64,000 nucleotides of DNA. Origin: Eledone cirrhosa. Taxonomy: Eukaryota. Location: contig OZ024744.1 of assembly GCA_964016885.1 (NCBI GenBank), positions 53,320,001 to 53,384,000 on the forward strand. The letters run 5' to 3'. The translations under genes were made by a program, and so were the position numbers. Below are positions 1-64,000 of this stretch, in pieces (within the stretch, counting starts at the first letter, position 1; the number at the start of each line of letters is the position of its first letter). The notes below the pieces were generated by a model. The model was not told the origin of the DNA. It ran no database searches and worked only from the letters and a program-made list of their open reading frames with translations.

Positions 1-3000
1 AGAAACAAAAGAAAAAAATAAACTATCTCGCGATATCGAAATGAATTCACCCAAAATGAACTCTTCCACACCAGAACTGAAACTAAAATTAACAATAACA
101 AAAATAACGATAACAACAACAGCAACAATGAGAATAAGTAAACCCTATCTTTTGCCAGAGTAGCAAAAAAGTGCGAAGCAATCCAGGTAACTCAGGAGGA
201 ATTAGAAGAAGCCAAAAGAATGGTAAGGAAAGATGGGTACAGGGTCAGCCCCCCCCCCCCACATACACACCTAATAAAATGCAGCAACGGCGCCTATGCA
301 CCGTGTCTTATCGAACGATTAACATAACATCGCGCCAAATGGAACAGGAGTCCCAAATACAAAAAGCTTTGGGACATGTGTGGGCAAAAAAACCCACATC
401 GGACGTGGGCAGAAATATGGAACCGTGGACGTGTTTTTTGAAATACCACAGGAGGCCAGAGAACACTCCACACTCGTCCCAAGCTATTGTGGCCAGAGAC
501 TCGTGAAGATCAGGGTGATCCACGTTCCACTGGCCATAGAAATTCCCTGGCTAATAGCTGCCGTCCTCGCCGGCATCGAGGCCAACACCAAGATAATCGA
601 AATAGCGAAAGAAGTGCAGGAGAACTGGTCCGGATCTGGGATGGAGCTCCTGATCCAAGCGGACCAAAAAAGCATTGAGGAGATCCCAGAGGTAATAGAC
701 CTCACTGACGGTAGCCAGCTCACCGTAATCTTCCATGGCAGAAGGTCTAGTTGTGTCGTTTGTGGTGAAGGAACCCACCTAAGGGTTTTTGCCATCAGGC
801 TAAAATGTTGAGGCCACTTCTCTTACCCACCCCAGTGACAACAACCCAAATGTTCACACCACCTCCTCACTTGCATCACACAGAAACGTACACGACACTA
901 AAACCAAAATTCCCAAAAGACATCGGAGACTTCCGACAAGCACTCTCCAGGAGGATTTATAAGGACATCCTTCCAGAGGAGGCCACAAGCAGTGAAAAGG
1001 ATGGACAAACCTTCCTTTCTCTAGGAGAAGTAAGCTAAGTGGTCTTTCCAATCTTTTCCACTCCATTTAAACATGACCTCACTCAGAATAGGCAGCATAA
1101 ACGCCGTGGCTTGGGGTCGTCATGGAAGCAGAGCCACCTGCTCAGCGACCTCAGGTGACTAAACATAGATGTAGTGGCCATCAGCGAGACCAGAATCTCC
1201 GAAGCACGGGCCTTCGAACCGATCTTCGGTGGCTACGATGTGTACGCATCTCCCAGCCGTCCTGGATCGGGGGGAGGAATTGCTGTGCTTTTTTGGAGAG
1301 GTTTGGATCTCGCCATACGGGCCATCTTCTTGGACCCAGAAGGTAAGTTGGTGGTGCCGGACGTGACCAGCGGAGACGGGCAAGCTTTCAGCGTAGTGGC
1401 CGTCTGTGTCCCGACAGGAGCAGGGCGGCCTGATTTCTTCCGGCGTCTGGAGAACTTTCTTGGAACGTGCCGCACTTTAGTGTTAGTGGGCGACTGAAAC
1501 GGGCTCTTAAATGGACGCTAGGACTGTGTGGGATTAGCGGATAGGGGTGGAGGGTGCAAGAGCCTCACCAACCTGCTCAGGCGTTTTGAAGAGTCTGACA
1601 GGTACCGATTTGATTTCCCGAATGTTCCAATGTGGACTTGGACAAATCGCATAGGGTCATCCAGATCATATCTAGATAGAGTATTTTGGGGGAAATAGAT
1701 AGGTCTAACATAGGCTGTCCACAATTCAAGATAGTCAGCTACACGGACCACAAATTCGTGATCTGTGTGCTTGATTTAGATAGGCTTCATAGACGAGGAC
1801 CCTGCTTCTGGAAGCTAAATTCGTCCTTAGCAGCGCGCAAGGCCTACAGAGACGGATTAGCGAACTAGTTAAGCGGGCGTTGACGGGGCCATCGTCAACA
1901 AGTGGTGGTTTGCTCTGAAAAGAGTGATTAGAATAGAGTCCATTAGGTTTAGCAAAGCTTTAGCAATAGAGAAAAATAGAGCAGTTAAAAAATTAAACGA
2001 GGCGCTTAGCAAAGGCATCGCGACCGACGTACTTGCGGCGAAATTGGCCCTTGACCAATTCTTCAATGCAAAGCACGAAGGATGCGTTGTCAGAGCTAGG
2101 GTGCGTGCTCTCAGTCACGAGGGGACGAAAGCCGTTCAATGGGCCCGAGTGGCGGAGGCGCGTCGTGGAAACAAAGGCACGATCCGGTCTTTGGTGGACC
2201 ACGACGGGCGCATGCTACTCGATCACGGGCAAATGTGTGAAGCTTTTCAGCGACAATTTGCACAGCTGTTCGGGAGCAGCTGCGGGCCGGATCTGAGGCG
2301 GAGTGTTGCCAAAAGCCGATAACAGCCGCTGAAGTACGGGAGGCAATGACTGGCTGCACAAGGGGTAAATCGCCTGGTTTGGATGGTCTACCCTATGAAA
2401 TTTACGTACGGATGCTAGACTTGTTCGGAGGCCTCTTGGCGGACGTCTACCAAGGATGTCCCCTCTCGTCTCTCTTGTACGTAGTATTGACTCTCGAGCC
2501 ATCGCTGCACAAACTGGATACTTTGAGGGGGGTCCCGCACGAACTAGGATGCGGAAGATCCATGTCAGCATATGCGGACGATTTCACCGTAGTGGTGTCG
2601 AACGCCAAACACATCGAGGCGATCGGCACTACACTAAGATAATACGAAGCGGTGACAGGAGCAATGATCAACCAGGAAAAGTCAGTGGGCCTGCAGCTCG
2701 GCACCTAGAGAGGCAGGTCCATGCCGTCCAACAGCGTCGTCGGACGCTGGACAGACGGACCGGTTAAATTGCTAGGGGTCTGGTTCGGTCCGGACCTCCA
2801 GATGGTCAAAAACTGGGACGAGGTGACGAGCAGGGTGAATTCTCTCACCCAGAAATGTGCGGAGAGGAAGCTATCCCTAAAAGGACGAGCGGAGGTGGCT
2901 AACGCGTACATCGCGTCTGTCATCTGCTACCGCCTGACCGTCGTACCTTGTCCTACGCCTCGCCTGACTGCGCTGGAGCGTTTGCTCTTTCGCTTTATAT

Positions 3001-4162
3001 GGAAGGGACGCGCTCCGTTGGTCAGGCGGTCCATCTGCTGTCAACACCCGCTACGTAGAGGGCTGGGCATGCCGTGACTGATGATGCGCAGACACGCGCT
3101 CAGGCTACGACATCTCCACCTCTTCCTCGACGATGATCAGGTGTGGTCGCTGTTTGCTAGACACGTATTTCCCCAGCTCGTTTCCTTGACGGAGCTGCAG
3201 TCCTGGGCCATGCGAAGACCGAGAGGGAGCGCTCACAGCCCTCGACCAATCGGGCAATGTGATCGGTGGAAACTCCACCTCGACGTTTTATAGAGGATGA
3301 GTGGAGGGGAAGAGCGACGACGTACTTGGGGAAACTCTAGGCGTCGACGAAAATCAACTAGCCAATCTCTTCGGAAGGACTTTCGGGCCGGGGCCTATGG
3401 ACAACTTCCAGAAATCCCTGGCCTGGCAGTGCTACCGAGGAGCTTTGCCAGTTCGGGATAAACTCTACAGGCATGGAGGTGCCGCCAGCCGGGCATGTCC
3501 GAGATGCGCGCAGGATGACGAAAGCGTTCTGCACGCACTCGTCCAGTGTCCGAGCATTGCTGACTTTTGGGTTTATGTCGAACACCTGCTGTCACGTGTA
3601 GGACGGATCCAGCTATCAGCTGAGTCCATTGTGAGGATTGCGCCGCTCTCTTCCTTTAGCCGGGAAGGGCAGGCAGTTTTTATCTGCCTGGTGGCCATGG
3701 CGAAAGAGATAGTATGGTGGACACGTTTGAAAGGGCTGAAGACGAGCACTTACCTCTTCGGTGATGCCCTGAGTAACTTTTTCATATTTCATTTGAAAAG
3801 GAAAATCAGGGTAGAGAGTGAAGTGCTCTCTTCCCAGCATTTTGTTGGAAGATGGGTGAGAGAAGCAAGAATGGCCCGAGTGAATGGGCCTACTCTGAGT
3901 ATGTGTCTGTAAATTAAAGGTGGAAAACTGGGAGAGAGCACTTGCCCTGGTGGTCAGGGTCACTGTGGTCTTTTAATGAGCTTTCTCCACAAATGTCCCT
4001 CGGCAGTATCCCCCCTATTGGGGAATTTTTCATTGTTATTTTTTATTACATCCTCTTGTTTTGGGTTTTTTACACGCATAAATGCCCATTTGTACCGTCC
4101 TGTATTGTCCTGTACTGTCCTTAATGTCTACTTTATGTAAACCCTTGTAGTTAATAGAGAAG

Positions 4163-4163
<1 letters not shown>
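1..4163 (+). mobile_element. Tx1/L1-clade non-LTR retrotransposon, family Tx1-A, copy 1 (degenerate; 5' end outside the window)
   Basis: ORF1 remnants (380-811, CVVCGEGTH knuckle). APE pieces (AISET, LVGD, YTDH). RT remnant GCPLSSLLY...AYADD with the RT core deleted near 2450. C-terminal CPRC..LHALVQC in ORF 3301-3912. The 3' UTR ends AATAGAGAAGC followed by (ATT)n. Collinear with 30732-36437. Confidence 0.93.
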
Positions 4164-4211
<48 letters not shown>

Positions 4212-4218
4212 GTTATTA
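4164..4218 (+). repeat. (ATT)n microsatellite junction between tail-to-tail Tx1-A and Dong-A
   Basis: Direct reading of the sequence. Confidence 0.97.
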
Positions 4219-6830
4219 CTCTTTGAGTCTCAGTCATTGATGTTAGTTAACTGGAAAGTTTGTTGAGATGAATATCAAGCCACTACCTGCAGCCTCAGAT
4301 ATTCAGGGTGTATCGGAGGGTTCTTGCTGTTCCCAGCAAGCATGCCTTTTGAAGCATTCCAAAAAGCGTGAAGGGGCCAATTTTCTTTAACCATCCCTGG
4401 AAACTTTTTGAGATAGTCCCTAGTGCGCCTATGACAATCGGGATCACTTTGACTTCATGGCAGTTCCAAATCCTTTTTACCTCCCACTTTAAGTCCTGAT
4501 ATCGGTTAATTTCCTCCCTCTCCTTCTCTTGCACTCTCGTGTCGAATGGGCAGGCCACATCCACAATCAGGCACGATCTTTTTTCTGTGTCCAAAACCAC
4601 CAGGTCAGGTCTATTGTGTTCCAGTTTCTTGTCCGTCTGTATCCTAAAATCCCACAGCACCTTCACCTGATCATTTTCTATCACCGCCTCTGGCTTATGC
4701 TCATACCACTTCTCAGAATGTGGTAAATTGTTTACTCTGCATAGGTGCCAATGGATCACCCTGCCCATCACATCATGTCTCCAGCCTTTATAGTGAGTCT
4801 GGGCTAGGTGTTTACACTCGGATACAATGTGAGCCACAGTCTCCTCACTCTCTCCACAGATCCTGCACAGTGGGCTAGCCTCCTCCTTGTAAATGTGGTG
4901 TTTCAACCACTTCGTTTTGAGGGCTTGCTCCTGCGCAGCCATTAACATTCCTTCTGTAGCCTTTTTAAGGTCTCCTCTTTTCAACCAGTTCCATGTCTGT
5001 GGATCTCTAAATTCAGTTTTCTCAAAGAAGGTACTATGAAGGGATTTTTCATGAAGGCTGCTCTTCCTCCTTGATGTTATTTCCTCCTTGGACATCCCCT
5101 GGCCTATTGTCCCCTCCTTCGGTACAGCTCTGAGCATTGGCTCCTTACTATCAGTCACGTATTTGTGTAGGTTGTTTTTCTCCATCTGAACACAGTCCTC
5201 TATGCTGATAAGACCTCTTCCACCCTCAGATCTCCTTAAGTAGAGTCTATCGACATCACTCCTCTTGTGTAACATATTGTAGATAGTCAGTAGCTTCCTA
5301 GTCTTCCTATCCATTTATTTTTGTTCAGCAACATTCCATCTCAGAATTCCCGCACTGTACCTAATAATAGACACAGCTCGGGAATTTACTGCACTCATGG
5401 CATTCCTACTGTTCAGATGTGACTTTAATACGCTCCTTACTCTCCGACGGTATTCAGTTCTTATCAATTCCTTCATTTTTTTGTTATTGATGTCATCAGC
5501 CTCCAGAACGCCCAAATACTTGTATCCTTCTTCAGAGTCAATTTCTTTTTTCATCTCACCTGTTGCTATCTGGATTCCGTTACTTCTGCTCAACTTAGCC
5601 CTCCTAATCACAATGACTCCACACTGACTAATACCAAATTGCATACATATATCATTGCTGAAAATACGGACAGTGTCAACAAGCACATCCAACTCCTTCT
5701 CACTCTTCCCGAAGAGCTTAAGATCGTCCATGAAGAGGAGGTGATTGATGGTAAGCCCTCCCTTTCCCAACCTGTATCCTGCTCTCACCTTTCGCAGTAC
5801 AGTGGTCAGGAGCATCAGGGCAAGGACAAACAATAGAGGGGACAGACTATCTCCCTGGAAGATACCTCTCTTGATCTTCAAGCTTCCCAAGGATTCTCCA
5901 GTTGATGTCAACTCTGTTTCCCAGGACTTCATACTTTTGCCCAACAACTGTCTAATGTTATCTGCCACCTTGAAAATCTCTAGGCTTTTGGTCATCCAAG
6001 AATCAGGCACCATGTCAAATGCCTTTTTGTAGTCTATCCATCCCATGGCAAGACCAGTGTGTCTCCTCTTGCAATACCTCATTACCATCTTATCAATAAG
6101 TAACTGGTCCTTTTTACCACGGGACTTCTTTCGGCATCCTTTCTGTTCGTCCGGTAACAAGTTGTTTGTGTGCAGGTGATGGTAGATTTCCTCAGACACA
6201 ATGCTTGTCAACAGTTTCCACATTACGGACAGACATGTAATAGGTCTATAGTTGGTAATATCATTACCCTTGATTCGGTCTTTTATTATCAGAACTGTGG
6301 TACCTTTTGTCAACCACTCTTGTACCTCACCTGACATCAAGCAGTCATTGAACATGGTTGTTAGTTTCGGGTGGAGGGATGTTATGTTTTTAATCCAATA
6401 CCCCTGCACACCATCTGGGCCAGGTGATTTCCAGTTGGTTAGTTTTTTGGCCTGCCCCTTAAGAGTTTCAACTGTGATACTCAAATCAGTTTGTTGGCGT
6501 GCCTGTTCACTGATCTCCTTCTGTACTGTCTCAATCCACACTGCCTGGTCATTATGTTTAACATCCTGCTCCCATATTCCTCTCCAGAATGTTTTAGTTT
6601 GTACCGCCCCAGGGATGAAGTCGTTGCCTCTTTCTTTCCCTTCAAGCTGTCCAAACAGCATCTTCTGGTTGTTGTCGAACATGCGGTTCTGTCTATACTG
6701 GCTGACTCTGTTCTCGTATCGCCTGATTTTTGCACTTTTTGCTACAATGCGTTGCTTCAGTTCCTCTATGATAATATTTAGGTTTTTCCTCCTAGTTTTG
6801 TACTTTATTTCCAGTCTATTTTTAGTGTCT
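4219..6830 (-). mobile_element. R4/Dong-like RLE non-LTR retrotransposon, family Dong-A, 5'-truncated, with an in-frame stop
   Basis: ORFs 5315-6682 and 4295-5314 are in frame, separated by one stop. Motifs [57 protein letters not shown]. (ATT)n on both sides. Confidence 0.95.
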
Positions 6831-6849
6831 ATTATTATTATTATTATTA

Positions 6850-9800
6850 CAGATGCATTTATCTTGCTTTATGTTCATACGAGTTATCACCAAGTCACAA
6901 CCAGTGACCTCAAGAGACAACAAGGTCCGCCATGTTCAAGAAAGAACATACATATTCACACATGCATCTTTAGTGTTTAGACTTGTGATGTACTTATATT
7001 GACAGAATCTTCCTTAGTATATGGGCAGTTCCCATTAGTACTATCTTTTGTATTTCTCCTATACGCGGGTTTCCTGGGATTTGCGATAACTAGTCATTAG
7101 ACCCCTTAGGTATCATTCCCAGAGCGCCTACAACCACTGGTATTGTTTTAGTTCTCAATTTCCACATTTTTCCAATTTCTATCTCCAGGTCCTTATACTT
7201 GCTCAATTTTTCAAATGTTTTTATAGGTACATTCTTGTCTATTGGAACAGACATATCAATTAGCAGGCATACCCTCTTTTGAAAGTCCTTCAATATTATA
7301 TCAGGTCAATTTGCATCTATTTTTCGGTCTGTTTGGATGCTAAAGTTCCACAAGATTGAAATGTGATCTTTTTCAAGTATGGGAGGTGGTTGATGCTCCC
7401 ACCAATTCTTTTGATGGGGCAGGTCAAAATGCTTACACATTATCCAATGTATGTATTGTGCAGCTCTGTCATGCCTGTTTAGGTATTCGGTTGGAGCTAT
7501 AGGACTGCACATTGAAATTATATGGTCAATGGTCTCTGGTTGTTTTTTGCATACACGGCATAATGGGCTGCACCCATTTTTTATTATGTTGGCTTGGTAA
7601 TTTTTTGTTGGCAGACACTGATCTTGTGCGGATATAATCAGTCCTTCAGTCTCCGATTTCAGTCCAGAGGATGCCAACCACTGATGGGTTAAAGTTTTGT
7701 CAACATCAGGATTGTTAGCTCGCTCTGGGTATTTTCCATACAGAGGCTTTTCTTGCCATTTCTTAGCCAGTTTCTGTAGCAGTTCTTTCTTTGCAGTTAC
7801 TTTTACCTGCTTTGCTTTTTCTGTGTTTTCCATTTCAGCAGTAAATGGGACTTCTGAAATTTGTAGTCCATTACTGTATCTTTGTGCATCTTTTGTAATG
7901 GAATATGATCTTTTGATGCTTTCGTGTTTCAAAACGAGTTTGATCATCCAATCATGTGATTCCCTTAGATATGTAGATAATCCAATTGTTGCAGTTTTCA
8001 ACGCAATGTCTAACTGGATTAACCCACGTCCTCTTTCTTTCCTAGGGAGATATATTCTATCTATATCTGCCTTAGGGTGATGCATTCTGTGCATGGTTAA
8101 GAATTTTCGAATTTTTGTATCGAGCCTACGGATCTCTGTGCTTGACAAGTTGATGACATTGTAACTGTAGGTTACTACTGGTATGGCAAGCGTGTTTATG
8201 GCATAAATCCTATTCCTTGCATTCAATTCCGTTCTTAAGATTGCTCTTACTCTGCGGTAACATTCCTTCCTTATCCTTTCCCTCATTGTCGAGTGCTTGA
8301 TTCCGTCTCCTTCACAAACACCTAGATATTTGTAAGTTTTTTCTTGATCAAGTTCTCTTATCATGTTCCCCCGATCAAGATTAATGTCTGAACTCTTCAG
8401 CAGCTTTCCTCTGGTGAACGTTGCTTTGGCGCATTTATCTAGTCCAAACTCCATTTTAATGTCATCACTGAACTGCTTCACAGTGGATAATAGCCCTTGC
8501 AATTGTTCATCATTTTTTGCAAATAGTTTCAGGTCATCCATGTAGAACAGGTGATTAATGGTTTTGTCATAGACTTTATATCCATGTTTTGTTTCATTGA
8601 GCATTTTACTTAATGGTATAAGCGCGATGCAGAATAAAAGCGGTGATAAAGAGTCACCCTGAAAAATTCCACAATTAATATTAACTTCTCCAGCTTCCAG
8701 TGATTTTGTTTCACTATTCAAAATGAGTGTCGTTTTCCATGTCTTCATACTGAATGACAAAAACCTCCTGACAACGGGGGATATTTTGAAAATCTCAAAA
8801 CATTTTTCAATCCAACTGTGTGGCAAACTATCGAATGCTTTTTTATAATCTATCCAAGCAATCGATAGATTTTTGTGTCTATTATGACAATCTTCCAGTA
8901 TCATTTTGTTAACCAGAAGCTGATCCTTACAGCCATATGAGCCTCGTTTACACCCTTTCTGCTCAATGGGAAATAGGTCATTTGTTATCAGGTGGTCATA
9001 TGTGTATTCAGTTAGGACTGATGTTAAAATTTTATTCATTGTGGTCAAGCAAGTTATCGGTCTGTAATTTTTGGGATTGTTTGTCTCATCATTCTTCGGA
9101 AGCAGGAATGTAATGCCGTTAATTAGCCATGATGGTATCTTTTCTGGCTCCTTAACTATTACATTGTAAAGCTGGGCTAACAGCTCATGAGACTCTGTGA
9201 AGGCATTTATCCAAAAGTTTTGTATTTTGTCTTTTCCTGGGGATTTCAATTTGCTGGTTTTTCTTAGAGCCAAGCGCAACTGTTCAACTGTTATATTTTC
9301 CCATGTTTGTTCCTCAAGGTGAGCTGTATCTTTCATTTGTCTGTCTGTCCATGGGGCATGTATGTTATGAACTTTTTCTTCGGCCCAGATCTTTTCCCAG
9401 AATTCTTGCACTTCCTCCTTGGGTGGTATTGATTTAGCAGTTATTGTTGACTTACCAATTTTTCTGTAGAAGTTTCTTTGGTTGTTTTTGAACATATTAT
9501 TGTCCTTATAGAATCTAGATCGTTTTTCAAGGCGCCTTATACGAGCAGCTTTGGCCGACACTTTTTGCTTGATTATTTCTATCAGCATGTCTATGTCACA
9601 TGTTGATTTTATACTGTACTTTTTTTTCAATTTTCTAAGTTTAGTTTGTTTAACATGTTCACCTACTTTATAGTTTGTTAAAATTTCTATGTCAGATCGG
9701 AGAAGGTTTATTTGGCGATTGATGTTCTCTTGCCAAGTAGATTTCTTGTGGGAATTCCTTTGTTTTTTCATCTTCACTCCACATAAGTGAGTGGTGACTT

Positions 9801-10231
9801 TAGCCGATGCATAATAGAGATGATTGAAATCAGTAATGTTTAGTTTGTTTGTGATGATAATGTTTTTGAGAATTATGTTAGTCTTGTGTATTATCTTTTG
9901 GTTCTGTTTGGAGTTCTGGATCTTAGGGAGGGTGTCTCGTTGCCCCATGTCAGATTCTTTCATTTTCATCCATTCGATCATAATTTCATCCTTCAAGTTG
10001 GCAAGTTCATTCTCATTCATTTCTTTATCATTTACGATCTCATTATTTTCATTTGGAGTTTCATCCTGAGCATGCACTCCCTCCACTTTTTCGATCCTTT
10101 CTTTAATTTGTTCTGTTGCCAGTGATTCCGCCCCAACCCTGGGATTCGAAGTGTTACAGTTTACCTCGTTTTCACTGACACATATTTCATTTTCCCTTCG
10201 CTGACTTTGTGCTAATAGCTTGATCTGATCA

Positions 10232-10234
<3 letters not shown>
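6850..10234 (-). mobile_element. R4/Dong-like element, family Dong-B, 5'-truncated
   Basis: 926-aa ORF 7306-10086 ([42 protein letters not shown]). A frameshift near 7306 is followed by the RLE tail to the stop at 6994. Distinct 3' UTR. ATT tracts at 6831-6849 and 10235-10283. Confidence 0.95.
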
Positions 10235-10274
<40 letters not shown>

Positions 10275-10283
10275 GTTGTTATT

Positions 10284-10982
10284 CCTTGAATCTCAGTCAT
10301 TGATGTTGGTTAACTGGAAAGTCCGTTGGAATGAATATCAAGCCACTACCTGCAGCCTCAGATATTCAGGACGTATCGGAGGGTTCTTGCTGTTCCAAGC
10401 AAGCATGCCTTTTGAAGCGTTCCAAAAAGCGTGAAGGGGCCGATTTTCTTTAACCATCCCTGGAAACTTTTGGAGATAGTCCCCAGTGCGCCTATGACAA
10501 TCGGGATCACTTTGACTTCATGGCAGTTCCAAATCCTTTTCACCTCCCACTTTAGGTCCTGGTATCGGTTAATTTTCTCCCTCTCCTTCTCTTGCACTCT
10601 CGTGTCGAACGGGCAGGCCACATCCACAATCAGACACGATCTTTTTTCTTTGTCCACAACCACCAGGTCAGGTCTATTGTGTTCCAGTTTTTTGTCCGTC
10701 TGTATCCTAAAATCCCACAGCATCTTCACCTGATTGTTCTCCATCACCGCCTCCGGCCTATGCTCATACCATTTCTCAGAATGTGGTAAATTGTTTACTT
10801 TGCACAGGTGCCAGTGGATCACCCTGCCCATCACATCATGTCTCCAGCCCTTATAGTGGGTCTGGGCTAGGTGTTTACACTCGGACACAATGTGAGCCAC
10901 AGTCTCCTCTCTCTCTCCACAGATCCTGCACAGTGGGCTAGCCTCCTCCTTGTAAATATGGTGCTTCAACCACTTCGTTTTT
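10284..10982 (-). mobile_element. Dong-A 3' fragment (zinc knuckle + RLE + 3' UTR)
   Basis: Near-identical to the 3' end of 36887-40444. ATT tracts on both sides. Confidence 0.95.
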
Positions 10983-11027
10983 ATTATTATTATTATTATT
11001 ATCATTATTATTATTATTATTATTATT

Positions 11028-12830
11028 TGCATTTATCTTGCTTTATGTTTATACGAGTTATCACCAAGTCACAACCAGTGACCTCAAGAGACAACAAGGT
11101 CCGCCATGTTCAAGAAAGAACACACATATTCACACATGCATCCTTAGTGTTTAGACTTGTGATGTACTTATATTGACAGGATCTTCCTTAGTATATGGGC
11201 AGTTCCCATTAGTACTATCTTTTGTATTTCTCCTATACGCGGGTTTCCTGGGATTTGCGATAAGTAGTCGTTAGACCCCTTAGGTATCATTCCCAGAGCG
11301 CCTACAACCACTGGTATTGTTTTAGTTCTCAATTTCCACATTTTTCCAATTTCTATCTCCAGGTCCTTATACTTGCTCAATTTTTCAAATGTTTTTATAG
11401 ATACATTCTTGTCTATTGGAACAGACATATCAATTAGCAGGCATACCCTCCTTTGAAAGTCCTTCAATATTATATCAGGTCTATTTGCATCTATTTTTCG
11501 GTCTGTTTGGATGCTAAAGTTCCACAAGATTGAGATGTGATCTTTTTCAAGTATGGGAGGTGGTTGATGCTCCCACCAATTCTTTTGATGGGGCAGGTCA
11601 AAATGCTTACACATTATCCAATGTATGTATTGTGCAGCTCTGTCATGCCTGTTTAGGTATTCGGTTGGAGCTATAGGACTGCACATTGAAATTATATGGT
11701 CAATGGTCTCTGGTTGTTTTTTGCATACACGGCATAATGGGCTGCACCCATTTTTTATTATGTTGGCTTGGTAATTTTTTGTTGGCAGACACTGATCTTG
11801 TGCGGATATAATCAGTCCTTCAGTCTCCGATTTCAGTCCAGAGGATGCCAACCACTGATGGGTTAAAGTTTTGTCAACATCAGGATTGTTAGCTCGCTCT
11901 GGGTATTTTCCATACAGAGGCTTTTCTTGCCATTTCTTAGCCAGTTTCTGTAGCAGTTCTTTCTTTGCAGTTACTTTTACCTGCTTTGCTTTTTCTGTGT
12001 TTTCCATTTCAGCAGTAAATGGGACTTCTGAAATTTGTAGTCCATTACTGTATCTTTGTGCATCTTTTGTAATGGAATATGATCTTTTGGTGCTTTCGTG
12101 TTTCAAAACGAGTTTGATCATCCAATCATGTGATTCCCTTAGATATGTGGATAATCCAATTGTTGCAGTTTTCAACGCAATGTCTAACTGGATTAACCCA
12201 CGTCCTCCTTCTTTCCTAGGGAGATATATTCTATCTATGTCTGCCTTAGGGTGATGCATTCTGTGCATGGTTAAGAATTTTCGGATTTTGGTATCGAGCC
12301 TACGGATCTCTCTGCTTGACCAGTTGATGACATTGTAACTGTAGGTTACTACTGGTATGGCAAGCGTGTTTATGGCATCGATCCTATTCCTTGCATTCAA
12401 TTCCGTTCTTAATATTGCTCTGACTCTGCGGTAACATTCCTTCCTTATCCTTTCCCTCATTGTCGAGTGCTTGATTCCGTCTCCTTCACAAACACCTAGA
12501 TATTTGTAAGTTTGTTCTTGATCAAGCTCTCTTATCACGTTCCCCCGATCAAGATTAATGTCTGAACTCTTCAGCAGCTTTCCTCTGATGAACGTGTCTT
12601 TGGCGTATTTGTCTAGTCCAAACTCCATTTTAATGTCCGCACTGAACTGCTCCACAGTGGATAATAGCCCTTGCCATTGCTCATCATTTTTTGCAAATAG
12701 TTTCAGGTCATCCATGTAGAATTAATGGTTTTGTCATAGACTCTATATCCATGTTTTGTTTCATTGAGCATTTTACTTAATGGTATAAGTGCGATGCTGA
12801 ATAAAAGCGGTGATAAAGAGTAACCCTGAA
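11028..12830 (-). mobile_element. Dong-B 5'-truncated copy
   Basis: 515-aa ORF 11168-12715 runs from MDD to the RLE C-terminus and is near-identical to 6850-8660. The 3' end abuts (ATT)n. Confidence 0.95.
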
Positions 12831-13069
12831 AAGTTTGGAACTCTTCCCCCGTTGATGGGCGTGAGCCCGAAATATTGGGATTAAATCTCCTCTACGGTAA
12901 CCCTTCTACCTTTGTTTTGTTTTCATTTTCATTTTCACTTTTCTCCTATTTCTCACTCACTTCTTACCTCGAGATTTCCCATCTGCATTGTTGTGGCTTT
13001 CTAAACTACATATTTTACACATTTCACAATGCTTCAAGCAAACTTTAACACCCTCTTATATATATATAT

Positions 13070-15779
13070 ATAAACAAATAGTAAAAAGGAAAAAAATACA
13101 GTAGAAATTGCTACTGGTATTTTTTCAGTATAACATCTAAACATTTATTTACAAAGTAGAGATTTCCGCATTTAATTGTGTACTGGTTTCAGCTTTATAT
13201 GCTTTTTCAACGGCGGAAGTGTATAGTGCAGTTAAATTACATATTAATACGAATAATAATAAAATGGAGAAAAACATTTTTAGTTTTTACATACATATTT
13301 AGGGAGGAAAATTCATACTTTTGTCTGTAGTTTTCTTTCATTCTCTGCTAGTGTTGGCCAACAGAGGTGTAGTAGTTTAAATTGTTGGCTTCGACTGTAG
13401 TGGTAGTAGTGGGGGTAGAAGGGGATGGAGAGGAAGGAGAAGTGGGGGAGGGGGGAAAGAAGAAAAAGACGAAATAGAAAAAAGCGACGAAGAAGAAGCG
13501 GGAGGGACAGGGGATAGGTGAGATAGTAATACCAGCGATATGGTAAGGAAGGGGAAGACGGAGAAGGGTTGGATGAAGCAGAAGGAGACATCAAGGAGCT
13601 GTAGTAGTTATAGTGTCACTATTAATAATGGTAAAGTGAGCTGTACGTGGGATTGGCTTAAATGATTGAGTGACCTTAGAGCTGACTGAGGAAGTCATTG
13701 TTTCTAAAAATATCTATATTGGTATTCCTGTCTGAAATACTGGCATTTTTAAATTGACCTGCAGTGTGGGTGTTTCTAACCTTCCAGCATTCACACCACT
13801 CCACATATATCACCATATTTTCATAGTAAAGGTTCCATCCTACATAATTATCTCACACAATATTGAGTCCATAAGACCCTGATATTACTCACTCCGAGAA
13901 CACCAGACCAATATCAGCATGAGCAGCCGGCCACAGCCAGCCTGAATTGAAGGAAGCTAGAGAACTCTTGCCGGACACGGCCGGTTCAAACGCCAATGGG
14001 TTAATTTGTCCAGGGTGCTAATTTTAAAGTTCTCCAGCTGCAGTTTCGTCCGAAGTAGATGCATTTAGAAGGGGTTCGTATTTGGCGATAAAGTGTGATT
14101 ACTTGCTAATGCGCTGGATGTAGGAAGTGTTGTCTTTAAATTTGTAGAAGGGAACGTTCTGAAATTGGGTTGTTCATTAGAGGCGCAGGTCGCAATGTGT
14201 TCACTCAGTGCTATTTTCCTGCATTCCCGTATTTTAATTTGGGATCTATGAACGGTCATACATTGACGAAGACTGTTTTTGGTCTCTCCCATGTAGTGCT
14301 CTCAACAGCCTGAGCAAGTCAACACATAAATCAGGTTTTCTGGTGCGCATGTGAAATTGTATTTCACTGTAAAGCGTTGACTCTGTTTGAAGTAGAACTA
14401 CAATCCCTCTATTAGGTTGATACATACACCACAGTTGAGTCTTCCGCATTTTTTTTCACTGTAGGGTTCATTGTGAGGGTCAGCTGGACTTTGGCCTGTG
14501 TAAGGATGTTTTTCATTGATTTGTGTTATCTTTCGCTCTTTATAATATTGTGCGTTTGAAGGATTTGATTCTCTCTTAGGTCTCTTTTTAGTAAATGTAT
14601 GTTCTGGAGGATGGCGTTAAGGGGGTTGTGTGTGGAGATGTATGGTAGAGCTTTCAGTTTCGATTCATTCTTTTTAGTTTGGGGTGTCTCAGTTCATAGA
14701 TACTGAGTTTTAGGGCATGTTGGAATCCATTGTTAATTAGGGATTGTGGGTAATTCCTGCTTATGAGTGTGTCCATTAATTTTTCTAGTCGTATATAGCA
14801 GGTGTTTCTATCAGATACTATTGTACAGATCCTTTTGGCTAGGTTGTAAGGGATGTTCATTTTGGAGTGTCTCGGGTGACATGAGTTGAATGGAAGATAT
14901 TGTTTAGAGTCTGTTGGCTTATAGTATATGACTGTTTCTATTTTGCTGTTAGTTTTCTTTATAAGGATGTCGAGGAAAGGAAGTTCCTCATGGCTGTATT
15001 CCATTGTAAATTGAATGTTTGTGTTGAGTCCATTTAGAAATGCTTTAAATTCGATAAATCTTTCCATACTTTCATACCAGAGAATGAAACAACCATCCAG
15101 ATATCTCTTCCAGTTTTTTCTATGTGGGGGTAGAAAGAGTTTCCGTATTTATCTAGTACTTTTCGGTAGAGGGTGATTTCCAAGTATTCAATAACAAGAT
15201 TGGCGGTTTTCGTGCACATGTCAGTCACAGATTTCTGCCTGTAGAATTTGGCATTGAATTCGAAGTAGTTATTCTCCAAGATAAATTTGAACCCTTCTAT
15301 TACGAATTCTTTTATGATGCGGTGTGGGAGATCATTGGGGTAATTTTCTAACCAGAATTGGATTGCTTCTATTGCTAGGTTGTGTGGGTTATTGGAATAT
15401 ATGTTGACTTTCATCAAAAGAAACTAGTATGATCGTTCATAGATCCCAAATCAAAATACAGGAATACAGAAAAATAGCTCTGAGTGAACACATTGTGACC
15501 TGCGCCTCTAATGAAAAATCCAATTTCAGAAATATGAAATTTCCTCTCTAAATATGTATGTAAAAACTAAACATTTTTTCTCCATTATATTATTATTCGT
15601 ATCAATATGCAATTTAACTGCACCAAACACTTCCGCCGTTGAAAAAGAATGCAAAGATGAAACCGCGACACAATTAAATACGGAAATCTCTACTTCGTAA
15701 ATAAATGTTTTGATGTTATACTAAAAAAAATCCCTCTAGCATTTTCTACTGTATTTCTTTCCTTTTTACTATTTGTTTT

Positions 15780-15783
<4 letters not shown>
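13070..15783 (-). mobile_element. Penelope-like element 1 (degenerate RT + GIY-YIG) with an inverted copy of its 3' end
   Basis: Fragments 15034-15417, 14654-15067 (LPFLDI, YYKPTDSKQYL..SCHP) and 14065-14292 (GET..LRQCMTVH). 15533-15783 is the reverse complement of about 13070-13318, and 15432-15530 is the reverse complement of about 14160-14258. (TA)n on both flanks. Confidence 0.9.
13178..13214 (-). ncRNA. Degenerate hammerhead (U3-A8) in the PLE1 terminus
   Basis: Minus strand reads UUGAAAA-AGC(AUAUAAA)GCU-GAAA-CCAG-UA. Helix I is poor, and the inverted copy at about 15636-15672 is more decayed. Confidence 0.5.
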
Positions 15784-15813
<30 letters not shown>

Positions 15814-15858
15814 ACTGGAGTCTTATTTTTTTAAATAATATATATATTTATTTGGTTC

Positions 15859-15894
15859 CTTTACCGGTTTCGCAGTTCTTCTGCTTTTCAAAAG
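15859..15894 (-). ncRNA. Minimal type I hammerhead ribozyme, U3-A8 core variant
   Basis: Minus strand reads CUU-UUGAAAA-GCAG(AAGAA)CUGC-GAAA-CCGG-UA-AAG. It is sense to the PLE ORF and lies at its 3' end. Confidence 0.8.
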
Positions 15895-16109
15895 TAGAGT
15901 TGAGATGGAGGGTCTGTGGTTTTTCTCACATCTGGTTGGTCTCTCAATATTACTTGTTTTATATGGAAAAAGTGGGTCGAAATGCCAGGTTTTTCGAGAA
16001 GTAATTTGATTGGTTGGTCAATAATTATAATAAATTTCACGCCAGTTCGCGTTACAATAGTTCTTCAAATAAGAGGGGGGGGGGGGTGTCACAGGTTGTT
16101 TTTTTCATA

Positions 16110-16745
16110 TATGTGTGTTTGAATTTGTTTTACTTGAAAAAAGGGGCTCACGAAGGCTTTTTTTTGGTTGGTTATAAATGAAATTATGGCTGTCACGTGA
16201 ACAAGTTTTCATTAAATTTTCGCGCCCTTATTTGGAAATCCATTCTGTAGCCTTTTTAGAGAATTTTATGATAAGTAAAAGATAATGGTCAAGAGAAATG
16301 GGATGGGAGAATTGTTCTGGTTCATTGAATATGGTTAGTTCGCTGGGGTGTCAGAATTCAGATTTTCTATTGAATAAAGAAAGTAAAGATATGTATGTTT
16401 ATTTGTGTGCTTGTGTGTGTGTGCGTGTGAGTGTGTGTGTGTTGTGTGTGTGTGTTTGAATTTCTTTTTACTTAAAAAAAAGGTGGCTCACAAAGGCTTC
16501 TTTTAATAAACGTAATTTGATTGGTTATAAATGAAATTTGGCTGTCACGTGAACAAATTTTCATTATATTTTCGCGCCCTTATTTGGAAATCTATTCTGT
16601 AGCCTTTATAGAGAATGTTATGACAAGGGAAAGATAGTGGTCAAGAGAAATGGGATGGGAGAATTGTTCTGGTTCAGTGAATATGGTTAGTTCGCTGGGG
16701 TGTCAAATTTCAGATTTTCTATTGAAGTAAAGATATGTATGTTTA

Positions 16746-16770
<25 letters not shown>
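16110..16770. repeat. ~350-bp tandem duplication inside the PLE2 3' UTR/pLTR
   Basis: CTGTCACGTGAACAA recurs at about 16190/16542 and GAGAAATGGGATGGG at about 16293/16646. Confidence 0.85.
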
Positions 16771-16776
<6 letters not shown>

Positions 16777-17000
16777 CTATTAGTAGAAATGGGGGAGGGA
16801 GTTGTGTATATGGGTGTTATGTGTGTGTGTGCGAGTATGTTAAGATGGAGAGAATATATATTTTGTGTGTGTGTATATATGTGTGTAGGAAAGTGGTTCT
16901 ATTAGTAGAAATAGGGGAGGGAGTTGTGGGTGTGGGGGTTGTTATGTGTGTGTATGGGTGTTATGTGTGTGGGAGTATGGTTAGCATGTTAAGATGAAGA

Positions 17001-17047
<47 letters not shown>

Positions 17048-17253
17048 GTGTGTGTGTGTGTGTGTAGAAAAATGATTCCTTTAGTAGGAATATTTGTGAA
17101 TGAACATATTTTTCTTACTTCTTCGTATTTGTTCTGTCGTATTGTCAGTGCAAACGTATGTTAAGGTTTATTTAGTTCGGGTTTTTATTTTCTAAAGTAG
17201 ACGGTGTTATGTGTGTGTGTGTGTGTCATATTATGGTGTTGACATAATGTATA

Positions 17254-20200
17254 TTAAACCATACTTAATGCTGGTCTATATTTTTGAATAAACATATTCT
17301 CCTTATTTATTCGTATTTGTTCTGTTGCATTGTTAGCGCAAAGGTAAAATGGGAAGACTTGGAATTTGGGTGTCTTATTACTTGCGCAAATGTCTAGATA
17401 TGCACTTAGTGGTATCTGTCTCGTGGTTGGATCTCGTAATTGTTGGCGATGAACTGTCATTCTGTTTCTGAGTGTGAGTTTAGTCTGTCCTATATAATCT
17501 TCATTGCATCCTTTACATTTAAGGCATTAATTAGATTTTTTGATGAGCAAGTGATTTTTTACAGTAAAATTTTGTCCTGATTTAAATGTATACGTGTTGC
17601 CTTCAATGAGGTGAGTGCAGGTTCCACAATTAGAGCGACCACATTTTTTAATACTTGGTTGTGGGTTTGTGGTAGGTAATTTGGCATTGGTGAGTAATGT
17701 TTTCAGTGATTTTGGTTGTCTTTTGCTTTTGATTATTTTGTGTGTTTCAAGGGCTTTTTTCATTCTTGGGTCTTGTTTTAGTAATGGGATGTTCTTGTGA
17801 ATAGTGTTGTAAGCTTCCGCATTTCTTAGGTTGTGTGTTGAGATATATGATAGAATATTGGACGTACCTTGAATTTGTTTCTGTTTTCGTAATTCATCAA
17901 TGCCTATTGCTTTAGCCCTTTCTATTCCATTATTTATTAGTAATAGTGGGTACTCTCTCTCAAGTAGAATTTCCTTTAATTCTTGAAGTCTTTTATTTCA
18001 CGTTTCTTAATTGGAGACAATTGTGCAAATTCTTCTTGCTAGGTTAAAAGGAATGTTCATCTTCGTGTGCTTTGGATGGTTGGAGGTGAATAGCAGATAT
18101 TGTTTGGAATCTGTTAGTTTGTAGTGTATGTCAGTTTCGATATTTGTGTCTTTTTTTAAGATTAAGATGTCCAGAAATGGGAGTTGATCTTGGCTGTATT
18201 CCATTGTGAATTGGATATGGTTATTGATGCCGTTTATTAAGCTTTTGAAATCCTTCAGTTGGTCGAGTGTGTGGGACCAAAGTATGAGACAATCATCCAA
18301 GTAGCGTTTCCAATTCTCTGATAAATATTTGTGGAAGTTCAATCCGTATATTGATTTGGACCGTTCAGATATCTGGACTTCTAAGTATGCCATGACTAAG
18401 TTGGCATAAGTTGGAGCGGCTTTTGTACCCATCGCAGTCCCCGATATTTGCTTGTAAGTATTGCCATCGAAATCAAAAAAGTTGTTCTGTAAGATAAATT
18501 TTAATCCCTCGGTGATGAAGCTTTTTTCTATTCTGTCAGGTATCTCATTGGGATATTTCTCTAGCCAGAATCCTATTGCTTCTAGTCCGTATTGGTGTGG
18601 GATCGTTGTGTAGAGATTTACTACATCGAAAGACACAATAATAGTGTCGTTGTTGACATGTTTGGGGAGGTGGTTTAAGAGGTCAAGATCGTTTCTTACA
18701 AGGCTTGGTATGTGTTTGAGAATTGGTTTCAGTAGTATGTCTATAAAGTTGCTCAGTCTGTGTGTTTCACATTGTGGGCTCGCTACAATTGGTCTTAATT
18801 TAAGGTCTGTGGGGTATTGTGTGTTCACTCAGGCTGAGGTGGATTGTTTACAGGCATCGTTAATTATTTTACACTCGTGGATCTTCGGAAGTCCGTAAAG
18901 GTTGCTGGTTTTGTATTCAAAATTTGTTAAATAATCGCGTTCCTTTTTAGTTAGGTCTTCCTGGTATCGATAAATCATCATGTTTAATCTGGTCATTATT
19001 TTTGATTGCTGGTAGTTTTTTACTCTTTCATAGTAATTAGTATTTTGTAAGAGAGAGAACATAGAATTTTTATATTTTTCAGCCTCCATAATGACAACAG
19101 TAGTTCCCTTGTCCGCTTCCTTAATTATAATGTCCGTATTGTTTTTTAGTTCATGGATAATCTCCCATTCCCTTCGACTCGTGTTGGGTTTGGGTTTAGG
19201 TTGCGGTAGTTCATGGTATGGGAAGGTAGCTATGTGGTCACACAATTTGTCCAGAACTCTGTTTCTACCTTTTGTTGGGTTGTAGCTGCTTTTATTCCGT
19301 ACAATTGATTCGTCGTTATTCTCTTTGTCAAAGAATTCCTCTGTGAGACGTAATTTTCTACAGAAGTGCGAGATATCGTCATTTATCTCATTGGGGTTAG
19401 AGTATTGTGGTGTTGGTGTGAATTTCAGTCCTTTGGAGATAATTTTTACTTGTTGGGCTGAGAGGTTTGTATTTGAAAGGTTGATTATTTTCGGTTTTTC
19501 AAAATCGGTTTGTGCCACCGGGTGTCGTGAGTCCTGTAGCCTTGGTCTAAAAAAATGATTTTTCTGGAATGTTTTTTCAATGGTATTATTATATATAATG
19601 GTATTTCCTCTGTTGTTGTGTGGTCTTGTATAGAAGTTTCGGACGTATTGAGGTTCGGTTTGTTGATAGTCCGGGTTGTAGATTTTGTTCCTCTGTGTGG
19701 GTTGGGATCTACGATTTTGGAACAGGCTCTGTGTGGGCAGGGGTCTACGGTTTGGGAATAGGTTTTGTGTGGGTTGTGATCTGCGGATAGGGTCCTGCCT
19801 TGTGTTCGGGGATCTTTGGTTTTTGTTAGTAGGGTTATAGTTTTGTCTATGGTTTCTGGGATTATCGTTATAGTTTTGCTGGGGGTATGTTGGACGTTTT
19901 GTTACTTTTTTCGTTATTTGTTGTGCATGTGGTGTGTGAGTTTTAGTTTGTTTTAAAAATGGGTTAGCTGTATGTTGTTCATTTTTGAAGTCCATTTCGT
20001 AGTTGTTGAACCAGGTGGCGTTTTTTTCCCATCGCTGGAGGGATGTTAGTTCTTCATCGTCACAGTTTTCTTTCCAAAGTTTTAGGGTTTTTTGTAGAGT
20101 AGGCCTTCAGAGTACTTTTAGATTTCTGTGTCCATCTGTTGGTCGAGTGACTTGAACTTTTCTTCGTTGGAGATGGCTCTTAATCGCAACAGTTCTATTT

Positions 20201-20340
20201 CTGTTTTAAATTTTTCCAACGCCATCTTTTCCATAAGTCTTTGTTGGTTTTCTGGTTCATTCGGGATGGGTTTTATTTGTAGTTTTTTGGGGAGGATGAT
20301 TGGGGTAGAGTTTAGCCACTTTTCATATATGTCTGCCTTG
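17254..20340 (-). pseudogene. PLE RT/GIY-YIG polyprotein with stops and frameshifts
   Basis: ORF pieces 20118-20340, 18829-19995, 18007-18828, 17527-17763 and 17254-17460. Confidence 0.9.
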
Positions 20341-21121
20341 CCATTATTTTTTAGGAGATTCCAAGGGCAAATTTGCGGGCTGCGAGCTTTTGAGTCCACA
20401 TTCTCTATAAAGGCTACAGAATAGATTTCCAAATAAGGGCGCGAAAATGTAATGAAAACTTGCTCACGTGACAGCCAAATTTCATTTATAACCAATCAAA
20501 TTACGTTTATTAAAAGAAAGCCTTCGTGAGCCACCTTTTTTTTAAGTAAAAAGAAATTCAAACACAAGACACACACACACACACATGCACACACACACAC
20601 ACAAGCACACAAATAAACATACATATCTTTACTTTCTTTATTCAATAGAAAATCTGAATTCTGACACCCCAGCAAACTAACCATATTCACTGAACCAGAA
20701 CAATTCTCCCATCCCATTTCTCTTGACCATTATCTTTTACTTATCATAAAATTCTCTAAAAAGGCTACAGAATGGATTTCCAAATAAGGGCGCGAAAATT
20801 TAATGAAAACTTGTTCATGTGACAGCCATAATTTCATTTATAACCAACCAAAAAAAAAGCCTTTGTGAGCCCCTTTTTTTAAGTAAAAAGAAATTCAAAC
20901 ACACATATATGAAAAAAACAACCTGTGACACCCCCACCCCCTCTTATTTGAAGAACTATTGTAACGCGAACTGGCGCGAAATTTATTATAATTATTGACC
21001 AACCAATCAAATTACTTCTCGAAAAACCTGGCATTTCGAGCCACTTTTTCCATATAAAACAAGTAACATTCAGAGACCAACCAGATGTGAGAAAAACCAC
21101 AGACCCTCCATCTCAACTCTA

Positions 21122-21157
21122 CTTTTGAAAAGCAGAAGAACTGCGAAACCGGTAAAG
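21122..21157 (+). ncRNA. Minimal type I hammerhead ribozyme, U3-A8 variant (inverted pLTR copy)
   Basis: CTT TTGAAAA GCAG AAGAA CTGC GAAA CCGG TA AAG, identical to the copy at 15859-15894. Confidence 0.8.
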
Positions 21158-21293
21158 GAACCAAATAAATATATATATATTTTTTAAAAATAAGACTCCA
21201 GTTGCATTTTCGATTTCATCTCTTTTTCTTTATACTTTCACTCGTGTAGGACACCTCCGTTATTTTTCAATTTGTAAAAAAAACCTCACTTTC

Positions 21294-21387
<94 letters not shown>

Positions 21388-21946
21388 GAGAGAGAGAGGG
21401 GGCGCGAGAGAGGGAGAAAGAGAGGGAGATGCATATTTATGTGTTTGTATATTTACACACACACACACACGCACACACGCAGAATTATATACAGGTAAAA
21501 GCCACGAAGTATAAATAAGGTGGTAGAAGAGAGGAACAGTAGAACAACGTGTGAGGATCAACATTGTAAACAAAAGGGAAATATCAGTGGGCAAAATATT
21601 TGTACAATAAACCTGTCTCTCTAAGTATATATATATATATAGTTATTGAAACGTTCTGTACATTTTACTCTTTATTCGTGTAGCTTTTAGTTTTAGGTGT
21701 TTGTCACATTTGATCTAATCTCACGCTGATGATGACTACGGATTATCTGTTACAAACATAATTCCCAGAGCGAAACAGATTAAATCTCTAATTTGTCAGG
21801 GAGATGAAATAGTTATTGAAACGGTGTGTACATTTTACTCTTTATCCTGTATTTTCCGTTTGCTTCAGGTTAAATCTGTCAAACCAACGTGGTACCTCAA
21901 CCCTCGTAATTTTAAACACACAATTTACTGTCTTTATTACTTCATA

Positions 21947-25362
<3,416 letters not shown>

Positions 25363-27192
25363 GAATGCCATGGTTGACGGAGCCTCGGCTCTGTAAGTTA
25401 TTGTAAATTTTGACTGCTATAACAATTGTAAATTGTTTAAAACTTTAACCAAATTGTAGACAAAAACACCCTCCTCCTCGTGAGAGGGGTCTTTCTGTCC
25501 GTTATTTGGCCCTTCGAGGTTAAATAACCGCTTATTAGGGTTTTGTGCCCAATATTTATTTTAAACCCAAAAAAAACATGGCTACGAAAAAGAATTTTCA
25601 CAAGTCACTCCCACTCATTCCGTCTTCTTCTTCCTCAATCGTCACTACAGCAGTGAGAAGATTGTCTCTCTCCCACCCTTCTCAAAATGTGTCTCTGCCT
25701 CCCTTCTCTTTCGCAAGCGACGCCAGTAAAGAAAAATAGTTTCCAAAATCACGTGCAAAACATGGAACATTTCTCCACGACAACGACGAAAAAGGTGTGC
25801 GGTAAATACGAAAACCCATTTCATTCGTCTGACGTCTTGAATAATAGCAGTAGCAGCCGTAATAACAGCAGCAGCAGCAACAGTGACAAGGAAAACAACA
25901 GTAGCAGCCGCAACAGCATCAGCATCAGCATAAACAACAAAAGCACTAGCAGCAACGGCAACAACAACAGCAGCAGCAGCAATGGCAACAACAACCACAG
26001 CAACAGAGGCGGCGGCAGTAGTCGTAGTACCTGCAGGAACAACAAAAGTAACAGTATCTCTGACGACAAGAACAACAACAACAACAACAGCAGCAAAGAA
26101 AAACCAATCTCGTTTGCAGGTATCGCAAAGAACCTGGAAACCATCCTCATAACAAATGAGGAATTACAGGAAGCAAAGAAGATGGTTACGAAAACCGGAC
26201 ACCGAGCAATCTGCAAGGCAGCCGAAAAATATTTCGAAACCCAACAACACTGTACGGTCACGTACCGTACAGTAAGCGCAAAATCCCGTAGGGTTGAAAG
26301 AACCACAGAGGCTCAAATACAGAAAGCCTTAGGGTCTGTGTGGCAGCGGAAAACGCACATCACCCGAGGCAAAAAATATGCCACCGTAGACGTGCTTTTT
26401 GCCACACCCCAGGAGGCTAAGGCTCAATCCTTAGTGGTCCTAAGGAACGAGGAAATGGTGTTGGTTCCCTCCTACTGCGGGCAAAAAATGGTGAGGGTCA
26501 AACTGACCCACGTCCCCCCCGGGATGGCCCCTTCTTGGCTGGCCACGTCTGTCCTCGTCGGAATCGAGGACAAAACAACTGTACTGCAAGTACAGAAAAA
26601 AGTAGAGAAGATTGGGTCGGCACCTCAATTGAGATGTTAATCCAAACCAACCAGGAGTGCATCGAAGCTATCCCGGACGTGATAGACTTCGATAACGGCA
26701 CTCAACTGCCCATAAGTGTTGAGGGCAAACGCCCGAAATGCTTTCGCTATGGATCGTAGACTCACCTCAGGGACTTCTGAAACGAGAAGACCCTGATAAA
26801 CGAGAAAACCCCCCTCCTTCCGAAACCGGCTCTACTGCTACCAGCAACAGGACAAGCGGCAACCAGGAACGATAGGTCCGTGGCACCCATACCCACGCCA
26901 CGGAAATCAAGAACAGCAGCAGCAGTGGAAGTATTAACAACAACAATCAGTAATACCAACTGCAGCTGCAACAGAGACTCCACTGCAAACATCACCAACA
27001 ACAACAAGTGAAAGAGTGGAGCTGGTACCCCTCCCCGACCTCACAGAATCAAACATGGAGTGTGAGGTGGGAGAGGGATGGCAAAAGGTCGCAAGAAGGC
27101 ACAAACGCAGAAGCAGCGCATCGTCGCCTTCGAAAAGGGAGGAAAGAAATGAAAAAAGGGTAAAGACTACTGCAAAGAGATTCACAGTTTGC
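25363..27192 (+). mobile_element. 5' UTR + ORF1 of a second Tx1-like family (Tx1-B), cut off at an ATT tract
   Basis: ORF 25687-26640 has an N/S-rich N-terminus, then SFAGIAK..CTVTYRT..QIQKALG.VW..LVPSYCGQ, homologous to but diverged from Tx1-A ORF1. Decayed knuckle at about 26738. Its 5' UTR differs from 30732-30944. Confidence 0.85.
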
Positions 27193-27210
27193 ATTATTAT
27201 TATTATTATT

Positions 27211-30200
27211 ATGTGTACGCATCTCCCAGCCGTCCTGGATCGGGGGGAGGATTTGCTGTGCTTTTTCGGAGAGGTTTGGATCTCGCCATACGGGCCATCT
27301 TCTTGGACCCAGAAGGTAGGTTGGTGGTGCTGGACGTGACCAGCGGAGACGGGCAAGATTTCAGGCTAGTGGCCGTCTATGCCCCGACAGGAGCAGGGCG
27401 GCCTGATTTCTTCCGGCGTCTGGAGACCTTTCTTGGAACGTCCTGCTCTTTAGTGTTAGTGGGCGACTGGAACTAGATCTTAGATGCACGCTGGGACTGT
27501 GTGGGATTAGCGGATAAGGGAGGAGGGTGCAAGAGCCTCACCAACCTGCTCAGGCGTTTTGAACTGTCTGACAGGTACCGATTGGATTTCCCGAATGTGC
27601 CAATGTGGACTTGGACAAATCGCATAGGGTCATCCAGATCATATCTAGATAGAGTATTTTGTAGGGAAATAGATAGGTCTAGCATAGGCTGTCCACAATT
27701 CAAGATAGTCAGCTACACGGACCACAAATTCGTGATCTGTGTGCTTGACTTAGATAGGCTTCATAGACGAGGACCGAGCTACTGGAAGCTAAACGCGCGC
27801 TTACCAGCGCGCAAGGCCTACAGAGACCGGATTAGCGAATTAGTTAAGCGGGCGTTGACGGAGCCATCGTCAACAAGTGGTGATTTGCTCGGAAAAGGCG
27901 ATTAGGAGAGAGTCCATTAGGTTTAGTAAGGCTTTAGCAATAGAGAAAAATAGAGCAGAGGGAGAACTAGTTAGAAAATTAGACGAGGCGCTTAGCAAAG
28001 GCATCGCGACCGATGTACTGCGGCGAAATTGGCCCTTGACCAATTCTTCAATGCAAAGCACGAAGGCTGCGTTGTCAGATCTAGGGTGCGTGCTCTCAGA
28101 CACGAGGGGACGAAAGCCGTTCAATGGGCCCGAGTGGCGGAGGCGCGTCGTGGCAACAAAGGTAAGATCCGGTCTTTGGTGGACCACGACGGGCGCATGC
28201 TACTCGATTTCGGGCAAATGTGTGAAGATTTTCAGCGACAGTTCGCTCAACTGTTCATGGGCAGCGGTGGGCCGGGTCGAGGGATGGACTTTTGTGTCTA
28301 CCTCGACGGACTGCCGCGGCTCCCGGCCACAGAGGCGGAGTGTTGCGAAAAGCCGATAACAGCCGCTGAAGTACGGGAGGCAATGACTGGCTGCACAAGG
28401 GGTAAATCGCCTGGTTTGGATGGTGAGCCCTATGAGCTTCACGTACAGATGCCAGACTTGTTCGGAGGCTCTTAGCGGACGACTTCTGCAACTGGCAACA
28501 GAACGGGAGAATTCCCAGCTCTGTGAGCCGAGGAGCGGTGGCACTGCTGAGAAAGGATCCGAACAAGGGAGATAACATAGATAATTTCAGGCCCATTACT
28601 CTGCTAAACACAGAGTTCAAGATTTTGGCCAACGTGCTAGCAAAGAGGTTGGCGCTTGTCGTTGCTGGTCTGGTGGGAGTGGCGTAGACATGCGGCATTT
28701 CCGACAGATCCATCCACGACAACCTCCACCTCATGCGATACATCGTAGAGAGGGTAGCTAGGGAACCTGGCACGAGTGAGTCCTTGATCAATTTAGATCA
28801 GTCGAAAGCTTTCGATAGGGTCGACCATCGTTACCTAGCGGCAGTCCTGAAGGCGGCTGGCTTTGGGCCCGTCATCAGAGGCTGGATCACTGCCATGCAC
28901 AGCGACATCTGCTCTGTGGTGAGAGTGAACGGTCACCTTCAGGAACCGTTCAACATCATGCGTTCGGTCCGCCATGGATGTCCCCTCTCGTCCCTATTGT
29001 ACGTATTGACTCTCGAGCCATTACTGCACAAACTGGAGACGTTGGGGGGCGTCCCGCGCGAACATGGGTGTGGAAGATCCGTGTCAGCATATCGACGATG
29101 TCACGGTAGTGGTGTCGAACGCCAAACACATCGAGGCGATCGGCACTACACTAAGAGAATACGAAGCGGTGACAGGAGCAATGATCAACCAGGAAAAGTC
29201 AGTGGGCCTGCAGCTCGACACCTGGAGAGGCAGGTCCATGCCGCCCAACAGCGTCGTCGGGCGCTGGACGGACGGACCGGTTAAATTGCTAGGTGTCTGG
29301 TTCGGTCCGGATCTCCAGACGGACAAAAACTGGGACGAGGTGACTAGCAGGGTGGGTTCTCTTACCCATAAATGGGCGGAGTGGAAGCTATCCCCGAAAG
29401 GTCGAGCAGAGGTGGCTAAGGCGTACATCGCGTCTGTCATCTGCTATCGCCTGACCGTCGTACATTGTTCTAAGCCCCGCCTGACTGCGCTGGAGCGTTT
29501 GCTCTTTCGCTTTTTATGGAAGGGACGCGCTCCAATGGTCAGGCGGTCCATCTGTTGTCAACACCCGCTACGTGGAGGGCTGGGCATGCCGTGGCTGATG
29601 ATGTGCAGACACGCGCTCAGGCTACGACATCTCCATCTCTTCCTCAACGGTGATCAGGTGTGGTCGCCGTTTGCTAGACATGTATTTCCCCAGCTCGTTT
29701 CCTTGACGGAGCTGCAGTCCTGGGTCAAGCGAAGACCGAGAGGGAGCGCCCTGAGACTGGAATGTCTTCAGGCGCTCACAGCCCTCGACCAATCGGGCAA
29801 TGTGATCAGTGGAAACTCCACCTCGGCGTTCTATAGAGGATTAGTGGAGGGGAAGAGCGACGACATGCTTGGGGAAACTCTAGGCGTCGACGAAAATCAA
29901 CTAGCTAATCACTTCGGAAGAACTTTCGGGCCGGGGCCTATGCACAACTTCCAGAAATCTCTGGCCTGGCAGTGCTACCGAGGATTCTTGCCAGTTCGGG
30001 ATAAACTCTACAGGCATGGAGGTGCCGTCACCCGGGCATGTCCGAGATGCGCGCATGGCGACGAAACCGTCCTGCATGCACTCGTCCAGTGTCCGAGCAT
30101 TGCTGACTTGTGGGTTTATGTCGAACACCTGCTGTCACGTGTAGGACGGATCCGGCTATTATCTGAGTCCATCGTGAGGTACGCCCCGCCCTCCTCCTTT

Positions 30201-30704
30201 AGCCGGGAAGGGCAGGCAGATTTTATCTGACTGGTGGCCATGGCGAAAGACTTAGTATGGTGGACACGTTTGAAAGGGCTGAAGACGAGCACTTACCTCT
30301 TCGGTGATGCCCTGATTGACTTTTTCAAATTTCATTTGAAAAGGAAAATCAGGGTAGAGAGGGAAGTGCTCTCTTCCCAGCATTTTGTTGAAAGATGGGT
30401 GAGAGAAGCAAGAATGGCCCGAGTGAATGGGCCTACTCTGAGTATGTATCTGTAAATTAAAGGTGGAAAACTGGGAGAGGGCACTTGCCTTGGTGGACAG
30501 GGTCACAGTTGGCTTTTACTGGGCTTTCTCCACAAATATCCCTCCGAAGTCTCCCCCTATTGGCGAATTTTCATTGTTATTTTTTTGTTAAATCCTCTGT
30601 TTTTGTTTTTTACTCGCAGAAATGCCCATTTGTACCGTCCTGTATTGTCCTGCAGTGTCCTTAATGTCTATTTTATGTAAACCCTTGTGGTTAATAAAGA
30701 AATC
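27211..30704 (+). mobile_element. Tx1-A copy 2, 5'-truncated inside the APE domain
   Basis: APE motifs GDWN, SYLDRVF, TDH. RT motifs NFRPITLLN, LDQSKAFDRVDH, HGCPLS. zf-RVT in 29064-30230. Ends AATAAAGAAATC followed by (ATT)n. Confidence 0.94.
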
Positions 30705-30731
30705 ATTATTATTATTATTATTATTATTATT

Positions 30732-33700
30732 GGCGACCTACGTAGTAAATCGTATCATTGTGAGCTCCGCAAAAGTTTGTTATTTTCAGTTGTTTAAAAT
30801 TGCCATTTATGGAAAAATTTTATCGTTAACTGTATATAAGTGCACATACATTGATTTCTGAAAGGGCACTCAAAAATATTGGGTCTTGAGCCCAAAATTT
30901 AAACTTTTTATAATTATCAAACAAAAATTTTTCTTTGAAAAATCATGGGTGTCTCAAAGTCACTCCTTCCTCACAGTCTAACACCTCACACCGACACCAC
31001 CATTGTAAATATTGCTACGTTTGCCAACACTGGAAATGAAAGCAGTAGCAATATTTTAAATTTGTCTCAGGCAGACGTTTATTTACCGCCATTACCAATG
31101 ACTGCAGGTGTTAAAGCCGCCACCACCACCACCACCGCGACAACACCCTCCTCCCACCACCACCTCCACAGCGACAACAGAAACAAAAAAAAAATTAACT
31201 TGTGATATCGAAATGAATTCAACCAAAATGAACTCTTCCACACCGAACACCACTGACGCCACCACCACAACTGAAACTAAAATTAACAATAGCAAAAATA
31301 ACGATAACAACAACAGCAACAATGAAATTAAGAAAACTACCCTGAGTTTTGCCAGAGTAGCAAAAACGTGCGAAGCGATCCAGGTAACTCAGGAGGAATT
31401 AGAAGAAGCCAAAGGAATGGTAAAGAAAGATGGGTACAGGGTCAGCCCTCCCCCCCCCCACACACACACCTAATAAAATGGAGCAACGTCGCCTATGCAC
31501 CGTGTCTTATCGGACAATTAACATAAAATCGCGCCGAGTGGCACGGGCATCGGAGTCCCAAATCCAAAAAGCTTTGGGACATGTGTGGGCAAAAAAAACC
31601 CACATCAGACGTAGGCAGAAGTATGGAACCGTGGAAGTGTTCTTTGAAACACCACAGGAGGCCAGAGAACACTCCATGGCCCCATTAAGAAGTGACGACT
31701 TCACACTTGTCCCAAGCTATTGTGGCCAGAGACTTGTGAAGATCAGGGTAACCCACGTTCCACCGGCCATCGAAATTCCCTGGCTAATGGCTGCCGTCCT
31801 CGCCAGCATCGAGGCCTTAACCAAAATAATTGAAATAGCAAAAGAAATGCAGGAGAACTGGTCCAAGCGGACCATAAAAGCATTGAGGAGATCCCAGGGG
31901 TAATAGACCTCACTGACGGCAGCCACCTCACCGTAATTGTCGAGGGCAGAAGACCTAGGTGTGTCGTTTGTGGTGAAGGAACCCACCTAAGGGCTTTCTG
32001 CCCTCAGGCTAAAAGGTTGAGGCCACCTCTCTTACCCACACCAGTGACTCAACCATCAACACCACCAGCAGCAGAAATGGCAGCAACAACTGTAGCAGGA
32101 AAAACAGAAGCAACTGTAAGAGCAACAACCCCAGCAACAGTAGCAAAACCAACACCACCACCACCCAACGCGCCAGAACTAGCACCAGCGCCTACACCAT
32201 CCACCACGCCACAACCAAAACCAACGCCTGCGGAGTATTTTCCACTCCCCGGCTTATCGCAACTGGAGACAGATTGTGACAACGAGGAGTGGGAAACGGT
32301 ATCAGGAAAAAAAATAAAAATAAACCAAAAAAGAAAAAATTCTCTTCCTTCCCCCTCCAAAAACAAAATACAGAGGTAAACAAATAAATTAACAAACAAA
32401 AAAGTTAGGACAGATATGCCACCATCCACACCAGCATCACCAACCCCATTACCACAAATACCAACACCATCACCATCATTAACCCCAACACCACAAAAGT
32501 CACCAAAAAGCGTAACAGAAACAAACCCACAACAAACGCAAACAAAGCAAAACAACCAAAACGATACACACTACACAGTATTAAATTTGAACAACAACCA
32601 ATTATTACACTACATGCAACACAACACCAGCATCACAGAAAAAGACTACACAACAACCCAAAAGTTCACACCACTTCCACACATACAAATCAGTCGCATC
32701 ACACAGAAAACGTACACGACACTAAAACAAAAATTCCCCAAAGACATCAGAGGCTTCCGACAAACACTCCCCAGGAGGATTTATAAGGACATCCTTCCGG
32801 AGGAGGCCACAAGCAGTGAAAAGAATGGACAAGCCATCCTTCCTCTACGAGAAGTAAGGTAAGTGATCTTTCCCATCTTTTCCACTCCATTTCAACATGA
32901 CCTCTCTCAGAATAGGCAGAATAAATGCGCGGTGCTTGGGGTCGTCATGGAAGCAGGGCCACCTGCTCAACGACCTCAGGTCACTAAACATAGATGTAGT
33001 GGCCATCAGAGAGACCAGAATCTCCGAAGCACGGGTCTTCGCACAGATCTTCGGCGGCTACGATGTGTACGCATCTCCCAGCCGTCCGGAATCGGGGTGT
33101 GGAGTTGTTGTGCTTTTTCGGAGAGGTTTGGATCTTGCCATACGGGCCATCTTCCTGGACCCAGAAGGTAAGTGGGTGGTGCTAGACGTGACCAGCGGAG
33201 ACGGGCAAGCTTTCATGCTAGGGGCCGTCTATGCCCCGACCGGAGCAGGGCGGCCTGATTTCTTCCGGCGTCTGGAGACCTTTCTTGGAACGTCCCTCTC
33301 TTTAGTGTTAGTGGGCGACTGGAACGGGATCTTAGATGCACGCTGGGACTGTGTGGGATTAGCGGATAGAGGAGAAGGGTGCAAGACCCTCACCAACCTG
33401 CTCAGGCGTTTTGAACTGTCTGACAACTACCGATTGGATTTCCCGAAACTGCCAATGTGGACTTGGACGAATCGCATAGGGTCATCCAGATCATATCTAG
33501 ATAGAGTATTTTGTAGGGAAATATATAGGTCTAGCATAGGCTGTCCACAATTCAAGATAGTCAGCTACACTGACCACAAATTCGTGATTTGTGTGCTTGA
33601 CTTAGATAGGCTTCATAGACTAGGACCCGAATACTGGAAGCTAAACGCGTCCTTTCCAGCGCGCAAGGCCTACAGAGACCGGATTAGCGAACTAGTTAAG

Positions 33701-36435
33701 CGGGCGTTGACGGGGGCCATCGTCAACAACACGTGGTGGTTTGCTCTGAAAAGAGTGATTAGAATAGAATCCATTAGGTTTAGTAAGGCTTTAGCAATAG
33801 AGAAAAATAGAGCAGAGGGAGAACTAGTTAGAAAATTAGACGAGGCGCTTAGCAAAGGCAGCGCGACCGACGTACTTGCGGCGAAATTGGCCCTTGACGA
33901 ATTCTTCAATGCAAAGCACGAAGGCTGCGTTGTCAGAGCTAGGGTGCGTGCTCTCAGACACGAGGGGACGAAAGCCGTTCAATGGGCCCGAGTGGCGGAG
34001 GCGAGTCGTGGTAACAAAGCCAGGATCCGGTCTTTGGTGGACCACGACGGGCGCATGCTACTCGATCCCTGGCAAATGTGTGAAGCTTTTCAGCGACACT
34101 TCGCTCAGCTGTTCGGGAGCAGCGGTGGGCCAGGTCGAGGGATGGACTTTAGTGTCTACCTCGACGGACTGCCGCGGCTCTCGGCCACTGAGGCGGAGTG
34201 TTGCGAAAAGCCGATAACAGCCGCTGAAGTACGGGAGGCAATGACTGGCTGCACAAGGGGTTAATCGCCTGGTTTGGATGTTCTGCGCTATGAACTTTAC
34301 GTACAGATGCCAGACTTGTTCGGAGGCCTCTTGGCGGCCGTCTACTGCAACTGGCAACAGAACAGGGGATTTCCCAGCTCTGTGAGCCGAGGAGCGTGGC
34401 ACTGCTGAGAAAAGATCCGAACAAGGGGGATAACATAGATAATTTCAGGCTCATAACTCTGCTAAACACAGAGTTCAAGATTTTGGCCAAGGTGCTAGCA
34501 AAGAGGTTGGCGCTTGTCGTTGCTGGTCTGGTGGGAGAGGCGCAGACATGCGCCATTCCCGACAGATACACCCACGACAGCCTCCTCCATATGCGATACA
34601 TCGTAGAGAGGGTAGATAGGGAACCTGGCACGGGTGGGTCCTTGATCAATTTAGATCTGTCGAAAGTGAACGGTCACCTTCAGGAACCGTTCAACATCAT
34701 GCGTTCGGTCCGCCATGGATGTCCCCTCTCGTCCCTCTTGTACGTATTGACTCTCGAGCCATTACTGCGCAAACTGGAGACGTTGAGGGGCGTCCCGCGA
34801 GAACTAGGATGCGGAAGATCCGTATTAGCACATGCGGACGATGTCACCGTAGTGGTGTCGAACGCCAAACACATCGAGGCGATCGACACTCCACTAAGAG
34901 AATACGAAGCGGTGACAGGAGCAATGATTAACCAGGAAAAGTCAGTGGGCCTCCAGCTCGGCACCTGGAGAGGCAGGTCCATGCCGTCCAACAGCGTCGT
35001 CGGACGGACCGGTTAAATTGCTAGGGGTCTGGTTCGGTCCAGACCTCCAGACGGACAAAAACTGGGACGAGGTGACGAGCAGGGTGGCTTCTCTCACCCA
35101 GAAATGGGCCGAGAGGAAGCTATCCCTGAAAGGTCGACCGGAGGTGGCGAATGCGTACATCGCATCCGTCATCTACTACCGCCTGACCGTCGTACCTTGT
35201 CCTAAGCCCTGCCTGACTGCGCTGGAGCGTTTGCTCTTTCGCTTCTTGTGGAAGGGACGCGCAACGATGGTCAGGCGGTCCATCTGCTGTCAACACCCGC
35301 TAAGTGGAGGGCTGGGCATGCCGTGGCTGATGATGCGCAGACACGCGCTCAGGCTACGACATCTCCACCTCTTCCTCGACGGTGATCAGGTGTGGTCGCC
35401 GTTTGCTAGACACGTATTTCCCCAGCTCGTTTCCTTGACAGAGCTGCAGTCCTGGGTCAAGCGAAGACCGAGAGGGAGCGCCCTGAGACTGGAATGTCTT
35501 CAGGCGCTCACAGCCCTCGACCAATCGGGCAGCGTGATCGGTGGAAACTCCACCTCGGCGTTCTATAGAGGATTAGTGGAGGGGAAGAGCGACGACGTAC
35601 TTGGGGAAACTCTAGGCGTCGACGAAAATCAACTAGCCAATCTCTTCGGAAGAACTTTCGTGCCGGGACCTATGGACATGTTCCAGAAATCTCTGACCTG
35701 GCAGTGCTACCGAGGAGCCTTGCCAGTTTGGGATAAACTCTACAGGCATGGAGGTGCCGTCAGCCGGGCATGTCCGAGATGCGCGCAGGGTGACGAAAAC
35801 GTCCTGCATGCACTCGTCCAGTGTCCGAGCATTGCTGACTTGTGGGTTTATATCGAACACCTGTTGTCGCGTGTAGGACGGATCCGGCTATCATCTGAGT
35901 CCATCGTGAGGATTGCCCCGCCCTCTTCCTTTAGCCGGGAAGGGCAGGCAGTTTTTATCTGTCTGGTAGCCATGGCGAAAGAGATAGTATGGTGGACACG
36001 TTTGAAAGGGCTGAAGACGAGCACTTGCCACTTCGGTGATGCTCTGATTGACTTTTTCAAATTTCATTTGAAAAGGAAAATCAGAGTAGAGAGGGAAGAG
36101 CTCTCTTCCCAGCATTTTGTTGAAAGATGGGTGAGAGAAGCAAGAATGGCCCGAGTGAATGGGCCTACTCTGAGTACGTATCTGTAAATTAAAGGTGGAA
36201 AACTGGGAGAGGGCACTTGCCTTGGTGGTCAGGGTCACTGTGGCCTTTTACTGGGCTTCTCCACAAATGTCCCTCCGAAGTCTCCCTCCTATTGGGGAAT
36301 TTTTCATTGTTATTTTTTTGTTACATCCTCTGTTTTTGTTTTTTACACGCAGAAATGCCCATTTGTACCGTCCTGTATTGTCCTGCAGTGTCCTTAATGT
36401 CTACTTTATGTAAACCCTTGTTGTTAATAAAGAAA

Positions 36436-36437
<2 letters not shown>
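30732..36437 (+). mobile_element. Tx1-A copy 3, apparently full length (5' UTR, ORF1, ORF2, 3' UTR) but disrupted
   Basis: ORF1 about 30945-32862, frameshifted, with CVVCGEGTHLRAFC (CX2CX4HX4C) at about 31960. ORF2 32897-36187 in pieces 32897-34264, 34396-35016 and 35018-36187. (ATT)n at both ends. Confidence 0.95.
32897..36187 (+). pseudogene. Tx1 ORF2: AP endonuclease - RT - zinc finger
   Basis: INARCL, AIRET, GDWN, YLDR, TDH, HGCPLS, HADD, CPRC..HALVQC. Stop at 34262, frameshifts, and a deletion at about 34665. Confidence 0.92.
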
Positions 36438-36473
<36 letters not shown>

Positions 36474-36540
36474 GTGCAAGGCCAACAATTACCCAGTAAT
36501 GCACTGGGTAATTTCTGGCCTTGTGCCTAATGTAGTAACA
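36474..36540 (+). mobile_element. SINE 3'-end stub folded into a palindrome, inside the ATT array
   Basis: GTGCAAGGCCAACAATTACCCAGT-AATGC-ACTGGGTAATTTCTGGCCTTGTGC. The tail GGCCTTGTGCCTAATGTAGTAACA+(ATT)n matches the SINE tails at 42.7-43.2 kb. Confidence 0.7.
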
Positions 36541-36564
36541 ATTATTATTATTATTAGTATTATA

Positions 36565-36856
36565 GTTGCATTTATCTTGCTTTATGTTCATACGTGTTAA
36601 CAACCAAGTCACAACCAGTGACCTCAAGAGACAACAAGGTCCGCTATGTTCAAGAAAGAACATACATACTCACACACGCATCTTTAGGTGTTTAGACTTG
36701 TGATGTACTTATATTGACAGAATCTTCCTTAGTATATGGGCAGTTCCCATTAGTACTATCTTTTGTATTTCTCCTATACGCGGGTTTCCTGGGATTTGCG
36801 ATAAGTAATCATTAGACCCCTTAGGTATCATTCCCAGAGCGCCTACAACCACTGGT
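36565..36856 (-). mobile_element. Dong-B extreme 3' fragment
   Basis: PVVVGALGMIPKG..LRKILSI plus the Dong-B 3' UTR. ATT on both sides. Confidence 0.93.
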
Positions 36857-36886
36857 ATTATTATTATTATTATTATTGTTGTTATT

Positions 36887-39800
36887 CCTTGAATCTCAGT
36901 CATCGATGTTGGTTAACTGGAAAGTCCGTTGGATTGAATATCAAGCCACTACCTGCAGCCTCAGATATTCAGGACGTATCGGAGGGTTCTTGCTGTTCCA
37001 AGCAAGCATGCCTTTTGAAGCGTTCCAGAAAGCGTGTAGGGGCCGATTTTCTTTAACCATCCCTGGAAACTTTTGGAGATAGTCCCCAGTGCGCCTATGA
37101 CAATCGGGATCACTTTGACTTCATGGCAGTTCCAAATCCTTTTCACCTCCCACTTTAGGTCCTGGTATCGGTTAATTTTCTCCCTCTCCTTCTCTTGCAC
37201 TCTCGTGTCGAACGGGCAGGCCACATCCACAATCAGACACGATCTTTTTTCTTTGTCCACAACCACCAGGTCAGGTCTATTGTGTTCCAGTTTTTTGTCC
37301 GTCTGTATCCTAAAATCCCACAGCACCTTCACCTGATTGTTCTCCATCACCGCCTCTGGCCTATGCTCATACCATTTCTCAGAATGTGGTAAATTGTTTA
37401 CTTTGCACAGGTGCCAGTGGATCACCCTGCCCATCACATCGTGTCTCCAGCCCTTATAGTGGGTCTGGGCTAGGTGTTTACACTCGGACACAATGTGAGC
37501 CACAGTCTCCTCTCTCTCTCCACAGATCCTGCACAGTGGGCTAGCCTCCTCCTTGTAGATATGGTGCTTCAACCACTTCGTTTTGAGGGCCTGCTCCTGC
37601 GCAGCCATTAGCATTCCTTCTGTAGCCTTTTTGAGGTCTCCTCTTCTCAACCAGTTCCATGTCTGTGGATCTCTAAATTCAGTTTTCTCAAAGAAGGTAC
37701 TATGAAGGGGTTTTCCCTTAAGGCTGCTCTTCCTCCTTGATGTTATTTCCTCCCTGGACATCCCCTGGCCTACTGTCCCCTCCTTCAGTACAGCTCTGAG
37801 CATTGGCTCCTTACTATAGGTCACGTATTTGTATAGGTTGTTTTTCTCCATCTGAACACAGTCCTCTATGCTGATAAGACCTCTTCCACCCTCAGATCTC
37901 CTTAGGTAGAGTCTATCGACATCACTCCTCTTGTGGAACATGTTGTAGATAGTCAATAGCTTCCTAGTCTTCCTATCCATTTCTTTCTGTTCAGCAACAT
38001 TCCATCTCAGAATTCCCGCACTGTACCTAATAATAGACACAGCTCGGGAATTTACTGCGCTTATGGCATTTCTGCTGTTCAGATGTGACTTCAATACGCT
38101 CCTTACTCTCCGAATGTATTCAGTTCTTAACAATTCCTTCATTTTTTTGTTCTTTATGCCATCAGCCTCCAGAACGCCCAAATACTTGTATCCTTCCTCA
38201 GAGTCAATTTCCTTTATCATCTCACCTGTTGGTATCTGGATCCCGTTACTTCTGCTCAACCTACCCCTCTTCATCACAATGACTCCACATTTACCAATAC
38301 CAAACTGCATACATATATCACTGCTGAAAATACGGACAGTGTCAACAAGCACATCCAACTCCTTCTCACTTTTCCCGAAGAGCTTAAGATCGTCCATGAA
38401 GAGGAGGTGATTGATGGTAAGCTCTCCCCTTCCCAACTTGTATCCTGCTCTCACTTTTCGCAGCATAATGGTCAAGGGCATCAGGGCAAGGACAAACAAC
38501 AGAGGGGACAGGCTATCTCCCTGGAAGATACCTCTCTTGATCTTCACGCTTCCCAAGGATACTCCAGTTGATGTCAACTCTGTCTCCCAGGACCCCATAC
38601 TCCTGCCTAGCAACTGTCTGATGTTATCCGCCACCCTGAAGATCTTCAGGCTTTTGGTGATCCAGGAATGAGGCACCATGTCAAATGCCTTTCTGTAGTC
38701 TATCCATCCCATGGCAAGATCAGTGTGTCTCCTCCTGCAATTCCCCATTACCATCTTATCAATAAGCAACTGGTCCTTTGTACCACGTGACTTCTTTCGG
38801 CATCCTTTCTGTTCGTCCGGTAACAAGTTGTTTGTGTGGAGGTGATGGTAGATTTCCTCAGACACAATGCTCGTCAACAGTTTCCACATTACGGGCAGAC
38901 ATGTGATAGGTCTATAGTTGGTAACATCATTACCCTTGATTCGGTCTTTCATTATCAGAACTGTGGTACCTTTTGTCAACCACTCTGGCACCTCACCCGA
39001 CACCAAGCAGTCATTGAACATGGCCGTCAGCTTCGGGTGGAAGGATGTTAAATGTTTAATCCAATACCCCTGCACACCATCTGGGCCTGGTGATTTCCAG
39101 TTGGTTAGTTTTTTGGCTTGCCCCTTAAGAGTTTCAACTGTGATACTCAAATCAGTCTGTTGTTGTGCCTGCTCACCGATCTCCCTCTGTACTGTCTCAA
39201 TCCACCCTGCCTGGGCATTGTGTCTAACATCCTGCTCCCATATTCCTCTCCAGAATGTTTTAGTTTGCTCCGCCCCAGGGATCAAGTCATTGCCTCTTTC
39301 TTTGCCCTCAAGCTGTCCAAACAGCATCTTCTGGTTGTTGTCGAACATGCGGTTCTGACTGACTCTGTTCTCGTATCGCCTGATTTTTGCACTCTTTGCT
39401 ACAATGCGTTGCTTCAATTCCTCTATGATAATATTTAGCTTTTTACTCCTAGTTTTGTATTTTATTTCCAGTCTATTTTTAGTGCCTATGTTTTTTAGTG
39501 TCCCATTCAGTAGTGACTCAAGCTTTCCTATGTCATTTCTCATTTCCCCGATTTGCCCACTCAGTCGCTTCTTCCACCACGGCTCTGCTCTTTCTTGTCT
39601 GTTGTTTCCTCTCGCTTTTATACCAAGTAGTTTCCTCACCGTATTTGCTTTTGATCTGAGGATATTGTTGCACTGGTGAAGGCTCCTCGCCTCAAGGTAT
39701 GGGATGACTTTGTTTACCTTAGCTGTTGTTTCTTTTAACTTTTTCCTGTCTACAAATCTTAGGTTCATAGGTCTCCCACTATCATTGTTCAATTCATCTA

Positions 39801-40444
39801 CCACTAAATTTAGGATGTCAACCGAATCTTGTCCTAGCCCGTCAGCATTTATCTCCTCAGTGGTCGTATCTCTGTTCCAGGTATTATTTATCTCAGTACT
39901 CAGATCATTGTCTGCTTCGGGTGGTTCCTCCGTTCTCAGGACCTCCTCACCTTCATTTCCCACCGGCTCGCTTGTCTGGCATACTACACCCGCCATCTCC
40001 AAGCCATTCTCTCTGCTCAGTTCCTCCAGTTCCAGCTCGCTTATCCACCCATTAGTTCTTATTACCCGAGCCTGCCCGGCCAATTTTTCTTCATCTAATT
40101 TAAATAAACCAATCTCGTTCCAGATGTTATGCATCCGTCTCCTGTAGCCCCTCTCCTTGGGGTTACTTTTCAGGTAGCATTGCATAACAGTTCTATTCAA
40201 TTCTTTCGTCCAGTTGGTTCTGGCCCCTTTCCTTCTTCTCCTTCCTCCAACATCAGCAGTATTTGGTTGACAGTCAGGTTCCTGCTGCTGAGCCAGGGGG
40301 CACCTGTTGGGTGAGAGTCTGTCACATGACGTTCTAGTCTCCATTTCACCGTTATTCGAACTGTTTATGTTCGATATTTAAACACTCTTATCGAGGATTG
40401 GCGAATGTATGTTTACATAGCCATCTGTGGATCCGCAATCCCAC
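36887..40444 (-). mobile_element. Dong-A full-length copy with an open ORF
   Basis: ~100-nt 5' UTR, a single 1127-aa ORF and a ~75-nt 3' UTR, with (TAA)n at both ends on the element strand. Confidence 0.97.
36961..40344 (-). CDS. R4/Dong-clade polyprotein: N-terminal DNA-binding region, RT, CCHC knuckle, restriction-like endonuclease
   Basis: [78 protein letters not shown]-x8-HIVSEC, RHD, RPD..IVDVACP..K..RY.DL. Confidence 0.96.
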   Translation of the reverse strand: METRTSCDRLSPNRCPLAQQQEPDCQPNTADVGGRRRRKGARTNWTKELNRTVMQCYLKSNPKERGYRRRMHNIWNEIGLFKLDEEKLAGQARVIRTNGWISELELEELSRENGLEMAGVVCQTSEPVGNEGEEVLRTEEPPEADNDLSTEINNTWNRDTTTEEINADGLGQDSVDILNLVVDELNNDSGRPMNLRFVDRKKLKETTAKVNKVIPYLEARSLHQCNNILRSKANTVRKLLGIKARGNNRQERAEPWWKKRLSGQIGEMRNDIGKLESLLNGTLKNIGTKNRLEIKYKTRSKKLNIIIEELKQRIVAKSAKIRRYENRVSQNRMFDNNQKMLFGQLEGKERGNDLIPGAEQTKTFWRGIWEQDVRHNAQAGWIETVQREIGEQAQQQTDLSITVETLKGQAKKLTNWKSPGPDGVQGYWIKHLTSFHPKLTAMFNDCLVSGEVPEWLTKGTTVLIMKDRIKGNDVTNYRPITCLPVMWKLLTSIVSEEIYHHLHTNNLLPDEQKGCRKKSRGTKDQLLIDKMVMGNCRRRHTDLAMGWIDYRKAFDMVPHSWITKSLKIFRVADNIRQLLGRSMGSWETELTSTGVSLGSVKIKRGIFQGDSLSPLLFVLALMPLTIMLRKVRAGYKLGRGELTINHLLFMDDLKLFGKSEKELDVLVDTVRIFSSDICMQFGIGKCGVIVMKRGRLSRSNGIQIPTGEMIKEIDSEEGYKYLGVLEADGIKNKKMKELLRTEYIRRVRSVLKSHLNSRNAISAVNSRAVSIIRYSAGILRWNVAEQKEMDRKTRKLLTIYNMFHKRSDVDRLYLRRSEGGRGLISIEDCVQMEKNNLYKYVTYSKEPMLRAVLKEGTVGQGMSREEITSRRKSSLKGKPLHSTFFEKTEFRDPQTWNWLRRGDLKKATEGMLMAAQEQALKTKWLKHHIYKEEASPLCRICGEREETVAHIVSECKHLAQTHYKGWRHDVMGRVIHWHLCKVNNLPHSEKWYEHRPEAVMENNQVKVLWDFRIQTDKKLEHNRPDLVVVDKEKRSCLIVDVACPFDTRVQEKEREKINRYQDLKWEVKRIWNCHEVKVIPIVIGALGTISKSFQGWLKKIGPYTLSGTLQKACLLGTARTLRYVLNI

Positions 40445-40462
40445 TTATTATTATTATTATTA

Positions 40463-40476
40463 TTAATAAAGAAATC
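40463..40476 (+). mobile_element. ~14-nt Tx1-A terminal stub embedded in (ATT)n
   Basis: TTAATAAAGAAATC is identical to the last bases of Tx1-A at 30691-30704 and 36424-36437. Confidence 0.7.
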
Positions 40477-40499
40477 ATTATTATTATTATTATATATGT

Positions 40500-40552
<53 letters not shown>

Positions 40553-40555
<3 letters not shown>

Positions 40556-40640
40556 ATAATAATAAAATTGAAGACTAAAATCCAAAGAGGGCTCGATAGG
40601 GATAAATATATATCAATTATATAAGAACCGTAGAGCAAAT
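40553..40640 (+). mobile_element. Helitron-related subterminal fragment (inverted copy at 60941-61003)
   Basis: GGCTCGATAGGGATAAATATATATCAA..TATAAGAACC.TAGAGCAAAT matches 48323-48373. Confidence 0.6.
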
Positions 40641-40648
40641 AATAAATA

Positions 40649-40700
<52 letters not shown>

Positions 40701-41401
40701 TTATATATATATGCTGATTGAACTTCGAATATGCTGTACTATTGTATTACTATTTCCTAGACCTAATGATTAATTGATTAATTTAATTTGACAAATCCAT
40801 TGATTGTTTAATTATTTAAGTTTGTTTAATAATGGTCTGGTTGAGTGCTTAATTCGGTTTGTGTATGGAATTTTTTCCATTACCCATAATTTTTGAATTG
40901 ACCACCAGAAACCGGGGTTACCTCCCTTGGGAATAACGTGCTCCACACTGGGCTTTGGCTTAGAACGAAAGTCTGTTGAGAAAGTAAATTCCTCTGTTCG
41001 ATCTTCCAGAAACCTAACTTGTATACACCACAAGCGGATTTTGTTGATTTCGGATTTACAGAAACCTCACTTGTATATTCAGTAATTTCCAAGTTGCGGT
41101 CCAGGTATGATATATATACAGATATGTGCATATATGTATGCATGAATGTATATTTTTATATGCATATATATATATATGTGTGTGTATGTGTGTGTGTGTG
41201 TGTATTTCCCTTTCTCACTAGTCAGTTCTCTCGTTGCTACAGATCACGTGGCTGAATTAGCGGTCGCTATTTTCAATTTGCAAAGCCCTTTAAACTGTAT
41301 GTTATTACTCTGAGGTCTATTCCTCGTCGAGTGCTTGGCTGCACAGCTAAAGGCATTCGTTGGCTTAGCTGCTGATCGAACTTCGAATATGCTGTACTAT
41401 C

Positions 41402-41460
<59 letters not shown>

Positions 41461-41589
41461 GTAGGAGGTGAGTTCTATTCTAGCACCATAAAGCAATGCA
41501 AATATCGGATAAGTAGCACTCTACAGTTTGTAGGACTGGAGTATAAATAATATAAGATCAAAAGATGGTTAAAAGAGTTCCGAGTATTT

Positions 41590-41650
41590 TATTATGCGCA
41601 TTTCAAAAACAAATATCATCATGAGATGATATCTGCATTTTCATCAGATA
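41590..41650 (-). ncRNA. Type I hammerhead ribozyme with a canonical core
   Basis: UAU-CUGAUGA-[16-bp helix II, UCAU loop, one mismatch]-GAAA-UGCGCA-UA-AUA, with palindromic helix III AUGCGCAU. Confidence 0.82.
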
Positions 41651-41761
41651 TTTGTTTTTGAAATGCGCATAATAATAAATAATATACTTGGAACTCTTTT
41701 AACCAGCTTTTGATCTTATATTATATATATATACAGCCATCTTTCTTTTTCTTTTTCTTGG

Positions 41762-41855
41762 GAAAAGAAAAAGAAAGAAAAAGAAAGAAAAAGAAAGAAA
41801 AAGAAAGAAAAAGAAAGAAAAAGAAAGAAAAAGAAAGAAAAAGAAAAAAGAAAAA
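41762..41855 (+). repeat. (GAAAAGAAA)n purine 9-mer repeat
   Basis: Direct reading. Confidence 0.9.
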
Positions 41856-42537
41856 TAAATATGGCCGCCTGCGGTTTATTGTGCTTTCCTTTTAGAAATA
41901 TATGATGAAAGTTTAAGCAAAGACAGGTAATTTAGAAATTAGTCAAATTGAACAAAAATAGAAGAAAAATGTTTTTTAGCTGACTCAAAGAATCCAATTT
42001 CCTTGATATACGAAATAGTCAGTAAATCAAAGTATATTTCTATACATGTTAGTCAGGTTTAAGTTATTTATTAAAATATTCCTCGTTTCATGAAGACAAC
42101 TGCCAAAGCAAACAAGTCGTGTGTTGAGGCAATGTTTCTCTGGATCTATTTGTCAGAGTATATACCATTTTTCAGAATTACAAAAGCGACAAAATATCGA
42201 CCATTCACATAGGTGGTAGATTTTTCTGATATCCTACATTTGATGCAAAAAAGTGTGCCATTGTTCTTAAGGCTCCATACATCATACGCGAGCTGGGTAA
42301 CGTGTATTTTGTCGGGATATCTAAAGTTTGTTTCGTGATTCAGGTCCAAGTTTCAGTTTGGTGGAGGTGACCTCTGATTGATATAACACCACTGGAGTGT
42401 TGCACAGTTGATCTAGTGGGTACGTACCTGGTCTTCTACATGAGTATCCGTACGGTGGGGGGCTTTTGTGTTTCCCGGTGATGTAGGATTTAGCAATGTT
42501 AATCGCCATACATTAAAAATAGGATACTCTTGCACTA

Positions 42538-43225
42538 AGGGCGGTGAATTGGCAGCATTGGTAGAGCGTCAGACACCATACTTTGCAGCATAGAGTTATG
42601 GTCCTTTACGTTCTTAGTTCAAATTCTGCCGAGGTTAACTTTACATTTCATCCTTTACGGGGTCGATAAAATAAAGCACCAGTAATAAACTGGAGTTGTT
42701 GCTGGCTTTGTGCCAAACGTAGAAACATTTATTATTTTTTCCCGCCGAGGTTAACTTTGCCTTTCATCCTTACGGGGTCGATAAAATAAAGTACCAGTAA
42801 TGTACATGGTGATTGCTGGCCTTGTGCCAATAGTAGAAACTATTATTTTTATTATTGTTATTGTTGTTACTGGCCTTGTGCTTATATTAGAAATCATTAT
42901 TGTTATTGTTGTTGTTGATGCTGTTGCTGTCGTTTTTGTTTTGGTTATTGCTATTATCGTTGTTTTTATTATTGTTGCTGTTTTTGCTATTGCCGTTGTT
43001 GTGGATTGGCAATATCGATAGATGGTCGGACGCCATGATTTGCAGCATAGAGTTACGGCCCTTTATGATCTGAGTTCAAATTCCGCCGAAGTTAACTTTG
43101 CCTTTCATCCTTACTGGGTCGATAAAATAAAGTACCAGACACGCACTGGGGTCGATGTAATCGACTTTCCCCTCTCCCAGAATTGATGGTCTTGTGCCTA
43201 TATAAGAAATCGTTATTATTATTAT
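42538..43225 (+). mobile_element. Cluster of tRNA-derived SINEs with ATT tails (about 42538-42734, 42741-42847, stub 42869-42900, 43005-43225)
   Basis: A box TGGCAGCATTGG and B box (G)AGTTCAAATTC. Shared body GCCGAGGTTAACTTTGCCTTTCATCC..GGGTCGATAAAATAAAGTACCAG. Tail GGCCTTGTGCC..AGAAA.(ATT). Resembles the abundant octopus tRNA-SINEs (from recollection, not searched). Confidence 0.85.
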
Positions 43226-43449
43226 TGCTGTTCTAGTTGTCGTTGCTGTTATTGGTGTAGATAGCTATCTCAACAACAAGGAGTAACACAGTTATTACAT
43301 GTTTCTGCTTAATTTTTTATAACTATAAACGTTGCTATTCTCGACATCTTTGAAATTGTTGTTGTTGGTGATGATGATGATGATGTTAGTGTTGATGTTG
43401 TTGTTGGAGTGTTGATGTTGATACTGTTGACGTTGTTGTTGCTATTATT

Positions 43450-43672
43450 TCAGTTGTTTGCTCAACAGAATGGCCTATTGGTGTGATTAACGTGTAAGTG
43501 GCTGAGCATTCCACAGGTACATGTTCCCTTGACACTGTGTGACAAGGTTTTCTCCTTTCAATTACAGATACAGTCACTCCGACAGGGTTACACATTCATT
43601 CACAAAGGATGGATCAGTCCGAAGCTATGGTAAATGTCATATCCGCAAGATGTCACGCAGTGGGATCAAACC
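43450..43672 (-). mobile_element. Decayed SINE of a second family
   Basis: Minus-strand B-box-like GGTTTGATCCC followed by a degenerate GCG.G....CTTG.G.A.GACA motif, embedded in (GTT)n-rich sequence. Confidence 0.5.
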
Positions 43673-44084
43673 TATCGTTGATATTGTTGTTGTTAGTGAT
43701 GTTGTTGTTGTTGTTATTAATGCTTTTGGTATTGATGATGTTGTTGCTGTTGACATTACTACTATTGACCTTGTTGCTATTGTTGTTTTCGTCGTTATCG
43801 TTCTTGGTGTTATTGGAATTGCCGTGGTTTCTCTTACTAGTGATTCTGTCGTCGTTGTTCATGTTGCTGTTACTGCTGTTGTCTTTGTTATTGGCGCTGC
43901 TATTGCTGTAGATGTTGATAACCCTGTTGTTGTTGTTGTTACAACTGATGTTGTAATTGTTGTTGTTGCTACAATTGTTATTAGTATTATATTTTATGTA
44001 GTGATTATTGCGTGTTTTGTTAACGACCAGATTTCACTGTATCGAATAAGCAATACACACACACACATACAGACACACACACAC

Positions 44085-44120
<36 letters not shown>

Positions 44121-44124
44121 ACAA

Positions 44125-44224
<100 letters not shown>

Positions 44225-46289
44225 AGAAATCAATGTGTGACATCTGTGATAGTATAAAAGATTGCAAAGCAGACAACAAAAGAAGAAAAACATTTCTAAT
44301 CCATTTTTTTTTTTTACGTTGAAGCTTTGTTGTTTGGCGGCTTACCATAACTAACGTGTCTTCCTAATCCAGTCATATTGAATAGAGCTGATGACGTCGT
44401 TCTTTAAAACAGCTGAACATTGACAAACGAATAGTGGAATTTCTTTACTGTTTAAGCAGAGAGAGAAAGGCAACATCCATGTACCTCTTAGTTAAATGAC
44501 CACACTGAAGTATAAGACTATTCAATAACCACATTGTGAGATCTGACACTTCTGTAATCACATTGAGGAACTTGACAGTTCAGGAACTACACTGTAGAAA
44601 CAGGGTGTCCAGTTCTTATTCTGTTTTGTAAAATTTGTTGGTTCCAGCGTAAACATTTCATCATAGTAAACCATTTTTTCACCTATTAATTATGCAGGGA
44701 AGGGAAGTATAATGATTCTCTTCAGAGTTTCAGAAACTAGTGTCAAGGTAGGGCAGAAACTGTGTCCTCAAACTAGAGACCTCGTTCCAATGCCTACAAA
44801 AAAAAATATATGGGCTCCGCTAAAAGCACATAAATATTAGGTGGTGCAGATGTCGACCATTGGAAGCCAGCTTGCTAAGTCAGTTTACAAACAAGTTTTA
44901 CCATGCTATCCATAAACGTTCAGTTATTATTTGATATTTTGTAATACCGTGTTAACACAGTTCTGCTATTTTACGATGGTTCTACTACTTTATAATGACT
45001 CTACCATTTACAATGACTCTACTACTTTACAATGGTTCTACTAATTTACAATAGCTCTACTACGTTACAAAAAAACCCCAAAAGCTTTGTATAGAGCTCA
45101 GCAAATCTGATAAATATACCTTCGTCAGGAATTTTGCGAAAATTTGTTGGGTCAAACTCAGGTTTATAACATAACTCGCTTTCAGAGAAGCAAATTACTA
45201 ACAAAACGCCCAGATGTGTTCTTCCATGAGAACCGTTGCCGGACAATCCATCAGATCTCGCATATTATGGCATTAGTTTGTCACTTTCTTCTTGACATTC
45301 GATCAAAAACAGTGTCCATTTGACGGATGACCTGAACTTTGCGAAGAGGTTAACGACATCTCATTTAATGCTGAATAGATGCCGCTTTCACACGAATTCG
45401 TAAGTTGTATTGGACAGCATCCTGAAATATATATTGTGATCGCTGTATGTATACAATGGGACTATTTTAAAAGAGACTGTGCAGTAGTAGAAATGGTATA
45501 TGAATTAAATTTACTGAAGTACTGGAATACGGTTTTTTAGGTCAGGTCTCACAACTTTCTGATACCTCTTCGTATATCTGTATGTGTTCCTGTGGGAAAA
45601 CATTACTTTAGGTTAGGTCCCATAATCCTCTAGTGGTTCCTTGAATGTATATGTGACTCTGTGTGTGATTTCTCCGTTGTGTACGTCCCAGGACCTATTG
45701 TAATATTGATTATAAAATAGCGTACTGCGGTCGATATGATAGTAGATATCAAAAAATCTGTACCGTGATAGATATGATCGACTAAACTGTTGAAAGTGAC
45801 GTTATAGCATCGTCACAGCCCAATTACTAAACACCCCCCATAACTACACAACACACACGCACATACACACACGCGCGCATACACACATACACACTCACAT
45901 TGTCAAACGCATACACATGGATGTATTGAAAGAGAAAGATGGGGAATGTCAGAAAGACAGATAGATAAATAAATAGATAGCTACATAGATATATAGATAT
46001 AAATGTGTGTTTTCTGTGTATCAATGTGTATGTATGCGTGCATATGGCAATTGATACGCGAACACAACGACAAGCACCCGTTACACCTTGTATAACTACC
46101 ACACCCAAAATCACAACCGACGCCGGAAATCAGAAAAAAATCAATACAAAATCAGAGAGACCACACCTAAAACGTGCCACACCCAACACATGCTAAGCAG
46201 TGTGTCGCCATCTATCAACATAACAATTAATGTACATTTTAGAACATTCTTATATTCTTTTAATAATATACTAGTTCCACTCATTAAGC

Positions 46290-46412
46290 AGCGCTCATGC
46301 TGGGGCACCGCCTTGATTTATTTGATCATATAGGCCTTAATACATTTCTTTTTTTAAAGCCTGGTCCATATTTTGTCGATAGCGTTTATTGTCGAGCCGC
46401 TAAGGTGCTGCA
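46290..46412. mobile_element. SINE-like repeat fragment
   Basis: CATGCTGGGGCACCGCCTTGA...AAAGCCTGGT...GCCGCTAAG resembles a common cephalopod interspersed repeat (recollection only). Confidence 0.4.
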
Positions 46413-46487
46413 CGTAGAGGCACACATACATGCATACACACGCAAACACCCACACCCACACACACACATACACGCACACACACACAC

Positions 46488-46519
<32 letters not shown>

Positions 46520-46523
46520 GCGT

Positions 46524-46556
<33 letters not shown>

Positions 46557-46819
46557 GATAAATAGATAGATAAAATACATAAACAGGGTGAATCAAAAAG
46601 GGTATATTTCCAAAGGTTATCTCCTTATAATATATAACCAGCAATTTCTCTGACCGTCTGTCCGACGCGTAGAGAGAGAGTGAGAGTGAAAGAAAGAGAC
46701 AGACTACAAGAGGGGGATAGCGGGAGGGAGAGAGAGAGACGCTGGAAGAGAGGAAGGAAAGCTATGTCCTGCTGTCTGCATTACGATACATATATATATA
46801 CACACACACACTGAGCGCG

Positions 46820-47408
46820 TCATAATGACGTAATGCAGACAGCCAGACATACAGACAGATATTATAAGGGCGCAACGTTATATCTATGTATCTATCTAAA
46901 AAGAAAGACTAAGAATTATATAGAGAGAACGCTAAATCGCCTAATGCGGTCCCTAGGGCATTGAAAATTTGAAATAATTTTTGCTCAAAACACTCACAGG
47001 ACCATAAGTATTACATGTCTAAAGTTTGAAAACAATCGGTTGGATGGTTCTCAAGTTTTAGTGAGCTGACAGACAGACAGACATTCTCTGTTTTAGATAT
47101 ATAGACTAGCAGAAAACCGCCACGGGTGGTTTTCTGCTAGTCTATATATCTAAAGCAGATTATGTCTGCTTGTCTGTCTGTCTGACTCCCTAAAACTCGA
47201 GAACCACCCAACCGATTGTTTTCAAATTTTACACATGTAATATGTATGGTCCTGTGAGTGTTTTGAACAAAACATATTTCAAACTTTCTCTTTAGATAGA
47301 TACATAGATATAACATTGCGCCCTTATAATATCTGTCTGTATGTCTGGCTGTCTGCATTACGACATTATGACGCTATGTGTGTGTATGTGTATAAATATG
47401 TATATATA

Positions 47409-47495
<87 letters not shown>

Positions 47496-48184
47496 CGTTT
47501 TTCGAAATATTTACTTCTGCGTTCACAGATTGATTTTTTTTAGTTTCAGAAGATCCCGTTAAGGGTGAAAGTAGCGATTCTTTGCTTAAACTTTGATCAG
47601 TTATTATAATATATACTACCAGAATGGCCCGGCATTGCTCGGCATTTGCTCTAGGGTCCTTATATATTTGATATATATTTATCCTTATCGAGCCTCCTGA
47701 AATAAATACGTTTGTTTATATTTTGTTATTGTGTATGCAAAAATATCTGTACACGAATATATAATTATATATATATTAAAATAACAGATTAAAGTTTAAG
47801 GAAATAATCGCTGCTTTCACCCTTAACGGGATCTTCTGAAACTAAAAAAAATCAATATGTGAACGCAGAAGTAAATATTTTGAAAAACGTTACACACTAT
47901 AAATATATATACACACACTATATATACATATATACACACACATATAGAGACATCATAATGTCGTAATGCAGACAGCCAAACATATAGACAAATATTATAA
48001 GGGCGCAACGTTAAATCTATGTATTTATCTAAAAAAGAAAACTAAGAATTATAGAGTGAGATTGCTAAATCACCTAATGTGGTCCCTAGGGCATTGAAAA
48101 TAAGTATTACATGTGTAAATTTTGAAAACAATCGGTTGGGTGGTTCTCGAGTATTAGGGAGTCAGCAGACAGACAGACATTCTC

Positions 48185-48255
<71 letters not shown>

Positions 48256-48401
48256 TATATTCATGTACAGATATTTTTGAATACGCAATAACAAATTATA
48301 AACAAACGTATTTATTTCACGAGGCTCGGTAAGGATAAATATATATCAAATATATAAGAACCCTAGAGCAAATCCCTAGCAACGCCGGGCCATTCTGCTA
48401 G
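46820..48401. mobile_element. Nested non-autonomous Helitron cluster
   Basis: 5' TC(TATATA..TGTCTGTCTG) start at 47141. 3' hairpin CCCTAGCAACGCCGGG + CTAG|T at 48374-48402. An inverted full copy (about 47616-48195) is inserted in an internal AT tract, and another inverted 5' part lies at 46820-47104. Confidence 0.8.
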
Positions 48402-48578
48402 TATTTTTTAAACAAAAGACCATATAATCATGAGGAAAATTTTACAATACATGTCTGAATGTAAAGTTTTATTGTTTTCTTTTTATAACTTATATACATT
48501 TTTATAAAGTTATTTAAATATTGAACATATGTAAAATCGTAAATTAAATCGGATGAGTCTCTTTGATACACCCTGTAT
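48402..48578 (-). mobile_element. Possible Tc1/mariner-type terminal fragment
   Basis: Minus strand starts TACAGGGTGTATCAAAGAG. A 15/17 inverted match, CAGGGTGAATCAAAAAG, lies at about 46584. Confidence 0.35.
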
Positions 48579-48822
48579 CCTGTAGGGGTAAATAGGGACT
48601 TCCAACGGAGCGTGCGAGGGGTTCAAGTACATCACGTTTGTCCGATCCCTTGTCGTTTCAATTTGGATTGCCTCGGGAACGTAACCTTATTATGTAAGAA
48701 GCTGGCTAATGAGATCACGGTACTGGGTACGCGGAATCGCAAGGCGACTGTGGTCATTGAAATATGTATCACAGCCTTATTAATAAATGACTTTAACATC
48801 TGAAACTATTTTGCATTTTCTT

Positions 48823-49217
<395 letters not shown>

Positions 49218-49871
49218 TCATGGGTTTCTTGAGCTTCCGACTTCTAGGAGCCATTATTCCACGATGCGTTGCAGTGTGACTGAATTTAGAACCGTGTGAT
49301 TGTGAAGTGAAATCCTTAACCATATAGCTACGAACGAATAGATGTCATGCAGAGAAATATCAATTTGAACAGGATTCGAGCTCCTCAAGTGTTGAAGAGA
49401 ACAAAATTCAATTTCCGGTTAATTAATTACATAGATAATTAATAGTCCCCCTCGTTCTCCTTCTCTCTCACTCAGTCTCTTACCATACACATTTGTATTT
49501 CTTCCTTTATTTCATATATACTCTCTTTCTTTGCTTCTGTCAATTTCTTTTCTTTTCTTGTCCTCTCCATATACAAACACACACACGCACACACACACGC
49601 ATATATACATATATTATTATACTTTGGGAGGGTCATGATGTCAATAAAAACATACGCATCTGCTGGTTTCCACATCAATTTATTATAAATTTCTGGTTAG
49701 TTAATTCAATATCCGGATGATTGTTTATATATTGTTAAAGCTCTTTCGCCACACATTCTGTTACCTCCTCAGGGACTGGTTTCTTAATTTGTGTCTCTGC
49801 TTTGTTCTTCCTTACGCAATCTTGTTTTTGTTTGTGGTTTGCTGTGTGCTTGGTTTGCACATACGTTACAT

Positions 49872-49969
<98 letters not shown>

Positions 49970-50115
49970 GTGTGTGTGTGTGTTTATTTATTTATGTATT
50001 TCTTTACGGGTCATTAGTTGTTGCTTGTTCTATCTGTGTGTGTTTAGTTTGCTTTATTAGTTTGTTTTGTGTGTGTTCCTATAGTCACATACCTAGCTTC
50101 AGCAAAATCAAAGGG

Positions 50116-50164
50116 AAATAACCGACAATCGTTTCTCGCTGTTTAACGGTTATCAAGCTTATTT
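50116..50164 (-). ncRNA. Type I hammerhead ribozyme, U3-A8 variant (independent family)
   Basis: AAAUAAGC-UUGAUAA-C-CGUU(AAAC)AGCG-A-GAAA-CGAUUG-UC-GGUUAUUU. Helix I has 7 of 8 pairs, and the cleavage triplet is GUC. Confidence 0.7.
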
Positions 50165-50509
50165 ATAGCCTCTGTTTTTCTGTGACCTGGAGAAGCTGGA
50201 ATTTTATAGAATACCAATTATGTTTATGACATGTTTAAACTCATTAACATACAGAGCGGTTGCCGGTCCAGCAATAATTGAAAATTTGTATTGGGGTGAA
50301 TGTACGTATTGTATATCAAATAATAGAGTGTATGATTTTCCTGAAGCTAGGTATGTGACTATAGTCGCTACCTTAAATTCATTGCGAAAGGCTTTCAAAA
50401 TATTATAAAATAAACATACAGTATATTATTAAATATTCAATACGTACATTCATATATACGTCGCTATTTCAGAGCTCCAACACACTACATATATATATAT
50501 ATATGTATA

Positions 50510-50668
<159 letters not shown>

Positions 50669-51088
50669 ATGTGGACTACCAAAATCAGTGTTTGAGCGAG
50701 TGTGCGTGTGTGCGGTATACAGTGTCGCATGTTTTCAATATGAGAATTGATTTTTCTCCCTACAATCTGGTTTCATTGTTATTATCGTTGTTGTTATTAT
50801 TGATGTCATCGATCCTTATTATTATTATTAGTATTATTATTAGGATGTTTTGCTGCGCCTACTGAACCAATCTGAGTAGTAAGACTCCATTTTTATTAGT
50901 TGCAAAGCTGTTACCACTGTGTATTCATACGTACATACATGCATACATACATACATACATATATACATATATACATTCATACATACAAGCGACCACACAC
51001 ACATACATATATTTAAACAAACACACATGCATAATAACACGCACATACATGAATACATGCATACAAACATATACATACATAGATACAT

Positions 51089-51198
51089 GATGACTGCCCC
51101 CTCGTTATCGAGTATGGCCATTGCACGAGGAGAAAAAAAAAATAAATAAAAAAATAATAAAAAATTAATAAATAAATAAAAAATAAAATAAAAAATAA

Positions 51199-51243
<45 letters not shown>

Positions 51244-53160
51244 CATACATACACATATACACACACACATATAATAATAACAACAACAATAATAATAACG
51301 ACAACAACAATGATAATATACATATACATTTATATATACACATACACGCACACACATAAGCATATCTATACACACACACGATACCAACTAACAGCGCTGC
51401 GATCGAATGTGGCTGTTTAGCCCAGCCAATCATCTAAAATGTCTTGCACAGAGTCGGCAACCAAAACATTCACTGGGAATAGTCGGCTGTGGTTGGAGTT
51501 CGTGTACTTTTGCATGTCGCTTGAGCCCTCCTGCTGATTTACATTCTCTACCACATGTTTGGCATGATGAGTAGCAACTCCAACAGCAGCCTGGTAGTCA
51601 ACCACTGGTCTTACTTTATGACTGCGAAGATGACTTTCGAGTCCAGCTTTGCTTAGGCAGAGTCTCGCACAGACGCTGCAAGTCAGCACCATATGAGGAC
51701 CCTCGCCGTCTGGAAGTGCAACAGCAATGCCCTTCCTCACATACCGCTTTACTTTCTCGTATGTGATTCGAGATGCCTCAAAGGCAACTTTTCCCTCATA
51801 TACAGTCTTTCTCCATTTATTACGATCAGCAGCAATATTTTCCCATGTACCAGCAGAGATGTTAGCGTCTTTCAGAGAGGCTTTCAAGGAATCCTTATAC
51901 CTTTTTTTGTTTATGTGTCGGTCGTTTTCCTTTAACCAACTCTCCATAAAAGAGTTGTTTTGGTATTCTAGAATCCTTCATCCTGGCAAGGTGACCACTC
52001 CAACGGAGTCCTTGCTTAAGCACAAGAGCTTCTATACTGTCACACATAGAGCTTTCCAAAATCTCGATATCACTGATGTGGTCCCTCCAGTGAACGCCAT
52101 GGATCCGTCTGAGACACATCTGATGGAAACTCTCCAATTGCTTAAGGTGGTGTCGATATGTGACCCAGGTAGACAAACTGATCAACCACTCCAAGTCGTT
52201 TGCCATACACATATATGTTTGGTTCACTGTACTGCTTACCAGGGGCAGGTTGGTACATGACGATGGTTTTCTTGAGACTGACAGTCAAACCTAGGGCAGT
52301 GCAAACGTCAGAAAATGCATTCAAAATGTGCTGCATATCACTCTCTGTGTGCGCTACAAGATCGCAATCATCTGCATACAAGAGGTCTCTTATGATTGAT
52401 GTAAATACTTTTGTCTTCGCAGCAAAGCGCCTGATATTAAATATGCTGCCTGAGGTTCGATATCGGATGTAAACACCATACTCGCAATTCCTGAATGCAA
52501 TACAGAAAACCATTGCAAAGTATATGGCAAACAGGGTCGGTGCTGGAATATCCCCCTGTTTCACTCCATTTTTTATTGAGATAGGCTCCGACATGTTACC
52601 TCCGACATTAACCCAAGCCTTCATGTCGTCATGGAAAGACCTAACTAAAGCAAGGAACTTATCAGGGCAACCAAGTTTCGGGAGAGCCTTCTATAATGCA
52701 TCTCTGTTAACAGTATCGAAAGCTTTTGTCAGATCGACAAAAACCTGATACAGATCCAAGCCTTGTTCCATGCACTTCTCCTGGAGCTGTCTAGCTGAGA
52801 AGATCATATCAGTAGTGCCGCGTCCAGCACGAAAACCAGATTGACTTTCAGGAAGAACACAATCTGCAATGTGTGTCAGCAGACGGTCCAGAAGCACCCT
52901 ACATAAAACTTTCCCTACGACAGAAAGCAAAGGTATACCTCTGTAGTTCCCACAATCATTCCTGTTACCCTTTCCCTTGTACAAGACCACCATTACTGCA
53001 TCTCTCCAGTCCTCATATACGGATTCATTAGCCCATATCCTGCCAAATAAAGAGTGAAGATGTTGCAGGAGTCTCTCACCACCATATTGTAGGAGCTCAG
53101 CATGTATGCCATCCATACTTGGAGATCTTCCACTGCTCAGCTTCGAAATAGCTTCGAAAT
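51089..53160 (-). mobile_element. RTE-clade LINE, 5'-truncated and degenerate
   Basis: DGIHAE, CGNYRGI, ESQSGFRAGRGTTD, FVDLTKAFD, GVKQGDIPAPTLF, LLYADD, LRWSGH, PKQLFYGEL, plus C-terminal C2H2 fingers. The probable 3' tail at 51089-51131 is separated from the body by microsatellites. Confidence 0.9.
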
Positions 53161-53194
53161 GTATGTACGTATGAATACACATAGATACATACAT

Positions 53195-53798
53195 GGTGGC
53201 TGCCAACTCGTTTTCGAGTACGGCCACTACTTATATCCATGTAGGAGAACCCCTACCGATGCGCTGAACGAATGCGACTTTTTAGTCCAGCCAGCGACTT
53301 GAAAACTCTGGTACAGACACTACACTTGTGACAATTATTGACACATAGTGCTGGGCCCATGGTACCATGTGACGACAAGTGCAGAGAGATCTCCAGGTAC
53401 AAAGCAATTCCTGTGCTGTGAAGCTTTTATAGTGAGCAAAGGCACTGCACAAAGCCAGTCCCACTCTCTTAACCAAGATAATATTTACCAAAAAGAAGAA
53501 CAAGTCAACATCATTGGATACCATCTGGGTTGCAGGTGTTACATCAGAGTTTTCCGTCTTCTAGAATTCTGCCTTGACAAAGGCTAAGGAGTCATCTCTC
53601 CCGGTGATTTTGGATGGCCATTGACTCTTAAGAGCTCCTTTGCCCTTTGACAGGTTTTGTTTTTAGTCCTGCAGGATGTCCAGTCACCCTCCTCACCAAG
53701 AAACCTTGGTGGGGTTGCCAGTTTAGTCGCCAACGACCCGACCATGAGACAGGTTGTACTGGGATACATGTTACCAGTAGCACCAACTGGTGACCTGA
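53195..53798 (-). mobile_element. ~600-bp non-autonomous RTE-derived element within (CATA)n
   Basis: Its 3' tail (GGCCGTACTCGAAAACGAGTTGGCAGCCACC) resembles 51089-51121 (GGCCATACTCGATAACGAGGGGGCAGTCATC). Its 5' part matches 56961-57072. No coding capacity recognised. Confidence 0.65.
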
Positions 53799-53840
53799 CA
53801 TAAATACATACATAAATACATACATACATACATACATACA

Positions 53841-53876
<36 letters not shown>

Positions 53877-53897
53877 TACATACATACATACATACAT

Positions 53898-54762
53898 AAT
53901 TGACCAATTTACAGAAAAAGTTGTGCATGGATACTTGAGGCGTAAAACACAGACCATAGAGGGGATAAACCACTCAAAAAGCCTGGCATGGAGTTCCGAC
54001 AAGTTTATGAGATCACACCTTGAGGGATATCTCTATGCAATACAGGAACAAGAACTCCCTACCAAATATCTGCTGCACAAAAGAGGAGGGCCAGCAGCTG
54101 ACAATAAATGTAGGCTATGTAAAACAAAGATCGAGGATGTAAGCCACATTGTTGCCAGCTGCGAAAGAATGTCATCTCGCTACTACCTCCCCATGAGACA
54201 CGATGGGATAGCTAGAACCATCTGGAACGCACTTCGGAAAACAAAATTAACAACAAACGAGGAAGAATATATTGAGACAGATGGCACTAAGGAATACTGG
54301 TGGAACCTGAAAATAAAAACTGCCACCAAATTAAAGCACAACCGGCCTGATATTGTAGTTTGGGACCACACATTGAAAACGTGTTCTGTTGTGGAGATCA
54401 GCTGCCCACTTGATGTAAACGTTGTCAGAAAAATACAGGAGAAGGAGGACATCTGCGGACCATTGATGAGGAGTTTACAAATCCAGTATCCAAGATACAC
54501 CTTTAGCTTCATACCCATCATTATTGGTGCTACGGGTTATATACCAACCCGCTTGGACCAAAGTATGACTGAACTTGGATTTGCGGACAAAAAGCGCAGC
54601 TCCCTAATTCATAGTCTACAAATGGCTGCGATAGCTGGCACCTTCAAAATTTGCAAAACATTCTTGCGATTCAAGGGGTGACAATTTCTTTTCTTTTACA
54701 ACCTTGCCACTAGGAAGGTGGCCGGTCAAAAAAATATACTCGAAATTAAGAGAAAGAGAAAA
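53898..54762 (+). mobile_element. R4/Dong-like family C, 3' fragment, flanked by (CATA)n
   Basis: ORF 53923-54681: AIQEQELPT, CRLC-x8-HIVASC, RHD, HNRPDIVVWD, VEISCP, IPIIIGATG. Confidence 0.9.
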
Positions 54763-55029
54763 CATACATACATACATACATACATACATACATACATACA
54801 TACAAGTATGCATATAAAAACCATCGGGCAGGCTGAATATGGTGAGTGAGAAAACTGAAACGTTAAATATTTTTGTTCTTCAATTACAAGGGCAGTAGCA
54901 TCGCTAATAAAATGCACCACAAACATTTCCTTTTAAATATTGAATTCGTTTAACTATGATAGTTTTAAAGTCGAAACAGTCTATTTCTTCCAGGAAAATG
55001 GAGATAGGAAAAGTGGAGTGAGAAAAATC

Positions 55030-55110
55030 GATACCAGTATTTTATTTATCGGCCTCAAAAACATGAAGGGCAAAGTTGAACTCGGCGTGATTTGAACTCA
55101 GAATGCAGAG
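55030..55110 (-). mobile_element. tRNA-SINE fragment (same family as 42538-43225)
   Basis: Minus strand reads CTGAGTTCAAATCACGCCGAGTTCAACTTTGCCCTTCAT..CGATAAATAAA. Confidence 0.7.
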
Positions 55111-56121
55111 AGTTAGAACAATAAATTTGAAGCATTCTATTTGAAGTTCAAATGAATCTGCCAATCGGGTGCCTGAAAAAATAGATTACAGCAGATATAA
55201 AATAGTATAACTAACACTCTGTATATCAATAGCTGATATACAAACTGTAAAAACCTCAAGGTCGCAGTTCTCCATTTAATAGGAAATCTTAGAAAAATCA
55301 AGTCCTTAAATAAACGGTAAGAAGGCATGTAAATTGCATAATAATGAATGAGGAAACATCTTAAGACTGCTGCATACAACGAAAACATACCTAAATACGA
55401 GATCCGACTTTTGCAACCCATGACTCCATGTGGGGACACCCTGCATAACAACTATAGTTGCTATACTGTGTTTCAGAGGTATATCGCATTAATATACGCT
55501 ACGTATACTACAATCAACAGTGAAGGAGTGCTATTGTTGTCATGAGGAAAAAACTATTCTTTCCCCAGGTCATTCAAATATCTTTGGGGTGAGGCCTTCC
55601 ATGTCCATATATGCTGAAAATGAGGCAATGAAGATGATATCAATTGAACTGTCAACCATCTCCCGTGACGGAGCCATTTTATCTGTCGTATACCAACATA
55701 GATTAATTCTTTAAATTAATTTCAAGACATAACATTTCAAGACATTTCTTAATTATTATTTTAATCAGCCCTAAAGGATGGACAGATTTGGAATAGAATG
55801 ACTACAAGAAAGCGAAATATACATAAAGAAGAAGTCCAGTAAGTTTCTAGCGGCAAAACAAAAAAAAAAAAAATTGCACATCTGTTTACTTTGGCAGTAA
55901 ATTTATGAAATTAGTTCATTGTCGTATATTTAATGAAACATACAATGAAGCAAAAGCTGTTACCCAAGTAAATTAATAGGTGTGTGTGTATCAGTGTCTG
56001 TGTATGTGTTTACCTATCACATATATACGCAGAAATACCTACCTAACTACCTACATACATACATACATACATACATACACAAAATAGCACACACAGGCAT
56101 ACACACACACACATACACATG

Positions 56122-56268
<147 letters not shown>

Positions 56269-56471
56269 AAAATATATATATATAAATATATATGAATTAT
56301 TTTTTATTACATTGAGCTATTTAACTTACTGGTAATAAGGTAGTAATATATTACTGCCTACCAATATTTAGGGTTTATAAAAATATATATAACTACAAAA
56401 GGTTTTTGTATTTGCATAACCATAAATAGTATACTTAATACTATATAAATATATATATATGTATATATATT

Positions 56472-56575
<104 letters not shown>

Positions 56576-56757
56576 TAAACAAATAATGAATAAAACAATG
56601 AAACAGTTCCTTATATTAAACAAAAAAAGTTCATTATTTAACGATCGTTTCTAGGATATATATGTGTTAGAATTGGCATGCATATTCAACAGATCTATGT
56701 ACAAAATTATACAAAATTATACTTATGTATATATATATCTATATATATATATTTATT

Positions 56758-56805
<48 letters not shown>

Positions 56806-56860
56806 TATGTGAATTAGCCGTCGAAATGGCTTGAGCTCTGCCGTCGGGGTCATACTTGTT

Positions 56861-56910
<50 letters not shown>

Positions 56911-56960
56911 CATACACACATACATATAATTGTAGTCAAAAGAATACACACACATATAAA

Positions 56961-57072
56961 CCGGCAACCCCACCAAGCTTGCTTGATGAGGAGGGTGATA
57001 TATGGACAGCCTGCAGGATGAAATACAAGACCCGGGAAAGGGCGGAGGATCTCAGCAGAGTCAACAGCCATC
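56961..57072 (+). mobile_element. Fragment of the RTE-derived 5' region
   Basis: GGCAACCCCACCAAG..GAGGAGGGTGA..GGACA.CCTGCAGGA is homologous to the reverse complement of 53612-53720. Confidence 0.7.
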
Positions 57073-57293
57073 GAAATAGTACTTTTTTTTTTTAGGATTG
57101 TCGTTGTATTATGCGTGGCAAACATTTGCACCGAAGGTATGTGTCCTCAGTTCTAAAAAGTGTGTGGTTGCTCCTACACAAGCCTTCACCCCTTAAAACA
57201 CAGCTTTGTATGGGCAGTTGAACATCAGTTCACTTTCTCACATTTAAATTTTGTTGGACACTCATAAGTCGGATATCGACGGGCGAGTCCATC

Positions 57294-57332
<39 letters not shown>

Positions 57333-57337
<5 letters not shown>

Positions 57338-57500
57338 GGTAAACAGAAATAACAACACAATCAGTACAGTGTATTAGGTTAACGTTTGATATAGCAGGAA
57401 GAGCGAGTTAACGTTTCGAACGCTAGTCTTTCATCAGAAGAAGGAATGAGAAATAAGATAGATTGAGGGGTCGGGCGGGTTGAAATTGGAAAATAACAGG
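57333..57500 (-). mobile_element. Short hammerhead-bearing repeat (decayed copy)
   Basis: Minus strand reads CUGAUGAA-AGACUAGCGUUC-GAAACGUU at 57410-57437. Homologous to 62190-62355 and ends in (CA)n. Confidence 0.65.
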
Positions 57501-57879
57501 TCCATCCATGTTGACATCTCTATCTAAAATGTTGGTGCTGGCGTTTTGTGTATGATATACTTTTTTAGAAAATTGGATGATGGAGCGCGTCTACCTGGAA
57601 TGGAAAAAAAACTGTTTTTTTTCCATTTCAGGTATATATATATATATATATGCACGGATCACATTGGCACAGAATAATGAGAGACTTACCAAGGTTATCT
57701 ATATATCCAGCTCTCTCTCTTTATCTCTCTCTCCCTCTCCCCCCCCCTCTATTTCTCTCTCTGTATTTATATATATGCAATAATCATTGCCAGAAAATAA
57801 ATATTCATGTCAAAGCCTAACCTAATTTCAATAAATTATATTCATTTGACACACATATATATATATGTGTATGTTTGTT

Positions 57880-57914
<35 letters not shown>

Positions 57915-57921
57915 ATATTTG

Positions 57922-57977
<56 letters not shown>

Positions 57978-58050
57978 CACACACATATATATGTACACAC
58001 ATACACACACACATATATATATATATATACACATACACACATATATATAT

Positions 58051-58146
<96 letters not shown>

Positions 58147-58147
<1 letters not shown>

Positions 58148-59139
58148 CCAGATAGAAAAATGCGTACACAAAAAAAAAGTAATATTGTTGAAATATAAAC
58201 CTTTAAAAATACAGGACAAGAAACTAAGATAAAACTTTAAAGATTTGGACAAGAAATAAAAAAATTATACAATAATATTAGTGGCAAAATTTTTTTGGGT
58301 AAAAAATCAAGTTCCACATTCATAGGCTCTGGGTTCCACATTCAGAGGTCGTCGTCAGACCGGGGGATCATTTGATCCTGGTTTGACCACCAATTGGGCC
58401 ATAACCATACCCCTATTTCATCATTCGGCGACACGCCTCATGTATCATGCATAATGTGAATGGACCCATGGGCCCATGAGCACAGATCTTGAGCAGCAGT
58501 GGATGGTCTTGTCGTCCCGCTCATCCTTGATCTTGACCAACCCGTCCATCTTCTCCTTGCATCTTGTCCTTGAGTTCAAGTCCGACAGTCCAGATGAATG
58601 CGTGCCACAGCTTTCTGGTACAGGAAGGGGGAGCAGGAGGACTGGAGGGATGACGGGACAGAGGGAGGGAGGACCGGTGGTTGAGGGAGGTACCGTAGTC
58701 GGTGGTCAGAGTCGACATATTGTCCCAGTCGTCTTCTCCATCTTCGTCTGCTGTTGCGGGACCAGAAGTGCATTCTTGGAGGAGACCTGCAGCTGCATCG
58801 GCTAATTCTTCTTGCACTGGTCATTCTGACGGAGCAGAACTGCTCAGCCAACCAACCCCAACCGGAACCTACCGCTCAGGGGCAACGCACAATGAGAGCA
58901 TGACAATTATTATGCACTAATCAAGAAGATACTGGGGCATAGCACAGGAAACGAATAAAAAAATTTTGCCACTAATATTATTGTAAAATTTTTTATTTCT
59001 TGTCCAATTCTTTAAAGTTTTATCTTAGTTTCTTGTCCTATTCTTTTCAAGTTTTATTTTAGTTTCTTGTCCTGTATTTTTAAAGGTTTATATTCCAACA
59101 ATATTACTTTTTTTTGCTGTACGCATTTTTCTATCTGGT
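58147..59139. mobile_element. Non-autonomous DNA transposon with ~150-180-bp TIRs and GC-richer cargo
   Basis: ACCAGATAGAAAAATGCGTAC..TAGTGGCAAAATTTTT at 58147-58296 is inverted at about 58958-59139. Subterminal repeats GGACAAGAAA. Confidence 0.85.
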
Positions 59140-59624
59140 CTACTATTTTTTAAGGCAATGCAAGCAACAACTATCTAATAATTAAATGATCATAGTGAAT
59201 TACTGACAAGTGATTGACATTTTAAAGTTCTTTAGAGTATAATTGCAATCTAGTTGAGGCAACTGGCTTAATGACAAAGCTAGTAAATCATGAACGCATT
59301 TGAGATGATTAGTGCATAATAGTGAATTGGTGAAACTTGTGCATTTCAATGGTGTTACAGATAAAAACTGATACTGCTGTCTACGACCTTTATATAGGAT
59401 TGTCATGTTTCTCTGTATCTGCAATGTGGGTATACAAAATAAGAATTATGATATTAACTTTTATTTAAAATCCCCCAAAATGCTGTGCATGAAAACTTCA
59501 AAAAGTAATTCTATTTCTATTGATGACCTCTTAGTTGCTCATACTAATTTTGTAAAAGATTTCAAGCCAATAATCAGAATGATCTGGTATAATTTTTATG
59601 CAGATAAATGACTAATTAGTATAA

Positions 59625-59690
59625 AGGGCCATCCAGATATCATGTGGACACCGCGAACCAAAAATGGTCACATGATATCTGGATGGCTCC
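59625..59690. mobile_element. 66-bp PIF/Harbinger-like micro-MITE
   Basis: Perfect 19-bp inverted repeat GCCATCCAGATATCATGTG (59628-59646 / 59669-59687), with TAA on both flanks. Confidence 0.7.
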
Positions 59691-60094
59691 TAAGCATCAC
59701 CTCCACATGGCGGGGACATGGGTCATCATCGTGGAGCACTCACCTATTTTTAAAATATTAGACTATGATAAATGAATTTAGTTAAAAATACAATTTGAAA
59801 TATATTAGATTACCTCCCCTTGTAATTACCTCGTAATTACCTCCCCTAGCGTCACGCTTACTACTCACTCACTTGAACACAAGATTTATCAGCAAACTTT
59901 GATTATAAACTTTTTCCCGCTGGACCAAATTTCTAGATTTTTAAGCCAGAAGATGCGTAATGATCTACTGTTCATGCTCATATAAGTTTTATCTCAGTTA
60001 AATAAAGTAGAGCCGCGCTGTACTGTCGTAAACAGACGATTGCTAACGAAAACACGACCACAACAATATTACTAAATGGACTACCGTCCGTTTA

Positions 60095-60160
<66 letters not shown>

Positions 60161-60600
60161 CGATTATATATGTATATTTATAAACATATATGTATGGGTG
60201 TGTAGGTGCCTATGTGTGTGTGCTCGCGCCTGTGTGTGTTTGGGGGGGGGGGGCATGTATGTGTGTGTGCGCACATATTTATATACACACATATGTGTAT
60301 ATGTGTTTCTGTTACCTGAGTCAGCCCATGACTTCGGTTACTTTATTGATCAAGTTTTGTGAATGGTGAGTTCAATTCTGACACAGAGGTCAGAGAATCT
60401 CAGGTAGACCCCATGTGGTTCTCTGGCTTCATTGGAAGTACCAGCTGAGGTGGCTCAGCGGAGCTCACGTTTGCTTTCTGCGCTCTTTGAATGTGTAGCC
60501 TGCGAAGTGTTTGCGCTTTTGTTTATGAGAGTCCCTGTTCTTCCGAGCCAGCTGTTCACAGGATTTTATGTCAACGCTCATAGTATAAATATGTATGTAG

Positions 60601-60724
<124 letters not shown>

Positions 60725-60840
60725 ATGTATATACTGACAGGTGATCGACTTCCATCAAATCGGACCGACGAAACAATGTTTCCATTGGTCTTTCCAAATG
60801 CTAATACTATCTATCAATCGCAACTCCAGGTATTATGTAT

Positions 60841-60943
<103 letters not shown>

Positions 60944-61226
60944 ATATATATTTATCCTTATCGAGCCCTCTTTGGATTTTAGTCTTCAAATTTATTATTA
61001 TTACTATATATATATATAATATAAGTATGTATACGTACATACATATATGTATACAGACGTACAGTAGTATGTGTATATATATATATACATGTACACATAT
61101 ATATATGTACGTATGGATTCACCGAACATTTATTATAATGCTCGGTGTGTTTGTAAACAAACATCCCGTATTAAGCCGTAGTGTCTAGCAACCATCGTTG
61201 CTCGTTTGATCAACACTGACAAAGCA

Positions 61227-61269
61227 ACGCTGTACCAATTTCAAGCTTATTAGCTATCGTCAGCAACGT
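61227..61269 (-). ncRNA. Type I hammerhead ribozyme (inverted copy)
   Basis: Same as 61687-61729 except that helix III reads UUGG. Confidence 0.75.
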
Positions 61270-61686
61270 ATACCTTCCTGTCAGATGATTGAACGTCTGA
61301 AAGTATATACTTTTCTTATGCATATTAATGGCTGAGTAGCCCAATTTGCATGTCGAGTGGATTAATCGGCCGGGTGCACCGAAAACGATAAACGCAAAAA
61401 ATGAAACGAAATTTCATTTCTCACTCTTCGTACGGCTGTTACTTAAATATAAGTATGTATACGTACATACATATATGTATACAGACGTACAGTAGTATGT
61501 ATATATATATATACATACATGCACACATATATATATATATGTACGTATGGATTCACCGATCCGTTTATCGTTTTCGGTGCACCCGGCCGATTAATCCACT
61601 CGATATGCAAATTGGGCTACTCAGCCGTTAATATGCATAAGGAAAGTATATACTTTCAGACGTTTAATCATCAGGCAGGAAGGTAT

Positions 61687-61729
61687 ACGTTGCTGACGAT
61701 AGCTAATAAGCTTGAAACTGGTACAGCGT
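61687..61729 (+). ncRNA. Type I hammerhead ribozyme
   Basis: ACGUUG-CUGACGA-U-AGCU(AAUA)AGCU-U-GAAA-CUGG-UA-CAGCGU, with a 6-bp helix I. Confidence 0.82.
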
Positions 61730-61989
61730 TCCTTTGTCAGTGTTGAACAAACGAGCAGCGATGGTTGCTAGACACTACGGCTTAATACGGGATTTTTGTA
61801 TACAAACACACCGAACCTTATAATAAATGTTCGGTGAATCCATACGTATATATATATATATGTGTGCATGTATATATATATATACATACTACTGTGCGTC
61901 TCTATACATATATGTATGTACGTATACATACTTATATTTAAGTAACAGCCATACTAAGAGTGGGAAATGAAATTTCGTTTCATTTTTCC

Positions 61990-62105
<116 letters not shown>

Positions 62106-62235
62106 ATACATATATGTACATATATATATATATATATATAAACACACATGAATGGACCTGTTATTTTTGTCTAAAAACATTTTTTTTCCAATTTCACCAC
62201 GCCCGTCCCATCAATTTTTCTTTTTTCTCATTCTT

Positions 62236-62271
62236 TCTTCTGACGAAGGACTGGCATCCGAAACGTTAAGA
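62236..62271 (+). ncRNA. Minimal type I hammerhead ribozyme
   Basis: UCUU-CUGACGA-A-GGA(CUGGCA)UCC-GAAAC-GUU-AAGA. Helix III is reduced to the palindrome ACGU. Confidence 0.75.
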
Positions 62272-62366
62272 TCCTCTGGCTGCAATTTCAAGCGTTAACC
62301 TAATATATTCCTTCCATATACTGTACCGATTGTGTTGTTATTTCCGTTACCTTTCACACACACACA

Positions 62367-62474
<108 letters not shown>

Positions 62475-62870
62475 ATGTATATATATTTGCGAGTGTACGC
62501 ATTTGTGTGTAAGTGTGTGTGTAAGTATGAGCATTTATATACATACAACTATATTACCCGTCAAAATTAACGGAGTTCATTGCAAAAGATGTTAATTTAA
62601 TAAATCGTTAATTACAATAATGCAGCAGAGATGCTTGTATTCTAGGTCTTCTCTCTCTTGTCATTTCAGACGTCACTCTATTTCATTTTACATTTATTTA
62701 AATCAATTAGCATAATTTTCTTCCCTAATTACTTCAATTATCTTGAAACGTGTCTCTACTAAATTACAGTTACTTTGTTCTATCTACCTTCAGACTGCGC
62801 TGGGATTTGAGGTTTAATATTATTGTCGTTCTTGTGCAAAAGTAGATACATGTTTCAAGAAGAAGATCGA

Positions 62871-62897
62871 TAGATGTATAGATAGATGTATAGATAG

Positions 62898-62933
<36 letters not shown>

Positions 62934-62970
62934 ATAGATATAGATAGATAGATAGATAGATATATAGATA
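62871..62970. repeat. (GATA)n microsatellite
   Basis: Direct reading. Confidence 0.95.
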
Positions 62971-64000
62971 AGTTTATATTTATTTGCCACCAGGGCACAA
63001 AAGAAAGGGACAAATACAAGGGGGGGGGGTTACATACATTTAGAGGACGTGTAGAAAATATAACAAATAAAATTAAACAATCGAAGTCCTCAGTAGGGAG
63101 GGGGTTGACGTGGGTCGCACACAACCCCGAAAAATGTGCAACCCTCCTCCTCAGGAGCACAAAGAGTGGGTGCTCCCTTCCTCTCCTCCTTCTCCTCCTC
63201 TCGAACCTACAGGCTGATATAGATAGAAGGCCCATTCACTCGGGCCATTCTCGCCACTTTCACCCACCTTTTATAAAACATGCTGGGGTAGAGCACCTTT
63301 CTCTCCATTCTGATCCTTCTTCTAAAATGGTATTTGAAAAAAAGGACCAGTTGTTGGCCGGAGAGAAAGGTGTCTGACCTCATCCCTTTCAACCTCGTCC
63401 ACCATACAACCTCTTTAGCCATAGCTATCACACAGAGGAAAACCGCCTCTCGTTCATTTTTGACGGGGGGAGGCGGTTTGATCGTGACAATGTACTCGGT
63501 GGTCAACCGGATTGGTCCCACTCACGACTGTAGTCGTTGCACATAGCCCCACAGGTCAGCAACGCCCGGGCAGTGTACGAATGCATGCGCGACGGTTTAT
63601 CGTCGCGCACGTATCTCGGACAGATCTTTTTCGAGGCACCCCTACCCGAACGCCCGTGTCAGTAGAGCTTATCCCGATCGGGTAGAGCTCCTCGGTAGCA
63701 CTGTCAAGCCAGGGATTTTTGGAAGTTGTCCATCGGTCCCGGGCCAAACGTCCTACCGAACAGACTGGCTAGTTCGTCTTCCCCCATGCCCAGAGCTTCT
63801 CCGAGAGCGTCGTCGCACTTGCTGCGCACTAACCCTCTATAGAATGTCGAGGTGGAGTCTCCACTGATTGACGGATCCGCTCGCCAGAGGCCCGTGAGCG
63901 CCTGGGCACATTCAATGTGCCAGTCGCCCACTTTTCTCGGTCTTTGCTTGACCCAGGATTGCAGCTCTGTGAGCGAGACGAGTCTCAGAAAGGCTCGCCT
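62971..64000 (-). mobile_element. Tx1-like LINE, sister family (Tx1-C), 3' portion ending in (TATC)n
   Basis: ORFs 63704-63931 (FGPGPMDNFQKSLA) and 63207-63521 (AMAKEVVWWTRLKG..ARMARVNGP) are homologous to the Tx1-A ORF2 C-terminus. The 3' UTR is different, with AATAAA just before the repeat. Confidence 0.92.

Follow-up and report, generated by a model that had tools for sequence, protein, structure and literature searches.

Does the Penelope-like element (PLE) at this locus of Eledone cirrhosa carry a hammerhead ribozyme in which the usual C3-G8 core pair is replaced by U3-A8, and does this motif cleave? The window, the whole stretch of 64,000 nucleotides analysed here, contains a 36-nt motif in two identical copies, at 21122-21157 on the forward strand and at 15859-15894 on the reverse strand. 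Re-reading of the sequence confirmed these positions, strands and the parse given in an earlier note: helix I CUU, core UUGAAAA, helix II GCAG/CUGC with a loop of 5 nt, GAAA, CCGG, UA and the second strand of helix I, AAG, with the palindrome ACCGGU as helix III. The predicted cut site follows GUA in both copies, between 21154 and 21155 on the forward strand and between 15862 and 15861 on the reverse strand. Compared to the consensus (PMC7151607), all of the 13 core positions agree except for the paired swap at 3 and 8; the motif has N3 U4 G5 A6 N7 N8 A9, G12 A13 A14, the A15.1-U16.1 pair and H17, with positions 3 and 8 paired. The window family has a G10.1-C11.1 pair, and helix II of other families opens with A-U, U-A or U.U. 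It lacks the unpaired base between A9 and 10.1, a consensus trait in the part of PMC4209133 consulted and one without catalytic need.

A strict descriptor run against 60 loci (511,459 bases, some of the loci chosen as motif holders) yielded 11 U3-A8 matches, all from the window family, and five rounds of shuffling yielded none, with 0.4 matches per round for any core. Searching with Rfam found a hammerhead match for neither 36-nt copy, nor for a minimal motif with a CUGACGA core near 62240 of the window; its miss is therefore not due to the U3-A8 swap alone. The earlier claim that standard searches would overlook the motif thus holds for the CUGANGA string, but Rfam also passes over a motif that has this string.

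The host is a single 5'-truncated, inverted PLE with a reverse transcriptase (RT), a CX4CxxC linker and a GIY-YIG endonuclease. Its 3' pLTR region (15814-16618, reverse strand) stops about 48 nt past the predicted cut and adjoins (TA)n, and the second pLTR region (20398-21202, forward strand) is inverted and 5'-truncated; 779 of 801 aligned bases agree between the two arms (97%). A tail is present on the right arm only (21203-21295, forward strand), where it reaches the long end of the family and likewise adjoins (TA)n. The broken ORF (17257-20401, reverse strand) has in-frame stops, and compared to the ORF of L102, a full copy of the family described below, it lacks about 285 nt at its start; the junction of the right arm sits at this very place. 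On the same strand lie the RT core (18007-18828; RVT_1, E 8.7e-8), the linker between RT and endonuclease (17617-17646) and the remains of the GIY-YIG endonuclease (17266-17520; E 1.5e-4), whose 22.4 bits fall just below the cut-off of 22.6 that the related copies L102 and P0001 pass.

A single ORF with an RT followed by a C-terminal GIY-YIG, and pLTRs arranged as partial tandem or inverted copies with a tail on one side, mark EN+ Penelope-like elements, and both are present here. The linker is seen in the window copy and in P0001; the CCHH motif is intact in P0001, whereas L102 and the window copy each have one altered position. Relatives of the window ORF also encode RT and GIY-YIG; of the best 120, those that have names belong mostly to bivalve molluscs. 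According to the part of Craig et al. 2021 (PMC8557442) consulted, 5' truncation with an inverted copy is typical of PLEs, and the linker marks Neptune and Nematis. The window element shares with these groups, as described there, the order of RT and C-terminal GIY-YIG, the CX2-5CxxC linker and the CCHH motif, in addition to the truncated inverted copy, the one-sided tail and the microsatellite targets. By its linker, which Nematis has as well, and its CCHH motif, the host element appears Neptune-like.

Both window motifs stem from one insertion, so that their identity gives no independent support. Because they lie on opposite strands, no single transcript can include the two; the left one reads in the direction of the ORF and the right one is antisense to it. 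The element in the window, dead and truncated, has the weaker helix I of 3 bp. A neighbouring and more decayed PLE (about 13057-15810) carries a related U3-A8 motif with other helices (13176-13213, reverse strand) and a decayed second copy of it in an inverted arm (15636-15672, forward strand).

Copies in the whole genome were counted by pattern matching, with the reversed pattern as control. For a 22-nt stretch of the motif, 12,495 exact matches were counted, compared to none for the control; with positions 3, 7 and 8 left free, 11,039 matches were found, and 98 of the first 100 listed read UUGAAAA. No related loci were found in a metagenome scan. The locus L102 contains a complete pLTR-ORF-pLTR tandem that shares 96.5% identity with the window element; the motif occurs in both of its pLTRs, on the ORF strand and at a distance of 4,915 nt, and the predicted cut precedes the AUG by 169 nt. 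Among 30 motif-anchored arms, the 3' ends lie 146-149 nt past the cut in 15, at 80 nt in nine and elsewhere in six. These arms end in (TA)n as a rule, and inverted pairs often combine one short (80 nt) with one long (146-149 nt) end. At the other side, the start lies 38-56 nt ahead of helix II in 16 of the 30 arms, and around 21082-21110 there is a several-fold rise in summed contig depth, in a profile that does not include positions 21154-21195 with the cut site. These starts and the rise in depth indicate that many insertions are short and include an unbroken cut site, as do most copies of the family overall.

A census of cores preceding GAAACCGGUA over the whole genome, which included the U3-A8 cores as the earlier note had proposed, gave 20,001 U3-A8, 141 C3.A8, 98 U3.G8 and 13 C3-G8 matches, compared to 13, 12, 8 and 6 in the respective reversed controls. 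U3-A8 thus accounts for 20,001 of the 20,253 matches in the four pyrimidine-purine classes; it is the fixed state of a whole PLE clade in this genome. The single-side changes C3.A8 and U3.G8 total 239 matches; in the main family they look like decay after insertion, and some U3.G8 matches are older lineages of their own. The 13 C3-G8 matches include some that arose by chance (control 6) and two junction artefacts; the approximately 6-7 homologous copies among them are too few to demonstrate a C3-G8 sister lineage. The C3.A8 matches that recur at one place in the body of a sister family, with a helix I of 0-2 bp, were taken as chance.

A chance look-alike multiplied by transposition of its host would fit the copy number, which alone reflects transposition, the Rfam result and an ordinary folding energy (z-scores of the window family -0.4 to -1.1, not significant). 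The shuffle control and the placement of the motif at the expected site and strand of the pLTR speak against it, as does the comparison between families. Among 56 loci chosen by RT similarity, mostly about 60% identical to the window element in RT, 42 have the U3-A8 motif with the palindrome, one has U3.G8 only and 13 have none; a few of these motifs come from other insertions in the same stretch. ACCGGU is almost invariant across these families. In 16 hand-picked representatives (two more planned ones were left out), helix I has a mean of 3.1 bp compared to 0.9 bp when strands are swapped between families, and helix II a mean of 3.7 bp compared to 2.3 bp. None of 10,000 between-family swaps reached the observed mean of either helix, a result to be taken as support and not as a probability, since the representatives are related single copies. 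The 3-8 pair is U-A in nine of them, U.G in five and C-G in two, under a selecting expression that also permitted C.A. The fourth pair of helix I varies as well: it is A-U in the related locus L128, A.G in the window and C-G in 25 of 30 loci with the exact 22-nt match, the C-G form making up about a third of the summed contig depth in one sequencing data set.

Families that are only about 60% identical in RT keep core and palindrome, and their helices I and II show coordinated changes. The conservation of the helices in other copies, on which the earlier reading hinged, is borne out by this covariation, and the same covariation refutes the chance look-alike, to which we attach almost no weight. 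Altogether, the core match, the shuffle control, the pLTR position in L102 and the covariation support the assignment, made on sequence, of the motif as a minimal type I hammerhead with a U3-A8 core in a PLE pLTR.

The swap itself had been called rare, which does not stand for PLEs: it is fixed in the clade here and has already been published for PLEs. In the part of Cervera and de la Pena 2014 (PMC4209133) consulted, U3-A8 is described in Cercyon PLEs of S. mansoni with about 1,300 descriptor matches, and the supplement includes a motif linked to a PLE that has the UUGAAAA core of the window, the core found in S. mansoni family 4. As far as this text goes, the Cercyon motifs resemble the window motif in U3-A8, type I topology, short helix I, palindromic helix III, pLTR location and frequent close pairs on opposite strands. 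They differ in the palindrome (ACGU, compared to the 6-nt ACCGGU), and the window family differs further in its helix II of 4 bp, the lack of a spare base after A9 and A at H17, in its host lineage and in its number of matches, about 20,000 compared to about 1,300. Perreault et al. 2011 (PMC3088659), in the portion consulted, report the first natural U3-A8 hammerheads and state in vitro activity as already shown; their examples display the same covariation at 3 and 8, but are several among rare core variants, whereas U3-A8 is fixed here in a high-copy retroelement clade. Li et al. 2026 and a review (PMC6765202), also consulted in part, give general context.

A further comparison is Poseidon_Ac of the green anole (Frangieh et al. 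2024, PMC11167929; the points below follow the portion consulted). Its ribozyme needs the protein of the element, two priming sites produce the PLE tail, and there are no RNA-seq ends at the cut site. Poseidon_Ac and the window family share a pLTR hammerhead near the ORF start and AT-rich targets, and the two classes of 3' ends in the window family (80 and 146-149 nt) fit the two downstream priming sites of Poseidon_Ac. Unlike the window family, Poseidon_Ac has a C3-G8 core, a cut 26 nt after the AUG rather than 169 nt before it as in L102, no Cys linker and a tail that differs from that of about 68 nt in the window family.

Folding predictions bear on how such a motif could cleave. The pair probability of helix I is about 0.02 for the 3-bp form of the window, computed on a 51-nt monomer, compared to about 0.67 for the 4-bp form. 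In a cofold of two copies, ACCGGU makes a 6-bp intermolecular helix in the minimum and helix II is kept; the double-hammerhead model lies 3.6 kcal/mol above the dimer minimum for the window form and 1.4 kcal/mol above it for the 4-bp form. The role proposed earlier for the palindrome in dimer formation is consistent with this pairing, but the two window copies themselves cannot form a dimer in cis, which a direct-tandem copy such as L102 could. In the portion of PMC4209133 consulted, the PLE minimal hammerhead that was tested cleaves weakly as a dimer and not as a monomer, and the assayed S. mansoni motif is not stated there to be U3-A8. Cleavage of the monomer, with helix III built from A15.1-U16.1 and a C-G pair around a 2-nt loop, or by pairing to distant pLTR sequence, can be drawn within a single strand, and the neighbour family has a distal helix I segment (z -2.4). 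We hold it to be very improbable: the 2-nt loop is unstable, the lone S. mansoni motif did not cleave, and no distal helix is predicted for the window family.

From these features we propose, with moderate confidence, that the motif is a weak self-cleaving element, which cuts after GUA only if ACCGGU pairs it with a second copy, probably aided by the protein of the element. Within a transcript that spans the two pLTRs, or between two separate transcripts, a double hammerhead would arise, whose strands may cut one another and trim the precursor RNA to unit length. Uncut RNA would be the template of most new insertions, with priming at (TA)n targets 80 or about 148 nt beyond the cut. Copies that start at the predicted cut make up about 1% of the family (253 matches, approximately 19 of 30 true junctions), compared to 204 matches (approximately 11 of 30) in a filter-matched control window and 90 in a second footprint control, whose filter rejects TA flanks; junctions were judged by eye in the first 30 of each list. 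The excess over the control is at most twofold, and TA microhomology can explain it.

A serious though unlikely contender is that the motif derives from a hammerhead and is now kept for a non-catalytic role, RNA dimerization or binding of the RT-endonuclease beside the priming sites, with negligible cleavage. It would accommodate the near-invariant palindrome, the spanning of the cut site by most copies, a helix I of 0-2 bp in seven of the 16 representatives and the anole PLE, where, in the portion of PMC11167929 consulted, ribozyme mutants left in vitro insertion unchanged and cleavage was thus dispensable in the assay. Against it, positions 3 and 8 are pairable in all 16 representatives, and G5, A6, A9, G12, U16.1 and H17, which catalysis needs, persist, a persistence that is partly built in because the same letters stand in the search patterns.

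Also in favor of a non-catalytic role is a sister family of about 10,800 matches (10,860 by count), in which GCAA replaces GAAA (A13C) in 98 of the first 100 listed, with U3-A8, helix II and the palindrome all kept. A13 is a consensus core base in the part of PMC3088659 consulted. The abundance of this family implies that spread does not depend on an intact core, unless a U3-A8 background allows A13C to be tolerated. We offer as speculation, on balance doubtful, that one PLE clade holds a core series of C3-G8, U3.G8, U3-A8 and U3-A8 with A13C, in which U3-A8/C13 would be either an undescribed active core or the sign of a PLE that spreads equally with a dead ribozyme. No published description of A13C or U3.G8 hammerhead variants was found in the literature covered, outside which most subscription papers fall.

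Weak cleavage of paired copies remains the reading we prefer, and the U3-A8 pair on which it builds is itself already known for PLEs; only the A13C family and the U3.G8 lineages are without a published match in the literature covered. The present locus adds one more host to the published U3-A8 variant, and it illustrates that the dominant hammerhead class of a genome can escape searches limited to CUGANGA, which Craig et al. 2021 (PMC8557442) used for cores. The natural series of 3-bp and 4-bp forms of helix I, U3.G8 lineages and the A13C family is suited to ask whether cleavage matters for PLE spread. If the core series is real, either outcome for the A13C family would bear on what PLE hammerheads are for.

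The Penelope-like element (PLE) of the window, which carries the U3-A8 motifs at 15859-15894 (minus strand) and 21122-21157 (plus strand), has another PLE as its direct neighbour (13057-15810), the two meeting in a stretch of (TA)n. This second PLE is in a more advanced state of decay; its pseudo-LTRs are inverted, and its motif has a distal helix I segment (folding z -2.4). Remains of other non-LTR retrotransposons form a dense array at positions 1-12700, 22100-40400 and 51400-54700, including an open frame of 1,138 residues on the minus strand (36961-40377).

Among the 30 motif-anchored pseudo-LTR arms viewed, 16 have their 5' ends concentrated 38-56 nt upstream of helix II, equivalent to 21076-21094 in the window, resulting in many short inverted insertions. 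Transcription may start at this cluster, or it could mark where the template is switched. In addition, loci L160, L167, L170-L173 and L179 of the same genome show small duplications whose start coincides with the predicted site of cleavage, a position for which the search pattern itself selected, as well as a single deletion of the motif between the helix I strands.

The window also holds a minimal hammerhead motif with a CUGACGA core, a 4-bp helix I and an ACGU palindrome (62236-62274, plus strand), which was missed by the Rfam scan and has a relative in L066. A separate repeat combines the CUGACGA core with a hairpin and GAAAC(C/U)(G/A)GUA (~61690-61725, plus strand; also in L066, L079 and L124). 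Another repeat family, with UUGAUAA, a 4-bp hairpin and GAAACA (L081:7819 and 7573, L101:1393 and 1302, L073:7068), has an odd helix III and possibly a flanking helix of 7-8 bp, and its copies are often paired in inverted orientation.

A sister PLE family possesses the U3-A8 core with GCAA replacing the conserved GAAA (A13C; L081:5593, L082:8771 and 1885, L083:2771, L084:2778, L088, L089, L090 and L092). It has 10,860 matches in the genome, with the C present in 98 of the first 100, and its open frames are among the longest found. Older lineages combine a U3.G8 core with the same palindrome as the window motif (L133-L140 and L146-L151), and a few homologous copies have a C3-G8 core (L123, L125, L126 and L131). 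Together, the U3.G8 lineages and C3-G8 copies are possible steps linking C-G to U-A.

Follow-up and report, generated by a model that had tools for sequence, protein, structure and literature searches.

A tRNA-type SINE in the octopod Eledone cirrhosa ends on a short stretch that resembles the 3' end of a nearby LINE, and both elements run from there into ATT repeats. Which LINE, then, copies this SINE, and does the SINE owe its association with ATT to that partner? The question is raised by a window of 64,000 nucleotides (the whole stretch of DNA analysed here), for which the first-pass annotation proposed that a sequence-specific Tx1 element mobilises the SINE and has handed down its ATT preference.

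Retroelements and microsatellites crowd the window, which is animal DNA, and positions 1-40500 form an array of LINEs whose units are joined by ATT runs. An ATT/AAT array at 4164-40491 hosts three LINE families in two polarities, with the family that we call Tx1-A on the plus strand and two R4/Dong-like families on the minus strand. A near full-length Tx1-A copy (30732..36473, plus strand) contains ORF1 pieces, an APE endonuclease, RT and zf-RVT in broken frames, a 3' UTR and (ATT)12, and its 5' flank is (ATT)9. The Tx1-A 3' terminus at 30683..30731 (plus) has CCTTGTG, AATAAA and GAAATC in that order, followed by (ATT)9, and closes a 5'-truncated copy at 27211-30704. A third copy (1..4218, plus), cut by the window start, has a variant terminus and an ATT tail, and an 11-nt terminus stub (40466..40491, plus) lies between two ATT runs. 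The R4/Dong-like LINEs, which served as negative controls, are B (36856..40444, minus), with an RT, a C-terminal restriction-like motif read from the translation and (AAT)n on its own strand, and the copies of C (6830..12835, minus), which match B at 38% of amino acids, have a B fragment between them and likewise carry an (AAT)n tail. Outside the array, a 5'-truncated RLE-type LINE (53798-54804), at 31% of amino acids to B, has (ACAT)n on both sides.

Is LINE A a Tx1 element? Its ORF2 encodes Exo_endo_phos (E 2e-11), RVT_1 and zf-RVT domains and ORF1 pieces are present as well, which is the Tx1 domain layout. Among solved structures its best relatives are human L1 ORF2 (E 2e-9), in keeping with an L1-superfamily affinity, and its RT agrees with the RTs of the Dong-like LINEs in the window at only 22-27%. 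ATT repeats stand on both sides of all four Tx1-A pieces, the 11-nt stub at 40466 among them, for which both junctions are visible, these being non-independent loci of a single array. We called the element Tx1-A because Tx1 and R1 are named as the only site-specific clades of APE LINEs (PMC6007223, in the part of that paper available), and a Tx1-type identity is likely, the placement being by domains and target rather than by phylogeny with named Tx1 elements. The nearest named homologue of its protein is from Argonauta hians (63-73% identity); no Tx1-named protein was among the homologues returned for LINE A, and an atlas search gave generic RT clusters only. One close relative of the Tx1-A protein (P0039) is filed under the name of a bacterial MAG, where it is likely host DNA.

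The SINE is 190-225 bp long and interspersed, with a high copy number and a simple-repeat tail. A full-length copy of a short subfamily (42538..42735, plus) has an A-box-like sequence at 42550, a B-box at 42617, a core, a CCAGT-N5-ACTGG hairpin and a tail at 42706-42727 with a short ATT run. It forms a 115-bp tandem with a 5'-truncated short-subfamily copy (42742..42850, plus; tail 42820-42841), and a 26-nt tail-only piece (42870..42901, plus; tail 42874-42895) lies between ATT/GTT repeats. The long subfamily differs by a 28-nt insert with a second hairpin; its full-length copy (43001..43225, plus) has an A-box-like sequence at 43007, a B-box at 43074 and a tail at 43190-43211 followed by (TTA)4. 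A-box-like sequences are thus present in both full copies, and the B-box pattern of each is restored only once the majority letters of the read population are applied. A tail stub (36474..36555, plus; tail 36519-36540) lies in the LINE array, and a diverged piece (55037..55160, minus) has neither a tail nor ATT flanks. The CCAGT/ACTGG stem is kept at 42679, 43135 and 36493 and in the loose ends of reads, with a 5-nt loop that varies freely. Neither ARAGORN nor Rfam reported a tRNA in the SINE, and Rfam reported no U1/U2 snRNA head; A and B boxes are found instead, with an ATT tail in place of poly(A). Where target-site duplications were sought, the flanks were simple repeats or other copies. 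The core may be of the Deu/Nin type. As a side observation, the 5' part of the stub is an inverted copy of its own tail (36474-36497 against 36503-36526, 20/24; z -6.1), with the native CCAGT-N5-ACTGG hairpin at the centre of the fold, which looks like fold-back of the cDNA at the hairpin rather than twin priming.

High-copy tRNA SINEs with a central core and a simple-repeat tail are familiar from molluscs, and in these respects the present family is like both the mollusc conserved-domain SINEs and the octopus tRNA-Deu and tRNA-CORE SINEs, the latter two being reported as the principal SINEs of octopuses (PMC11481361, PMC4824008, PMC8967140, PMC13282606). An assignment to the MetaSINEs, for which partners were unknown in 2016 (PMC4824008), is unsupported: a search of supplements did not turn up the core motifs in them, and the MESC lines listed look different.

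The terminal match was reproduced as first described. The Tx1-A end at 30683-30704 agrees with the SINE tail at 42874-42895 at 17 of 22 positions, ungapped, both stopping at the ATT run, and with the tail at 43191-43211 at 16 of 21, again ungapped and stopping at the ATT run. All five SINE tails (42706, 42820, 42874, 43190, 36519) are on the plus strand with ATT-type repeats after them, like the Tx1-A ends, so the shared polarity also held, as did the placing of a SINE tail stub within the LINE array (36474-36540, between (ATT)12 and (ATT)5). The two counts are the best of the five tails, the other three (42706, 42820 and 36519) giving 13, 13 and 15. The window consensus of the SINE tail gives 14, and the third Tx1-A end (4163), which is more diverged, gives 12-14. 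What is shared is a core of CCTTGTG, eight variable bases, AGAAA and two bases, then ATT. Columns that are invariant among the five SINE tails match Tx1-A at 10 of 11 positions, and those conserved in at least four of the five at 13 of 16. In the 30 bases upstream of the match nothing is shared (4-8 of 30 identical in the four copies tested). A scan of the 64 kb for the motif with one mismatch, using a motif picked after the match was known, gave seven matches (two Tx1-A ends and the five SINE tails) against 1.4 expected.

The three R4/Dong-like ends do less well. Those of B, C and the ACAT element agree with the SINE at 9-11 positions at their best offsets (B 9-11/22, C 9-10/22), in a comparison that covers the five LINE families of the window, with no CR1, L2 or RTE among them. 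Dong, of the R4 clade, is an element of TAA microsatellites (PMC3812793), and B and C use the same ATT/AAT array as Tx1-A but with opposite polarity and no terminal match to the SINE. ATT follows the SINE and Tx1-A, so that terminal repeat and orientation agree, and AAT follows B and C; with AAT rather than ATT polarity and ends at only 9-11/22, we rejected these Dong-like elements as tail donors.

How surprising is such a match? Per position, over 125,670 masked positions of the window, at least 14 matches occur at 1-2.4 in 10,000 and at least 16 at no more than 1.6 in 100,000. Among 200,000 shuffles of the LINE end, 14 matches with the short majority tail were reached 52 times and 16 with the long majority tail once. 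A harder null, whose sequences already contained AATAAA and ended A-rich, gave the same scores in 0.125% and 0.001% of 400,000 draws. Over the five LINE families of the window and seven registers, the expected number of chance matches is 0.007 at 14/22 and 0.0006 at 16/22. Octopus vulgaris, however, has 633 LINE families, including 176 RTE, 169 CR1 and 80 L1-Tx1 (PMC13282606), and over that many the expectation rises to 0.84 at 14/22 and 0.07 at 16/22. For the commoner tail, therefore, the match is unlikely locally, yet not unique genome-wide.

Whether 14/22 or 16/22 is the fair value depends on the SINE population rather than on the window copies. We aligned one raw RAD run (X24) and three contig sets, from three organisms, to 42510-43240 (731 bases). 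The SINE had been called abundant, and it is: 213,700 of 12,467,656 RAD reads in X24 matched, as did 157,892, 201,500 and 39,314 contig pieces. In the short tail the majority letter departs from that of the window copy at 42831 and 42841, and in the long one at 43190, 43210 and 43212, the change at 43210 being the majority in X24 and X1 only. The similarity to Tx1-A does not vanish at this level. It stands at 14/22 for the short tail and at 16/22 for the long one, or 17 if the change at 43210 is left out, and in the 40 of 117 variant rows listed the majority-letter motif is intact. Reads had to reach 80% similarity to the window copy, and all of these values, the 16/22 included, are therefore biased towards it. 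Mean depth in X24 was 19,166 over the short tail, 3,520 over the long tail and 466 over the 42874 copy. We take 14/22 as the fair headline.

A classical stringent SINE/LINE pair would share more than this. In bivalves the tails shared by SINEs and LINEs are 35-61 bp long at 72-95% identity (PMC11481361), and against a shared end of roughly at least 35 bp and at least 72%, detected by BLASTN at E 0.01 in that study, the present one spans 22 nt with 13-17 matches; in the majority tails it is only 22 nt at 64-73%. BLASTN (word size 7, E 0.01) of the long copy against the window found no terminal match beyond the ATT run. When two copies were compared in this way with eight stretches of LINE sequence at E 10, the Tx1-A end among them being the 36437 variant, the only terminal match was again the ATT run. 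Nor is a stem-loop shared: both CCAGT-N5-ACTGG and the second hairpin are missing from the Tx1-A UTR, and Tx1-A ends fold no better than shuffles (z -0.8 and -1.6). A common RNA hairpin as the link between SINE and LINE was rejected on that ground. With both defining tests (length by BLAST, and the stem-loop) failed, we do not file this as a classical stringent pair. Identity among copies is 92-95% for Tx1-A and 83-96% for the SINE, with few copies of each.

A second L1/Tx1-like family in the window, Tx1-D (62864..64000, minus), supplies an internal control. Its protein stands at 56-60% of amino acids to relatives of Tx1-A, and it has a (CTAT)n tail preceded by a related terminal motif. The (CTAT)n end possibly marks another microsatellite target, the 5' junction lying beyond the window. 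Between the two families the terminus is conserved at 15 of 19 positions, including 8 of 9 in a CCCT(T/G)GTGG element, whereas the remainder of the UTR agrees at 107 of 228. It is not the sole conserved spot, since one upstream 20-base block of the UTR is equally conserved (16/20). Tx1-D agrees with the short majority tail at 14/22 and with the long one at 12/22, its own tail beginning two bases later. The CCCT(T/G)GTGG motif thus looks like a lineage-wide Tx1-type terminus rather than one specific to Tx1-A. Because Tx1-D shares it, the clade gains support and Tx1-A in particular loses some; with Tx1-D tied at 14/22 on the commoner tail, Tx1-A was dropped as the uniquely indicated partner.

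The same comparison bears on the direction of the transfer. An ancestral Tx1 could have inserted in or beside SINE tails and adopted the last bases of the SINE for its 3' end. Insertion into other repeats is common among Tx1 families (PMC4494074), ATT runs are provided by SINE tails, and the array does contain a SINE stub. Against this, the terminus includes an AATAAA that belongs to the LINE, and it has a homologue in Tx1-D despite a different repeat tail, and no SINE sequence is seen upstream of the motif in Tx1-A. We consider such a reversal very improbable.

A more serious competitor is some LINE outside our sample, from the CR1, L2, RTE or I group, that has an ATT tail and resembles the SINE tail over a greater length, in which case the likeness to Tx1-A would be chance or convergence between UG-rich stretches with an A-rich end, and landing on ATT would come from pairing of tail and target rather than from a site-specific endonuclease. 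The SINE hairpins are conserved just 5' of the motif and absent from Tx1-A. Hairpins immediately upstream of a terminal motif are the layout of L2/CR1-type tails. Five LINE families were compared, none of them CR1, L2 or RTE, out of a repertoire that numbers 633 in O. vulgaris (PMC13282606), where about 0.8 chance matches at 14/22 are expected. CR1, L2 and RTE are reported to overlap the target with their 3' ends (PMC6007223), and the partners given for mollusc conserved-domain SINEs are CR1, CR1-Zenon, L2 and Nimb, with Tx1 mentioned 0 times in the available text (PMC11481361). On the other hand, the match to Tx1-A is in exact register, and it falls on invariant SINE columns and on an element common to two Tx1-like families. 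Moreover, the loose ends of reads, among the matches listed, are SINE variants, with no second element joining at the tail; the read alignment skipped the repeat stretch 42890-42998, and no 5' loose end was among the matches listed. We regard a partner from these other clades as a real possibility, though one that falls well short of even.

The idea of an inherited ATT preference fared unevenly. In its favour, four of the six SINE pieces have an NTT-rich 5' flank (backgrounds 0.002, 0.002, 0.005 and 0.04), among them the long copy at 43001..43225, which follows a degenerate NTT repeat; against it, three of these come from a single cluster, and one belongs to a tandem. The flank of the full-length copy at 42538 is not ATT-like, and this piece and the one at 55160 have ordinary 5' flanks with no ATT. 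Nor does sharing ATT require Tx1, because RandI-partnered SINEs also carry ATT tails (PMC3747384) and CR1, L2 and RTE already join tail to target in the manner cited above. Beyond the window, a search for further copies gave 0 matches in viral contigs and genome contigs, none in plasmids or phages, and four in metagenome contigs, three of which (L002-L004) had no SINE context and were dropped. The fourth, L001, an AT-rich contig, holds at 1100-1169 a homologue of the 3' half of the short subfamily, the upstream part of which scores above all 5,000 shuffles; its tail, after which there is no ATT run, gives 16/22, a value inflated by the pattern used in the search.

A homologous tail without ATT is one of the points that would suit a further reading, namely that the motif survives as a relic of an old tail of Tx1 origin and that the SINE now relies on its ATT repeats, to be copied by any relaxed LINE that primes there. 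The central eight nucleotides vary freely among copies, and SINEU is described as having no 3' terminus in common with its Tx1 partner (PMC4494074). The heptamer and its spacing to AGAAA are nevertheless fixed across subfamilies and sequencing runs, which suggests continuing selection, and we consider the relic unlikely.

Taken together, the comparisons make it likely that the SINE end is a worn copy of a Tx1-lineage 3' terminus, whose donor would be Tx1-A or an unsampled ATT-tailed sister. That a Tx1-lineage LINE copies the SINE in trans, the central proposal of the first-pass annotation, seems to us evenly balanced: the match on invariant columns and the conserved terminus argue for it, the shortness of the match, the lack of a common hairpin and the chance expectation over 633 families against it. 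Tx1-A is not singled out, Tx1-D reaching the same score with the commoner tail. That the partner is Tx1-A itself we regard as doubtful. These probabilities are judgements rather than computed values.

If a Tx1-lineage LINE is indeed the partner, Pol III would transcribe the SINE through its ATT tail, so that the transcript ends in AUU repeats, and the LINE ORF2 protein would bind this 3' end at or near CCT(T/G)GTG. The endonuclease would nick an ATT/AAT repeat, and the AUU repeats of the RNA could then anneal to the nicked strand, from which reverse transcription would start. Synthesis would often stop short of the 5' end and leave remnants such as the 26-nt SINE piece and the 11-nt LINE stub. 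SINE and LINE differ mainly across AATAAA, a poly(A) signal that, on a post hoc reading, would be dispensable for a Pol III transcript. More tentatively still, the Tx1 heptamer CCT(T/G)GTG immediately 5' of the poly(A) signal may be a stringent RNA mark that an octopod tRNA SINE captured; riding on an ATT-specific Tx1, the SINE might have become one of the largest repeat families of the genome and seeded ATT runs that feed both Tx1 and Dong.

Neither half of this proposal is without precedent. The first-pass annotation had noted that L1-group elements are usually regarded as relaxed and had inferred a SINE driven by Tx1. Both stringent pairs in the L1 clade and SINEs driven by Tx1 have been published before (PMC3747384, PMC4494074). 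In crocodilians, SINEU is inferred to be mobilised by the target-specific Tx1-Mar, whose target it shares (PMC4494074), much as we propose here for a SINE that uses a Tx1 and its target. SINEU differs in its U1/U2 head, its poly(A), its Mariner target and, in the text available, the lack of any LINE sharing the SINEU-1 3' terminus, while the present SINE has a tRNA-type head, an ATT tail, a microsatellite target and a short shared terminus. The pairs ZmSINE2/3 with LINE1-1_ZM and SINEX-3_CR with L1-1_CR, from maize, sorghum and Chlamydomonas, are stringent L1-clade pairs (PMC3747384). There, as here, a tRNA SINE ends like a member of the L1 superfamily, but the stretch in common is about 50-80 nt long and, in monocots, includes a covarying hairpin. 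Here it measures 22 nt and no hairpin is shared, the host is an animal, and the LINE is target-specific. The Tx1 elements Kibi (TC), Koshi (TTC) and those at TTCC/TTTC in crocodilians (PMC4494074, PMC3812793) are APE LINEs with one microsatellite on both sides and stacked arrays, as Tx1-A is; ATT (Tx1-A) and CTAT (Tx1-D) are not among the targets given for them there, and no SINE partner is named in those texts.

A published table of SINE/LINE pairs contains no Tx1 in the rows listed, and pairs Deu/Nin SINEs with CR1, L2, Crack and RSg-1 (PMC3747384). Our literature search, which covered the text of openly available papers, found no tRNA SINE that shares its 3' end with a Tx1, and a search by sequence motif returned nothing relevant. 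About 12% of the O. vulgaris genome consists of SINEs (PMC13282606), for which no partner LINE is named in the papers searched. Were a Tx1 partner confirmed, it would explain the ATT association and name the driver of octopus SINE expansion, and this would be the first tail-sharing pair of a tRNA SINE and a Tx1. Stringent 3' recognition, so far seen in the L1 superfamily in monocots and a green alga, would also extend to a target-specific clade of animals. With a CR1, L2 or RTE as partner, the finding would be ordinary. The 7-nt element common to two LINE families and the SINE offers a direct test, and we suggest that short tails of this kind may be missed by BLAST-based partner screens.

Finally, several features of the array merit mention for their own sake. 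The combination of SINE, Dong-R4, L1-Tx1 and Penelope-like elements resembles octopus annotations (PMC13282606, PMC8967140). An ORF1-only 5' part of another Tx1-like subfamily (25363-27210; ORF1 44-58% of amino acids to the other ORF1s) stops at (ATT)6 without the terminal motif, with a 5'-truncated Tx1-A directly after it; it may reflect a deletion, a template jump or a half-element. Two decayed Penelope-like pieces, 65% alike, lie on the minus strand at 13950-18100, with an RT match and a GIY-YIG-type end read by eye, and a pair of 808-bp inverted repeats, 96% identical (15814-16618 and 20398-21202), flanks a Penelope-like piece at 17527-20106.
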